From Ranitomeya imitator (Eukaryota), in contig NC_091286.1 of assembly GCF_032444005.1 (NCBI RefSeq), positions 624,092,001 to 624,156,000 of the forward strand: a DNA stretch of 64,000 bases, written 5' to 3'. The position numbers were made by a program, and so were the translations under genes. Position 1 is the first letter of the stretch. Each line of letters begins with the position of its first letter. Below are positions 1 to 64,000 of the stretch, one piece after another. The notes under the pieces are model-generated. The model was not told the DNA's origin. It was given only the letters and a program-made list of their open reading frames with translations, and searched no databases.

Positions 1-1214
1 GACGTAAGGAAAACAGAGTTTTGATTAAATAAAACCAAATTAAAATGCATAACAATAGCAAGTACTAAATAGCAAGATGCACAGACACGGTGCACTGGTC
101 TAATGCTATATAAGTACAAAATGAACTACCTAGGTGGTGGAATCTCTTAAATGGTGGACAACTAACCATAGAATAATGGGAGCACAAAAATGGTACATTG
201 GTGTAATATTAAATACGTACAAAATGAACTAACCAGGTGGTGGAATAACTTAAATGGCAGACAACTAACCTTAGAATTGTAGGAGCGGAGCGAAGGACAT
301 AGGTCACTGGGTGGGTGCAGGAGTCCCGATCGGGGCTATGGGAAAAAGGGCCACTGAGTTAAGATGGTATAAAGAAGAGGGGTAAAAGGACCCTGGTAGG
401 GGAGGTATGTACGGGGATGAAAGGAAAGAGACCAGCATAATTACCTGTGACTTTGAAGATACCGGTGTCTGCGGTGGTGGTGTGTGAGAAGGGCTAGGGA
501 ACTGAGCGTGCTTATGAGCAAAGCGGCAGGAAGTGGGGGGAGCGCGGCTGGATGGCGAAAACGAGGTGTGGAACGCTGGGAGCCAGGTTGCGCAAGCGCT
601 ATCTGTAGGAGGAGCGCGGCTGGAGGGTGAGAACGAGGTGTGGGACGCTGGGAGCCAGGTTGCGCAAGCGCCATATGTCCGCAGCTGTGTCAGGGCCGAG
701 GAAGACGAGCGCTAGTTAGTGGGCAGGGCTAAAGCGCTGGAAGCCGGGCTGCGCGTGCGCACAAAGAATGTGGCCGCGCTGTGTGTAATGGATATGAGGG
801 TTAGTCTGCGCAGAAGCAGGATATATAGAAGAGTACCGGGAGGGTTTAAATAAAGAAGTATGAGCGGCACGATACTACTAGTAGTGTTAACCCCTAGTAG
901 TGCTAAAAGGGGACAGTAGCCACGGAAGCAGGGTGATCGGACAGGGGGCTCACAATATGTGGCACTGTGTATGGGCAAAATAGAAAGCCCATATGAAATA
1001 AAGGTAACTATTGTGCAAAATACTTTGCAAAAGAGACAAAAAAATATAGACAAAAAAATGCGAGGATTGGCTAAAAGAAAAGGGGGGGGGGGGAAAAGAA
1101 AAAAGGGGGAAAGCCTACATAATGAGGGGATAAGTGGACAATGAGTAAGCACAAGGATCAAAATTGTGTGGAAACGAATTCAAAAATAGTTTTATATTTG
1201 TTTGAGAAACAAAA

Positions 1215-1560
1215 AGATGATAAATAAATAAATGAACAAAATTAAAAATGAATGAAAAAAATGAAAAAAATGAAAAAAATGTGAAAAAATAAAGCAAAAT
1301 GAAAAAATGAATGAAATGAATGAAAAATGAAGAAAATGAATGAAAATAAATGAAAATAAATGAAAAAATGTGAAAAAATGAAAAAAATAATAAAAAAATA
1401 TAAAAAAATAAATGTAAAAATTGAAAGAAATAAATAGAAAAATTAATGAATGAAGAATAGAATAAATGAAACTGAAAAAATGAATGGAATGAACGAAAAA
1501 GAATTTTTAATGAAAAAATAAAAAATAAAAAATAAAATAAAAATAATTGAAAAATTGCAC
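1215..1560. repeat. A-rich low-complexity tract (AAAAATG-like units) in PLE1 3' UTR; mirror copy at ~5085-5430
   Basis: Directly visible degenerate (AAAAAATG/AATG)n tract and its T-rich inverted copy. Confidence 0.85.
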
Positions 1561-1715
1561 AATGTACCATACTCACCCTACGGGGCAGGTGAAGGACTAA
1601 TGTGTCTGAAAAAAGAAGGTATAGGTTAGTAAGATAGAAGATACAGTTCCACCACCTGTATAGACAAAAAGTTAACATACGTCGAGATATATACGTATAC
1701 AAGAAGGACATATGG

Positions 1716-3545
1716 TTACTTGAATGTAAGGTCCAGTTCTCTGTTGAGGCCTCTTGGAGCCAATGTTTGCAGGGTGTAGATCCAGTAGGCCTCCCTCTCC
1801 TTCAATAGTTTAATATGATTTCCACCTCTTCGAGGCCTCTTGACTTGTTCGATTATTTGTACTCTCAGTTGCGAGACACTGTGGTTTGCGCTAATGAAAT
1901 GGTGTGGGACTGGTAGCCAAGTCTTCCTGCAGCGTATAGTAGATTTGTGACTAGCGATTCTGTCACGTAGATGTTGGGTGGTCTCACCCACGTAGAGTAG
2001 GCCACAAGGGCATTTCAGGAGATATACCACATAGTTAGTGTCACATGTGTGGAAGCCTTTAATGTTATAATGTTTGCCCGAGTGGGGGTGGGTAATTTTA
2101 TCACCCTTGATAATGTTGGAGCAACATGCACAGTTGAGGCAGGGGAATGTGCCTCTGCGTTCAGTGCCAAGAAAGGTCTGTTTGGGGACCCGGGAGAAGC
2201 TCCCTATGTCTGCTCTGACTAGGCTATCCCTAATGTTCTGTGGGCGTCGTTTGCACATGAGTGCTGGGGTTTGGAAGGCTTCAATGTTGGTGTAGGATTT
2301 GGCCAAGATGGACCAATGTTTACGGATGGTGGTGTAGATTGTGGGCATTACTGGATGATGTGTATGCACGAATGTCACCCTTTCTCTGGTAGACGTGGTA
2401 GGTGATTCAGGGTGAGGTTCTAAGGCTCTGGCTTTCTCTTTGGTGAGGAGTTATTGGGGGTAACGTCTGTTTCTAAATTTATTAGCCATTTCATCAAGGC
2501 GGGTGGGGACAAGATTCCAATCAGATACTATCCTTTTAATACGTGCGAACTGAGACCGGGGTAAACTGTTTTTAGTGGAGGTGGGATGGCAGCTGGTGTA
2601 GTGGAGTAGATTGTTGGTATCGGTGGGTTTTGTGAAGATGTCAGTAGAAAGGGTACCTGTGTCATTTTTGCTCACCAGAGTGTCTAAAAATGAAATTTGT
2701 GTCATATGCCAATTTAAAGTAAATTGCAATTCTGGTCTGATGGAGTTGAGAACCTCGGTGAAAGAGAACAGGTTCTCTGGGGACCCTCCCCATAGACAAA
2801 AAATATCGTCGATGAAACGTAGCCAACATTTGCTAAACTGTTGGAAAAGGGTGTTAGTGTATACGTGAGAACGTTCGAAGTTGTCCATATAAATATTCGC
2901 ATAGGCGGGCACCACGTTCGCGCCCATGGCGGTCCCGCGTATCTGTTGGTAAAACTGATCACCAAATAAAAAATAATTTTCCCTTAACAAGGTGGACAGA
3001 AGATCGAGGCACAATTGGGTGGAGTTATTGCTGAGGTGTGATGACTGAAGAAGCTCTGCAACTGCAGTAATACCTAGATCATGATCTATGGAGGTATATA
3101 GGCTTTTTACTTCGAAAGTTGCCAATATGCAATCCAGAGGAATATTAGTAATTTGACCAATAGAATGAAAGAAATGACCTGTGTCTAAGATGAATGATTG
3201 AGTTTTTTTAGTTAGGGGTGTCAGTATTTTTTCCAAGAATACCGAGATGGGAGCTAGAATGGAGTCTGTTGAAGCCACAATTGGGCGGCCTGGGGGATTG
3301 GTTAAGGATTTGTGAACTTTTGGCAGGGTATAAAAAACCGGGGTGACCGGGTTCTGGTTAACTAAAAAAGTGGCTGTTTTAGAGTCGATGGTGTTTAAAG
3401 CTACGTATTTAGAGAGAATCTGTTGTATTTTGGATCTTATTGTAAGCACCGGGTCACGAGGAATAGGTAAATATGTGGTTGTGTCAGACAGTTGGCGACG
3501 GATTTCGTTAGTGTAATCTGTTTGGTTCTGAATCACAACCTCCAT
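1716..3545 (-). pseudogene. PLE1 left RT + GIY-YIG endonuclease, N-terminally truncated, one nonsense codon
   Basis: In-frame TAA at 2451-2453 where the right copy has GAA (CCCCAATAACTC vs CCCCAAGAACTC); the frame is otherwise continuous to 1716. Confidence 0.9.
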
Positions 3546-4923
3546 AGATCATGATCTAGGTATTACTGCAGTTGCAGAGCTTCTTCAGTCATCACACCTC
3601 AGCAATAACTCCACCCAATTGTGCCTCGATCTTCTGTCCACCGTGTTAAGGGAAAATTATAAATTATTTTTTATTTGGTGATCAGTTTTACCAACAGATA
3701 CGCGGGACCGCCATGGGCGCGAACGTGGCGCCTGCCTATGCGAATATTTATATGGACAACTTCGAACGTTCTCATGTATACACTAACACCCTTTTCCAAC
3801 AGTTTAGCAAATGTTGGCTACGTTTCATCGACGATATTTTTTGTCTATGGGGAGGGTCCCCAGAGGACCTGTTCTCTTTCACCGAGGTTCTCAACTCCAT
3901 CAGACCAGAATTGCAATTTACTTTAAATTGGCATATGACACAAATTTCATTTTTAGACACTCTGGTGAGCAAAAATGACACAGGTACCCTTTCTACTGAC
4001 ATCTTCACAAAACCCACCGATACCAACAATCTACTCCACTACACCAGCTGCCATCCCACCTCCACTAAAAACAGTTTACCCCGGTCTCAGTTCGCACGTA
4101 TTAAAAGGATAGTATCTGATAGGAATCTTGTCCCCACCCGCCTTGATGAAATGGCTAATAAATTTAGAAACAGACGTTACCCCCAAGAACTCCTCACCAA
4201 AGAGAAAGCCAGAGCCTTAGAACCTCACCCTGAATCACCTACCACGTCTACCAGAGAAAGGGTGACATTCGTGCATACACATCATCCAGTAATGCCCACA
4301 ATCTACACCACCATCCGTAAACATTGGTCCATCTTGGCCAAATCCTACCCAACATTGAAGCCTTCCAAATCCCGGCACTCATGTGCAAACGACGCCCACA
4401 GAACATTAGGGATAGCCTAGTCAGAGCAGACATAGGGAGCTTCTCCCGGGTCCCCAAACAGACCTTTCTTGGCACTGAACACAGAGGCACATTCCCCTGC
4501 CTCAACTGTGCATGTTGCTCCAACATTATCAAGGGTGATAAAATTACCCACCCCCACTCGGGCAAACATTATAACATTAAAGGCTTCCACACATGTGACA
4601 CTAACTATGTGGTATATCTCCTGAAATGCCCTTGTGGCCTACTCTACGTGGGTGAGACCACCCAACATCTACGTGACAGAATCGCTGGTCACAAATCTAC
4701 TATACGCTGCAGGAAGACTTGGCTACCAGTCCCACACCATTTCATTAGCGCAAACCACAGTGTCTCGCAACTGAGAGTACAAATAATCGAACAAGTCAAG
4801 AGGCCTCGAAGAGGTGGAAATCATATTAAACTATTGAAGGAGAGGGAGGCCTACTGGATCTACACCCTGCAAACATTGGCTCCAAGAGGCCTCAACAGAG
4901 AACTGGACCTTACATTCAAGTAA
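3546..4923 (+). pseudogene. PLE1 right RT + GIY-YIG endonuclease, two frameshifts
   Basis: Relative to the left arm: a 7-bp duplication (AAATTAT, ~3654-3667) and a 1-bp deletion (TCCTACCCAAC vs TCCTACACCAAC, ~4346). Confidence 0.88.
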
Positions 4924-6943
4924 CCATATGTCCTTCTTGTATACGTATATATCTCGACGTATGTTAACTTTTTGTCTATACAGGTGGTGGAACTGTATCT
5001 TCTATCTTACTAACCTATACCTTCTTTTTTCAGACACATTAGTCCTTCACCTGCCCCGTAGGGTGAGTATGGTACATTGTGCAATTTTTCAATTTTTTTT
5101 ATTTTATTTTTTATTTTTTATTTTTTCATTAAAAATTCTTTTTCATTCATTCCATTCATTTTTTCAGTTTCATTTATTCCATTCTTCATTCATTAATTTT
5201 TCTATTTATTTCTTTCAATTTTTACATTTATTTTTTTATATTTTTTTATTATTTTTTTCATTTTTTTCACATTTTTTCATTTATTTTCATTTATTTTCAT
5301 TCATTTTCTTCATTTTTCATTCATTTCATTCATTTTTTTCATTTTGTTTTATTTTTTCACATTTTTTTCATTTTTTTCATTTTTTTCATTTTTTTCATTC
5401 ATTTTTAATTTTGTTCATTTATTTATTTATCATCTTTTTGTTTCTCAAACAAATATAAAACTATTTTTGAATTCGTTTCCACACAATTTTGATCCTTGTG
5501 CTTACTCATTGTCCACTTATCCCCTCATTATGTAGGCTTTCCCCCTTTTTTCTTCCCCCCCCCCTTTTTCTTTTAGCCAATCCTCGCATTTTTTTGTCTA
5601 TATTTTTTTGTCTCTTTTGCAAAGTATTTTGCACAATAGTTACCTTTATTTCATGTGGGCTTTCTATTTTGCCCATACACAGTGCCACATATTGTGAGCC
5701 CCCTGTCCGATCACCCTGCTTCCGTGGCTACTGTCCCCTTTTAGCACTACTAGGGGTTAACACTACTAGTAGTATCGTGCCGCTCATACTTCTTTATTTA
5801 AACCCTCCCGGTACTCTTCTATATATCCTGCTTCTGCGCAGACTAACCCTCATATCCATTACACACAGCGCGGCCACATTCTTTGTGCGCACGCGCAGCC
5901 CGGCTTCCAGCGCTTTAGCCCTGCCCACTAACTAGCGCTCGTCTTCCTCGGCCCTGACACAGCTGCGGACATATGGCGCTTGCGCAACCTGGCTCCCAGC
6001 GTCCCACACCTCGTTCTCACCCTCCAGCCGCGCTCCTCCTACAGATAGCGCTTGCGCAACCTGGCTCCCAGCGTTCCACACCTCGTTTTCGCCATCCAGC
6101 CACGCTCCCCCCACTTCCTGCCGCTTTGCTCATAAGCACGCTCAGTTCCCTAGCCCTTCTCACACACCACCACCGCAGACACCGGTATCTTCAAAGTCAC
6201 AGGTAATTATGCTGGTCTCTTTCCTTTCATCCCCGTACATACCTCCCCTACCAGGGTCCTTTTACCCCTCTTCTTTATACCATCTTAACTCAGTGGCCCT
6301 TTTTCCCATAGCCCCAATCGGGACTCCTGCACCCACCCAGTGACCTATGTCCTTCGCTCCGCTCCTACAATTCTAAGGTTAGTTGTCTGCCATTTAAGTT
6401 ATTCCACCACCTGGTTAGTTCATTTTGTACGTATTTAATATTACACCAATGTACCATTTTTGTGCTCCCATTATTCTATGGTTAGTTGTCCACCATTTAA
6501 GAGATTCCACCACCTAGGTAGTTCATTTTGTACTTATATAGCATTAGACCAGTGCACCGTGTCTGTGCATCTTGCCATTTAGTACTTGCTATTGTTATGC
6601 ATTTTAATTTGGTTTTATTTAATCAAAACTCTGTTTTCCTTACATCAATGTTGTCATTAGGCATGCCACCCCAGCAGTCTTCTGCTCTTCAGATATCTCA
6701 CGCTCCATTGTTATTCCAGCATCGTATTGCAAACCTGAGGACGTACACCTGTTCATTCTTATAGTCCTTACTTTGTCACCTCGTCCTAGTCTATCCTTGG
6801 CGACTAGACATATGTAGCATATACAGAGGGATTTTGTTCCTGTCTATTCGTTTGTGTTGTATATAATTAATGTCTGTATATAATTTTGTAAATAATTTAT
6901 GTTCATATTTGGTGATACCCTGTACCCTTTGTTTGTTTCTACA

Positions 6944-6980
6944 AGGTTTGAGAAAGACCCTGTGGGTCGAAACGTCACCT
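6944..6980 (+). ncRNA. Minimal type I hammerhead ribozyme-like motif (U3-A8 core variant)
   Basis: AGGT-TTGAGAA-A-GACCC-TGT-GGGTC-GAAA-CG-TC-ACCT: stem I AGGT/ACCT, stem II GACCC/GGGTC, GAAA core, palindromic ACGT stem III. It lies in a PLE pLTR upstream of AATAAA, where PLE hammerheads are known to occur. Confidence 0.72.
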
Positions 6981-8660
6981 ACCTTGAAACACTGCGGTGC
7001 TACCTTTATTTTTGGTGTTTGTAATAAAGAAAACCACAATTTTTTGAGACAAAAATCAAACCTCCGAAATTCTTTATTTGAGTGCGACTGTTGTTTTATG
7101 AACATAATCTGGAGCAACCCTCCGTGTTCAGTCTGCACCACCCATAGCGAGAGTGCACGTCTTGTTCTACTATTATAGTGGATATAAAATAGCTGACATC
7201 AACCCCAAAACTATTATCCATTTGAAACTAAGTGCCAGAATTGGTGCATCTAAAGGATTTCCGTAGCCACTTCCCAGCCTATTAATATCAGCCTGCAGCT
7301 TTCTGTACAGCATTTGCTCATTATTAAAAATAGGGGGGATCTCATGTCATTGTTTTGGGTCCCCCCTATTTAATAACCTGCAAAGGCTAAGCAAACAGCT
7401 GTGAGCTATTATTAATAGATTGGGAACCTTTATGGGTATTGGCCACTTCCAAAAATATTAACACCTGCCCTCAGCTGTCTGCTTTCCCTTAGCTGGTTAG
7501 GAAAAATAAGGAGGACCCCATGCTCGTTTTTTAAATTATTTATTTAATATGCGCTATTCACAGATGGTGGGTGCTGACTACAACTCTCATCAGAGTCGCC
7601 TGGTTGGGGTGATCGCAGGGAGACCAGGTTATGATGATGAGAGTTGGATTTAGCACTCGGCGCCTGGTAACAGCGCTAACTGTACTGCTTTTCCGAGAGT
7701 CTGGTATGTGTCATACGGATGACACACAGATGTCATCCGTGTCTCATCAGTGCGGACGTGTGCTGGACGTAATGTGCTTCTTACAAAAGTAGTATAACAT
7801 TTAAAAAACCTATTTGTTATCACTATAATTGCACTCACCCAGAGAATAAAGTAACATTGCAAAATTTACAATGTGAAAAATTAGTGGCGGTATCGCTGTT
7901 TTTCAGGGGGCAATTAGAGTTATAGGGCCCTTATTCTCGGGAGTGGGAGTTCTACTTCTTGGACCCCCCACCTCATCACAAGAACAGGACCCTTGTATAT
8001 CTCATTGCTCCCTGAAAAAAGCAGAACAGCTGATTGGGCATGTGTGCAGCTGCTCAATTGTAAGGGCCAGCTCACACGGCAAATTTTGCAGCAGAATATT
8101 AGCGGCAGCCGTGGATATTCAGCAGAATGTCGGCGTGGCTGTTTGCGCCAAATTTCTACTTGAGGATCCACCATATAAAATGACCCTAATAATTGTTGTG
8201 TATAGGGGATACGTATTAGGTTACTAGAATATCCACTTTAAGACAGGGAACTGTATCTTATTGTAGGCAGAAAGACAGACAGGCAGCAGTCAGTTGGGTA
8301 GAACTTAGTAGTATTTAGTAGTTTGCAGGCAGGCAGCAGACAGATGGCCTCCAACTTCACACTGCATGAACAGAGGCAGAAGAAGAGTAGCGGGCGGGTG
8401 GGCCAGTGGGTGGGTGAATGGGAGGTCAGATAGGGTAACGGGAGGTCGGACAGGCAAAGGGCAAGCACACCTCATCACTTTCAGGCTTTGAACTCCTACA
8501 TATAATATTCGGCAAGGACCCGGGACAGGCTAGCAGCTTAAGAAGAGAGAGCGGGCCGGCAGCATCTGATGTCACTCATGTCAGACACAGCTGGCCTCCT
8601 TTGCTGAAGCCATACAATGTAAGAAGCTGTGGCTGAGAGTGATTGGGGCCCTGGGGCTTA

Positions 8661-9426
8661 GGGTACCGTCACACTATACGATTTACCTACGATCACGACC
8701 AGCGATATGACCTGGCCGTGATCGTAGGTAAATCGTAGTGTGGTCGCTGGGGAGCTGTCACACAGACAGCTCTCCAGCGACCAACGATGCCGAGGTCCCT
8801 GGGTAACCAGGGTAAACATCGGGTAACTAAGCGCAGGACCGCGCTTAGTAACCCGATGTTTACCCTGGTTACAAGCGTAAAACTAAAAAAACCAAACAGC
8901 ACATACTTACATTCTGGTGTCCGTCGGGTCCCTTGCCGTCTGCTTCCCGCACTCACTGACTGCCGGCCGTAAAGTGAAAGTGAAAGCACAGCCGCTGTGC
9001 TCTGCTTTCACTTTACGGCCGGCAGTCACAGTGCGGGAAGCAGACGGCAAGGGACCTGACGGACACCAGAATGTAAGTATGTGCTGTTTTTTTTTTTTTA
9101 GTTTTACATTTGTAACCAGGGTAAACATCGGGTTACTAAGCGCGGCCCTGCGCTTAGTAACCCGATGTTTACCCTGGTTACAAGCGAACGCATTGCTGGA
9201 TCGCATCGCTAGATCGCTAGATCGGTGTCACACACACCGATCTAGCGATGACAGCGGGAGATCCAGCGATGAAAGAAAGTTCTAAACGATCTGCTACGAC
9301 GTACGATTCTCAGCAGGATCCCTGATCGCTGCTGCGTGTCAGACACAGCGATATCGTAACGATATCGCTGGAACGTCACGAATCGTACCGTCGTAGCGAT
9401 CAAAATGGTATAGTGTGACGGTACCC
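8661..9426. mobile_element. PIF/Harbinger-type MITE, family H1
   Basis: TIR GGGTACCGTCACACTA...TAGTGTGACGGTACCC; TTA on both sides (8658-8660, 9427-9429); two internal ~70-nt hairpins (8803-8872, 9112-9181); no coding capacity. Confidence 0.88.
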
Positions 9427-10867
9427 TTAGTAAAGCAAAGTGAGGTATCCCGGGCCACGCAGTCCACGCAGTTTGCCAGGCCGTCTATACAGCGGTTCAG
9501 CTGTGCTGCCTCAGCGTAGGCTGCACAGCATGTCTTGCTCAGGTTAGCCCCCCTCTTTGCTTCTGCTCACCGGGCCCCATATACCAGTAATGGCAGTAAT
9601 GCCCTTATGGCGGGCCTGCCACACAGATACACACTCTCTAACCTCCTATTTTAGAGCTGTCACACTGGACAGATCACAGCTTCCTGTCTCATCCCGTTGA
9701 GCTCTGCTCTCCTGTGACTTCCGCCCCTCCCACTCCTGTGCCAAAACTCAAAACTATTGGCCGCTCTGCTCACTGACAAAGGAGGATGTCATGTATGCAA
9801 CACATCCTGGATCCTCCTATCTGCAGGACAGACAGGTGCCTCTCCTCCACAGCGATGGAAAATAGAAATCCCAGGATAGAGAGGCAGGGATCAGGGCAGA
9901 ATGGGCGGCATCGATTAGTGCTCAGAATAGCTTTCACCTGATTTGCTGTTGCTTCCATTGCATTTTGGCGGCCGACGCCTTGGTTGTGTTAGGCCATCGC
10001 GACACGATCGTAGATTCTCTCATTCAAGAGAATCAGATCATTTATGTGAGTTTGCAGAAATCGAACCGCACTCAGATGTCATCCGAGTGCAGTCCAATAT
10101 ATTCCACCTACCCATAAACTTGAATGGGTGTGCCATACAATTTTGAGAACCACTCACAGCATGTGGCAATTTTTTTCTCATCCCAAATTGATATGAGAAG
10201 ATAAAATGCTTATCAGCACTGCCCTATACAACAGCATTGGTCCAAGTGCTATTAGATAACACATCGGACAGCACTAATCTGATGTATACACTCGTGTGAG
10301 CGAGACCTTACGCATATAAAGTCCGATTAATCATTTCCAGGGTTATTTTTGTACCAATTTCTTCAATTTTATTTCCTTATATGACCTTTGCATAAAATAA
10401 ACAATGCTTTCTATTTTTGTCTTTAACCAATTTTGTTCTGCTGAAACATCACAAATTTTTTTTTAAAAATTTCATGCGTACATGGAACCACTCAGGGAAG
10501 GACTGGAGTACATTTTTGAAAAAAATCCTTTTCTTTTGCTTTTGTTTTGGTGGAGTGATGGTGGGAGGTTTGGATCTTGGTATCATTCGGCTAAAAGCTA
10601 GTTGCACACAATGGGGGCTATTCATTCGAGGCTTTTTGCCAGATTTCTGACAAAAAAAAGCTATAAAAACTCTTACTTTTTGTGCAAATGCTAGATTAGG
10701 CAAACAATGAAATGTCTGGCATGTTTGCGCCATTTGCGCCCCAGCTCTGACAAATTGGGGGGCAGGAGTTGGTGGCTCATCAAATGGCTGGAGTAAGATT
10801 CATGGCGAGGCGCACATAGCGACGCATGCCACTACGAACCTAGTCTGATTCATTAAGAGGATAGGAG

Positions 10868-12102
10868 TGGAGCGCCCCCAGACACAGGGCCACGAGTTCT
10901 CAGTATCGGGCCTCTCTGGTTCGGTTCTGAGGCTGTCACGGTGGCTAGATCCGGTCCGCGACCCTGCTAAGGGGCGTCCAATAAAGGTGGTGCAGTCTGT
11001 CAGGGGTTCGTGACGCCACCTGTGGTATTCGGTCAGGGTGACCGACGCTGCTGTGGGGTCCGCTGGGGTGATGGAATGGCAGCTGGATGGTATACCTTCC
11101 CACAGGTGAAGTATGTCCCCAGGGCTTCCCAGTAAGGTAGATGGTAATGGTGTAGGGTGCAGTCAATAACGAGGACACAAGGTTGCAGTCTCTTTACCTC
11201 TTTACTGTAGACTTCAGGATCCTCAATCCAGAGCACGCTTAACAGGGCTATCTGAGACCGGCCGGTCCGATGGGCACATCCAGAGTTTCCTTCGCAGATG
11301 GAAATCGTTGCCCACCACTAGCGCCTGTGTGTTGTAGTCCTACCCTGCTGAGCATTCGGAATAGTCCTCACAACTGCTGTTCTCGTTCGTTTGTTCTCTA
11401 CAGCTCTCTCTCTCTTTGGCTCTTATGGCTAGGACGCACCCGTATGACAGGAAGGCCTGGAGGTCTTTCGGGACCCTACAGACGCCCCTCTCCCACTGTT
11501 GCCCCCTATGTCTTCGTAGGTGTAGTAAGGTAGACAGCCAACCTATAATTAACTGTCCTGCGGAGTTCGAAGTAAGGCCTAGAGTCAGTTACTCCCGCGG
11601 TGTTCCGGCCACCGGCTACGCGCCTCAGTAAGATGTTGCCTCTCTCTCTCGGCACGACTCCTACTGGCTCTCCTTTGTGCTTGATCTCGTTTACACTGTT
11701 CCACAATATCCTTCCCTTTGTGTCTCTCTCTTGGATACCGCCGCGGGGTGTGCAGGCGCGGTTCCATTACGTTCTGCTCTGTTCGCTAGGCACCTGCCAG
11801 GTTCCCACGCCTGACAGGGACCCCCCTGTGCCTTCTCCCTGCAACACCCCCTGCCATGGGATGTTGCCTGAATCCAACCCAATCAGCTTCTGATTAACTT
11901 CCTCCCCAACCCCTAGTTTTACCAGTGTGAGGAGTGGCCCAATAAATAAAGCCTTTTTCTCCCCCTAGTGGCCGGAGTGTGAAGTGTAATGTGTTCTGGT
12001 GATACCTGGTCAGGAGAACTCCTTTAGTGCCATCAGACGTACCATCACTCCCCTTAGTGGCAGAGCGTCATACTGCAACGACCAGGTCTCTGGGGCGCTG
12101 CT
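10868..12102 (-). mobile_element. Solo LTR, Gypsy family A (copy A1, 1235 bp)
   Basis: Inverted termini TGGAGCGCCCC...GGGGCGCTGCT; 4-bp TSD GGAG (10864-10867, 12103-12106); homologous along its length to 36347-36881 + 45082-45802. Orientation inferred from similarity to the family-B LTR layout. Confidence 0.85.
10935..11018 (+). other. tRNA-Ser-like segment inside LTR A1 (antisense to the LTR); not a canonical tRNA gene
   Basis: Begins GTCACGGTGGC and ends GTTCGTGACGCCA, which is the reverse complement of the first 13 nt of the PBS at 37773. The ends pair as an acceptor-like stem. No canonical T-arm. Confidence 0.55.
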
Positions 12103-12256
12103 GGAGCATCTGCTCCAAAACCGAGAGAATCGCCAATCTTGATGAATCCCCTCAGTATCTTCTCCATGTGGGGAACTCATGATGACATTTGATGAGGAAC
12201 GTTTAAGTGCAGGGGTGTTGCACCTTGGCATTCCAGTGGGTGCGACAAGGACATAC

Positions 12257-12422
12257 CAGTCTTGAGAGGCATCTGCTTACAGTAGTTGGGTTCCAACTGG
12301 GACTCAGCAAAGAGAGACAAGCTGCAGGGATAGAATATGCTAAAAAGGAGCATGACAAACACTGTGAGCAACAACAGACAGCCAAGGAATAGTAAGTGCC
12401 CCCTGTGTCGAGCCACTGGGCC
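12257..12422 (-). CDS. Candidate isolated host exon encoding a hydrophobic (TM-like) peptide; unidentified
   Basis: Pyrimidine-rich acceptor TCTCTCTACATTTCTCCTAG| and donor G|GTATGT bound a 166-nt open segment: GPVARHRGHLLFLGCLLLLTVFVMLLFSIFYPCSLSLFAESQLEPNYCKQMPLKT. No homology recognised. Confidence 0.28.
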
Positions 12423-12858
12423 CTAGGAGAAATGTAGAGAGACTGTCTGTAGTGCAGCAGCTGAGCCCTACAGCTAAAATGCCCATAGACCAAAGGTCTG
12501 CTCAGACTCAGATTGATATATGGTTGTCTATTTATCTGCTTCCAGCTTGATTGAGGAACTAGACCACTAGAGTACCCTGAAAAAAGTATAATGTTCTCAG
12601 GTTTCCCTATGTAAATCAGCACCCTCACATTTTTTTTCCTAAAATCCCTCTTACAGCCCACCTACTGACAGAAGCCTACATAGAATTCCTGAGGTCCTAT
12701 AGCAAAGGTCCCAATCGGGCCGCACATTGGCCTTTGGCTAACATGACAACAGTTGAGTTCCCACAATACCGTCATAGTGAGTCCAATGGGGATGACAGAG
12801 AGCCCCACTTCTGTCTAACCATTTAACTGTCATGGTTGTGGATCGCCACCGCATCTAA

Positions 12859-13354
12859 GGCTACTTTCACACATCAGGTTTTTTGCATCAGACACAATCC
12901 GGTGAATGTTGGAAAAAGCGGATCCGGCACTGATTGTGAAAAACTGATGCGGCAGATTCGTTTTTTTCGGTCAGATCCGACTAGCATATCCAGATAATTG
13001 GATAAAAAAAATTTTTCAGTACGCTCAGTTTAAAAAAACGGAATCCGGTGCCGGAATCCGTCATTTTCCGGATCCATCACCTTCCGGCTCCCATACGTTT
13101 CCATTCTAGCAAACAGCTGGCGCTTCCGGCTTTTTCACCAGAGACAAAAAACGTTGCTATGGACGTTTTTTCCAGAAACCGGAAACAGCAGATTTGCCAG
13201 ATCCAGTGAAAACCGGACAAAACTCAATGTCATCCGGCACTAATACAAGTCTATGGGAAAAAAACGGATCCGGCGGCAACATTCGCCGGATCCGTTTTTT
13301 TTAAATTTAGCCGGATTGAGCCTGACAGCGAAAACCTGATGTGTGAAAGTAGCC
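12859..13354. mobile_element. PIF/Harbinger-type MITE (family H2)
   Basis: TIR GGCTACTTTCACACATCAGG...CCTGATGTGTGAAAGTAGCC, TAA TSD on both sides, internal CCGGATCCG repeats. Confidence 0.88.
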
Positions 13355-14026
13355 TAAGGGGTAAAACTGCTCCAATCACAGCATCAACTAGCTGATGTAA
13401 AATATTTGGCACCTGCCAGGTAAGGAGTGGGTTCATCTGCTCCATACAGGCCCTGCTAGCGTCTACCATACTTATACAATGGACGCTAGGAGAAGTGGGC
13501 AGATGTTATAAAGGTCATGGGCCTATAGGCACAGTGAGCCCCCATTCACTGGCCCCATAGCCATCACATATTCCCATTGGGGGTATGCCACTTTCTACGG
13601 CCTCATATACGCTGCAAAAAACTGAAAATTATTTCTACAGAATGACACTGGACGCAGAGTGTTCTGATGGGCACCTCCAGATCATGCTCAGTGACCACTC
13701 TGTGCCTGTTTAAGCCGCCACTGATTGATGTAGAAGACATCTCTTACGTCTGTAAGGAGGTGACGGAGACCTTCGGTTCTCCCTCTCTCCTTCATGCTGG
13801 TTCCATACACTTCATGTGGTACCCGGATGGTGTACCTGGATGTTAACATGTTAATGTTTTGCTGTTGTTCAATAATGTGTAATGCTATGTACCACTTATG
13901 CCTTAATGTTATACACTGTTAAATGTGCTGTGTCTCCCATGTATGATTGTTTTGCTGTGTTTGTTATGCACATGTTAGACGCAGGGACAGAAGGAGTTAA
14001 TTTAGGGGGCTGGACTTGAAGCCTTA

Positions 14027-15279
14027 GGCCATGTTCACACCATCCTTTTTTTAATGCTGAACCGCCGCGATTTTCCCGCTGCGGGTCCGCAGCTGTTTTC
14101 CATGCAGGGTACATTACATAGAAAACAGGAACTGCTGTGCCCACTTTGCGGAAAATCGCGAAAAAAGCCGTGCTGAATGGCCGCGGTAAAAAAGAAGTAC
14201 CATGTCACTTCTTTTTGCGGAACTGCAGCGGTTCTGCACCCATAGACCTCCATTGTGAGGTCAAACCCGCAGTAAAACCCGCAGATGAAGAAAATGTCTG
14301 CGGGTTTTCTGCGGTTTGTGGTGCAGAACCGCTGCAGTGTGGCTGCCCCCCTGTGCCCCAATCCCACCCCCCCATGCTCCGATGCCACTCCCCGTGCTCC
14401 GACGCCCCCCCGTGCCCTCATCTCCCCCCCTTATACTTACCCGGCCTCCCGGTGTCCGTCCGTCCGTCTTCTCCCTGGGCGCCGCCATCTTGCAAAATGG
14501 CGGGCGCATGCGCAGTGCGCCCGCCAAATCTGCCGGCCGGCAGATTCGTTCCAAAGTGCATTTTGATCACTGAGATATAACCTATCTCAGTGATCAAAAT
14601 AAAAAAAATAGTAAATGACCCCCCCCTTTGTCACCCCCATAGGTAGGGACAATAAAAAAATAAAGAATTTTTTTTTTTCNNNNNNNNNNNNNNNNNNNNN
14701 NNNNNNNNNNNNNNNNNNNNNNNNNNNNNNNNNNNNNNNNNNNNNNNNNNNNNNNNNNNNNNNNNNNNNNNNNNNNNNNNNNNNNNNNNNNNNNNNNNNN
14801 NNNNNNNNNNNNNNNNNNNNNNNNNNNNNNNNTTAACCCTAAAAAACTTCCTAGAAAACACACAGACTCTGCATAGAAAACCCCCANNNNNNNNNNNNNN
14901 NNNNNNNNNNNNNNNNNNNNNNNNNNNNNNNNNNNNNNNNNNNNNNNNNNNNNNNNNNNNNNNNNNNNNNNNNNNNNNNNNNNNNNNNNNNNNNNNNNNN
15001 NNNNNNNNNNNNNNNNNNNNNNNNNNNNNNNNNNNNNNNNNNNNNNNNNNNNNNNNNNNNNNNNNNNNNNNNNNGCCATTTTAACCCTAAAAAACTTCAT
15101 AGAAAACACACAGACTCTGCATAGAAAACTGCATAAAAAACGCACTAAAAAACGCATCAAAAACGCATCAAAAAACGCACCAAAAAAGCACCAAAAAAAG
15201 GACCTGCGTTTTCTGCCAAGAGCTGCGGTTTTTAGTGCAGAAAAAACAGCAGGGAAATCAGGAACGTGTGAACATGGCC
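14027..15279. mobile_element. PIF/Harbinger-type non-autonomous element (family H3), containing two N-gaps
   Basis: TIR GGCCATGTTCACAC...GTGTGAACATGGCC, TTA TSD (14024-14026, 15280-15282); N-runs at 14680-14832 and 14887-15074. Confidence 0.82.
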
Positions 15280-17120
15280 TTAAGGCAGCAGGAAGCTCCT
15301 GCTTCCTTGTCAGAGCCCAAGCAGGACTGCTTGCTGCAGGGTGTGTGTCCCCCCCGCTTGGGACAGAAGGAGCCCCCGTCTGGGACAGAAGGAGCCCCCG
15401 TCTGGGGCATAAGTGGATCCCCATCTGGGACGGAGCTCATCCCCATCTGGGGAGGACATAGGCTGCCGGAGGAATGTCAGGCAGCAGGCACAAGGACTGT
15501 GTTGGTGCCCCACCAGAGATTTTGGCTCCGGAGAGCTTGCTGAGAGTCACGGACTTTGTTGCTTCAGCCGTTGCTGTGTCTAGGGACAGAAAAGAAATAA
15601 TTTATCTCTTGTTCATTTCTACACTTTTATTATTAAAATACAAGTTGCCACTGTTGGGCCCTATACAGTGTGAAGTGTAGTTCATCCGAAGGACGTCGTC
15701 CCATGGTGGAGAACAGCTGCAGGACTGAGATAATCCACTGTGACCCAGGGCTGGGGCCAGAACTGTCATTTTATGTGCAAGGGGCCGGGGTGCTTCTGGA
15801 CTGTTGCTTTGAGAGACTTGGTTATGACTACCACCCCGTGCCACCTTGTTACATGTCATCCAGAGAACCAGCCAACTCTAATACATGTAGCATTGATCTG
15901 ACCAACTCAAAGAAATTTGCAGGGCTTTTTACAAGAGCACCATGGCCCCTTCATTCAATTTCCAGGGATTGGACCTCCATTGGCTACAAATAAAGTCTTA
16001 AGTATTTGCCATTAAATTATGTTTCTGGGGATGACCATCTTTTGGAATATTTTTCTTACTTAAATGCATGCATTTTTTGCTAAAAAATATTATTTGTATT
16101 TGGGTCTCATTAAAAACTTTGCACCATTCGCCTTCTTTATCCTCTGTGTTGCACTGTCAACTGCAGGCTGCAGAATGGATCAACTGAGAATCTGTCAGAT
16201 GTGAGCTCATTCTGACAGGCCAATGGGAGAATTGCTAACTCTTTAATATATTGTTTTGCTCTTCTCAGATGATTTATGACAATGGATCACATCAAAGTTG
16301 AATGTGCTAGGAAACAAAAAGCTTAGAAAGCTTAAGGGTTCAACATTTTAATGAAACAAATATCAAAAATGATTTTTAACCCCAAAAGCATTCATTTAAG
16401 AAAAAAAAACCCTTATATTTAGGCAACACCTTTAAAGCTCATATACATAGAACTCCTCCAATGGCTGGAATATCCCTTTAAGAGATATCAAGATTTGCAA
16501 CTTTACACAAATATCCTCAAACAGCAGAAGTTTCTTTGTAAATAGCTTTAAGGTTCATTGAAACATAAAACTTTTCATCTAAGTTCACAAAATCTACTGC
16601 TTCATTTTATTTTGCTGACCAAGAGGCTGCATTAATATTTCTTCAAAACAGACAATTAATGCCGCATTTTCCTGAGACTTTTTTGATCAGGATAAAAAGG
16701 GAGAGTATTTGAGAGAAAAAAAATATTGTTTGAACTAAGCCATATGGAATTATCTTTGAAGTTTTCTTAAATTTGCAAGTCTGCAGAGTAGAGAAGGTAG
16801 TCGAACAAGCTTACACACATTCAGAGGATAAGAAATTCTGCTGCTTTTATGAAGTTTGATATTTAAAGTGGTAGCCTAGCTTAAAAGGCGCTCATCCCAA
16901 ATAGCTGTTCGGGAAAGGGGAAATGCCATGTTACAAGGAAACAAAATAAAATATACAGCTCTCACAAGAGATGAAGCGGACATTTTGAAATTTGAATTTG
17001 TTAGCTTTGCCGAATTTTCCCCCAAAATTTAATTCATGAGAAATAAATTTGCCTGAATCTCAAAAATGGAAAGCTGATTAGTGCTTGCAAATTACATGTG
17101 GGTGAGAGGAGAGAAAGAAG

Positions 17121-18005
17121 GAGAGGACCCTGCTGACTATAAAAGCTTTTTTTAAAGGAAAGAGAGGACTCCGCTGACCATAAGCTCTTACACTCTACAG
17201 GAGAGAGGACCCTGCTGACCATAAGAGCTTACACTCTACAGGAGAGAGGACCCTGCTGACCATAAGAGCTTACACTCTGCAGGAGAAAGAGAGAGAGGAC
17301 CCCGCTGACCATAAGAGCTTACACTCTACTGGAGAGAGGACCCCGCTGACCATAAGAGCTTACACTCTACAGGAGAGAGGACCCCACTGACCAAAAGAGC
17401 TTACACTCTACAGGAGAGAGAGAGGACCCCGCTGACCATAAGAGCTTACACTCTACAGGAGAGAGAGTGGACCCCGCTGACCATAAGCTCTTACACTCTA
17501 CAGGAGAAAGAGAGGACCTCACTGACCATAAGAGCTTACACTCCACAGAAGAGAGTGAACCCCTCTGACCATAAGAGCTTACACTCTACAGGAGAGACGA
17601 CACGGCTGACCATAAGAGCTTACACTCTACAGAAGAGAGAGAGGACGCCGTTGACCATAAGAGCTTACACTCTACAGGAGAGAGGACCCAGCTGACCATA
17701 AGAGCTTACACTCTACAGGAGAGAGAGGAGCCCGCTGACCATAAGTGCTTACACTCTACTGGAGAGATAGAGAGGACCCTGCTGACCATAAGAGCTTACA
17801 CTCTACAGGAGAGAGGACCCTGCTGACCATAAGAGCTTACACTCTACAGGAGAGAGATAGGACCCCGCTGACCTTAAGAGCTTACACTATACAGGAGAGA
17901 GAGTGGACCCCGCTAACCATAAGAGCTTACACCATACAGGAGAGAGAGTGGGTCCCGCTAACCATAAGAGCTTACTCTTTACAGGAGAGAGGACCTTGGT
18001 GACCA
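17121..18005. repeat. Minisatellite, ~20 units of ~41-46 bp
   Basis: Repeated GCTGACCATAAGAGCTTACACTCTACAGG followed by a variable (AG)n-GACCC segment. Confidence 0.93.
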
Positions 18006-19960
18006 TAAGGCCGGTTTCACACGTCCTGATATTTCTGGTACCGGAAAAAATGGTACTGGAGATATTCATGTCCATGTGTGTACTATGTGTGGCACACGTT
18101 TGCTGCATCAGTACCACATGGACAGCCACTGGGGAAGAAGCACTACAGCAAGCGCTGTTCCTCGGTGGCTAGTGCTGAAGCCGGCTCTCATCATTCTCCC
18201 ATGCTCTGCCGGCAAGCAGAGGAGAATGATGAGCGTTATATTAACCCCTTTCTGCCATTGGACGTAATATTCCGTCCATGTGGGGTGGGCCTTAATTCCC
18301 AAGGACGGAATATTACGTCCAGCGCGATCGGCCGCGCTCACGGGGGGAGCGCCGCCGATCGCGGCCGGGTGTCAGCTGCTTATCGCAGCTGACATCCGGC
18401 ACTATGTGCCAGGAGCGGTCACGGACCGCCCCCGGCACATTAACCCCCGGCACACCGCGATCAAAGATGATCGCGATGTGCCGGCGGTGCAGGGAAGCAT
18501 CGCGCAGGGAGGGGGCTCCCTGCGGGCTTCCCTGAGACCCCCGCAGCAACGCGATGTGATCACGTTGCTCCGGGGGTCTCCTACCTCCCTCCCTGCAGTA
18601 AGTCCCGGATCCAAAATGGCCGCGGATCCGGGTCCTGCAGGGAGGGAGGTGGCTTCACAGAGCCTGCTCAGAGCAGGCACTTGGTAACGCTGCACTGCTC
18701 TCAGACAGATTGGTGATCTGTCAGAGTGCTGTGCAAACTGGCAGATCACCGATCTGTATTGTCCCCCCCTGGGGCAAAGTAAAAAAGTAAAAAAAAAAAT
18801 TTCCAAGTGTGTAAAAAAAAAAAAAAAAAAAAAATCCTAAATAATGAAAAAAAAAAAAATATATTATTCCCATAAATACATTTCTTTATCTAAATAAAAA
18901 AAACAAAACAATAAAAGTACACATATTTAGTATCTCCGCGTCCGTAACGACCCGACCTATAAAACTGGCCCACTAGTTAACCCCTTCAGTAAACACCGTA
19001 AGAAAAAAAAAAAAAAAACGAGGCAAAAAACAACGCTTTATTATCATACCGCCAAACATAAAGTGGAATAACACGTGATCAAAAAGACGGATATAAATAA
19101 CCATGGTACCGCTGAAAGCGTCATCTTGTCCCGCAAAAAACGAGCCGCCATACAGCGACAACAGCAAAAAAATAAAAAAGTTATAGTCCTCAGAATAAAG
19201 CGATGCAAAAATAATTATTTTTTTCTATAAAATAGTTTTTATCGTATAAAAGCGCCAAAACATAAAAAAATGATATAAATGAGGTGTCGCTGTAATCGTA
19301 CTGAACCGATGATTAAAACTGCTTTATCAATTTTACCAAACGCGGAACGGTATAAACGCCTCCCCCAAAAGAAATTCATGAATAGCTGGTTTTTGGTCAT
19401 TCTGCCTCACAAAAATCGGAATAAAAAGCGAACAAAAAATGTCACGTGCCCGAAAATGTTACCAATAAAAACGTCAACTCGTCCCGCAAAAAACAAGACC
19501 TCACATGACTCTGTGGACTCAAATATGGAAAAATTATAGCTCTCAAAATGTGGTAACGCAAAAAATATTTTTTGCAATAAAAAGCGTCTTTCAGTGTGTG
19601 ACGGCTGCCAATCATAAAAATCCGCTAAAAAACCCGCTATAAAAGTAAATGAAAAAAATGTATTTATNNNNNNNNNNNNNNNNNNNNNNNNNNNNNNNNN
19701 NNNNNNNNNNNNNNNNNNNNNNNNNNNNNNNNNNNNNNNNNNNNNNNNNNNNNNNNNNNNNNNNNNNNNNNNNNNNNNNNNNNNNNNNNNNNNNNNNNNN
19801 NNNNNNNNNNNNNNNNNNNNNNNNNNNNNNNNNNNNNNNNNNNNNNNNNNNNNNNNNNNNNNNNNNNNNNNNNNNNNNNNNNNNNNNNNNNNNNNNNNNN
19901 NNNNNNNNNNNNNNNNNNNNNNNNNNNNNNNNNNNNNNNNNNNNNNNNNNNNNNNNNNNN

Positions 19961-20145
19961 GGTTAGGGCTAGGGTAAGGGCTAGGGTTAGGGTTAAGGCT
20001 ACAGTTAGGGTTGGGGCTAAAGTTAGGGTTAGGGTTTGGATTACATTTGCGATTGGGATTAGGATTAGGGGTGTGTCTGGGTTAGAGGTGTGGTTAGGGT
20101 TACCGTTGGGATTAGGGTTAGGGGTGTGTTTGGATTAGGGTTTCA
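19961..20145 (+). repeat. Degenerate interstitial (TTAGGG)n-like tract
   Basis: GGTTAGGG/CTAGGG/ATTAGGG variants directly after an N-run (19668-19960). Confidence 0.85.
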
Positions 20146-20149
20146 GTTA

Positions 20150-22330
20150 TAATTGGGGGGTTTCCACTATTTAGGCACATCAGGGGGATCTCCAAACGCG
20201 ACATGGCGACCGATCTCAATTCCATCCAATTCTGCATTGAAAAAGTAAAACAGTGCTCCTTCCCTTCCGAGCTCTCCCGTGTGCCCAAACAGGAGTTTAC
20301 CCCAACATATGGGGTATCAGCGTACTCAGGACAAATTGGACAACAACTTTTGGGGTCCAATTTCTCCTGTTACCCTTGGGAAAATACAAAACTGGGGGCT
20401 AAAAAATAATTTTTGTGGGAAAAAAAGAGATTTTTTATTTTCACGGCTCTGCGTTATAAACTGTAGTGAAACACTTGGGGGCTCAAAGTTCTCACAACAC
20501 ATCTAGATAAGTTCGTGGGGGGGTCTAGTTTCCAACATGGGGTCACTTGTGGGGGTTTCTACTGTTTAGGTATATTAGGGGCTCTGCAAACGCAATGTGA
20601 CGCCTGCAGACCATTCCATTTAAGTCTGCATTCCAAATGGCGCTCCTTCCCTTCCGAGCGCTCCCATGCGCCCAAACGCTGGTTCACCCCACATATGGGG
20701 TATCAACGCACTCAGGACAAATTGGACAACAACTTTTGGGGTCCAATTTCTCCTTTTACCCTCGAGAAAATACAAAACTGGGGGCTAAAAAATAATTTTG
20801 AGGGGAAATTTTTTATTTTATTTTCACGGCTCTGCGTTATAAACTGTAGTGAAATACTTGGGGGCTCAAAGTTCTCACAACACATCTAAATAAGTTCCTT
20901 GGGGGGTCTAGTTTCCAATATGGGGTCACTTGTGGGGGGTTTCTACTGTTTAGGTACATTAGGGGCTCTGCAAACACAATGTGACGCCTGCAGACCATTC
21001 CATCTAAGTCTGTATTCCAAATGGCTCTCCTTCCCTTCCGAGCCCTCCCATGCGCCCAAACGCTGGTTCTCCCCCACATATAGGGTATCAGCGCACTCAG
21101 GACAAATTGCACAACAACTTTTGGGGTCCAATTTCTCCTGTTACCCTCAGGAAAATACAAAACTGGGGGCTAAAAAATTGTTTTTGTGGGAAAAAAATTT
21201 TGTTTTATTTTTACGGCTCTGCATTATAAACTTCTGTGAAGCTCTTATTGGGTCAAAGTGCTCACCACACATCTAGATAAGTTCCTTAGGGGGTCTACTT
21301 TTCAAAATGGTGTCACTTGTGGGGGGTTTCAATGTTTAGGTACATCAGTGGCTCTCCAAACGCAACATGGCGTCCAATCTCAATTCCTGTCAATTTTGCA
21401 TTGAAAGGTCAAACGGCGCTCCTTCCCTTCCGAGCTCTCCCATGCGCCCAAACAATGGTTTACCCCCACATATGGGGTATCAGAGTACTCAGGACAAATT
21501 GTGCCACAACTTTTGTGGTCCAATTTCTTCTCTTACCATTGGGAAAATAAAAAATTGGGGGCGAAAAGATAATTTTTGTGAAAAAAAAATGATTTTTTAT
21601 TTTTACGGTTCTGCATTATAAACTTCTGTGAAGCACTTGGTGGGTCAAAGTGCTCACCACACCTCTAGATAAGTTCCTTAGGGGGTCTACTTTCCAAAAT
21701 GGTGTCACTTGTGGGGGGTTTCAATGTTTAGGCACATCAGTGGCTCTCCAAACGCAACATGGCGTCTCATCTCAATTCCTGTCAATTTTGCATTGAAAGG
21801 TCAAACGGCGCTCCTTCCCTTCCGAGCTCTCCCATGCGCCCAAACAATGGTTTACCCCCACATATGGGGTATCAGAGTACTGAGGACAAATTGTGCCACA
21901 ACTTTTGTGGTCCAATTTCTTCTCTTACCATTGGGAAAATAAAAAATTTGGGGCAAAAAGATAATGTTTGTGAAAAAAAATGATTTTTTATTTTTACGGT
22001 TCTGCATTATTAACTTCTGTGAAGCACTTGGTGGGTCAAAGTGCTCACCACACCTCTAGATAAGTTCCTTAGGGGGTCTACTTTCCAAAATGGTGTCACT
22101 TGTGGGGGGTTTCAATGTTTAGGCACATCAGTGGCTCTCCAAACGCAACATGGCGTCCCATCTCAATTCCAGTCAACTTTGCATTGAAAAGTCAAATGGC
22201 GCTCCTTCCCTTCCGAGCTCTGCCATGCGCACAAACTGTGGTTAACCCCCACATATGGGGTATCAGCGTACTCAGGACAAATTGTACAACAACTTTTGGG
22301 GTCCATTTTCTCCTGTTACCCTTGGCAAAA
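20150..22330. repeat. Internal tandem array, about six units of 384-392 bp
   Basis: The anchor CTCCTTCCCTTCCGAGC recurs at ~20256, 20643, 21027, 21419, 21811 and 22202. Confidence 0.9.
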
Positions 22331-23635
22331 TAAAACAAATTGGAGCTGAAGTAAATTTTTTGTGAAAAAAAGTTAAATGTTAATTTTTATTTAAACATTC
22401 CAAAAATTCCTGTGAAGCACCTGAAGGGTTAATAAACTTCTTGAATGTGGTTTTGAGAACCTTGAGGGGTGCAGTTTTTAGAATGGTGTCACACTTGGGT
22501 ATTTTCTATCATATAGACCCCTCAAAATGACTTCAAATGAGATGTGGTCCCTAAAATAAAATGGTGTTGTAAAAATGAGAAATTGCTGGTCAACTTTTAA
22601 CCCTTATAACTCCCTAACGAAAAAAAATTTTTGGTTCCAAAATTGTGCTGATGTAAAGTAGACATGTGGGAAATGTTACTTATTAAGTATTTTGTGTGAC
22701 ATATCTCTGTGATTTAATTGCATAAAAATTCAAAGTTGGAAAATTGCGAAATTTTCAAAATTTTCGCCAAATTTCCATTTTTTTCACAAATAAACGCAGG
22801 TAATATCAAAGAAATTTTACCACTATCATGAAGTACAATATGTCACGAGAAAACAATGTCAGAATCACCGGGATCCGTTGAAGCGTTCCAGAGTTATAAC
22901 CTCATAAAGGGACAGTGGTCAGAATTGTAAAAATTGACCCGGTCCATAACGTGCAAACCACCCTTGGGGGTAAAGGGGTTAAAGTCCAAACGACAGCCAC
23001 CCCCTGCGATCGTTCGAAAATAAATGAATGAAAAACCCGACATTGGTTTCCCCTATTTTATTGAACCAACCAGACAAAACACACAGCTGGATGGTTAACA
23101 AGAATAGAGGGGTCCCCATGCTGTTTTTTAAATTATTTAAATAAACAATTTTAAAAAATGGCATGGGGTCCTCCCCCATTTTTGACAACCAGCCTTGCTA
23201 AAGCTCACAGCTGGGGGCTGATATTCTCAGGCTGGTAAGGGGCCATTGATATAGATCCCCCAGCCTAAAAACAGCAGCCTGCAGCTGCCCAGAAAAGGCG
23301 CATCTATTTGATGTGCCTTTTCTGGTGCTTTGCCCGGCTTTTCCTACTTGCCCTGTAGCGATGGCAAGTGGGGTAATTTTTGTGGGGTTGATGTCACCTT
23401 TCAGGTGGCATCAAGCCCACAGCTTAGTAATGGAGAGGAGTCTATAAGACACCTATCCATTACTAATCCTATAGTTATAATGTTAAATAAAGACATGGCT
23501 AGAATAAAGTCTTTTATTTCAAAAAATTACACAGACACCCTAAACTAAACCATACTTACTGCAACACCTAATTCCCCAACGCCCTCGATCTCCTGTAATA
23601 AATGTAAAATAATAAACCAAAAATATACCATACCT

Positions 23636-24422
23636 AATATCAACCAAGATGCTAAGTACATATTAACAAGAATCTGGAAAAAAAGAAACACGTATATATG
23701 ATGATCCCCCAGACTCTATATAATCGCTCCAAATATCAGATATGAAAAAAGGAGAAATGGCAGCATATAGTCAAATTGTAAAACAAACAATCATTATTTA
23801 TACAAAACACTTTAAAAAAGGGGTATAGGACATAAATATGCATAGTAATGTAGCCATAACATGACATGAATAGGGGAAGGAAACATCCCACATCCCACCC
23901 CCCCAAACGTAGAGTAATCAGATAGTCGCAGTCTAACACCAGGAGGGCACCTATGCGGGTGACCACATAAAGACACCAGATAGGTGAAAGCCAACAACAC
24001 ACTGGCAAAAAGCAGAGATCTCTACACAGTAATAATACCTAACAAGTAGGTACCTACCTCTGTACAGGACTAGACAAAATGTCTATGCTACCACTCATGG
24101 TCCCTGCCACACCAAACCGTATCATGTATAAAGAGTAATGAGGTAATACGGTGTGACGGGGAACCACCGCTACATATAGCACCAAATGGAGAATACACAG
24201 CCAGTGTGTGAAGACGGCCGAGAAAAGGCCCAGTGCAAACACTAATTAGAAAACACGCCAAGTGCTCACCTAATGTCTGTGGGGGGAGAGAGATGGGGGG
24301 GTCCCGCCGGTGTAGACGCCCCGACGCGCGTTTTGCGGCGTGAACACGCCGCTTCCTCAAGGGGAGTATATCATAAGGCAGAGCAGGACCTGCCTATAAC
24401 CTCCCCGACCCTAGTCACCTGT
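23636..24422 (-). repeat. PLE2 3' pseudo-LTR (~790 bp)
   Basis: Near-identical direct repeat of 28952-29741. Confidence 0.92.
24319..24364 (-). ncRNA. Hammerhead-like motif in PLE2 3' pLTR (non-canonical core)
   Basis: Minus strand CCCC-TTGAGGA-A-GCGGCG-TGTTCA-CGCCGC-AAAA-CGCGCG-TC-GGGG; the canonical GAAA reads AAAA. Confidence 0.6.
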
Positions 24423-25093
24423 TAAAATTTAGCCAATCCGGGCGGCGCTAGCGGCGCATGCGCGCTGCGGCGGGTAAGCCCGGCAGGAGGACCTGGCGCC
24501 CAGCCCAGCATAGAGATCAGGTGAAAAACACCAGAAACTGCACGCTGGACAGAGAGGACGCCGGCCCACATACCAAAGCCGCCCACCTGCAGGGCCGCAA
24601 GGGAGGCGTGTCCACCAAAAGTGAACAAAGGAAAATACGGGGACACAAGGAATAAGGTGACCTGAGCAAAGACACCCCACCACATTATATGCACACATCC
24701 CAACGCGATATGTACACAGTTGTAATAAAATACATCACACAATGAATACAAGATATACAATAGTAATAGTAATCCGATCCGCCCTGAGGCCAGGGCAATA
24801 TCACTTGTGATGCACATACTCCGTGGTCTCCGTGGACAATATATATGGTGATCGGAGGTCTTGTAATCCATGTAGATGGCAAAACTGGATGTCAATTAAC
24901 AATATCTGTGGAGGAGTGAGCATAGCTCAGAGCCGGGGAAGCCACAGACAGGGCTCACATAACATAGGACACTAAATAAGAAAGAAAAAATAAAAATGAA
25001 TTAAAAACAAGTTAAAACAAAAAGGAAAAACACCGGTGGAACTCGGAACCTATATGATGGAAAACATCACACCAGGAGAGAATCTCATGGAGG

Positions 25094-28000
25094 CTAGAGA
25101 TAGGGAGCAAAACTAAAGGTACTGTCACACTAAACGATATCGCTAGCGATCCGTGACGTTGCAGCGTCCTCGCTAGCGATATCGTCCAGTGTGACAGGCA
25201 GCAGCGATCAGGCCCCTGCTGTGCTGTCACTGGTCGGGGAAGAAAGTCCAGAACTTTATTTGGTCGCTGGACTCCCCGCAGACATCGCTGAATCGGCGTG
25301 TGTGACACCGATTCAGCGATGTCTTCACTGGTAACCAGGGTAAACATCGGGTAACTAAGCGCAGGGCCGCGCTTAGTAACCCGATGTTTACCCTGGTTAC
25401 CATCCTAAAAGTAAAAAAAACAAACAGTACATACTTACCTACAGCCGTCTGTCCTCCAGCGCTGTGCTCTGCACTCCTCCTGTACTGGCTGTGAGCGTCG
25501 GTCAGCCGGAAAGCAGAGCGGTGACGTCACCGCTCTGCTTTCCGGCCGCTGTGCTCACACAGACAGTACAGGAGGAGTGCAGAGCACAGCGCTGGAGGAC
25601 AGACGGCTGTAGGTAAGTATGTAGTGTTTGTTTTTTTTACTTTTAGGATGGTAACCAGGGTAAACATCGGGTTACTAAGCGCGGCCCTGCGCTTAGTTAC
25701 CCGATGTTTACCCTGGTTACTGGCATCGTTGGTCGCTGGAGAGCGGTCTGTGTGACAGCTCTCCAGCGACCAAACAGCGACGCTGCAGCGATCCAGATCG
25801 TTGTCGGTATCGCTGCAGCGTCGCTAAGTGTGACGGTACCTTAAGGGACTCATTAAGACCCTTAGGGGTCACAGTATCAAGTATAGCAATCCACTTAGTC
25901 TCAATCTGTGCTAATCTTTTCTTATTGTCCCCACCTCTGACACCCAAGTGAAGTACATCAATCCCCTGCACCACAAGTAATTTCTCATTGCAATTATGAT
26001 GCAACTTGAAGTGGCGGAGGATAGTCTAAAGATCTGCCAGTGCGGACACCGTCCTGGCCGCGCCAATGTCTCGCACATGCTCCCGTATGCGGACTCTAAG
26101 TTCACGCGTGGTGAGACCAACGTATATCCTGGGACATGGACACGTCGCATAATATATGACATTGCTAGAGCCACAGGATATACGTTGTCTAATTTGGAAC
26201 GTTTTGGAGCCATCGCTGGAAGTAAAGTCAGAGCAGCGCAAGACATTGGCGCAGGCAAGACAGTGCCCGCACGGGACGCATCCAGGACGAGGACCACTAG
26301 AACCAAAGAAATTCCTATCCAGGGTTGGAGTATAATGGCTCCGCACCAATAAATTGCTGAGATTAGTCCCTCTCCTGGGAGTCATGAGAGGAAAGGAGCC
26401 CAGGGCAGCACGCAGGGAAGGCTCTACCTGAAGGACAGGCCAATGTTTTTTCAAGATGGCCCTCATACTCTCCCATTCATGATTGTAGGAGGAGATGAAC
26501 CTGATACGTTCATCACCACTCACAGGCCGACGTCGAGAGTTAGGATGCAACAGATCACTACGTGATGTATTATGGGCCCGGTCATATGCAGCTTTGATAG
26601 ATCTGCGACTATACCCCCGGGCCATAAATCTCTCCTTTAAATCCGCGGCCTGTGACTCAAAACGGGCTTCCGTGGAACAAATCCGCCGCATCCTGAGGAA
26701 CTGTCCGACCGGGACAGCCCTAATAGTGGCTGGGTAGTGAGTGGAAGAAGCATGTAGTAAAGAATTAACGGCGGTCGGCTTCCTGTACACATCCGTCTGG
26801 ATGCGCCGGTCACAATCGACCTCCAGACGGACATCCAAGAAGTCGACCGCGGTTTCACTGCAGTTATAAGTCAACCGTATATTGAACGGGTTGTTATTGA
26901 GACTAGTAATAAATTCCTCGAGCTGGTGGGCAGACCCCCCCCCACAAAAACAAAACGTCATCGATATAGCGAAGCCAGCACAGCACATGGGCAGCAAGCG
27001 GTGAGCCCCCGTCGCCAAAAACCTCCCTCTCCCAGGCGCCAAGGAAGAGGTTAGCATACGAGGGCGCACACACCGCGCCCATGGCTGTGCCACGCTTTTG
27101 AAGATAAAAGGTATTTTTGAAGACGAAAAAATTGTGGGTGAGGATGTAGCCCACCAGCTCGAGGATCAGCTCACATTAGGAGCTGCCCAGGTCGGAGGCC
27201 CTCAGGAAGCGGCGGACAGCCGCCAAAACATCAGAGTGATCTATACAGGTATACAAACTCTCGACGTCGGCCGTTACAAAAATGGTGCCTTCATCCACAA
27301 GGATGCCGTCGACCCTAGACAGGACGTCCGTCGTGTCTTTAATAAATGACGGTAAAGTTTCGACTAATGGTTTGAGATAATAGTCGATAAAACAACAGAC
27401 AGGTTCACAAATGCTATCAATCCCAGACATGGGACGCCCTGGTGGGTCAAGGGCATCCTTGTGGATTTTAGGCAACAAATAAAAGGTTGGGACCCTCGGT
27501 GACTTTACCAACAAACCCTCAAAGGCCTGTTTGGTAATCACGTTGGCATCGAGGGCACCAACCAAGATGTTCTGCAGCTACCGAAAGAAAGGGGCCATGG
27601 GATTGGAGGACAGCTTGAGGTAGGTACTTGAATCTTTGAGCTGCCGGAAAACTTCCTGCTCATATTTAACACACGGCCAGACCACCACGTTTCCCCCTTA
27701 TCCGCTTGCTTGAAGACAACGTCCTTCATAGATTTTAGTTGTTGGATAGCCAGACGTTGCCTGGAGGTAAGGTTGTCAAACGTTCGACGTGCAGACAATT
27801 TCTGAGGTCCTCATCAACCAATTTGGTGAAGACCTCTATTGCCGGGGATAAGGACAAGGGGGGAAACCTGGTTGATCTGGGACGGGTGGACGGAGGAAAT
27901 TTACTTACGTCTGGTGTTTGCTGTTCCTCAAGCAAGTCCTCCAAGTCACGAAGAGTCTCCCTCTCAATATCACTCATCCCCATATACGGATCTCTGCCAG

Positions 28001-28912
28001 AGTGGAGTTTCTTGAGGATGAGTTTACGGGAAAAAAATGTAGATCCTTTACCGCTGCAAAATAATTGAAAGAATTGGTGGGAGAAAAGGTAAGACCCTTA
28101 CCGAGAACATCTAACTGATCCTCAGAAAGGGTATGGGTAGAGAGATTAAACACCTGTAAACGTCCCTGCGTACCAACCTGGGCAACCCTCCCTCCGGAGG
28201 TCTGTGTCTTATTATACTGTCTTGTGGCCATTCTTTTATCACCAGGTCCCGAGGTAACTATGCCAATGGGTTGAGAGGTGGGGACAACGTCACATGTGGA
28301 CCTGTTGGAGCGGGTAGAGGTGGATCTAGATCTTGAGTGGAAGCCATTGCGAGATCTAAAACGGGCTTGTCCAGACGGATTCTGCCACCTGTACACCCTA
28401 GAGTGTTGTTTATCTTGAATATCACGCTGGAATTTTTTGGCCTTAGAGGCCTGAATCTCTTTAGCCCATCTCTGAAGCTCCACATCCACCTCATCATTTA
28501 ATTTTTTTAAAGCATCGCCCGTCATGTCCTTGTGTAACGTAGCCTGTAGCCCGTCTATCTCTGTCTCAATTGACTCCAGTGATTTTTGGTTAGTTTGTTT
28601 CAAGAGGACCATGAATCCTTTGGAGCAGGTGTTAATAAGGTCCTCCCATTTCCCCCTAAACTCCTCGTCATCGACCGGGAAAGAGGGAAAGACTTGGATG
28701 CGAAGTCCCCTCGGAATAAGATCTTTTTGGATGTACTTGTCAAGGAATTCATAATTCCAGCAAATACGCGTCCGTTTGCGTAGCAGATCTTTAAATTGTG
28801 TGATAACCTCCTGTAACTCTCTGGTGGGTCCATCACTACCCCCTTCAATGCTGTCATGGAATACCTCATTAAGTTGTGCACGCCAGGTGCGATCGCGTGC
28901 ACGAAAGTCCAT
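25094..28912 (-). pseudogene. PLE2 polyprotein (N-terminal domain, RT, GIY-YIG), multiple frameshifts, MITE insertion
   Basis: Fragments across frames: IPRGLRI, NLSTHTLSEDQLDVLGKGLTFSPT, PTFYLLPKIHK, GTAMG, RYIDD, VIYYATCPCPRIYVGLT. With the MITE removed the C-terminus reads GLNESLSFAPYL* (stop 25094-25096). Confidence 0.9.
25117..25841. mobile_element. MITE family H1 inserted in the last codons of the PLE2 ORF
   Basis: TIR AGGTACTGTCACACT...AGTGTGACGGTACCT, TAA TSD (25114-25116, 25842-25844). Confidence 0.9.
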
Positions 28913-28951
28913 AGTAATAGCGACAACAGCTGTGAAACACACAGGAATAAT

Positions 28952-29741
28952 TAATATCAACCAAGATGCTAAGTACATATTAACAAGAATCTGGAAAAAA
29001 AGAAACACGTATATATGATGATCCCCCAGACTCTATATAATCGCTCCAAATATCAGATATGAAAAAAGGAGAAATGGGAGCATATAGTCAAATTGTAAAA
29101 CAAACAATCTTTATTTATACAAAACATTTTAAAAAAGGGGTATAGGACATAAATATGCATAGTAATGTAGCCATAACATGACATGAATAGGGGAAGGAAA
29201 CATCCCACATCCCACCCCCCCAAACGGAGAGTAATCAGATAGTCGTAGTCTAACACCAGGAGGGCACCTATGCGGGTGACCACATAAAGACACCAGATAG
29301 GTGAAAGCCAACAACACACTGGCAAAAAGCAGAGATCTCTACACAGTAATAGTGCCTAACAAGTAGGTGGCTACCTCTGTACATGACTAGACAAAATGTC
29401 TATGCTACCACTCATGGTCCCTGCCACACCAAACCGTATCATGTATAAAGAGTAATGAGGTAATACGGTGTGACGGGGAACCACCGCTACATATAGCACC
29501 AAATGGAGAATACACAGCCAGTGTGTGAAGACGGCCGAGAAAAGGCCCAGTGCAAACACTAATTAGAAAACACGCCAGGTGCTCACCTAATGTCCGTGGG
29601 GGGAGAGAGATGGGGGGGGGTCCCGCCGGTGTAGACGCCCCGACGCGCGTTTTGCGGCGTGAACACGCCGCTTCCTCAAGGGGAGTATATCATAAGGCAG
29701 AGCAGGACCTGCCTATAACCTCCCTGACCCTAGTCACCTGT
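28952..29741 (-). repeat. PLE2 5' pseudo-LTR
   Basis: Direct repeat of 23636-24422, immediately upstream of and overlapping the ORF start. Confidence 0.92.
29638..29683 (-). ncRNA. Hammerhead-like motif in PLE2 5' pLTR (non-canonical core)
   Basis: Same motif as 24319-24364, including AAAA in place of GAAA. Confidence 0.6.
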
Positions 29742-31586
29742 AAAAACTTTTTTAAAGTGTTTTGTATAAATAAAGATTGTTTGTTTTACAATTTGACTAT
29801 ATGCTCCCATTTCTCCTTTTTTTAATATACCATACCTGTCCGTCGTTGTGTCCCACGCTGTAATCCATATCTGGGGTATATACAGTTTTTCAACCAGGAC
29901 GGTGCCAAGATGCAACCATCCCAGCTGAAAACCACTGATTAATGAGTGGCTGATAGCGCAGCATCATTCACCAGTGGTGACATCATCACTGGCTTTTTCC
30001 CACTGTCCAGAGGTTACCTCAGTTCAGCCCGGCAAGTGGTGATGTCACCGCTGGTGAATGATGCTGCGCTTATTTTTTGCGTGCTGAGCTGACATTTTTC
30101 TTCATACCATTTTGGTATAGCTACGATCTTTGGATTGCCCGTTATTGCATTTTATTGCAATATGGCGGAGACAAAAAAATTTAATTCTGGCGTTTTTATT
30201 TTTTTATCGTTACACTGTTTACTGATTGGGATAATTCTTTTTTTATATTGATAGACTGGGAGATTCTGGGAGATTCTGAATATGATATCAAATATGTGTA
30301 TGTTTGATTTTTTAAAAATTGTTTTATTTTGAATGGGCAAAAGGGGGGTGATTTGAATTTTTACTTATTTTTTAAAACATTTTTTTTTTACCTTTTGCAT
30401 GCTGCAATGGTCTCCAGACTACAAATTGCTGTTGTCTGATCGGCTATGCTACATACAGGTGATGATCAGATCGCCTGTATGTAGCAGAAATGCTCACTTG
30501 TCCGGTGGTCGGCGCTCATAGGAATCCAGCTCTGACAACAATAGAGGTCTGCTAGAGACCTCTGGTGGTCATGCCGCGTTCACGTAATGGGGTCACCAAT
30601 GGGTGGGATTTCCAGCGCGCTTACCGGAAGCGTTTATCAAAACAGCTGACAAGTGCCGGAAAAGATGTGGACTCAGCCCACATCAAATGGAGGGATTCCG
30701 ATGTGGACATACTATCATGCCCAACTTCAAAAGGGGTTTTATCTATTTATCAACATAGTCTAAAAGCTGTCTTTGTTTCCCAGCGTAGCTTCTATTGGTT
30801 GCTATGGACAACCAAGACTTCTTGTAGAAAACATTGAGGATCCTACTCTTGTTTTTTTTAAATCTGCTGCTTGTTACTAATCGCTCATGATGAAGATTCA
30901 CATTAATATTAGGCTAATTTAACAAGCGAGAGTACGTGCTCAAGAATTAAGGATTTTGTGTTTAATGGCCATTTTGCGCACTTTAATGTGAAGATATCCT
31001 TTATTGCAAATGTGTTCAAGGAATAAACCAGATACTGATTAAAAGTATAGATCATCAAAGCGACACAGTGATTATAGGTGTTCAAAGTCTAACTTAACAT
31101 CACCCACTGCGAGAGAACATGTAATAAGTTCAAAAAGATCTAAAAATATTAATAAGTGCCTCTACTAAAGTGAAATGTGTTCTGTATCACCCTGATGCCA
31201 ATTCAATAAAAAATATGCGTCTATTAATACTGATAAACAGGGGATATAAAACCACTGAAAACCACACAAGGTGTAATTTCACTATCCACACATGTGGGGC
31301 AAAAGGAAAAAAAAAAGGGAAAAATGGAAGGAAGGAGAAAAACAAAGAAAAATATTTTTTTTCTCTTGTTTTGACCAGCCCAAAACATTGCAATACTACA
31401 GGACTGTCTCAGCATNNNNNNNNNNNNNNNNNNNNNNNNNNNNNNNNNNNNNNNNNNNNNNNNNNNNNNNNNNNNNNNNNNNNNNNNNNNNNNNNNNNNN
31501 NNNNNNNNNNNNNNNNNNNNNNNNNNNNNNNNNNNNNNNNNNNNNNNNNNNNNNNNNNNNNNNNTAGAATTTGTCCCCCTCTTATT

Positions 31587-31800
31587 CAATTGTGCTCAAA
31601 AGTTTACATACCCCGGCAGAATTTTTTGCTTTCTTGGCCTTTTTTCAGAGAATATGAACGATAACACCAAAACTTTTTCTCCATTCATGGTTAGTGGTTG
31701 GGTGAAGCCATTTATTGTCAAACTATTGTGTTTTCTCTTTTTAAATCATAATGACAATCCAAAACATCCAAATGACCCTGATCAAAAGTTCACATACCCT
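31587..31800 (+). mobile_element. Tc1/mariner (IR/DR, Sleeping Beauty-like) terminal fragment
   Basis: CAATTGTGCTCAAAAGTTTACATACCC outer DR, with an inner DR TGATCAAAAGTTCACATACCC ~190 bp inward; no transposase. Confidence 0.7.
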
Positions 31801-32584
31801 GCATGGGGTCTACGTCTCACCCCTACTGCTTAAATCAGATTTTTGTGTTAACTGTAAGTTTTTATTTTGGCAATGTTTTTTTTCCACATCACAATCTGTA
31901 TTAAAAATAAAAAATAGAAATCTTGCAATTTTATAACTGTCCACTAGGTCTTTTTCACCACCTCTAAAACACGTGTACATTAGCTGCAATAAGACAGACT
32001 TTGACAGTATATTTTGTAGTGAATCATCTAATGCATGGAAAATGTCATTGTGAAGAAAGGGTTAGCAGGAACAGATGTGACATCACCTATAATGATTGGT
32101 GGATACTTCGTTATCGGTTGAGTATAGAGATGTTACTCACCATTGTAATCTTGCCTATGATAATAACATGCCTCCCATATTTTGCGCACTGCTGGAAATT
32201 TTGCCCATGCCCCTGGCCACACCCCAATTCACGCACATTTACCATTATCTTTCTTCCCTGGCAGGAGGAGTTCTCAGAGGGGCGGTGGCAGTGAGGGACA
32301 TTCAGCAGTCACTCAAGGCCCAAATCTAGGTCTGTCCACTGCATCCAGGACAGTAGGGACAAGAGATGGGCGGACGTATTCATGGGTCTCTGATCCAGCA
32401 TGCAAGTCAGTGGTACCTGGTGGCTGGATGGGAAGCTATGAATCTCTAACTTTCCAAGGGCTTTTGATTAGTGAGAGTTGGTGGGACTTCATCTGTGCGT
32501 CCTGCTCATCTCTAGTTGAGACCTGTGGATTATTTTTTGTTTATCCATTCACAGTCAGAGCTGAGAGAACTTACTTAACTTTTG

Positions 32585-34250
32585 GGCTTTTTCACACATC
32601 CTGATATTTCTGAGATATCAATGTCAGTGTGCCCATGTGTTTAATACTTGTGGCATATGAGTGGGAACTGTGTGCCACATCAGTATCACACGTACCGACG
32701 CCTGGGAATCAGTGGTACTGTTCCAACTGTTCCCCAGCACCAGGTGCTGAAGACAGCTCACATGCACTGTGATCAACATGAGCAAGGGACAATGTTGAGA
32801 GTTGTATTCAAATGATAACAGCGAGAGCAGGTGGCAGCTGATGGGAGTATTCCTCATCCAGCACCTGCACTATAAATAGATAAATAAAAAGAAAAACTGG
32901 CATAGGTTCTATTTTTGATAACCAGACAGGTAAAACTGACAGCTGCAGACTGCATCCCTCAGCTGTCAGCTTTAGCAAGGCTGGTTATCAAGAATAAAGG
33001 GGTCCCCATATTGTTTTTTATTATTTAAATATTTAAAAATACCCGCATTGAGTCTTCCCCATTTTTTACAACCAGCCAAGCTAAAGCAGACAGCAGGTGG
33101 CTGGTAAGGGTCCATGGATATTGCCACCCACAGCCTAGAAATAGCAGCCAGCAGCCGCCCCAGAAGAGGAGTCTCTATTAGAAGCGCCAATTCTATGCCC
33201 ATCTCTTCCCATTTGCCCTGTGGCGGTGGCAAGTAAAGTTCATATTTATGGGGTTGATATCACCTTTATATTGTCTGGTGACATTAAGCCCATAGGGTAG
33301 TAATGGAGAGGCATCTATAAGACACCTATCTATTAATACCAGAAGAAGAGAGAAAAAAAGACTACACGATAATGTGCACACCTGAACTATCACAAAAATA
33401 TGCAAAAAAATTTATTGAAACAAAATGGAGAAACATATAATAACATTTAAAAACCAACAACCCTGCCAACACCCAAAATAAATGTATAAATACCTAGATA
33501 AAATGGAATACTCCACATAGGATATATTATAGTTATATTGTAAATAAACACACAGCAAGAATAAAGTCCTTTTATTTGGAATAAAAACAAAACAGACTTT
33601 GACGTAATTTTTATTTAAAAAAAAGCAAACACCGTTATACTCACCTAACGCCCATTCCATTAAATCCCTCATCTCCTGTAATTAAGAAAAAATAAAAAAC
33701 AACCACATTCCTCAACTGTCTGACATTCTGTTCCACACCATAATCCATGTCTGGAGATAAGCAGTTTTCAACCTGGATGATGCCAAGATGCAACCATCCA
33801 GACTGAGAGCCACTGGGGAATGAGCTGCTGCAAGTACAGCATCAGTGACCAGCGGTGACCCCATCGAGGTTACCACAAGTCACTGAGGCTGCAATCCCAG
33901 CCAGGCCCCTGAACTGCAGTGACCTCAGCTCCGTGAGAAAAAGTCTCATGGTGCAGCGCTCAGCTTAGTGACTTCACCGCAGTTCAGCTCAGTGAGTTAA
34001 TTCAGTGAGACATTTGTCCCCTGTAAACAGTCAAAAATAAAAGTCAGCAATAACCCTCACCTGTTCAAAGATGATAATTTCCCTCTGGTTACAGGTGTCA
34101 GCTGATGGGACTATTACTCCCATCAGCCAACACCTGCTGTCACTAATAACAGCGAGAGCAGGTGGCGGCTGATAGGAGTATTCATCAGCCTCCGCCTGCC
34201 CTATAAATAAATAAAAAAAAATGATTTGTGGTTCCTCTGTATTCTTGATA
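32585..34250. mobile_element. Decayed copy of the Harbinger-type host repeat seen at 18009/22983/29838
   Basis: Shared blocks: TCACAC.TCCTGATATTTC, GGGGTCCCCAT, GACAACCAGCC, TGCCAAGATGCAACCATCC. Boundaries approximate. Confidence 0.55.
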
Positions 34251-36260
34251 ACTGTGACGTGACGGTACAGTCATCTGAATCCGCGATGGTTGAGAGCTAT
34301 GAGATAAGGAGCTAGGTAAAAACTGTTCCTGAAAGTACAGGAAGTATGAATCTATAAAAAGCCTCAGTGACCAATGCGAAAACTATTCAATTACTAATTT
34401 TGTTTTATAAACAATATCGAGATATAAAAAATTATTATTTTTAATAAATGCAACACAAAAATGTGATTTAAACAATAGGTAATTTTCCAATGATAGTTCC
34501 TTTCAAAAATAATTAATTACCCCCACCCCGAAAAAAAATATATAAAAGAAACCTAGAAGTCCTGCATCATGTATGTAAATGACCCTGACTCCTTGTATGA
34601 GTTGAATCTAAACTTCCTGATTATGCTTTGCATGCTCAGAATCCACAAAATAGGGGAAGAATATCTAGTCGGGAGGACCCCACCTGTAATGCCCCCATTG
34701 AACATGAAAATGAGGTCTTCATCATGCTTGTCTTCTTACTGTGCTCATTTAGAGCAGCTTGAGTACAACACTTGGCTACCTCAGTCACATTGACACTAAT
34801 TAGAATGGTACTGCAAGAAGTAACAGGATATGGATACCCCTTCTCCAATGATTGATAAAGGGTCCAAAGCCCACTATTCTGTGGATTGCTAGAAAATATT
34901 ATTTATGGAAAATACACTTTAAAAAGTCTAGTGCAGTGGGGTTGGTTCATTGTGACAGACATTGACCAGAGGAAAAGTTCACAGCAAACGTTTTTTAATG
35001 TCCACACTCGCACAGTGTACAGCATACGGCATCCTCCGGATTGCAGCCGGGAAACAAAACAGTCCGTGGGAGTCCGGTTGCCGAGGGCGACGGCACCACC
35101 GTATGACGCTGCGAGGTGCCAGGAGTTCGCTCTGCTGCCTCCGTGTTAACTCACACAGGCTGAGCTTCTGCAGAGCCGACTGCTCTGCAAGTTGTAAACT
35201 CCAAAATAGAATAAATATCAATTGCACACTCCTTTTGAATGCAAGCAAGATTTCTTGTATTAAAGTTCAAGACATAAGAGCAATGTTTGAGTGTCAACGC
35301 GATTCGGCCAAACAGGCCTTTTTCACAACAGTTGCATTCAGTAGGTATTCTCTTCTAGACAGGGATATTCTCTTCACTGAATATGAAAAGCCTGTATTTC
35401 ACATGTCCCGGCCCAGGAGGGATGAGAAAATCCTTGTCTTGAAGAGAATATGTGTGATCATATATTCCCCTTAAAAACACTTTTTAATAATATATTAAAA
35501 AACACCTACCCAGTGAAAAAACTAGGGTTAGATACCCAAATAACTGACCAAAATTGACAATTTGCCTATAGATACCCTACAATAGACCAACAGTTGCCAC
35601 TGCCTGGCTGTGAAGGTAGGCACCCTAAGGAATAATTTTTTGGCGCCCCCACTCAACGTGTACTATTCCTCACTTTCCTGTAACAGCCCTATAGATATAG
35701 GTTGGAAAACAATATGATATAGAATAGAAATGAAGAAAGTCTTTTCTTATATCCAAAAGCAATAATTAAGAATTTCCTATGGGTATCTTATTGGCAACAA
35801 GATAACGTCTTAATTAACATCTCAAATCATGACTGGTACATGACTCCACAATGTCACATATTAGAATACTTTTGGTATAGAATTAGCATATAAGCCAAGT
35901 ATATGAAACATCACTCAAATGGTGATAATTAGAGGCCAACACATAATATGAGTTACATGCACCCCCTTTGACATTCCACAGCGTGACCCAACATAATGTG
36001 CTTGGCACATATATTTGATACAGGCTAAGATATTAGCCTAGAGAGACAATAAACCATAATAATGGATAATCAGGAGTCGGATGCATTGGGGTGCCAAAAA
36101 ATCGTCTTTCTGATCTAATGCTGTGAATATTCTTCTGCCCAATGATGACAGAAGTATTCTAGGAGTGATACCTTTATTGGCTAACCAGAAAATAATATGT
36201 TTGCAAGTTTTCAGAGCACAGTGGCTCCTTCTTCAGGCAAGATTACCTGAAGAAGTAATG

Positions 36261-36300
36261 TTGCCTGAAGAAGGAGCCACGGTGCTCTGAAAGCTTCCAA
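36261..36300 (+). ncRNA. Minimal hammerhead-like motif (mirror copy on - strand at ~36201-36240)
   Basis: TTGC-CTGAAGA-AG-GAGC-CACGGT-GCTC-T-GAAA-GC-TT-(C/G)CAA: canonical CUGANGA core and palindromic AGCT stem III. Each arm has one substitution in stem I or stem III. Confidence 0.65.
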
Positions 36301-36412
36301 ACATATTATTTTCTGGTTAGCCAATAAAGGTATCACTCCTAGAATATGTAGCGCTCCCACGTAAGGGCAATGAGGTACTCAGTACCGGGTCCTTCAGTCC
36401 TTCAGCGGGGAT

Positions 36413-36501
36413 ATCACGGTGGCCCGACCCGGCCAGTGGCCCTATGAGGGGCGCCCAATAAAAGGCAGAGTTCGTATAGAATGGTAGTGTTTGTGACGCC
36501 A
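36413..36501 (+). other. Second copy of the tRNA-Ser-like segment, in LTR A2
   Basis: ATCACGGTGGCCCGA...GTTTGTGACGCCA; the same helices as in A1, with a different internal sequence. Confidence 0.5.
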
Positions 36502-36881
36502 CCTGTGGTATTCAGTCAGTGTGACCGACGCTGCTTAGAGGTCTGCTGGGGTGATGTGATGGCAGCTAGATGGTATACCTTCCCACAGGTGAAGTGTTTC
36601 CCCAGGGCTTCCCAGAGGTGTAGATGGTGATGGTGGGTGTTGTAAGGTGCGGTAAATAATGAGGACACAAGGGTGCAGTCTCTTTACCTTTACTGAAGGC
36701 TTCAGCATCCACAGTCCAGAGTACCGGATGACAGGGTAGGCAGAGTCCAGCCGGTCTGATAACAATTCCAGTGTCCCCTTATCCAGGTTGAAATCAGTAG
36801 CCTTCCTTCTAGCATCTGTGTGTTGTAGTACCTCCCTGCTGAGCAAATCGGTGAGGTCCTCACAACTTTTGTAGATGTTAT

Positions 36882-37770
36882 TGTGGCACCCCTAGGGGTA
36901 TTTGCCACAAAAATAGTTACTGACAGTAAATGCAAATACTAAAATAGCAAGACTGCACTACCACCTCCAGCCAGAAGGGGGAGCTCCAGAGACTCCCCTT
37001 GATCCATTCTGGTCTGAGAGAAGAACTGGCAGTTGGGCTAAGGAGCTGATAGTGAGAGGTCATACAGTTGAATCTCTAACAGCCCTGTGACTGTTACCAG
37101 GCCTAAATCACCGGCCTGAGGAGAAGAGGGATAGAGAAAAAGGACATTGTGAGAACCGGGTAGCATTAATCACTACCCAGAACAGGCGCAAAGACGGATA
37201 CCGGATCCGTGGCTGTATTCATTACATATAATACAGCAACCGGAAAAACGTGAGGTGATATCAGCTTCACTAGGGTCGGACGCAGCAACAGACACAGAGT
37301 TCAGCGGTACTCCTGGAGGGGGTAAGCCGATAAAAGGACTCGGGTTGCCCGTCGAACCAGGACCCGGAGGGGACAGATTGGGCCGGCAGCCAGTTCACAT
37401 ACAGCAGCAGGGCCACACAGATATTGCGTACAATAAGAGGCGAAGACCCCGGCAGGGTCAAAGTAACTCAGAGTTCCCATACAGACTCCGGTGACAGGAC
37501 TGGTTGTAAATCCTTTTTTGTTAAAGTAAACTGGTTAAACGTTTCAGTGCCTCAGTCTTTCATTTGGACAATAGCCATCTATCCAGGATTGGGATCATCA
37601 CCGCTGGGAGAACCTGCTGCTGATCAAGTAAGTGCCTGTTCCCTCACGATACCCTTTACACTGTGCATTGCCTGAGGCCACAGCACCGGGTCAAGCCACC
37701 CGTGACACCCCCCTCAAGAGACAGACCCCATTGGTCCGGTGCTGGGTACCCCGGTCTCTTGGGCGTCACA
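36882..37770 (+). repeat. 5' LTR of Gypsy B
   Basis: TGTGGCACCCC...GGGCGTCACA; only three substitutions versus the 3' LTR seen by eye. Confidence 0.97.
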
Positions 37771-37772
37771 AT

Positions 37773-37790
37773 TGGCGTCACGAACAGGAT
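37773..37790 (+). promoter_or_regulatory. Primer-binding site, complementary to the 3' end of a tRNA-Ser(CGA)
   Basis: TGGCGTCACGAACAGGAT, 2 nt after the LTR. Its complement ATCCTGTTCGTGACGCCA matches the 3' end of a vertebrate tRNA-Ser(CGA) isodecoder as I recall it; verify in GtRNAdb. Confidence 0.85.
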
Positions 37791-38240
37791 CTAGCCAGCC
37801 CGTATACCGGGTATTGTGTGCCGTGATTGGAGCCCAAAACTGTGAAAACTGGGATGAAAAATCTTGAAAATTGACTTTATTAAAGAAAAATCCATTCTCC
37901 ATTGAAAACTATTGAAAGTGACTTTTCCCCATTGGTTATAATGGAGTAAAGATGGCCGCCATCCCCTGAGGTAATCACTTCATAACCGTTAGGCACGAGA
38001 CTGTTAATTGAGCTACGCCATCACCTGAGCCCCAGTCTAACTGAAAAACTTCAGAATCCGCCATTACAGAGCGCGGTGGGTGGGAGCAGCAGGGGGCGTG
38101 TCATTGTGGGCGGCACCAAGCTGAGCGCTCTGACATCAGAGCAAGGGGAAAATCGATCCTGCTGCACAGCGGAACGAATCTACACTATCCCGACGGAAGC
38201 GGAGGACCGGAAGGGTCCGGATTAACTAAGGGGGCACAGT

Positions 38241-39281
38241 ATGTCGCAGCACGGAGACGCCGCAGCACCCGGCGACGCTAATGCAGCTGAAAGACAGAGT
38301 GTCGATAGAGAGTTCGGCAGTGCAGCGGTGCAAGGATTGGCGCCCATCATGCCGGTGCTGATGCCATATACCCCGGGTGGCCCGTGGCTTCCAATGTATG
38401 AAGGTGAGCCTAATACCCTTGACGATTTCAGAGAAAAGATGCTGGCCCATTTTAACATGTTCCCCGTGGGTGAAGTTCAGCGTGTTAGTCTCCTGATGAT
38501 GCAGTTAAGTGGCCATGCTAAGCGAGAAGTCACAGCATGGGCAGCTGATCTAAAAGGCACTGTTGAACGCATATTTGCTGGATTAAAAGCTACATTTGAA
38601 ACCACTGCCAGCAGCAAAGCTAAAGTACGATTCTTTAATTGCAAACAAAAAGTTAATGAGGGCGTGAGAGACTTTGCCTTAAACCTGCAGGAAGCCCTTA
38701 AATCACTTACACTGGCTGAACCCATTTTTAACACCGGAGCGGATAAACTGCTAAGAGATCAATTTATTGAGGGACTCTACACCCCTTCTCACCGGGGGCA
38801 TGTGAGCATGCTTGTTTTTAAGAACCCTGAATTGACATTTGCCCAATTAAAGGAGAGCGTTATACGTCTCCAGCTGGCAGAGGCACCTCGGGATCAGGAT
38901 CCTGCGCAACTCATGGCAGAGGCTCCTCAACAACATGGAGTACCAGTGACATCAGCTATGTCCGGGGCCATTGCTAAGCCCCTGGGGCCCAGTACTAATG
39001 AGGCTCTTCAACAAAAGCTTGACTCTTTAGCTGATGTTGTTGCTTCAATGGCTAAAACCATGCAGGAGATGAGAGGACCCAAGATGGAGTTGTCAAACCG
39101 TAGAGAAGGTGTTCCATGGATGAGACCCCGGAGATACCCGACATGGAGAGGACGACCCCGCGACCGCTACCAACCGGATGGACAGCCCATTTGCCGCCGT
39201 TGCCAGCAGCCAGGCCACTTTGCACGAGATTGTGATTTAAACGGGAATCCCCTGGGAATGCGGGCCGCTTCGCAGGAATGA
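38241..39281 (+). CDS. gag: Gag (346 aa) with C-terminal CCHC zinc knuckle
   Basis: Uninterrupted ORF after the PBS; knuckle CRRCQQPGHFARDC. Confidence 0.92.
   Translation: MSQHGDAAAPGDANAAERQSVDREFGSAAVQGLAPIMPVLMPYTPGGPWLPMYEGEPNTLDDFREKMLAHFNMFPVGEVQRVSLLMMQLSGHAKREVTAWAADLKGTVERIFAGLKATFETTASSKAKVRFFNCKQKVNEGVRDFALNLQEALKSLTLAEPIFNTGADKLLRDQFIEGLYTPSHRGHVSMLVFKNPELTFAQLKESVIRLQLAEAPRDQDPAQLMAEAPQQHGVPVTSAMSGAIAKPLGPSTNEALQQKLDSLADVVASMAKTMQEMRGPKMELSNRREGVPWMRPRRYPTWRGRPRDRYQPDGQPICRRCQQPGHFARDCDLNGNPLGMRAASQE
39236..39276 (+). promoter_or_regulatory. -1 programmed ribosomal frameshift signal (T TTA AAC + downstream hairpin)
   Basis: The slippery heptamer at 39236-39242 is in the gag codon phase. 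The -1 frame opens exactly there (TGA|TTT AAA CGG) and runs into pol. A hairpin CCTG-G-GAA-T-GCG-GGC-CGC-TTC-G-CAGG starts 8 nt downstream. Confidence 0.8.
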
Positions 39282-42200
39282 ACTTTCAAGGCCCAACACC
39301 CTGGCACGACAGGTACATCGGAGGACGACCCATTATCCCTATCGTGCTGGACGGAATTCCCCTCAACGCTTTGCTGGACACAGGTTCCCAGATTTCATCT
39401 ATACCGTATATCCTTTATAAGAGGTACTGGGCTAATGCAGATATTGATAAAGGGCCCTCTGATGTTGAACTAGATATATGGGCCAGTAATGGTAAGTTGG
39501 TACCGAAACTAGGATTCAGGGAGATGACCATAAAGATTGGTAAAGTAGAATTGAAGAAACAGGGTATAATTGTTGTTGATGTTGACCGGCGGAACTGTGA
39601 ACCAACTGTATTGATAGGAATGAATGTGTTAGAGAACTGCTTTTCCGAAGTCATTTCTGTCTTACAGCAAATTGCTGAAACTGCCCAATCCTGCCAGCAG
39701 AGAGTTCTCCGGAGGGAAATAAAAGTATTGATGTTAAGGCAACAGGTAGAAGTTGCAGGTGGAGAAATCGGCAGTGTGAGGGTAAGTGATTCAACATCTA
39801 TTGTAATCCCACCAAAAACAGAAATGCTGGTATGGTGTAGAGCAGCCATTGGTACTAAGGGACGAGATTATCAAGCCTTAATAGAACCAGTGTACACCGA
39901 CAGCAGGCCCACTATACTCACAGCACGAGGGATAGTCGAGGTACACCGAGGACGAGTGCCGGTACGACTTTTGAACTGTGGAGAGGAAGAGGTCACTTTG
40001 CCAAGGTATGCTACAATGGCAAAGCTATATACTGTTGACAACAATGCCATCACAACCAGTGAGCCCTTAGAACCAACCTGTCAGGTGGAAGGCAATGGCT
40101 CAGATGGAGAAATGGAGGATTGGTGCCAACAGCTACACGTGGGCATAAATTCAACACCTACCCATCAAAAACAAGGGGTGTATAGGCTAGTGACGGAATA
40201 TGAACAAGTCTTCAGTAAACACCCATTGGACTTCGGACGGATAGAAGGGGTAGAACACACAATCCCCACCAGTGACCATCCCCCAATAAAAGAAAGATAT
40301 AGACCCATACCGCCCGCTCACTATCAATGTGCAAAAGATATGCTGAGGGAGATGAAACAGGCCGGGGTAATAAGAGACAGCTGTAGCCCCTGGGCGGCCC
40401 CTCTAGTGATTGTCAAAAAAAAGGACGGAACCATGAGAATGTGCGTAGACTACCGGAAGATTAATAACATCACCCATAAAGACGCCTACCCCTTGCCTAG
40501 GATAGAAGAGTCCTTAACTGCTTTGAAATCTGCTAATTATTTTTCCACCTTAGACTTAACAAGCGGGTATTGGCAAGTCCCTGTGGCTGAGCGAGATAAG
40601 GAAAAGACGGCATTCACCACACCAATGGGTCTATGTGAATTTAATCGCATGCCATTCGGACTCTGCAACGCATCCGGTACCTTCCAGCGGCTGATGGAAT
40701 GCTGCCTCGGACACAAGAACTTCGAGACCGTCCTCCTGTACCTAGATGATGTGATCGTCTACTCAAAGACTTACGAACAACACTTAATAGACCTGGCAGA
40801 AGTGTTCGAAGCCTTATCCAGGTATGGCATGAAAGTCAAGCCATCCAAATGTCACCTTCTCAAGCCAAAGGTACAGTACCTGGGACACATCGTGAGTTCG
40901 GAGGGAGTAGCACCAGATCCCGAGAAAATAAGCGCCATAAGGGATTGGCCAAGACCTACCAGCGCAAAAGAAGTGAGACAATTCCTGGGATTGGTGGGTT
41001 ACTATCGCAGATTTATAAAAGGATTTACCAAGTTGGCAGCACCCTTGCAAGACACCTTGGTAGGGCAGACGAAGAAACCTTCAAACCGAAACCCTCCTTT
41101 TCAGTGGAACGACGAAAGGGAAGACTCCTTTGAACAACTAAAGAAGGCACTAACCGGAGAAGAGGTTCTGGCATACCCAGATTACCATCAACCTTTCATC
41201 CTCTACACCGATGCCAGTAATGTGGGACTAGGAGCGGTGCTGTCACAAAAGCAAGAAGGTCGGGAGAAAGTCATCGCCTTTGCAAGTAGAAAGCTCCGGC
41301 CTACTGAAAGAAATTCAGAAAATTACAGCTCCTTCAAATTGGAACTACTGGCAGTAGTTTGGGCTGTGACTGAACGTTTCAAACACTATCTGGCCGCTGC
41401 AGAATTTATTGTCTATACTGACAACAATCCGTTGACCCACCTGGACACAGCCAAATTAGGTGCGTTAGAACAGCGATGGATAGCCCGGTTATCTAATTAC
41501 AACTTCAAGATCAAGTATCGAGCAGGTCGCAAGAATGGAAATGCCGATGCCCTATCCCGGATGCCACACTTGAGAGATGTAGAAGAAGAAATGGGGGAGC
41601 TTGAAGAAATTGAACTACCAGCCTTCCATCATCCCAAGGCAAAACATCATCAGTCAAGTACCTATCAGAAACAACAAGAGGCGAATTTAAATCCGTTAGC
41701 ACACCATAGATGGGCTGACACCCAAGACAGCAATCCGGCTGTGAAGTTGGTGAAGGAACTGTTAACTGAGCAAAGTGCATATCCCGATGAGGATGCCCCA
41801 GAAGAGACGCATCAACTCTGGAAAGAGAGAGGCAAAATGTTCCTGTATCAAGGGAAGCTCTGTAGAAGGTACACCAATCCGAAAACACATGAATTGGTTT
41901 GGCAGATTATCGTGCCTAAACAAGATGTCAAGATGGTCCTCGAAGCTTACCATAATGGTGCTGGTCACTTCGGTTGGAAAAAGTTAGAAGTACTTCTAAG
42001 AGAAAGATTTTATTGGGTCGGGATGAGAAAATCAATCGAACAGTGGTGCAGAAATTGTGGCCCGTGCAACCTCAGAAGAAACGATCAAAAGAACCAAAGA
42101 GCACCACTGCAGCCCATAATCACCAAACAACCACTTGAACTTGTAGCCATGGACCACGTGAAGTTGACACCAAGCCGGTCTGGCTATGTCTATGCCTTGA

Positions 42201-43414
42201 CCATCGTGGACCATTATTCACGCTTCTTGGTAGTAGTACCCGTAAAAGATCTGACAGCAAAAACAGCAGCCAAAGCGTTCCAAACGTACTTTTGTAGACC
42301 CCATGGATATCCGGAACAGGTTCTCACCGACCAAGGTACAGCCTTTGAATCAGAGATCTTCAGAGAATTCTGTAATATGTATGGTTGCAAAAAGATCCGG
42401 ACGACGGCCTATCATCCACAAACAAACGGCTTATGCGAGAAGATGAACCATATTGTAATAGAACTACTAAAGACTTTACCTGAGGCAGAAAGGAATCAAT
42501 GGCCAGAGAAATTGCCTGACTTGGTGGATCTGTATAATCATGTCCCGGTGAGTTCCACCAATTGCACCCCAGCTTACCTTATGCGTGCAAGACCCGGCCA
42601 ATTACCAATCGATCTAGAAATGGGAATTCTGAAACCAGACGCAGAAGTCCAAGACTCCAATTGGGATATCATACGGCAAAAGCAGTATCGCCAAGTGCAA
42701 GAGAGTGTGGAAAGAAGCCTTCAGCAAACTAGAGAAAGACAAGAGCGAACTTTCAACCAGAATGCTCTAGCGACCCCATTAAGACCAGGTGACCAAGTGC
42801 TCAAGAGAAATCGTCGAACCAATAAACTGGACAATCAGTGGGAAGCCGTACCCTACACAGTTTTACCAACAAGAGTGGATAATCCTAAAATGTGTCTCAT
42901 TAGCAAAAACGGAGGCTTAACATCTGTACTAGTGTCAAGAGACAATCTTAAATTATGTCCGGAAGCATTGAAAGAGCCAGACGTTGTCCAGCCAGAACCA
43001 GAAGTTATTCAACCCATACAGGTTCAACCAGTAAAGGAAAAAGAAGAGGAAGTGTATCACACCTGTATAGGAGACTTTCCCAAAACCCTACTAACATACC
43101 ATGGTGCAGTAGTGGTTCCCATGGTGGCCTTTTACCCAACACCAAACCCAATACCAGAAGTCCCAAGACAGGAAGAGGCTGACCCCGTACTACAGGAGGT
43201 TCCAGGCCAGGAAGAACAGATTCCTGGTCAGAGTAATCCCATTCACGGTGGACTTGCCAACTCCATAGTCGTGGAATTATCTTTAGCAGAGCGGGCAGAT
43301 ACTACATCCGCAGTAGACAGTAGTACACCACATGAAGAGACACCGCTATTACGTAGATCACAGCGTAGTACCCAGGGTCAATTACCGGCCAGGTATGCAG
43401 ATTACCAACTATAA
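39278..43414 (+). CDS. pol: Pol polyprotein: protease, RT, RNase H, integrase (frame open from ~39236 via frameshift)
   Basis: LLDTGS protease motif; RT DAYPLP, LDLTSGYWQ, MPFGL, YLDD; RNase H YTDAS, ELLAVVWA, TDNNPL; integrase HHCC (GHFG...CRNC) and DDE core (MDHV, LTDQG, GLCEKMN); no stops. Confidence 0.97.
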   Translation: MNFQGPTPWHDRYIGGRPIIPIVLDGIPLNALLDTGSQISSIPYILYKRYWANADIDKGPSDVELDIWASNGKLVPKLGFREMTIKIGKVELKKQGIIVVDVDRRNCEPTVLIGMNVLENCFSEVISVLQQIAETAQSCQQRVLRREIKVLMLRQQVEVAGGEIGSVRVSDSTSIVIPPKTEMLVWCRAAIGTKGRDYQALIEPVYTDSRPTILTARGIVEVHRGRVPVRLLNCGEEEVTLPRYATMAKLYTVDNNAITTSEPLEPTCQVEGNGSDGEMEDWCQQLHVGINSTPTHQKQGVYRLVTEYEQVFSKHPLDFGRIEGVEHTIPTSDHPPIKERYRPIPPAHYQCAKDMLREMKQAGVIRDSCSPWAAPLVIVKKKDGTMRMCVDYRKINNITHKDAYPLPRIEESLTALKSANYFSTLDLTSGYWQVPVAERDKEKTAFTTPMGLCEFNRMPFGLCNASGTFQRLMECCLGHKNFETVLLYLDDVIVYSKTYEQHLIDLAEVFEALSRYGMKVKPSKCHLLKPKVQYLGHIVSSEGVAPDPEKISAIRDWPRPTSAKEVRQFLGLVGYYRRFIKGFTKLAAPLQDTLVGQTKKPSNRNPPFQWNDEREDSFEQLKKALTGEEVLAYPDYHQPFILYTDASNVGLGAVLSQKQEGREKVIAFASRKLRPTERNSENYSSFKLELLAVVWAVTERFKHYLAAAEFIVYTDNNPLTHLDTAKLGALEQRWIARLSNYNFKIKYRAGRKNGNADALSRMPHLRDVEEEMGELEEIELPAFHHPKAKHHQSSTYQKQQEANLNPLAHHRWADTQDSNPAVKLVKELLTEQSAYPDEDAPEETHQLWKERGKMFLYQGKLCRRYTNPKTHELVWQIIVPKQDVKMVLEAYHNGAGHFGWKKLEVLLRERFYWVGMRKSIEQWCRNCGPCNLRRNDQKNQRAPLQPIITKQPLELVAMDHVKLTPSRSGYVYALTIVDHYSRFLVVVPVKDLTAKTAAKAFQTYFCRPHGYPEQVLTDQGTAFESEIFREFCNMYGCKKIRTTAYHPQTNGLCEKMNHIVIELLKTLPEAERNQWPEKLPDLVDLYNHVPVSSTNCTPAYLMRARPGQLPIDLEMGILKPDAEVQDSNWDIIRQKQYRQVQESVERSLQQTRERQERTFNQNALATPLRPGDQVLKRNRRTNKLDNQWEAVPYTVLPTRVDNPKMCLISKNGGLTSVLVSRDNLKLCPEALKEPDVVQPEPEVIQPIQVQPVKEKEEEVYHTCIGDFPKTLLTYHGAVVVPMVAFYPTPNPIPEVPRQEEADPVLQEVPGQEEQIPGQSNPIHGGLANSIVVELSLAERADTTSAVDSSTPHEETPLLRRSQRSTQGQLPARYADYQL

Positions 43415-43577
43415 AGCTCATAATGTGAATTGTATATATGTTATGCCGTATATAGTTAAACAGAAAATGTAGTATAGTCATTGTTATCAGTCTGCAACGT
43501 TTAAGCCCAGTGCCTACAGAGACTTGTCTGTATGAACTTCTTGCATATTCTTGAACTTTTCATCAGCCCGGAGGCAC

Positions 43578-43867
43578 TAACATAGTAACATAGTAACATA
43601 GTAACATAGTTAGTAAGGCCGAAAAAAGACATTTGTCCATCCAGTTCAGCCTATATTCCATCATAATAAATTCCCAGATCTACGTCCTTCTACAGAACCT
43701 AATTGTATGATACAATATTGTTCTGCTCCAGGAAGACATCCAGGCCTCTCTTGAACCCCTCGACTGAGTTCGCCATCACCACCTCCTCAGGCAAGCAATT
43801 CCAGATTCTCACTGCCCTAACAGTAAAGAATCCTCTTCTATGTTGGTGGAAAAACCTTCTCTCCTCC
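43578..43867 (-). mobile_element. 5'-truncated CR1 LINE 3' end inside the Gypsy 3' UTR
   Basis: Minus strand encodes the CR1 ORF2 C-terminus (RRGFFTVRAVRIWNCLPEEVVMANSVEGFKRGLDVFL, stop 43699-43701), followed by an 8-bp (CTATGTTA)n tail. Confidence 0.88.
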
Positions 43868-44179
43868 TCTAAATCAAAGCTCCGGAAAGACTGCTTTTTG
43901 AACTTTGCTCCTCGCTCTTTTTGAACTTTCTTTAGACTTTATATTGATAACTCCGTTGGAAAAATGGAACTAAATTGCTGGACACAAAGTGCAGTGCCTT
44001 TCCTAGTACCTTCAAGGATAGAACTGTATTAATGGACGCTATTTGAAGTGACTTTGTACAGAACTATATTTTTGTTTCCTCGAGTGGTTTTTGTAACTTT
44101 TCATTTTTAAGACTCTGTACATATTAATTGTTATTTCAAAATGTTATTGTCCCACAGTCCCGGAGTACTGTTCTTAACT

Positions 44180-44188
44180 AAGGGGGAA
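44180..44188 (+). promoter_or_regulatory. Polypurine tract
   Basis: AAGGGGGAA directly abutting the 3' LTR. Confidence 0.85.
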
Positions 44189-45077
44189 TGTGGCACCCCT
44201 AGGGGTATTTGCCACAAAAATAGTTACTGACAGTAAATGCAAATACTAAAATAGCAAGACTGCACTACCACCTCCGGCCAGAAGGGGGAGCTCCAGAGAC
44301 TCCCCTTGATCCATTCTGGTCTGAGAGAAGAACTGGCAGTTGGGCTAAGGAGCTGATAGTGAGAGGTCATACAGTTGAATATCTAACAGCCCTGTGACTG
44401 TTTCCAGGCCTAAATCACCGGCCTGAGGAGAAGAGGGATAGAGAAAAAGGACATTGTGAGAACCGGGTAGCATTAATCACTACCCAGAACAGGCGCAAAG
44501 ACGGATACCGGATCCGTGGCTGTATTCATTACATATAATACAGCAACCGGAAAAACGTGAGGTGATATCAGCTTCACTAGGGTCGGACGCAGCAACAGAC
44601 ACAGAGTTCAGCGGTACTCCTGGAGGGGGTAAGCCGATAAAAGGACTCGGGTTGCCCGTCGAACCAGGACCCGGAGGGGACAGATTGGGCCGGCAGCCAG
44701 TTCACATACAGCAGCAGGGCCACACAGATATTGCGTACAATAAGAGGCGAAGACCCCGGCAGGGTCAAAGTAACTCAGAGTTCCCATACAGACTCCGGTG
44801 ACAGGACTGGTTGTAAATCCTTTTTTGTTAAAGTAAACTGGTTAAACGTTTCAGTGCCTCAGTCTTTCATTTGGACAATAGCCATCTATCCAGGATTGGG
44901 ATCATCACCGCTGGGAGAACCTGCTGCTGATCAAGTAAGTGCCTGTTCCCTCACGATACCCTTTACACTGTGCATTGCCTGAGGCCACAGCACCGGGTCA
45001 AGCCACCCGTGACACCCCCCTCAAGAGACAGACCCCATTGGTCCGGTGCTGGGTACCCCGGTCTCTTGGGCGTCACA
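44189..45077 (+). repeat. 3' LTR of Gypsy B
   Basis: 889-bp direct repeat of 36882-37770. Confidence 0.97.
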
Positions 45078-45894
45078 TTATGTTTTCCTCTCTGTCCCCC
45101 AGTTGGTATGGATAGGACAAACCCGTATGACTTATGGACTGAGGCTTGTTTATAAGGACCCTAGAGACGCCCCGACCCCCATAATTTGCCACCGTGTCTT
45201 CTTAGGTATTAAGGTCGGGCAGCCAACTTGGAATAGACTGTCCTGCCGGTCTCTGAAGTAAAGTGTAGAGTCTATTACTCCCTCGGTGTTCCAGCCACCG
45301 GTCCGCGCCCCAGAAGGAGGCAGACTCTCCCAGGACAGGACTCCTACTGGTTTTGTTCTCCTTGTGCTATGACTTCGTTTCTCACTCCCTACAATGCAAT
45401 TCCTTTCTTGTCCTTTCTTAGGATGCTGCCAAATGTGGGGCAGGTGCAGCTCCATGTCTTTCTCTCTCGCTAGACGTCTATCAGGATCCCACCCCTGACA
45501 GGGACCTCTGTCTGCAGCTCCGATGTTCCTCCTTTTCCCTTTGTCTGCCTGACAGGTGTTGCCTGGGCAAAGCCCAGTCAGCTTCTGACTAACTTCCTAT
45601 CGAACCCACCAGTTTTACCCGAATGTGAGGAGTGCCCTAGTAGATAGGAGCAAGGCTCCCCCTGGTGGACTGGAGTGTGAAGTGTGTTGTGTGTTTTGTG
45701 ATACCTGAAACGGTGAACTCCTTTAGTGCCATCAGACGTAACATCACTCCCCCTGGTGGAAGAATAACATTACTGCAACAACCAGGACTCTGGGGTGCTG
45801 CAAATACTTCTGTCATCATTGGGCAGAAAAATATTCACATCGATTTTTCTGGCTAACACGGTACCACAATACAATTTATTATTGTACATCATGA

Positions 45895-46430
45895 TCTAAT
45901 GCTGAAGATACCAGTGGTGCTAAGGTAAGAAGAAGCTGCCCACACTGCTGTCCGCTATATCTATCTTACCTAATACTGGGGACACCAGAGGTGCTGAGGT
46001 AAATAGAGGCTGCCCACACTGCTGTCCACCCTGTCTATCTATTCTAATACTAGAGATACTAGGGGTGCTTAGGTAAGAAGAGGCTGTTCACACTGCTGTA
46101 CTCTCTGTCTATCTGATTTAATATTGAATATACAATGTGTGCAGAGGTAAGAAAAGTATGCCCACCCTGTCTATCTTATGTAATATTGTATATACCATGG
46201 GTACTGGGGTAGGAAGATTTTGCTTATGCTGTTGTCCATCTTGTCTATCTGATCTAATATTGTACATACCATAGGTAGATAGGTAAGGATATTTCACTCA
46301 CACTGTTGTCCACCCTGTCTTTCTGATCTAATATCAGAGATACCAGAGGTTCTAAGGTAAGAAGAGGCTGCTCACACTGCTGTCTACACTGTCTATCTGA
46401 TGTAATAATGAAGATACTACTGGGATCATA
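45895..46430. repeat. Degenerate tandem array, ~7 units of 74 bp
   Basis: CACACTG anchor at 45941, 46015, 46089, 46299 and 46373. Confidence 0.8.
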
Positions 46431-46480
46431 TCTTCCTACACATGAAGGGAAGGGGCAGAGCTCATTACTGCACATTCTAA

Positions 46481-47211
46481 AGGTACCTTCACACTGACCA
46501 ACTTCACAACGATATCGCTAGCGATCCATGACGTTGCAGCGTCCTGGATAGTGATATCGTTGTGTTTGACACGCAGCAGCGATCTGGATCCTGCTCTGAC
46601 ATCGTTGGTCGGAGCAGAAAGTCCAGAACTTTATTTCGTCGCTGGATCTCCCGCTGACATCGCTGAATCGGCGTGTGTGACGCCGATTCAGCGATGTCTT
46701 CACTGGTAACCAGGGTAAACATCGGGTTACTAAGCGCAGGGCCGCGCTTAGTAACCCGATATTTACCCTGGTTACCAGTGTAAATGTAAAAAAACCAAAC
46801 ACTTCATACTTACATTCCGGTGTCTGTCGCGTCCCTCGGCGTTCTGCTTCCCTGCACTGTCAGCACCGGCCAGCCGTAAAGCAGATTACAGCGGTGACAT
46901 CACCGCTGTGCTTTACGGCCAGCGCTCACAGTCAGTGCAGGAAGCACAGCGATGGGGGACAGACACCGGAATGTAAGTATGTAGTGTTTTTTTTCTTTTA
47001 CATTAGCACTGGTAACCAGGGTAAACATCGGGTTACTAAGCACGGCCCTGTGCTTAGTAACCCGATGTTTACCCTGGTTATCAGGGGACTTCGCATAGTT
47101 GGTCGCTGGAGAGCTGTCTGTGTGACAGCTCTCCAGCGACCACACAGCGACGCTGCAGCGATCGGCACCGTTGTCTAGATCGCTGCAGCGTCACTAAATG
47201 TGAAGGTACCT
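46481..47211. mobile_element. MITE family H1
   Basis: TIR AGGTACCTTCACAC...ATGTGAAGGTACCT; flanks are TAA and TTA (one mismatch); two internal hairpins. Confidence 0.87.
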
Positions 47212-47775
47212 TTAGCCATTTTAATTCTAATGGGATTACCTCTCTAGACAATACAAGTGTGGTGTGCTAATTAAAAGTATTTAGGAAATTATTTATAAAG
47301 ACTAATTACATTTTTTTTTCTATTCCCAGCGAAACCCTTTCAGCAATATATTATCTATAATAAAGTTAAAAAGTTTGTTATTTAACTTAATATTTTAAAA
47401 CACTGGATAATACAAATCACCAATTAAGATAAGTGATCAGTAATTACATTTTTAATTTAATATGATGTTAACTCCTTTCTAAAGCATTTTTGTTTCAGAA
47501 AAATATTTTCTCTACGCATAAATAACATTGGATTGACATTTTCTCGTTGTAGACTTATAATTATCCCTGAAATGTCACCTCTTTAATAAGTCTGTGTAGT
47601 GTTTGGTAAGGTTTATGTGATCTTATTATCTCTGGTTGTCTAATGTTGTGTACTACACAATGTATGTGAATGAGATCAACTGTAACATGGAATGGCTAAT
47701 GGGTAGGTCTGATAGATTAGTGAAGATTGGCTTGGCTATAGCCACATCTGAGAGCACAATGGTGTGTACTTGTTA

Positions 47776-50405
47776 GGCCGGCGTCACACTAGCGAGTTTT
47801 ACAGACGTATGAGCGCATAAAATACGTCTGTAAAACACGCCTAACAAACGTCCCAATTATTCTCTATGCCCCTGCTCCTATCTGCCGTATTTTACTGATC
47901 AGTATTATACGGCTTTCTACGGCCGTAGAAAATCGCAGCATGCTGCGTTTTTCACCGTATTGCGCAGAAAAAACGCCAATGAAAGTCTATGGAAGCCAGA
48001 AAAATACGGATTACACACAGACCAGCAGTGTGACTTGCGAGAAATACGCAGCGGTGTAAGAGAGAAAAGCCGGTAATTCAGTGCGGTGTACAGTAAAATC
48101 ACACTGACAGCTTACAGTAGAATAGGTAGAATAAATGTGTACACATAGAATAGGTATATACAGTATATATATATGTCAGTGAGACACATATATGTATATA
48201 TATTAATATTTCATACAGCGCGAGATAGCTTTAAAGCCGGTAATTCAATTGCCGGCTTTTGCTATCTGCTTCCTAAACCCGACATGATATGAGACATGGC
48301 TTACATACAGTAAACCAGCTCATATCACCATTTTTTTTGCATATTCCACACTACTAATGTTAGTAGTGTGTATATGCAAAATTTGGCCGTTCTAGCTATT
48401 AAATTAAAGGGTTAAATGGCGGAAAAAATTGGCGTGGGCTCCCGCGCAATTTTCTCCGCCAGAGTAGTAAAGCCAGTGACTGAGGGCAGATATTAATAGC
48501 CTGGAGAGGGTCCATGGTTATTGCCCCCCCCCGGCTAAAAACATCTGCCCCCAGCCACCCCAGAAAAGGCACATCTGGAAGATGCGCCTATTCTGGCACT
48601 TGGCCACTCTCTTCCCATTCCCGTGTAGCGGTGGGATATGGGGTAATGAAGGGTTAATGCCACCTTGCTATTGTAAGGTGACATTAAGCCAAATTAATAA
48701 TGGAGAGGCGTCAATTATGACACCTATCCATTATTAATCCAATAGTAGTAAAGGGTTAAAAAAAACACAAACACATTATTACAAATTATTTTAATGAAAT
48801 AAAAACAAAGGTTGTTGTAATAATTTATTCTACGCTCAATCCATCTGAAGACCCTCGCTCTGTAACAAAGAAAAAATAATAAACCAACAATATACATACC
48901 TTCCGAAGATCTGTAAGGTCCCACGATGTAAATCCATCTGAAGGGGTTAAAATATTTTGCAGCCAGGAGCTCTGCTAATGCAGCACTGCTCCTAGCTGCA
49001 AAACCCCGGGGTATGAGGGTAAAGTAGGTCAATGACCTATATTTACCTTCATTTGCGGTGAGGCGCCCTCTGCTGGTTGTTCCTGGAGCGTGGGAACTTT
49101 CCTAGAAAGCTCCCAGGCTCGAGTTCATATGATGACAGCGGTGATTCGCCCTCTGCTGGTTGTCCTCATATGAACTCGAGCCTGGGAGCTTTCTAGAAAA
49201 GTTCCCACGCTCCAGGAACAACCAGCAGAGGGTGCTTCACCGCAAATGAAGGTAAATATAGGTCATTGACCTACTTTACCTTCATTCTTTAGGGTTTTGC
49301 AGGCAGGAGCAGCGCTGCATTAGCAGAGCTCCTGGCTGCAAAATATTTTAACCCCTTCAGATGGATTTACATCGTGGGACCTTACAGATCTTCGGAAGGT
49401 ATGTATATTGTTGGTTTATTATTTTTTCTTTGTTACAGAGCAAGGGTCTTCAGATGGATTGAGCGTAGAATAAATTATTACAACAACCTTTGTTTTTATT
49501 TCATTAAAATAATTTGTAATAATGTGTTTGTGTTTTTTTTAACCCTTTACTACTCTTGGATTAATAATGGGTAGGTGTCATAATTGACGCCTCTCCAATA
49601 TTAATTTGGCTTAATGTCACCTTACAATAGCAAGGTGGCATTAACCCTTCATTACCCCATATCCCACCGCTACACGGGAATGGGAAGAGAGTGGCCAAGT
49701 GCCAGAATAGGCGCATCTTCCAGATGTGCCTTTTCAGGGGTGGCTGGGGGCAGATGTTTTTAGCCAGGGGGGGGGGGGGGGCAATAACCATGGACCCTCT
49801 CCAGGCTATTAATATCTGCCCTCAGTCACTGGCTTTACTACTCTGGCGGAGAAAATTGCGCGGGAGCCCACGCCAATTTTTTCCGCCATTTAACCCTTTA
49901 ATTTAATAGCTAGAACGGCCAAATTTTGCATATACACACTACTAACATTAGTAGTGTGGAATATGCAAAAAAAATGGTGATATGAGATGGTTTACTGTAT
50001 GTAAACCATGTCTCATATCATGTCGGGTTTAGGAAGGAGATAGCAAAAGCCGGCAATTGAATTACCGGCTTTAAAGCTATCTAGCGCTGTATGAAGTAAT
50101 AATATATATACATATATGTGTCTACTGACATATATATATATATATATATATATAGACAGTATATATGTTTTTTTTTTTTTTTTACACATGGATCCCTTGT
50201 ATAGCCGTATGTCGGTTTTGCAAGCCTGCGAGAAAAACACGCAGTACGGATGCCATACGGATTACATACGGAGGATGCCATGCGCAAAATACGCTGACAC
50301 ACCCTGCCTACGGAGGAGCTACAGACCACTATTTTGGGGACTTTTCAGCGTATTACAGCCGTAATATACGGACCGTATTGTCTTACGCTGAGTGTGATGG
50401 CAGCC
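47776..50405. mobile_element. Harbinger-type non-autonomous element with ~1-kb internal inverted repeat (foldback structure)
   Basis: Imperfect TIR GGCCGGCGTCACACT...AGTGTGATGGCAGCC, TTA TSD (47773-47775, 50406-50408); arms ~48165-49132 and 49166-~50145 around a 33-bp spacer. Confidence 0.82.
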
Positions 50406-50516
50406 TTAGTGATGTATTCTCTGTTGTTAGAGTTTTTTAAAGTTGGATTTATTAATTCAAAATATACCACACATAGAAGAAAGACGTGAATGTCCACATA
50501 AATAAATACATCTATC

Positions 50517-50548
<32 letters not shown>

Positions 50549-50550
<2 letters not shown>

Positions 50551-51853
50551 AAAAAAAACAAATCAGCACTTCCAATGTGAACACGTGCAAGCTGCAAACT
50601 GCAACACACAGATAAATAAAAAAAAAGACCACAGCAGCACATGTACATGAATCGGCCATGTGAAAACACAAACAAATATACATTTCACAAAAATATTTTT
50701 TCATAAAAATTTTCTCAAAAATTTTTTTTTCATAAAACTTACAGTTAAAATGGAGATTCTTGCCGTGGTTGATGGGCACACATGAATTGGCCAATTTATG
50801 CGCTAAGAATCTCCATTTTAACTGTAAGTTTTATGAAAAAAAAAATTTTGAGAAAATTTTTATGAAAAAATATTTTTGTGAAATGTATATTTGTTTGTGT
50901 TTTCACATGGCCGATTCATGTACATGTGCTGCTGTGGTCTTTTTTTTTTTATCTGTGTGTTGCAGTTTGCAGCTTGCACGTGTTCACATTGGAAGTGCTG
51001 ATTTGTTTTTTTTCTCTTCTATTTGTATGAATGTGGCAACATCCAGACTTATCTTGCACTTCCCCCATTGACCTTGCTGGTGGCGGTAATCAACTCTACC
51101 TGCCCATAAATTGTAGGTCTAGCCTAGAGTGACATGTTTGTCCGAAGTTGTAGGCTGGTGGCCCAAGAGTGGCATTTACAGTAGAGTAGGACCCATCAGG
51201 GGGAGATCACCTTGCCGTGGTTGATGGGCACACATGAATTGGCCAATTTATGCGCTAAGAATCTCCATTTTAACTGTAAGTTTTATGAAAAAAAAATTTT
51301 TGAGAAAATTTTTATGAAAAAATATTTTTGTGAAATGTATATTTGTTTGTGTTTTCACATGGCCGATTCATGTACATGTGCTGCTGTGGTCTTTTTTTTT
51401 TTATCTGTGTGTTGCAGTTTGCAGCTTGCACGTGTTCACATTGGAAGTGCTGATTTGTTTTTTTTTCTTCTATTTGTATGAATGTGGCAACATCCAGACT
51501 TATCTTGCACTTCCCCCATTGACCTTGCTGGTGGCGGTAATCAACTCTACCTGCCCATAAATTGTAGGTCTAGCCCAGAGTGACATGTTTGTCCGAAGTT
51601 GTAGGCTGGTGGCCCAAGAGTGGCATTTACAGTAGAGTAGAACCCATCAGGGGGAGATCACCTTGCCGTGGTTGATGGGCACACATGAATTGGCCAATTT
51701 ATGCGCTAAGAATCTCCATTTTAACTGTAAGTTTTATGAAAAAAAATTTTTTGAGAAAATTTTTATGAAAAAATATTTTTGTGAAATGTATATTTGTTTG
51801 TGTTTTCACATGGCCGATTCATGTACATGTGCTGCTGTGGTCTTTTTATTTTT

Positions 51854-51858
<5 letters not shown>
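50549..51858. repeat. 451-bp tandem repeat (2.4 units) with an inverted partial copy at its head, between (TA)n tracts
   Basis: Units start at 50760, 51212 and 51663; 50549-50761 is the reverse complement of 50805-51015; (TA)n at ~50519-50548 and ~51859-51885. Confidence 0.85.
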
Positions 51859-51889
<31 letters not shown>

Positions 51890-52000
51890 TATTATTGGAA
51901 ACAGATAAAAGTATATATTAAAATAGTGGAAACCAACACACAAAAAAAGTTTACCAAAACGTATCAGAAAAGGGGAATCATAAAAATAGTAAAAAAAAGT

Positions 52001-55000
52001 AAAAGTTGAGCGACTTTTACTTTTTTAGGATCGAGTCGGGTTTCGCGAAACCCGACTTTGTCAAAAGTCGGGTCGGGTGAAATTGGCCGATTATTGCGAA
52101 AAGTTGGGGATCGAACGAAACACGAAACACAATGCAAGTCAATGGGGAACCAAAGTCGGCAGTGAGTGGAGGACAGGAAAACACCTACAGTGCCCATTTT
52201 TATGCCACAAACATGAATTCTTATTTCTTAAGCTTGTCAATCTTAATTTACTTTATAATAATAGTTAGGCATTGAAAAAAGGGGGTCATTTGGCTAAAGT
52301 TGTGGGGGGTAGGGCTGGCTCAAGATTTTAGTGGGCCCAGGAAACGCGGACTACGTGACGGCGGTGGAGCAGGGAGAGGTAAGTATTTCAACTTTGCAAG
52401 TGCTGTGATCCCGAGCAAGCAGGGGGGCCCCACTCTTTCGCATTGGCACTGGCACAGGGCCTCTCAAAGTACGGCGGTGTGTTTGACGGCAGGGGGCGCC
52501 TCCCACCGGCAGAGACACTTTTGCGTACTATGAGGAGCCCTGTGCCAGTGACGTCGCCAATGAGTATGCCCCCCCACCTGATGAAGGAACATGCCCTTTC
52601 ATCTGCACTTTCCTCTTTGCCCCCGTGTAAGGTGGTATAGTATGCGGGAAGGGGAACTTGACTTTCAGCAGGGTCAGATTCTGGCTGTGTAGTGTGCAAG
52701 GGGAATGTAGTGGTCTGGGTCAATGTACCAGCAGACTCATGTAGCAGTGGCTGGCCAATGGGTAGGATGAGGAGGAAACACAGATATAGTCCCAAAGAAT
52801 AAAGTAGGCTAAATGCAGTTAAAAATTGGTAACAGGACTAAACAGGCAGCATAGCTTTGTTCAGTGGCGAAAAACTGTAATGAGTGGCAGACACAGTTAG
52901 TAGGCCCAAGTAATAAAGTGGGCCAAATGAAGTTCAAAATTGGTAACAGGAGTAAACAGGTGGCACAGATTTGTTCAGTCGAGGAGAACAACAAGCAGCA
53001 GCAGACACCGTTAGTACACCCAACCAAAGCAGTAGCCCAAATGCAGTGTAATATCTGATATAGCCCGAAAGCCAGAAGATTGAAGCTCAGCTTTATAAAG
53101 TGGAGGAGAACACCAAGCAGCCGCAGACACCATTAGTACGCCCAACCAAACCAGTAGCCCAAATTCAGTGTAATATGTGATGTAGGCTGAAAGCCTGAAG
53201 GTTGAAGCTCAGCTTTGTAAAGTGGAAGAGAACACCAAGCAGCTGCAGACACCATTAGTACGCCCAACCAAACCAGTAGCCCAAATTCAGTGTAATATGT
53301 GATGTAGGCCGAAAGCCTGAAGATTGAAGCTCAGCTTTGTAAAGTGGAAGAGAACACCAAGCAGCCGCAGACACCATTAGTACGCCCAACCAAACCAGTA
53401 GCCCAAATTCAGTGTAATATATGATGTAGGCTGAAAGCCTGAAGATTGAAGCTCAGCTTTGTAAAGTGGAGAAGGACACCAAGCAGCCGCAGACACCGCT
53501 AGTAGGCCCAACCAAACAAGTAGGCCAAATGCCATTTAATATTTGATATAGGCTGAAAGCCTGTAAATTTAAGATCACCTTTATTCTGTGGAGAACACCA
53601 AGCTGCAGCTCACACCATTTGTAGGCCCAACCAAAGAAGTAGGCCAAATGCAGTTAAATATCTGACACCGGATGAAAATTGAGGCTCAGCTTTGTTCAGT
53701 GGAGGACAACCGTAATGGGAGGCAGACACATTTAGTAGGCCTTAATAAGTAAGTAGGCAAAATGCAGTTCAAAATAGATAAGTGAAGTACACAGGCGGCA
53801 TAGTTTTGTAAAGCGGAGGACAGTTGTAATGTGTGGCACGGACAGACAGACAGGCAGACAGAAGCCTAAAATAAAAAAGTAGGCTAATGTCAGTTCAAAA
53901 TTTGTTTGAGTAGCACACAGGCGGCATAGCTTTGTAAAGCGGAGGACAGTTTTAATGTGTGGCACGGACAGACAGGCAGACAGAGGCCTAAAATAAAAAA
54001 AAGTAGGCTAATGTCAGTTCAAAATTTGTTTGAGTAGCACACAGGCGGCATAGCTTTGTAAAGCAGAGGACAGTTGTAATATGTGGCACGGACAGACAGG
54101 CAGACAGAGGCCTAAAATAAAAAAAGTAGGCTAATGTCAGTTCAAAATTTGTTTGAGAAGTACACAGGCGGCATAGCTTTGTAAAGCGGAGGACAGTTGT
54201 AATGTGTGGCACAGGCGGACAGACAGGCAGACAGAGGCCTAAAATAAAAAAAGGTGGCAAAATGCAGTTCAAAACTGCTACCAGGACTAACCCGGCGGCC
54301 TAGCTTGTTTCAGGGGGGAGAGTTGTAATGTGTGGCGCAGACAGACAGACAGAGACCTAAAATAAAAAACGTGGCAAAATGCGGTTCAAAACTGCTACCA
54401 GGACTAACCCGGCGGCCTAGCTTGTTTCAGGGGGGAGAGTTGTAATATGTGGCGCAGACAGACAGAGGCCTAAAATAAAAAAGGTGGCTAAATGCAGTTC
54501 ACAATTAATAACAGGATTACTCAGGTGGCATAGCTTTGTTCAGCGGAGGACAACTGTTATAAGTGGCTGACAGTTAGTAGGCCTAAATACTATAGTTGGC
54601 TAAATGTCAGCCAATGAATTGGTCATAATAAATAAACTGGTGGCATTGCGAGGTACAGGGGTGGGCTCCTATGCAGAGTTGCAGACAGTGGTAGTTGGCG
54701 CAAAGCATTAAGGGGTCTAAATAGAGGGCAGGGCCCCTGTATAATTTAACTATCATCTATCATTGCAACAAACTTGTAATGGCAGTGCCATTTAAGGATT
54801 TAACAGCACAGACTACACAATGGTGGGGCAGGTAAGTATTGCAAGTGGTAGAGCACAGTTCGAGCTGGGGGGAAATACTCTCTCATGGGCGGCGGTACTG
54901 GCACAGGGCCCCTCATATTAAGACGGTGTGTCTGACGTTGGTTGTGCACCACCACCGTCAGAGAACCCTTCATTGCACTATGTGGGACCCTGTGCCAGTG

Positions 55001-58000
55001 CTGTCGCCCAAGAGTGGGCACACACACCTGGACAGTTGCACCAAGTTGTGACCACGGACCTGTGGGGGGAGTCAGCCCATTTACGGAAGTATAAAAAGGG
55101 CCTATGGTGGACATTTGGCACCTGCAAATGGCGGAATTGGAGCAGTCAGTAAGAGGAGGCCAAATACAAGCAATTTTTCAGGCAAGCTACGTGTCTGCAG
55201 GTGAAGGTGGGGCAAAATAATTCGAAATTCATGATTGGTTCATTTTAATGAAGGTTAGATCATCAACATTTCGGGGAGCCAGACGTGTCCTTTTTTCGGT
55301 CAGTATCGAACCAGCAGCACTGAAGACTCTTTCAGAGAGCACACTAGCAGCTGGGCAAGCGAGCTCCTGTAATGCATATTATGCCAATTCGGGCCAGGTG
55401 TCTAGTTTAGATGCCCAGTAATCAAAGGGGAATGACCTGTGAGAGAGAACATCGATAATGGCGGAAAAATAGTTGGTAACCATACTGGACAAATGCTGTC
55501 TCCTGTCACTTTGCATCGATGCAGCAGTACCTGTCGTGTCTGCGGTCATTGAGAAATCACTCCACAACCTGGTCATAAATCCACTCTGTCCAACACCACT
55601 TCGGCTTTGCGCACCTCTAACAGCTCTTCCATGTTGCCCCCTACAGCTCGTGTAAGAACCATCAGCGCCGCTGTGTGCTGGGAATGCCTGAACCAAACGG
55701 TCTACAAGAGTTGCTTGTTTGGTAGCCAATATTTGCTCAAGGTTCTCATGTGGCATGATATTTTGTAATTTGCCTTTGTATCGTGGATCCAGGAGGCATG
55801 CTAACCAGTAATCGTCATCGGTCATCATTTTGATAATGCGGGGGTCCCATTTTAGGATACGCAAGGCATACTCTGCCATGTGGGCCAAAGTTCCAAGTGT
55901 CAATTCACTGCTTGTGCTGGGTTGAGGAGCACTTTCTTGAAAATTTACATCACTTGTGGCCCGCAAAAACCCTGTACCTGACCTTGCAATGCCACCAGTT
56001 TCTATTGCCCCTATGAAGCATCCTCCTCCCATAAATATTCAGCCCCATCATCCTCCTCCTCCTCATCCGCCACCTCGTCCAGGAAAGTTCCCTGAGCAGA
56101 CAATGGCTGACTGTCATCAAGGCTTCCCTCCTCCTCGGCCGCAGACGCCTGCTCCTTGATGTGCGTCAAACTTTGCATCAGCAGACGCATTAGTGGGATG
56201 CTCATGCTTATGATGGCGTTGTCCGCACTGACCAGCTGTGTGCATTCCTCAAAACAATGAAGGACTTGACAGAGGTCTTGGAGCTTCGACCACTGCACAC
56301 CAGACAACTCCATGTCTGCCATCCAACTGCCTGCCCGTGTATGTGTATCCTCCCACGAATACATGACAGCACGCCTCTGTTCGCACAGCCTCTGAAGCAT
56401 GTGCAGTGTGGAGTTCCACCTTGTTGCCACATCAATTATTAGGCGGTGCAGGGGAAGATTCAGCGATCGCTGATGGTTAAGCATACGGCTGGAGTGTACG
56501 GGCGACTGCGCTCTGTGGACGATCTTTCGCTTCTGGAGGAGGAGGAGGAGGAGCAAACGCCTACAGCCAACTGTTTCCTAGACCGTGGGCTAGGCAGAAC
56601 TGTGCCAGTATTGTTGTCCCCTGTGGATCCTGCATCCACCACATTAACCCAGTGTGCGGTAATGGACACGTAACGTCCCTGGCCATGCCTACTGGTCCAT
56701 GCATCAGTTGTGAGGTGCGCCTTTCTACTGACCGATTGCATGAGTGCATGGACAATGCGTTCTTTGACATGTTGGTAGAGTGCTGGGATGGCTTTTCTCG
56801 CAAAGAAGTGTCGACTGGGTAGGTCATAGAGTGGTACTGCGTTGGCGATGGTATTCTTGATTTGAGCCTACCGACAGTGTTTCCAACCAAGAACCTTGAG
56901 ATTCCCTGACTGCTTTGGCCTTGCGACAATACCTCCACATTTGCTACTGGTGGTGTCAGACTCAAAACCGGTGGGCTTCCAGTTAGGGAAGCAATGTTGC
57001 ATTGCTGACTAGCTTCAATATGAGCAGGTGCACCAATGGTACAGGACGTTTGGTAGTTAGTCCATGCTTCCAAGTGCCTGCTTGTTAGATGTCTAAGCAT
57101 GCACGTTGTTTTTAAATTTAGAACATTCTTCCCTCTGCTAAAGGTCTTGGAGCATTTCTTACATATAACTTTGGACTGATCATTCGGATCTTGGTTAAAA
57201 AATTGCCACACTGCACTCATCCTACTATGGAATACCTTTTCAGGCTTTGCACGCCATGCTACTGTCACCGGATTGCAACGCTGTCCTATACCTGTTGTGG
57301 TTTTTGACACATGTTTTGGGCCTGATGCGGGCCTGCCAGATGACAACTTTTGCGATATAGATGGCTGCTGCAGATCATCCTCCTCTGCTTCTGAGCTACA
57401 GGCTGCGGCACCCTCTTCCCCCAATGGCGGCCAATCAGGGTCAACAACTGGGTCATCTATCACCTCAACTTCAATGTCATGTGCACCGTCCTCTGTGTCA
57501 CCGTGTAAGGTGCTATAGCATTCGGGACTGGGCACCATAGTCTCATCAGGGTCAGATTCGGGCTCAGTACACTGCGAGGGCAAAGTTGTGATCTGAGTCA
57601 ATGGAACAGCATAATAATCAAGCTGTGGCTGTGCATCTGTGCACTCCATGTCCGATTCTTCCTGTAATGGGCTTTTTACAATTTCCCTCTCTAACCCAGG
57701 CATGGTATGTGTAAAGAGTTCCATGGAGTAAAGTGTAGTGTTGCCTTCCGCATCCTTCACTTTGTTTTGGGTGAAGGACACAAGGAAGCAACTTTTTCCG
57801 GACATGGAGCATCCACTGACGACTCGCTGGTTTTAGATTTGGAAGCTTCTGAAGAGGAGGTGAAAGAGCTGGAGGCTGAGTCAGCAAGGAAAGCCAAAAC
57901 TTGTTCCTGCTGGTCCAGCTTTTAAAGCTGTTTTCCTACTCCCAGATAAGGGACCCTTCGAGGCCTTGTGTGGCCAGACGATGACGCTGCCTCTACACCT

Positions 58001-58700
58001 CAAGCCTTTGGTGCTATCTTGTTTTTCCCAGTACCACCAGATGCTCCACTACCACCCCCACCATCATTACCAGTTGGCAACGACCGCCCACGGCCTCTTC
58101 CACCAGACTTCCTCATTTTTGCTGAAATGTTACCAAAACAACAACCGTTATATGCTACTGTTAAACAAGGTAGAAGGTGTATATTAACTATTGGAGAATT
58201 TATATCTCCCTTTTTTTGGCGGGAAGACAGGAGGAAAAAACAGGCCCTGTGTATTACACAACACAATGTACAAGGCAAAACGTGGCTAGCAGATATACGC
58301 CAGACAGAACTCACGTAGATCCACTTAGTGGCTATTTAAAGCACCCTTTTTTTTGGGTGGGAGACTGCATGTAATACCAGGCCTTGTGTGTTAAACTACA
58401 CACACTGTACAAAGCAGAACGTGGGTGGCAGATATACGCCAAACAGAACTCACTTTAATCCACTTAGTGACAATTTAAAGCAGCCTTTTTTTTATTTTTT
58501 TGGGTGGCAGACTGCAGGAAACAACAGGTCCTGTGTGTTAAACTACACACACTGTACAAAGCAGAATGTGGGTGGCAGATATACGCCAAACAGAACTCAC
58601 GTTAATCCACTTAGTGGCAATTTAAAGCAGCCTTTTTTGTTTTTGTGGGAGACTGCAGGAAAAAACAGGCCCAGTGTGTTAAACTACACACAATGTACAA
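52001..58700 (-). mobile_element. Decayed hAT DNA transposon with subterminal tandem arrays
   Basis: Terminus-like AGTTGAGCGAC at ~52004; transposase remnants; arrays of 122 bp (~52950-53700), ~115-127 bp (~53750-54560) and ~140 bp (~58280-58700). The other terminus was not found. Confidence 0.78.
55187..58116 (-). pseudogene. hAT (Ac/ZBED-like) transposase pseudogene
   Basis: BED finger (VWQFF...CKKC...MLRHLTSRH), HLTTDAWTS, DVATRWNST, LLDPRYK, and the C-terminal dimerisation region (WPELA, SVLSERVFSAAG); frameshifts, stops and an internal deletion. Confidence 0.9.
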
Positions 58701-59040
58701 AATGTAAACATATTACCCAAACCCATACCCTCAAACTCAGGGTGGGCAACACTTTCCTAGATATATCAACATATTAACCAACAAAAATCGGTTATTAAAC
58801 CGTACACTGGAAAAAAGTGTTAATGCTCTTTGTATAAAAAGTTATAACTTTATTGAAAACACACATATACACATATACTTAAAATCCAAGACAATACCTC
58901 TGACCCAAATAAATAAAAATAACTGACAGGTAAGCGTTTTAAACAAAAATTGTTTCAGCAGATCACTGATAGTATAATACAAAGATTTAAGTGCGTTATT
59001 ATAGTTCTGGAAAAAACATGCACTCTCAAGCGTGGCACTA

Positions 59041-60643
59041 TGTCACGCTCACGCCCTGACTGGTGGGCGTGAGCTCGGGGGGTTTGTGGCCCCACTGTGC
59101 CACAAACCAGACTACCCTGGAAGGGGCGTGACTATGACAGCTGCCTGGGTTTTCACTGGAGCCTCTGATGGTGAGGACAGGCTTGTGCAGCAGGCAGCTG
59201 CCAGGTGCTACTCCAGGGTGGTGTCTGGCTGTGGCTGCTGATCCCACTTGGGAGACAGGAACACCAGGATTGGTGCGGGCATTAGGCAGGACTGGCAGAA
59301 GAGCACGGCTGGAACACAGACGAGTAGGCTGGCACGGCTGAGACAGGGCTGGCAGAGACACGGCAGAGAACTCAGGGCTGGCAGAGACACGGCAGGAAAC
59401 AGGACTGGCTAGGGCAGCAGGAACACAGGACTGGAAGGCAGGGCAGGAACGGCAGGACTGGCAGGAACACAGGATTGGGAGGCACTGCAGAGAACACAGG
59501 ACTGGAAGGCAGGGCAGGAACGGCAGGACTGGCAGGAACACAGGATACACAGGACTGGTTGATGTGGTGTATGAATCAGGCTGCACTCAGATGACACCCG
59601 AGTGCAGTCCTATTGTGAGAGTGAGGAAGGAACAGGTAGGGACCTGTACACACAGAAGATGCAGGTACGGAAACAAGCCAGAAGAAAAGGAGAATGAAAG
59701 AACAGGTAGGGACCTGTTCACACAGGAGGTGCAGGAAAGGAAACAAGCAGAAAGGAAAGAGGTATGTAGAAACAGGTAGGGACCTGTTCACACAAGAGGA
59801 CCAAGTAACAAGTAGAAGGCGGAACTAAGAGAAGAGAAGGAGAAGGCAGAGCCAAGGTCGGAGCCGCAAGAGGCGGAGCCAAGAGCGGAGACGCTGGAGG
59901 CGGAGCCAAGAGCGGAGACGCTGGAGGCGGAGCCAAGAGCGGAGATGCTGGAGGCGGAGCCAAAAGCAGAGACGGAGCCAAGTGCAGAAACACAGGAGGC
60001 GGAGCCAGATAGTACCGCAAAGAGCGGAGCCAGATAGAACCGCAAAGAGCGGAGCCACAGAGCAAAGCCAGAGAGTGCGAAGCAAGGTCTGAGTGCAGAG
60101 CCGCAAGAGTGCGGAGTGTAAGCAGACAGAAAACACAAGGAAAGAAAGCAGGGAAGGAAGCCACAGAAAAGGAGACCGAGAAAAGACAAAGTACGGACAA
60201 GGCAATAGAACAAGACACAGGGACAAAGACACAGGGACCAGGATATTCTGCCTCCTGGAGGGCGGACTACAAGATCAAGGCAATAGCACAGAGAAAAGCC
60301 TCCAGAGAGGGAGTAACTCAGAGCAAGGCCAGGCAAACTCAGCAGCTAAACACTAACTGAGCTAACACATTGCACAGGCCCAGACCACAGGGTGGAGCTG
60401 CACTATATACAGGAGGCCTCTTGATAATTGGTCAGGAACTGATTGGACAGGTGCACCTGATTCCTATAAGAACCAGAGAGTTCAGGCGCCGGCCCCCTAT
60501 ACACATAGCCATGAGGCATGCAGAGAGCAGAGACACAGAACATGGAGCTGGCATTAAAGAGAAAGCACATCATGGCCTGGAGCAGAGGGTAAGATTGTGT
60601 GAGAGATGTGAGGCCATGCTGTGATGCCAGCAGAGTTGTTACA
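59041..60643 (-). mobile_element. Solo LTR, family C (1603 bp)
   Basis: TGTCACG...GTTACA termini, 5-bp TSD CACTA (59036-59040, 60644-60648); CCAAT and TATATAG on the minus strand at ~60400-60450; internal 27-bp and CAGGACTGG repeats. Confidence 0.88.
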
Positions 60644-61086
60644 CACTATATCGTATAACAGGTATAGTTCCTTTGTATAAGGCAAAGGATAAGCAGTATA
60701 TAGACAAATGTGAATTAAATTAGACCAAAAATAGTCCAGACCAATATCAAAACTGTTTATAAAACCACCTTAGATAATCTAGTGTTTCTATTGCCAAAAG
60801 TACTACAACCAATTATAGGGCACTGCAAAAGCCATATATAGGTATATATAGTGAGTCGGGCACTGAACCGTACGGATCAATTCAACCAATAATCCAAGAT
60901 GTACGTACTCACCAACCAGTGCATGCCATATCATCTAACAACTTATCCTCACTATAAGCAGATATTGCTAACCACTATAGAGAATGCATATAGAGTCAAA
61001 AAGCCAAATAACTCAGCCAAATGCATATTACCCCAGAACTTGGTGATGTTAGCTGACAGCCACGTGGCACGCTACTCCTTGCCAGA

Positions 61087-61123
61087 CCCCGACGCGCGTT
61101 TCGCGACAGCTTCCTCCTGGGGG
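61087..61123 (-). ncRNA. Degenerate hammerhead-like motif in the PLE3 3' region
   Basis: Minus strand CCCC(C)-AGGAGGA-A-GC-TGTC-GC-GAAA-CGCGCG-TC-GGGG; same right half as in PLE2, but the CUGA core is altered. Confidence 0.45.
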
Positions 61124-63135
61124 CGTGTCCGTATAGAGGCATCACAGAGCCTTTAACCAACCATGGGCCAATCACATTCATGGAGGGGCGGTCCCCACTT
61201 CCTTCTACCTACCCACACATGTCCATGGTAACGGCGGGATGCAATGTTACGTAGTAAGTATGCGCCCCGCCAGGTTGTCACAGCAACTCAAACCACTGGC
61301 GCTCACTAATGATAGTGCTAATAGCTCACCGCAATCTACCTGCACATCCAACAAAAGTGACAGCAGCAGGCGAGCTGCATAAAGTGTATTCAAAGTAACA
61401 ATAGTAGGCGGGCTACGTATCCATTAAAAGTGACACCACCAGGCAAGCTCCATGTCTATTCAAATCTCCATGGTAACAACGGTAACCGGGTTGCGTGGGT
61501 AAACCCCACCGGCAGACAAAACTAAGCACATTTTAACCAAATTTAGATATAAATAATGGTAACCATATACGCACAGGGCGGACCTGTATTGGAGCCGACA
61601 GACCGCTTAAACAACACGGAATGACAAAGCCTTATTCCTACTACAGAAAGAGAACCGGACTCCAAGTATGGATTCAACATCAACGCTAAATAACATTATA
61701 AAGACACATGAAATCATATATCATATAATGGCATAGTAACATATATTAATAGAGCTTAGGTCCCGTAAACATGGTACTCACAAATTTATTAGACATATCA
61801 CCGTCAGTAGATGATTGGACCACTAAACAATAATTCAGCAGCCAATATCCACAGCGCACAAGAGGACCTGAGTGATCAAAAAGACTGGAAGCAAGTGAAC
61901 CTACTGCACTCATAAATTTATTTACTGACCATACGAAAATATGGTCAGAAAACGCAATAAAATTGCCGACTCTATGAACAAAGCAGATAAAAAAAGAAGT
62001 GCCAGTGAATAGAAAGCAACCGCCACGGATGGCAAGAGACGGCTGGGGGCTCCCCTGCAGGTTGAGACACCCAGTCATACACTTAGCCTCCGATCAGGTA
62101 AATATAACCAAAGTAAAATGCATGCCAAGTGCAAAAATACAGGAAAATTATATAAAAAATATGCTATTGTGAAATAATATTAAAATGGTGCAAACAACGA
62201 TCCGGTGCGAGTAAGAATCTGACTGTTAGATGAAGCCCCAGTCATCACCATAATGGCCACAGATGCTCAGATGATGAGCCGAGAATAAGATGCCAAACCA
62301 CCAATACCTAAATATGTGAACAAATATATATTTTAAAAAAATATATATATATAATAATTAATAAAATGAAAAATGCTGAAGTAAACAATAAATGTATAAG
62401 GAATAGAGAACTATTAACCAGAGCCAAAACAATTCTCTTTTGAATAAAAACCAGACATACTCTTGCTGTGAATACACCAATATGACAAAGTCCATTGTTT
62501 ATAAATTCCAAAACAAAGTTTGAAAAGAGGCTATGGCTAGCTAAAAAATACTGCATGATTGATCAAATATACCTGTCCCTTAAAACTTAATTTGGATATA
62601 TTAAAGAGACCCTTCAAGTCCATATTTTTATAAAGTAGGAACATCCAAGAGACATGAACCATGCAGATATTTGCTAGACAAAGTCTTCAAAATAATTATG
62701 CACAGTCTCTTTATCAGGCTTATTGGCTGAAGCATCCACATGTCCATCTCTGGCAGATGAAATAGAGCCAAGACTTGAAAACCACGACATAGCGCTGTCT
62801 GTCCACTGATGAAAATTAGTGCAGGCAATTATAAGCCTATTCCATGTCGTCCGTAACAGCAGCCTTGTTACATAACACTCCACAATGGTCCGTATGAGAC
62901 GAGATCTAGAAGGTAGGGCAAAAATTGTCTGTCCTCATTCACAAGACATGAAATCCAGATGATAAATCCCTGGGTGCACACCCCATGGTAAGATGGAGAA
63001 AGACTCTATGAAAAAGAAAACTGAAATTAAAACCAATAAAAACACTAAAAACAACCTCAAAAGACACACAAACTAAATGTTAAAAATGACCGAAGTGAAA
63101 CCATGAATAATTATGACACAGAAAGATCATGCAAG

Positions 63136-63657
63136 TCACAAAAAGGCCCCAAAGCCCAAATTCTCGTTGAGGCCCTGAGGTGCCAGGGTCCCCAGACGGT
63201 AGATCCATCTGCTTTCGACTTGAGCCAATTTCTTGGCCAAGTCGCCTCCTCTTGGGCCCATGTTTACAGTATCAATAGCTTTTACCTTCATCAGGCTTGG
63301 GTCGCAATTGTGGAATTTCATATAGTGCCTTGGGAGTGTTTAGAGACTAGTGATGTCATTTACTGTTTTAGCCTTTATTATATCTAAACAGTGCTCACGG
63401 ACACGCATCTTAAGTTCTCTCGTGGTAAGACCTATGTAGATCTTGCCGCATGGACAAGTCGAGTGATATATCACTCCCTTAGATCCACACGAGAGAAATG
63501 TTCTAATTTCATAACTTCTTGACCCTTCAAAGTTAGAAATTTTTTTAGCTTTGACACAGTTGGCACAAGCCTTGCAGCTACCACAAGGAAAAAATCCAGT
63601 GAGATCCTGGCTTGGTCCTTTGTTCTTCCTAATTGGCACATAATGACTGTGTACTAA
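63136..63657 (-). pseudogene. PLE3 GIY-YIG endonuclease fragment
   Basis: FFPCGSCKACANC, VIYHSTCPCGKIYIGLTTRELKMRVREH, ESRWIYRLGTLAPQGLNENL; frame break near 63330; cut by a MITE at 63658. Confidence 0.9.
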
Positions 63658-64000
63658 AGGTACCTTCACACATAACGATATTGTTAACGATATCGTTGCT
63701 ATTTGTGACGTAGCAACGATATCGTTAATGAAATCGTTATGTGTGACAGCGACCAACGATCAGGCCCCTGCTGGGAGATCGTTGGTCGCTGAACAAAGTC
63801 CAGAACTTTATTTCGTCGCTGGACTCCCTGGAGACATCGCTGGATCGGCGTGTGTGACACCGATCCAGCGATGTCTTCACTGGTAACCAGGGTAAACATC
63901 GGGTAACTAAGCGCAGGGCCGCGCTTAGTAACCCGATGTTTACCCTGGTTACCATGCTAAAAGTAAAAAAAAACAAACACTACATACTTACCTACCGCTG
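63658..64000. mobile_element. MITE family H1 (runs off the window end)
   Basis: TAA|AGGTACCTTCACAC start and the internal GGTAACCAGGGTAAACATCGGG hairpin. Confidence 0.87.

What the first reader, a model, noticed from the sequence alone, without database searches (positions are those of the whole stretch)
10935..11018. A Gypsy LTR appears to encode a mimic of its own primer tRNA (tRNA-Ser-like, CCA-ended) on the antisense strand
Seen: an 84-nt segment begins GTCACGGTGGC and ends GTTCGTGACGCCA. The last 13 nt are the exact reverse complement of the start of the PBS used by the related Gypsy B (TGGCGTCACGAAC, 37773). The ends pair as a 7-bp acceptor-like stem (GTCACGG/TCGTGAC) followed by G-CCA. 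Inside are a D-arm-like hairpin (GGCT-AGATCC-GGTC) and a second hairpin (CCCT-GCTA-AGGG). Recalled knowledge: a vertebrate tRNA-Ser(CGA) starts GTCACGGTGGCCGAG, ends CCTGTTCGTGACG+CCA and is about 85 nt long. Inference: either (a) an antisense LTR transcript is processed into a tRNA-like, self-supplied primer or a PBS-blocking regulator, or (b) U5 carries a second PBS plus a site for the tRNA 5' strand (bipartite primer binding). I do not know of this arrangement being described, but I cannot search the literature here.
Basis: partly seen in the sequence, partly recalled or inferred. Interest (0 to 1): 0.8.

Follow-up and report, generated by a model that had tools for sequence, protein, structure and literature searches.

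The report
Primer site buried in frog LTR
The supposed tRNA mimic is the back-side view of two ordinary control sequences of a frog Gypsy-type retrotransposon LTR: a primer-binding site for tRNA-Ser that has ended up inside the LTR, and a conserved nearby motif that matches the other end of the same tRNA.

Summary
The letters are as described. Window 10935-11018 (+) starts with tRNA-Ser(CGA) nt 1-11 and ends with its last 10 nt plus CCA, checked against a real tRNA-Ser gene (L042).

It is not a tRNA mimic:
- ARAGORN and Rfam find nothing.
- The fold is no better than shuffles (z about 0).
- The 60-nt middle is unrelated to the tRNA (p 0.95 and 0.78).
- The second copy has a degraded stem.

The segment lies in U5 of a 1.24-kb solo LTR (10868-12102, sense on the minus strand, 4-bp TSD). 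Two sense-strand elements explain it.

1. ACCACA-GG-TGGCGTCACGAAC is an LTR-end, spacer and PBS junction. In many other genomic copies it is the working PBS, because contigs leave the window exactly at 11006 and run into internal sequence. Here it is internalised in a composite U5.
2. GCCACCGTGAC is a U5 motif also found in the second copy, in the intact Gypsy B (64 nt before its LTR end) and in relative L079.

The motif could pair with the PBS junction or with the tRNA 5' strand. This is unproven: relatives that use another tRNA-Ser show no matching change.

Interest is modest.

The parts
10868..12102 (-). Family-A solo LTR, copy A1 (1235 bp). Its sense strand is the window's minus strand.
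   Evidence: Its ends are TG...C(T), against TG...CA in copy A2. About 15 of 17 terminal nt form an inverted repeat, and it is flanked by a 4-bp duplication GGAG. The U5 tail aligns with the Gypsy B U5 only in this orientation: z 6.7 and 8.6 against 0.2 and 2.0 for the opposite strand. Contigs read LTR, then PBS, then internal sequence on the minus strand.
10864..10867 (.). Target-site duplication GGAG, left copy
12103..12106 (.). Target-site duplication GGAG, right copy
10935..11018 (.). The reported 84-nt segment: the antisense view of the internal PBS, a 60-nt spacer and the U5 motif
11006..11018 (-). Internalised primer-binding site (PBS1), TGGCGTCACGAAC. It is complementary to the last 10 nt plus CCA of tRNA-Ser(CGA).
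   Evidence: It matches the tRNA of L042. The duplex with the tRNA 3' end is -24.4 kcal/mol. 121 DNA contigs and 13 contigs of a run guessed to be RNA match rightwards from 11006 and carry unrelated AT-rich sequence to the left. One 2159-nt contig continues 1.9 kb beyond it.
11019..11026 (-). Inner LTR-type end ACCACA plus 2-nt spacer GG, directly upstream of PBS1
   Evidence: Read directly from the sequence. The layout is the same as in Gypsy B...CACA, AT, PBS.
11006..11132 (-). Module C: a U5 block plus spacer plus PBS. It is the best conserved and most abundant part of the LTR and also occurs in other contexts.
   Evidence: A1 and A2 are 85-93% identical here against 57-82% elsewhere. Summed contig depth is about 2.2-2.4 million here against 0.2-1.4 million elsewhere (depth also tracks conservation). 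Contigs break off at 11006 and 11132, and rare variants skip about 10983-11164.
11100..11108 (-). Upstream arm (sense CACCTGTGG) of a predicted 9-10 bp U5 stem. It pairs with the junction of LTR end, spacer and PBS1 start at 11017-11025.
   Evidence: MFE folds of A1 and A2 sense RNA. The arms are identical in both copies, so there is no covariation.
10935..10945 (-). U5 motif GCCACCGTGAC, complementary to tRNA-Ser(CGA) nt 1-11. It lies 67 nt before the LTR's 3' end.
   Evidence: It holds 10 consecutive invariant columns in the A1/A2/B alignment. Local homology with B is centred on it. Duplex with tRNA nt 1-16 is -25.6 kcal/mol against -15.2 with PBS1.
10868..10934 (-). Terminal 67 nt of U5, ending in the inverted repeat that matches the LTR start
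36347..36881 (-). Family-A copy A2, part holding the equivalent segment (36413-36501, 89 nt: ATCACGGTGGC ... GTTTGTGACGCCA)
   Evidence: About 73% identical to A1, aligned, TSD AATA. It is split by the Gypsy B insertion.
45078..45802 (-). Family-A copy A2, remainder
36882..45077 (+). Gypsy B: an intact Ty3/Gypsy element with 889-bp LTRs identical at 886 of 889 positions and TSD TTAT
   Evidence: Gag has PNMA and zinc-knuckle domains, and Pol has PR, RT, RNase H and IN.
37695..37706 (+). U5 motif of Gypsy B, GCCACCCGTGAC, 64 nt before the LTR end and 66 nt before the PBS
   Evidence: In the MFE fold its GCCA pairs with the PBS start TGGC and its GTGAC pairs with the LTR end GTCAC.
37773..37790 (+). 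PBS of Gypsy B, an 18-nt perfect complement of the tRNA-Ser(CGA) 3' end
   Evidence: -33.9 kcal/mol

Best explanation
The 84-nt segment is not a gene for a tRNA-like RNA. It is the reverse-strand image of two sense-strand cis elements in the U5 region of a Ty3/Gypsy solo LTR, whose sense strand is the window's minus strand.

Element 1 is a genuine tRNA-Ser(CGA) primer-binding site with its own upstream '...ACA + GG' LTR-end junction. In many sister copies this is the real 5'-LTR/PBS boundary. In this LTR type it is internal, 137 nt before the LTR end, so the LTR is a composite. A U5+PBS block (module C, 11006-11132) sits inside a U5 whose last roughly 135 nt, including the integrase-type terminal repeat, belong to a different U5 type related to that of Gypsy B.

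The most likely origin (inferred) is template switching between co-packaged RNAs of two tRNA-Ser-primed families, or priming from a downstream PBS, which moves the LTR boundary outward.

Element 2 is an 11-nt U5 motif, GCCACC(C)GTGAC, kept at about 60-67 nt upstream of the LTR end or PBS in A1, A2, Gypsy B and relative L079.

A PBS is the complement of the tRNA's 3' acceptor strand. Any cis sequence that pairs with the PBS region therefore looks, on the other strand, like the tRNA's 5' acceptor strand. Together the two imitate an acceptor stem with a CCA tail.

Most likely function (inferred, not shown): the motif is the U5 arm of a stem that masks the LTR-end/PBS junction in genomic RNA. It may then take over the tRNA's freed 5' strand once the 3' strand has annealed to the PBS.
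For: **Not a tRNA**
- ARAGORN finds 0 genes and Rfam gives no tRNA hit at E up to 10.
- Fold z is -0.03 on the plus strand and 0.05 on the minus strand, and the structure is not a cloverleaf.
- The middle 60-65 nt against the real tRNA-Ser give p = 0.95 for A1 and 0.78 for A2.
- In A2 the stem has an A-C mismatch and two G-U pairs, and the segment is 89 nt long.

**Orientation and solo-LTR status**
- TSDs and termini.
- Strand-specific homology to the U5 of B: z 6.7 and 8.6.

**A real PBS elsewhere in the genome**
- Loose ends fall exactly at 11006 in 121 contigs of run X1 and 13 of run X14, with an AT-rich continuation.
- A 2159-nt contig runs from the LTR through the PBS into 1.9 kb of other sequence.

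**Composite U5**
- Depth and identity peak over 11006-11148.
- Contigs end at 11132, and rare variants lack about 10983-11164.
- The LTR start and the outer end form a terminal inverted repeat of about 15 of 17 nt, while the inner end ACCACA does not.

**Motif conservation**
- 10 invariant columns in the A1/A2/B alignment.
- B has the motif 64 nt before its LTR end.
- L079 has CACCGTGAC 59 nt before its tRNA-Ser(CGA) PBS.

**Pairing potential**
- Motif with tRNA nt 1-16: -25.6, -25.8 and -20.4 kcal/mol. Motif with PBS or junction: -13.6 to -21.6 kcal/mol.
- B's MFE fold pairs the motif with the LTR end and the PBS start.
Against: - No full-length family-A element is in the window, so the PBS that should follow the outer LTR end is predicted, not seen.
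- All read evidence is from assembled contigs, without strand or end information, and the RNA status of three runs is a guess.
- The direction of the composite event is open. It could be an insertion of module C, or the short variants could be a deletion between GACTGCACC-like repeats.
- The spacing of the two motifs (84 nt in A1, 89 in A2) is close to the tRNA length (85). I treat that as coincidence.
- In A1 and A2 the MFE folds do not pair the motif with PBS1, so the masking stem is predicted only for B.
- A1, A2, B and L079 may share the motif by descent alone.
Confidence: 0.65

Rival explanations
1. Bipartite primer binding. The U5 motif base-pairs in trans with nt 1-11 of the annealed tRNA-Ser, capturing the acceptor 5' strand released when the 3' strand binds the PBS. 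This would stabilise or activate the initiation complex, as the Ty1 boxes, the Ty3 and Drosophila gypsy second PBS, or the HIV-1 primer activation signal do with other tRNA parts.
For: - Complementarity is contiguous: 11 of 11 in A1, 12 of 12 with one G-U in A2, 11 plus a 1-nt bulge in B, and 9 of 9 in L079.
- The duplexes are stronger than any cis alternative: -20 to -26 kcal/mol against -14 to -22.
- The order of the half-sites (GCCA..GTGAC) fits the tRNA 5' end, not a continuous helix with the PBS.
- There is precedent for multipartite tRNA contacts (PMC1635307, PMC1865047).
Against: - Relatives that use another tRNA-Ser (PBS TGGCGTAGTCGG) carry a similar block, GGCCACC..GTGACA, at their LTR end. 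They have no complement of their own tRNA 5' strand in U5, so there is no covariation.
- tRNA nt 8-11 (UGGC) equal PBS nt 1-4, and nt 1-7 nearly equal PBS nt 5-11. Complementarity to the tRNA 5' end is therefore confounded with complementarity to the PBS region.
- Base modifications near nt 9-10 may hinder pairing (general knowledge, not tested).
Confidence: 0.25
2. Fossil of a complete primer tRNA. Plus-strand strong-stop synthesis once read through the whole tRNA-Ser, so its full complement (85 nt) was fixed next to the LTR end. Only the two ends stayed recognisable.
For: - The segment starts exactly where a primer tRNA would be attached (CA + GG + TGG...), and it is 84 nt long against 85.
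- Read-through past the usual stop is documented when m1A58 is missing (PMC8599865).
- Relative L078 carries a 24-nt tRNA complement followed by an 11-nt duplication.
Against: - The middle 60 nt show no residual similarity (p 0.95 and 0.78).
- The 5' part, 10935 to about 10982, belongs to a module that also exists without PBS1 in rare variants and in Gypsy B.
- A2 is 89 nt long.
Confidence: 0.07
3. Reader's option (a). An antisense LTR transcript is processed to a CCA-ended tRNA-like RNA that primes reverse transcription or blocks PBS sites, acting like a 3' tRNA fragment.
For: - A1 has a 7-bp terminal stem with a GCCA tail.
- A 127-nt contig from a run guessed to be RNA covers 10903-11026 with 2 differences.
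- 3' tRNA fragments are known to target PBS sequences (PMC7472051).
Against: - No cloverleaf, no tRNA-model hit and no excess stability.
- The stem and length are not conserved in A2.
- The A and B box matches are partial in A1 and absent in A2, and no T-run terminator lies downstream (sequence).
- The contig has no strand information.
Confidence: 0.03

Closest known systems
Canonical retroviral / LTR-retrotransposon PBS (tRNA 3' end complement placed 0-5 nt after the 5' LTR)
   Same: The sequence TGG..., its complementarity to the tRNA-Ser(CGA) 3' end, and the CA + 2-nt spacer upstream are all as in the canonical case. In sister copies it is followed by internal sequence.
   Different: In this LTR type the PBS lies inside the LTR, 137 nt before its end, so it is present in solo LTRs. 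Only 13 nt match, against 18 in Gypsy B and 24 in L078.
Multipartite primer contacts: Ty1 boxes 0/1/2.1, the Ty3 bipartite PBS, the Drosophila gypsy 5' + 3' PBS (PMC1635307), the HIV-1 primer activation signal (PMC1865047)
   Same: A second short site on the element RNA is complementary to a part of the primer tRNA outside its 3' 18 nt. It lies in U5 near the PBS and is conserved among relatives.
   Different: Here the complementary tRNA part would be the 5' acceptor strand plus nt 8-11, not the T, D or anticodon arms. No annealing data exist, and there is no covariation with primer identity.
U5-IR / U5-leader stems of retroviruses and the PBS hairpin of HTLV-1 (PMC13366004)
   Same: Predicted stems pair a U5 sequence with the LTR-end/PBS junction, in module C at 9-10 bp and in Gypsy B. 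The fish relatives have a 10-bp inverted repeat around the PBS.
   Different: These are thermodynamic predictions only. In A1 and A2 the motif itself is not paired with PBS1 in the MFE fold.
Cassandra TRIM elements (LTRs carrying a 5S rRNA-like Pol III unit; recalled from the literature, not retrieved here)
   Same: The idea of a small-RNA gene copy inside an LTR.
   Different: Here there is no tRNA-like body, no conserved Pol III boxes and no fold.

Membership tests
tRNA or tRNA-like (mimic) gene | Cloverleaf recognised by tRNA detectors | tested here: not met
   ARAGORN finds 0 genes in the window. Rfam finds no tRNA-family hit at E up to 10 in 10000-13000.
tRNA or tRNA-like (mimic) gene | Body (D, anticodon, variable and T arms) similar to the mimicked tRNA | tested here: not met
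   Global alignment of the middle 60-65 nt to the tRNA-Ser of L042 is no better than shuffles: p 0.95 for A1 and 0.78 for A2.
tRNA or tRNA-like (mimic) gene | Structure more stable than chance and conserved between copies | tested here: not met
   z = -0.03. A2 has an A-C mismatch and two G-U pairs in the stem and is 89 nt long.
tRNA or tRNA-like (mimic) gene | Expressed as a discrete small RNA from the plus strand | not testable with these tools
   Only assembled contigs were available, with no strand or end information.
LTR-retrotransposon primer-binding site | At least 10-nt complement of a host tRNA 3' end including CCA | tested here: met
   13 of 13 against tRNA-Ser(CGA) of L042 plus CCA.
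LTR-retrotransposon primer-binding site | Lies 0-5 nt downstream of an LTR end ...CA and is followed by internal sequence | tested here: inconclusive
   Met for sister copies (ACCACA-GG-PBS, then other sequence). In this copy it is followed by 137 more nt of LTR and then the TSD.
Solo LTR of a Ty3/Gypsy element | TG..CA termini, terminal inverted repeat, 4-5 bp target-site duplication, no internal genes | tested here: met
   A2 has TG..CA and TSD AATA. A1 has TG..CT and TSD GGAG. The terminal inverted repeat is about 15 of 17 nt. Only short ORFs are present.
Solo LTR of a Ty3/Gypsy element | Homology to the LTR of an autonomous Gypsy element | tested here: inconclusive
   Only a block of about 26-50 nt in U5 aligns with Gypsy B (z 6.7 and 8.6). 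The rest is not alignable. No full-length family-A copy is in the window.
Multipartite PBS / primer-activation-type site | Complementary to a tRNA region outside the 3' 18 nt | tested here: met
   The motif is complementary to tRNA nt 1-11, with duplexes of -20.4 to -25.8 kcal/mol.
Multipartite PBS / primer-activation-type site | Conserved in position and sequence among related elements | tested here: met
   A1, A2 and B and L079. It lies 59-69 nt upstream of the PBS or LTR end.
Multipartite PBS / primer-activation-type site | Covaries with the identity of the primer tRNA | tested here: not met
   L072-L075 use another tRNA-Ser (PBS TGGCGTAGTCGG). Their U5 has no CGACTAC-type complement, and they keep ..GTGACA.
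Multipartite PBS / primer-activation-type site | Demonstrated annealing and an effect on initiation | not testable with these tools
   Needs in vitro annealing, structure probing and primer extension.

The most novel reading that the evidence does not exclude
A clade of frog Gypsy elements primed by tRNA-Ser(CGA) captures both strands of the primer's acceptor stem. The PBS takes the 3' strand, and a conserved U5 motif about 65 nt upstream takes the 5' strand plus nt 8-11. Before annealing, the motif masks the LTR-end/PBS junction, so this would be a strand-exchange switch.

In addition, elements carrying two PBS copies could toggle between a short and a long LTR depending on which PBS is used. 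That would explain why the short-LTR and long-LTR forms coexist in the genome.
Probability: 0.2. Interest if true: 0.6.

Novelty: new variant of a known kind. Interest (0 to 1): 0.3.

Why it matters
The headline idea, an LTR that encodes a mimic of its own primer tRNA, does not hold. That removes a false lead.

What remains is of specialist interest.
- A very abundant frog LTR family carries a working-type PBS inside the LTR. This shows that LTR boundaries in this clade have moved, by recombination at the PBS or by a shift in which PBS is used.
- Automated LTR annotation can be misled by such internal 'LTR-end + PBS' junctions.
- The conserved U5 motif, complementary to the primer's 5' end, is a concrete and cheap-to-test candidate for a new kind of auxiliary primer contact in vertebrate Ty3/Gypsy elements. 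Initiation of reverse transcription in these elements has hardly been studied.

Tried and rejected
- **ORF search for more LTR copies.** I searched the protein database with a spurious 77-aa ORF across the segment, hoping to fish out other LTR copies. Nothing was found.
- **Frog relatives' DNA.** The closest relatives of Gypsy B, in Anomaloglossus and Ranitomeya imitator, could not be fetched because the files are too large.
- **Inverted U3 copy.** I tested whether the terminal 67 nt are an inverted copy of the LTR start, which a fold-back of strong-stop DNA would produce. Only about 15 nt match (z about 2.7 in A1, none in A2), so I rejected this.
- **Tandem duplication.** I tested whether module C and the tail are diverged tandem duplicates. 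There is no similarity, p 0.65 and 0.72.
- **Upstream LTR homology.** I tested whether the A and B LTRs are homologous upstream of the motif block. They are not significantly so.
- **Another LTR element as comparator.** The 23635/28952 repeat pair lacks TG..CA ends and a recognisable PBS.
- **L076.** This relative has tandem repeats in the leader and no PBS on the contig, so it is uninformative.
- **Four-way alignment.** MAFFT placed L079 ambiguously because it has two block-like sequences. I count only its 9-mer, not the alignment.
- **Literature.** A search for 'second/duplicated PBS' returned only unrelated papers.
- **Earlier findings.** A search by sequence was blank.
Full report
**1. Observation**

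Window 10935-11018 (+) reads GTCACGGTGGC ... GTTCGTGACGCCA and is 84 nt long.
- The last 13 nt are the reverse complement of TGGCGTCACGAAC. That sequence occurs at 37773 (+) as the start of the PBS of an intact Gypsy element, and once more with one mismatch at 36489 (-). This makes 3 sites where 0.04 are expected.
- To check the recalled tRNA with a tool-derived sequence, I scanned metagenome contigs for the two end motifs. Among 71 mostly chance hits there was one true eukaryotic tRNA-Ser(CGA) gene: L042:2222-2303 (-), 82 nt, followed by a T-run.
Gypsy B's PBS is its perfect 18-nt complement including CCA.

**2. It is not a tRNA-like molecule**

- ARAGORN finds no tRNA in the window. Rfam gives no tRNA-family hit in 10000-13000 even at E = 10.
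- The plus-strand RNA folds at -28.8 kcal/mol against -28.7 +/- 3.2 for shuffles, z = -0.03. The minus strand gives z = 0.05. Neither fold is a cloverleaf.
- Without the 11 + 13 terminal nt, the middle aligns to the real tRNA no better than shuffled sequence: p = 0.95 for A1 and 0.78 for A2.
- In the second copy (36413-36501) the segment is 89 nt long and its 'acceptor stem' has an A-C mismatch and two G-U pairs.
- The CCA tail is simply the complement of the TGG that starts a PBS.

**3. Context: a solo LTR whose sense strand is the minus strand**

- The segment lies in a 1235-bp unit, A1 at 10868-12102. A1 has a terminal inverted repeat of about 15 of 17 nt and a 4-bp duplication GGAG.
- A second copy, about 73% identical, is A2 at 36347-36881 plus 45078-45802. 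It has TG..CA ends and TSD AATA.
- A2 is split by Gypsy B (36882-45077). B has 889-bp LTRs identical at 886 of 889 positions, TSD TTAT, a Gag with PNMA and zinc-knuckle domains, and a Pol with PR, RT, RNase H and IN.
- B's Pol is 96% identical to a Ranitomeya imitator protein and 81-82% to Phyllobates proteins. The window is therefore probably from a dendrobatid frog.
- Two lines of evidence fix the orientation of the family-A LTR.
  - The last roughly 135 nt read on the minus strand align with the U5 end of Gypsy B's LTR, z = 6.7 for A1 and 8.6 for A2. The opposite strand gives z = 0.2 and 2.0.
  - Public contigs read LTR, then PBS, then other sequence in that direction.

**4. The 3' motif is a real PBS that has become internal**

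On the sense strand the sequence is ...GAATACCACA-GG-TGGCGTCACGAAC. That is an LTR-type CA end, a 2-nt spacer and a PBS, the same layout as in Gypsy B (...GTCACA-AT-PBS).

I laid contigs of one DNA run and three runs guessed to be RNA on 10600-12300. All were contigs only, so there is no strand or end information.
- The family is extremely abundant.
- 121 contigs of the DNA run and 13 of one RNA-guess run match from 11006 rightwards. To the left of 11006 they carry an unrelated, AT-rich sequence.
- The base next to the break matches the tRNA, so in those copies the PBS is 14 nt long.
- One 2159-nt contig covers 11197 to 11007 and then runs on for 1.9 kb unlike the window.

In many elements, then, this is the working PBS at the 5'-LTR/internal boundary. 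In A1 and A2 it is instead followed by 137 more nt of LTR and then the target duplication.

**5. The LTR is a composite**

- The block 11006-11132 (module C) is the most conserved part between A1 and A2, at 85-93% against 57-82% elsewhere.
- Its summed contig depth is about 2.2-2.4 million, against 0.2-1.4 million for the rest of the LTR (depth also tracks conservation).
- Contigs break off at both its edges, 11006 and 11132.
- Rare contigs join about 10980-10987 directly to about 11165, with 21-38 letters between the two sides that resemble 11133-11164. LTRs that have the tail but lack module C therefore exist.
- The outer LTR end forms the inverted repeat with the LTR start. The inner ACCACA end does not. 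The tail therefore belongs with the LTR body, and module C looks like the added piece.
- A deletion between GACTGCACC-like repeats that produced the short form cannot be excluded.
- I infer template switching between co-packaged RNAs of two tRNA-Ser-primed families, or priming from a downstream PBS. Neither is shown.
- Module C and the tail are not diverged duplicates of each other, p 0.65 and 0.72.
- The 84-nt segment straddles the junction of the two modules. For that reason I regard its tRNA-like length as coincidence.

**6. The 5' motif is a conserved U5 element**

- On the sense strand it reads GCCACCGTGAC, 67 nt before the LTR end.
- A2 has GCCACCGTGAT. The change keeps a G-U pair with tRNA G1.
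- Gypsy B has GCCACCCGTGAC 64 nt before its LTR end and 66 nt before its PBS.
- In the three-way alignment the motif is a run of 10 invariant columns in a region that is otherwise about 60% identical.
- I fetched relatives through B's proteins.
  - L079 (Pol 52% identical) has a tRNA-Ser(CGA) PBS, and CACCGTGAC lies 59 nt upstream of it.
  - L078 (Pol 49% identical) has a 24-nt tRNA complement, but too little U5 is on the contig to judge.
- Duplex energies of the motif with tRNA nt 1-16 are -25.6 (A1), -25.8 (A2) and -20.4 (B) kcal/mol. With the PBS or the junction they are -13.6 to -21.6.
- In B's MFE fold the motif's GCCA pairs with the PBS start TGGC, and its GTGAC pairs with the LTR end GTCAC. 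This closes the last 64 nt of U5 into a stem-loop.
- In A1 and A2 the PBS1 junction pairs instead with an upstream CACCTGTGG over 9-10 bp.

**7. Limits on the functional reading**

- tRNA-Ser nt 8-11 (UGGC) equal PBS nt 1-4, and nt 1-7 nearly equal PBS nt 5-11. Complementarity to the tRNA 5' end and to the PBS region therefore cannot be separated by sequence alone.
- The one covariation test I could run was negative. It used four fish-type relatives, L072-L075, with Gag 29-30% identical (L072 is a loach record).
  - They use another tRNA-Ser (PBS TGGCGTAGTCGGCAGG).
  - They carry a similar block, GGCCACCCC..GTGACA, at the very end of the LTR.
  - Their U5 holds no complement of their own tRNA's 5' strand.
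  - They have a 10-bp inverted repeat, CTCGAGGTGG / CCACCTCGAG, around the PBS.
- The motif may therefore be an inherited U5 or att-proximal block whose fit to tRNA-Ser(CGA) is used in cis, in trans, or not at all.

**8. Comparison with what is known**

- Extra tRNA contacts beyond the PBS are established for Ty1, Ty3 and Drosophila gypsy (PMC1635307) and for HIV-1 (primer activation signal, PMC1865047).
- PBS-masking hairpins are described for HTLV-1 (PMC13366004).
- Read-through of the primer tRNA past position 58 occurs when m1A58 is absent (PMC8599865).
- 3' tRNA fragments target PBS sequences (PMC7472051).
- I found no description of a PBS embedded in an LTR, or of a U5 site complementary to the primer's 5' acceptor strand. 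My literature access was limited.

**9. Verdict**

- The 'tRNA mimic' reading is rejected.
- The 'second PBS plus a 5'-strand site in U5' reading is anatomically right but functionally unproven.
- Novelty: a variant of known LTR and PBS architecture. Interest is modest.
- Other first-stage notes report further tRNA-Ser-primed LTR elements in this genome. I did not test them.

Noticed in passing
L078:40-72: This relative of Gypsy B has a PBS complementary to tRNA-Ser(CGA) over 24 nt, past the usual 18-nt stop at position 58. It is followed by a tandem repeat of the 11-nt AGGATTCGAAC. This looks like plus-strand read-through into the tRNA plus slippage.
   Followed up: partly
window 37759-37785: The last 11 nt of the Gypsy B LTR (TGGGCGTCACA) nearly duplicate the start of the PBS that follows 2 nt later (TGGCGTCACGA). 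The LTR-end/spacer/PBS-start junction GTCAC-AAT-TGGC resembles the tRNA 5' end GTCAC-GG-TGGC.
   Followed up: partly
window 37787-37808 vs 37688-37709 and 10942-10952: Gypsy B carries a second, degenerate copy of the U5 motif block directly after its PBS (GGATCTAGCCAGCCCGTATACC, 17 of 22 identical to the U5 block). Its first 11 nt are identical to the sequence just upstream of the motif in A1. A further CCGTGAT lies about 45 nt downstream of the PBS.
   Followed up: no
window ~10983-11164 (contig joints): Rare genomic variants of the family-A LTR lack the internal PBS and the conserved block. They join the tail directly to the LTR body with 21-38 nt between the two sides. It is open whether this form is ancestral or a deletion.
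   Followed up: partly
window 10982-10987 and 36457-36462 (+): An AATAAA (CCAATAAA) on the antisense strand of the LTR is conserved in both family-A copies, inside the 84-nt segment. No role is known.
   Followed up: no
window 36155-36346: A perfect-looking hairpin repeat (92-nt arms, 96% complementary, 8-nt loop) abuts the start of LTR copy A2. It is itself flanked by an inverted repeat of the surrounding sequence. It resembles a MITE or foldback.
   Followed up: no
window 23635-24430 and 28952-29749: A 797-bp direct repeat pair (97.9% identical) encloses minus-strand ORFs. It has no TG..CA ends and no recognisable PBS, so it is possibly a non-canonical retroelement (DIRS-like?).
   Followed up: partly
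L072:3880-3990, L074:2880-2990, L075:2800-2910, L073:2950-3040: The fish-type relatives use a different tRNA-Ser isoacceptor (PBS TGGCGTAGTCGGCAGG). They flank the PBS with a 10-bp inverted repeat CTCGAGGTGG / CCACCTCGAG, a U5-leader stem as in retroviruses.
   Followed up: partly
L076:230-530: The leader of another relative holds an array of 15- and 27-nt tandem repeats (GACAGCGCACTCAAA...) between a motif-like block (GTCAAGCCCCGGCGGTGACGCC at about 108-130) and gag.
   Followed up: no
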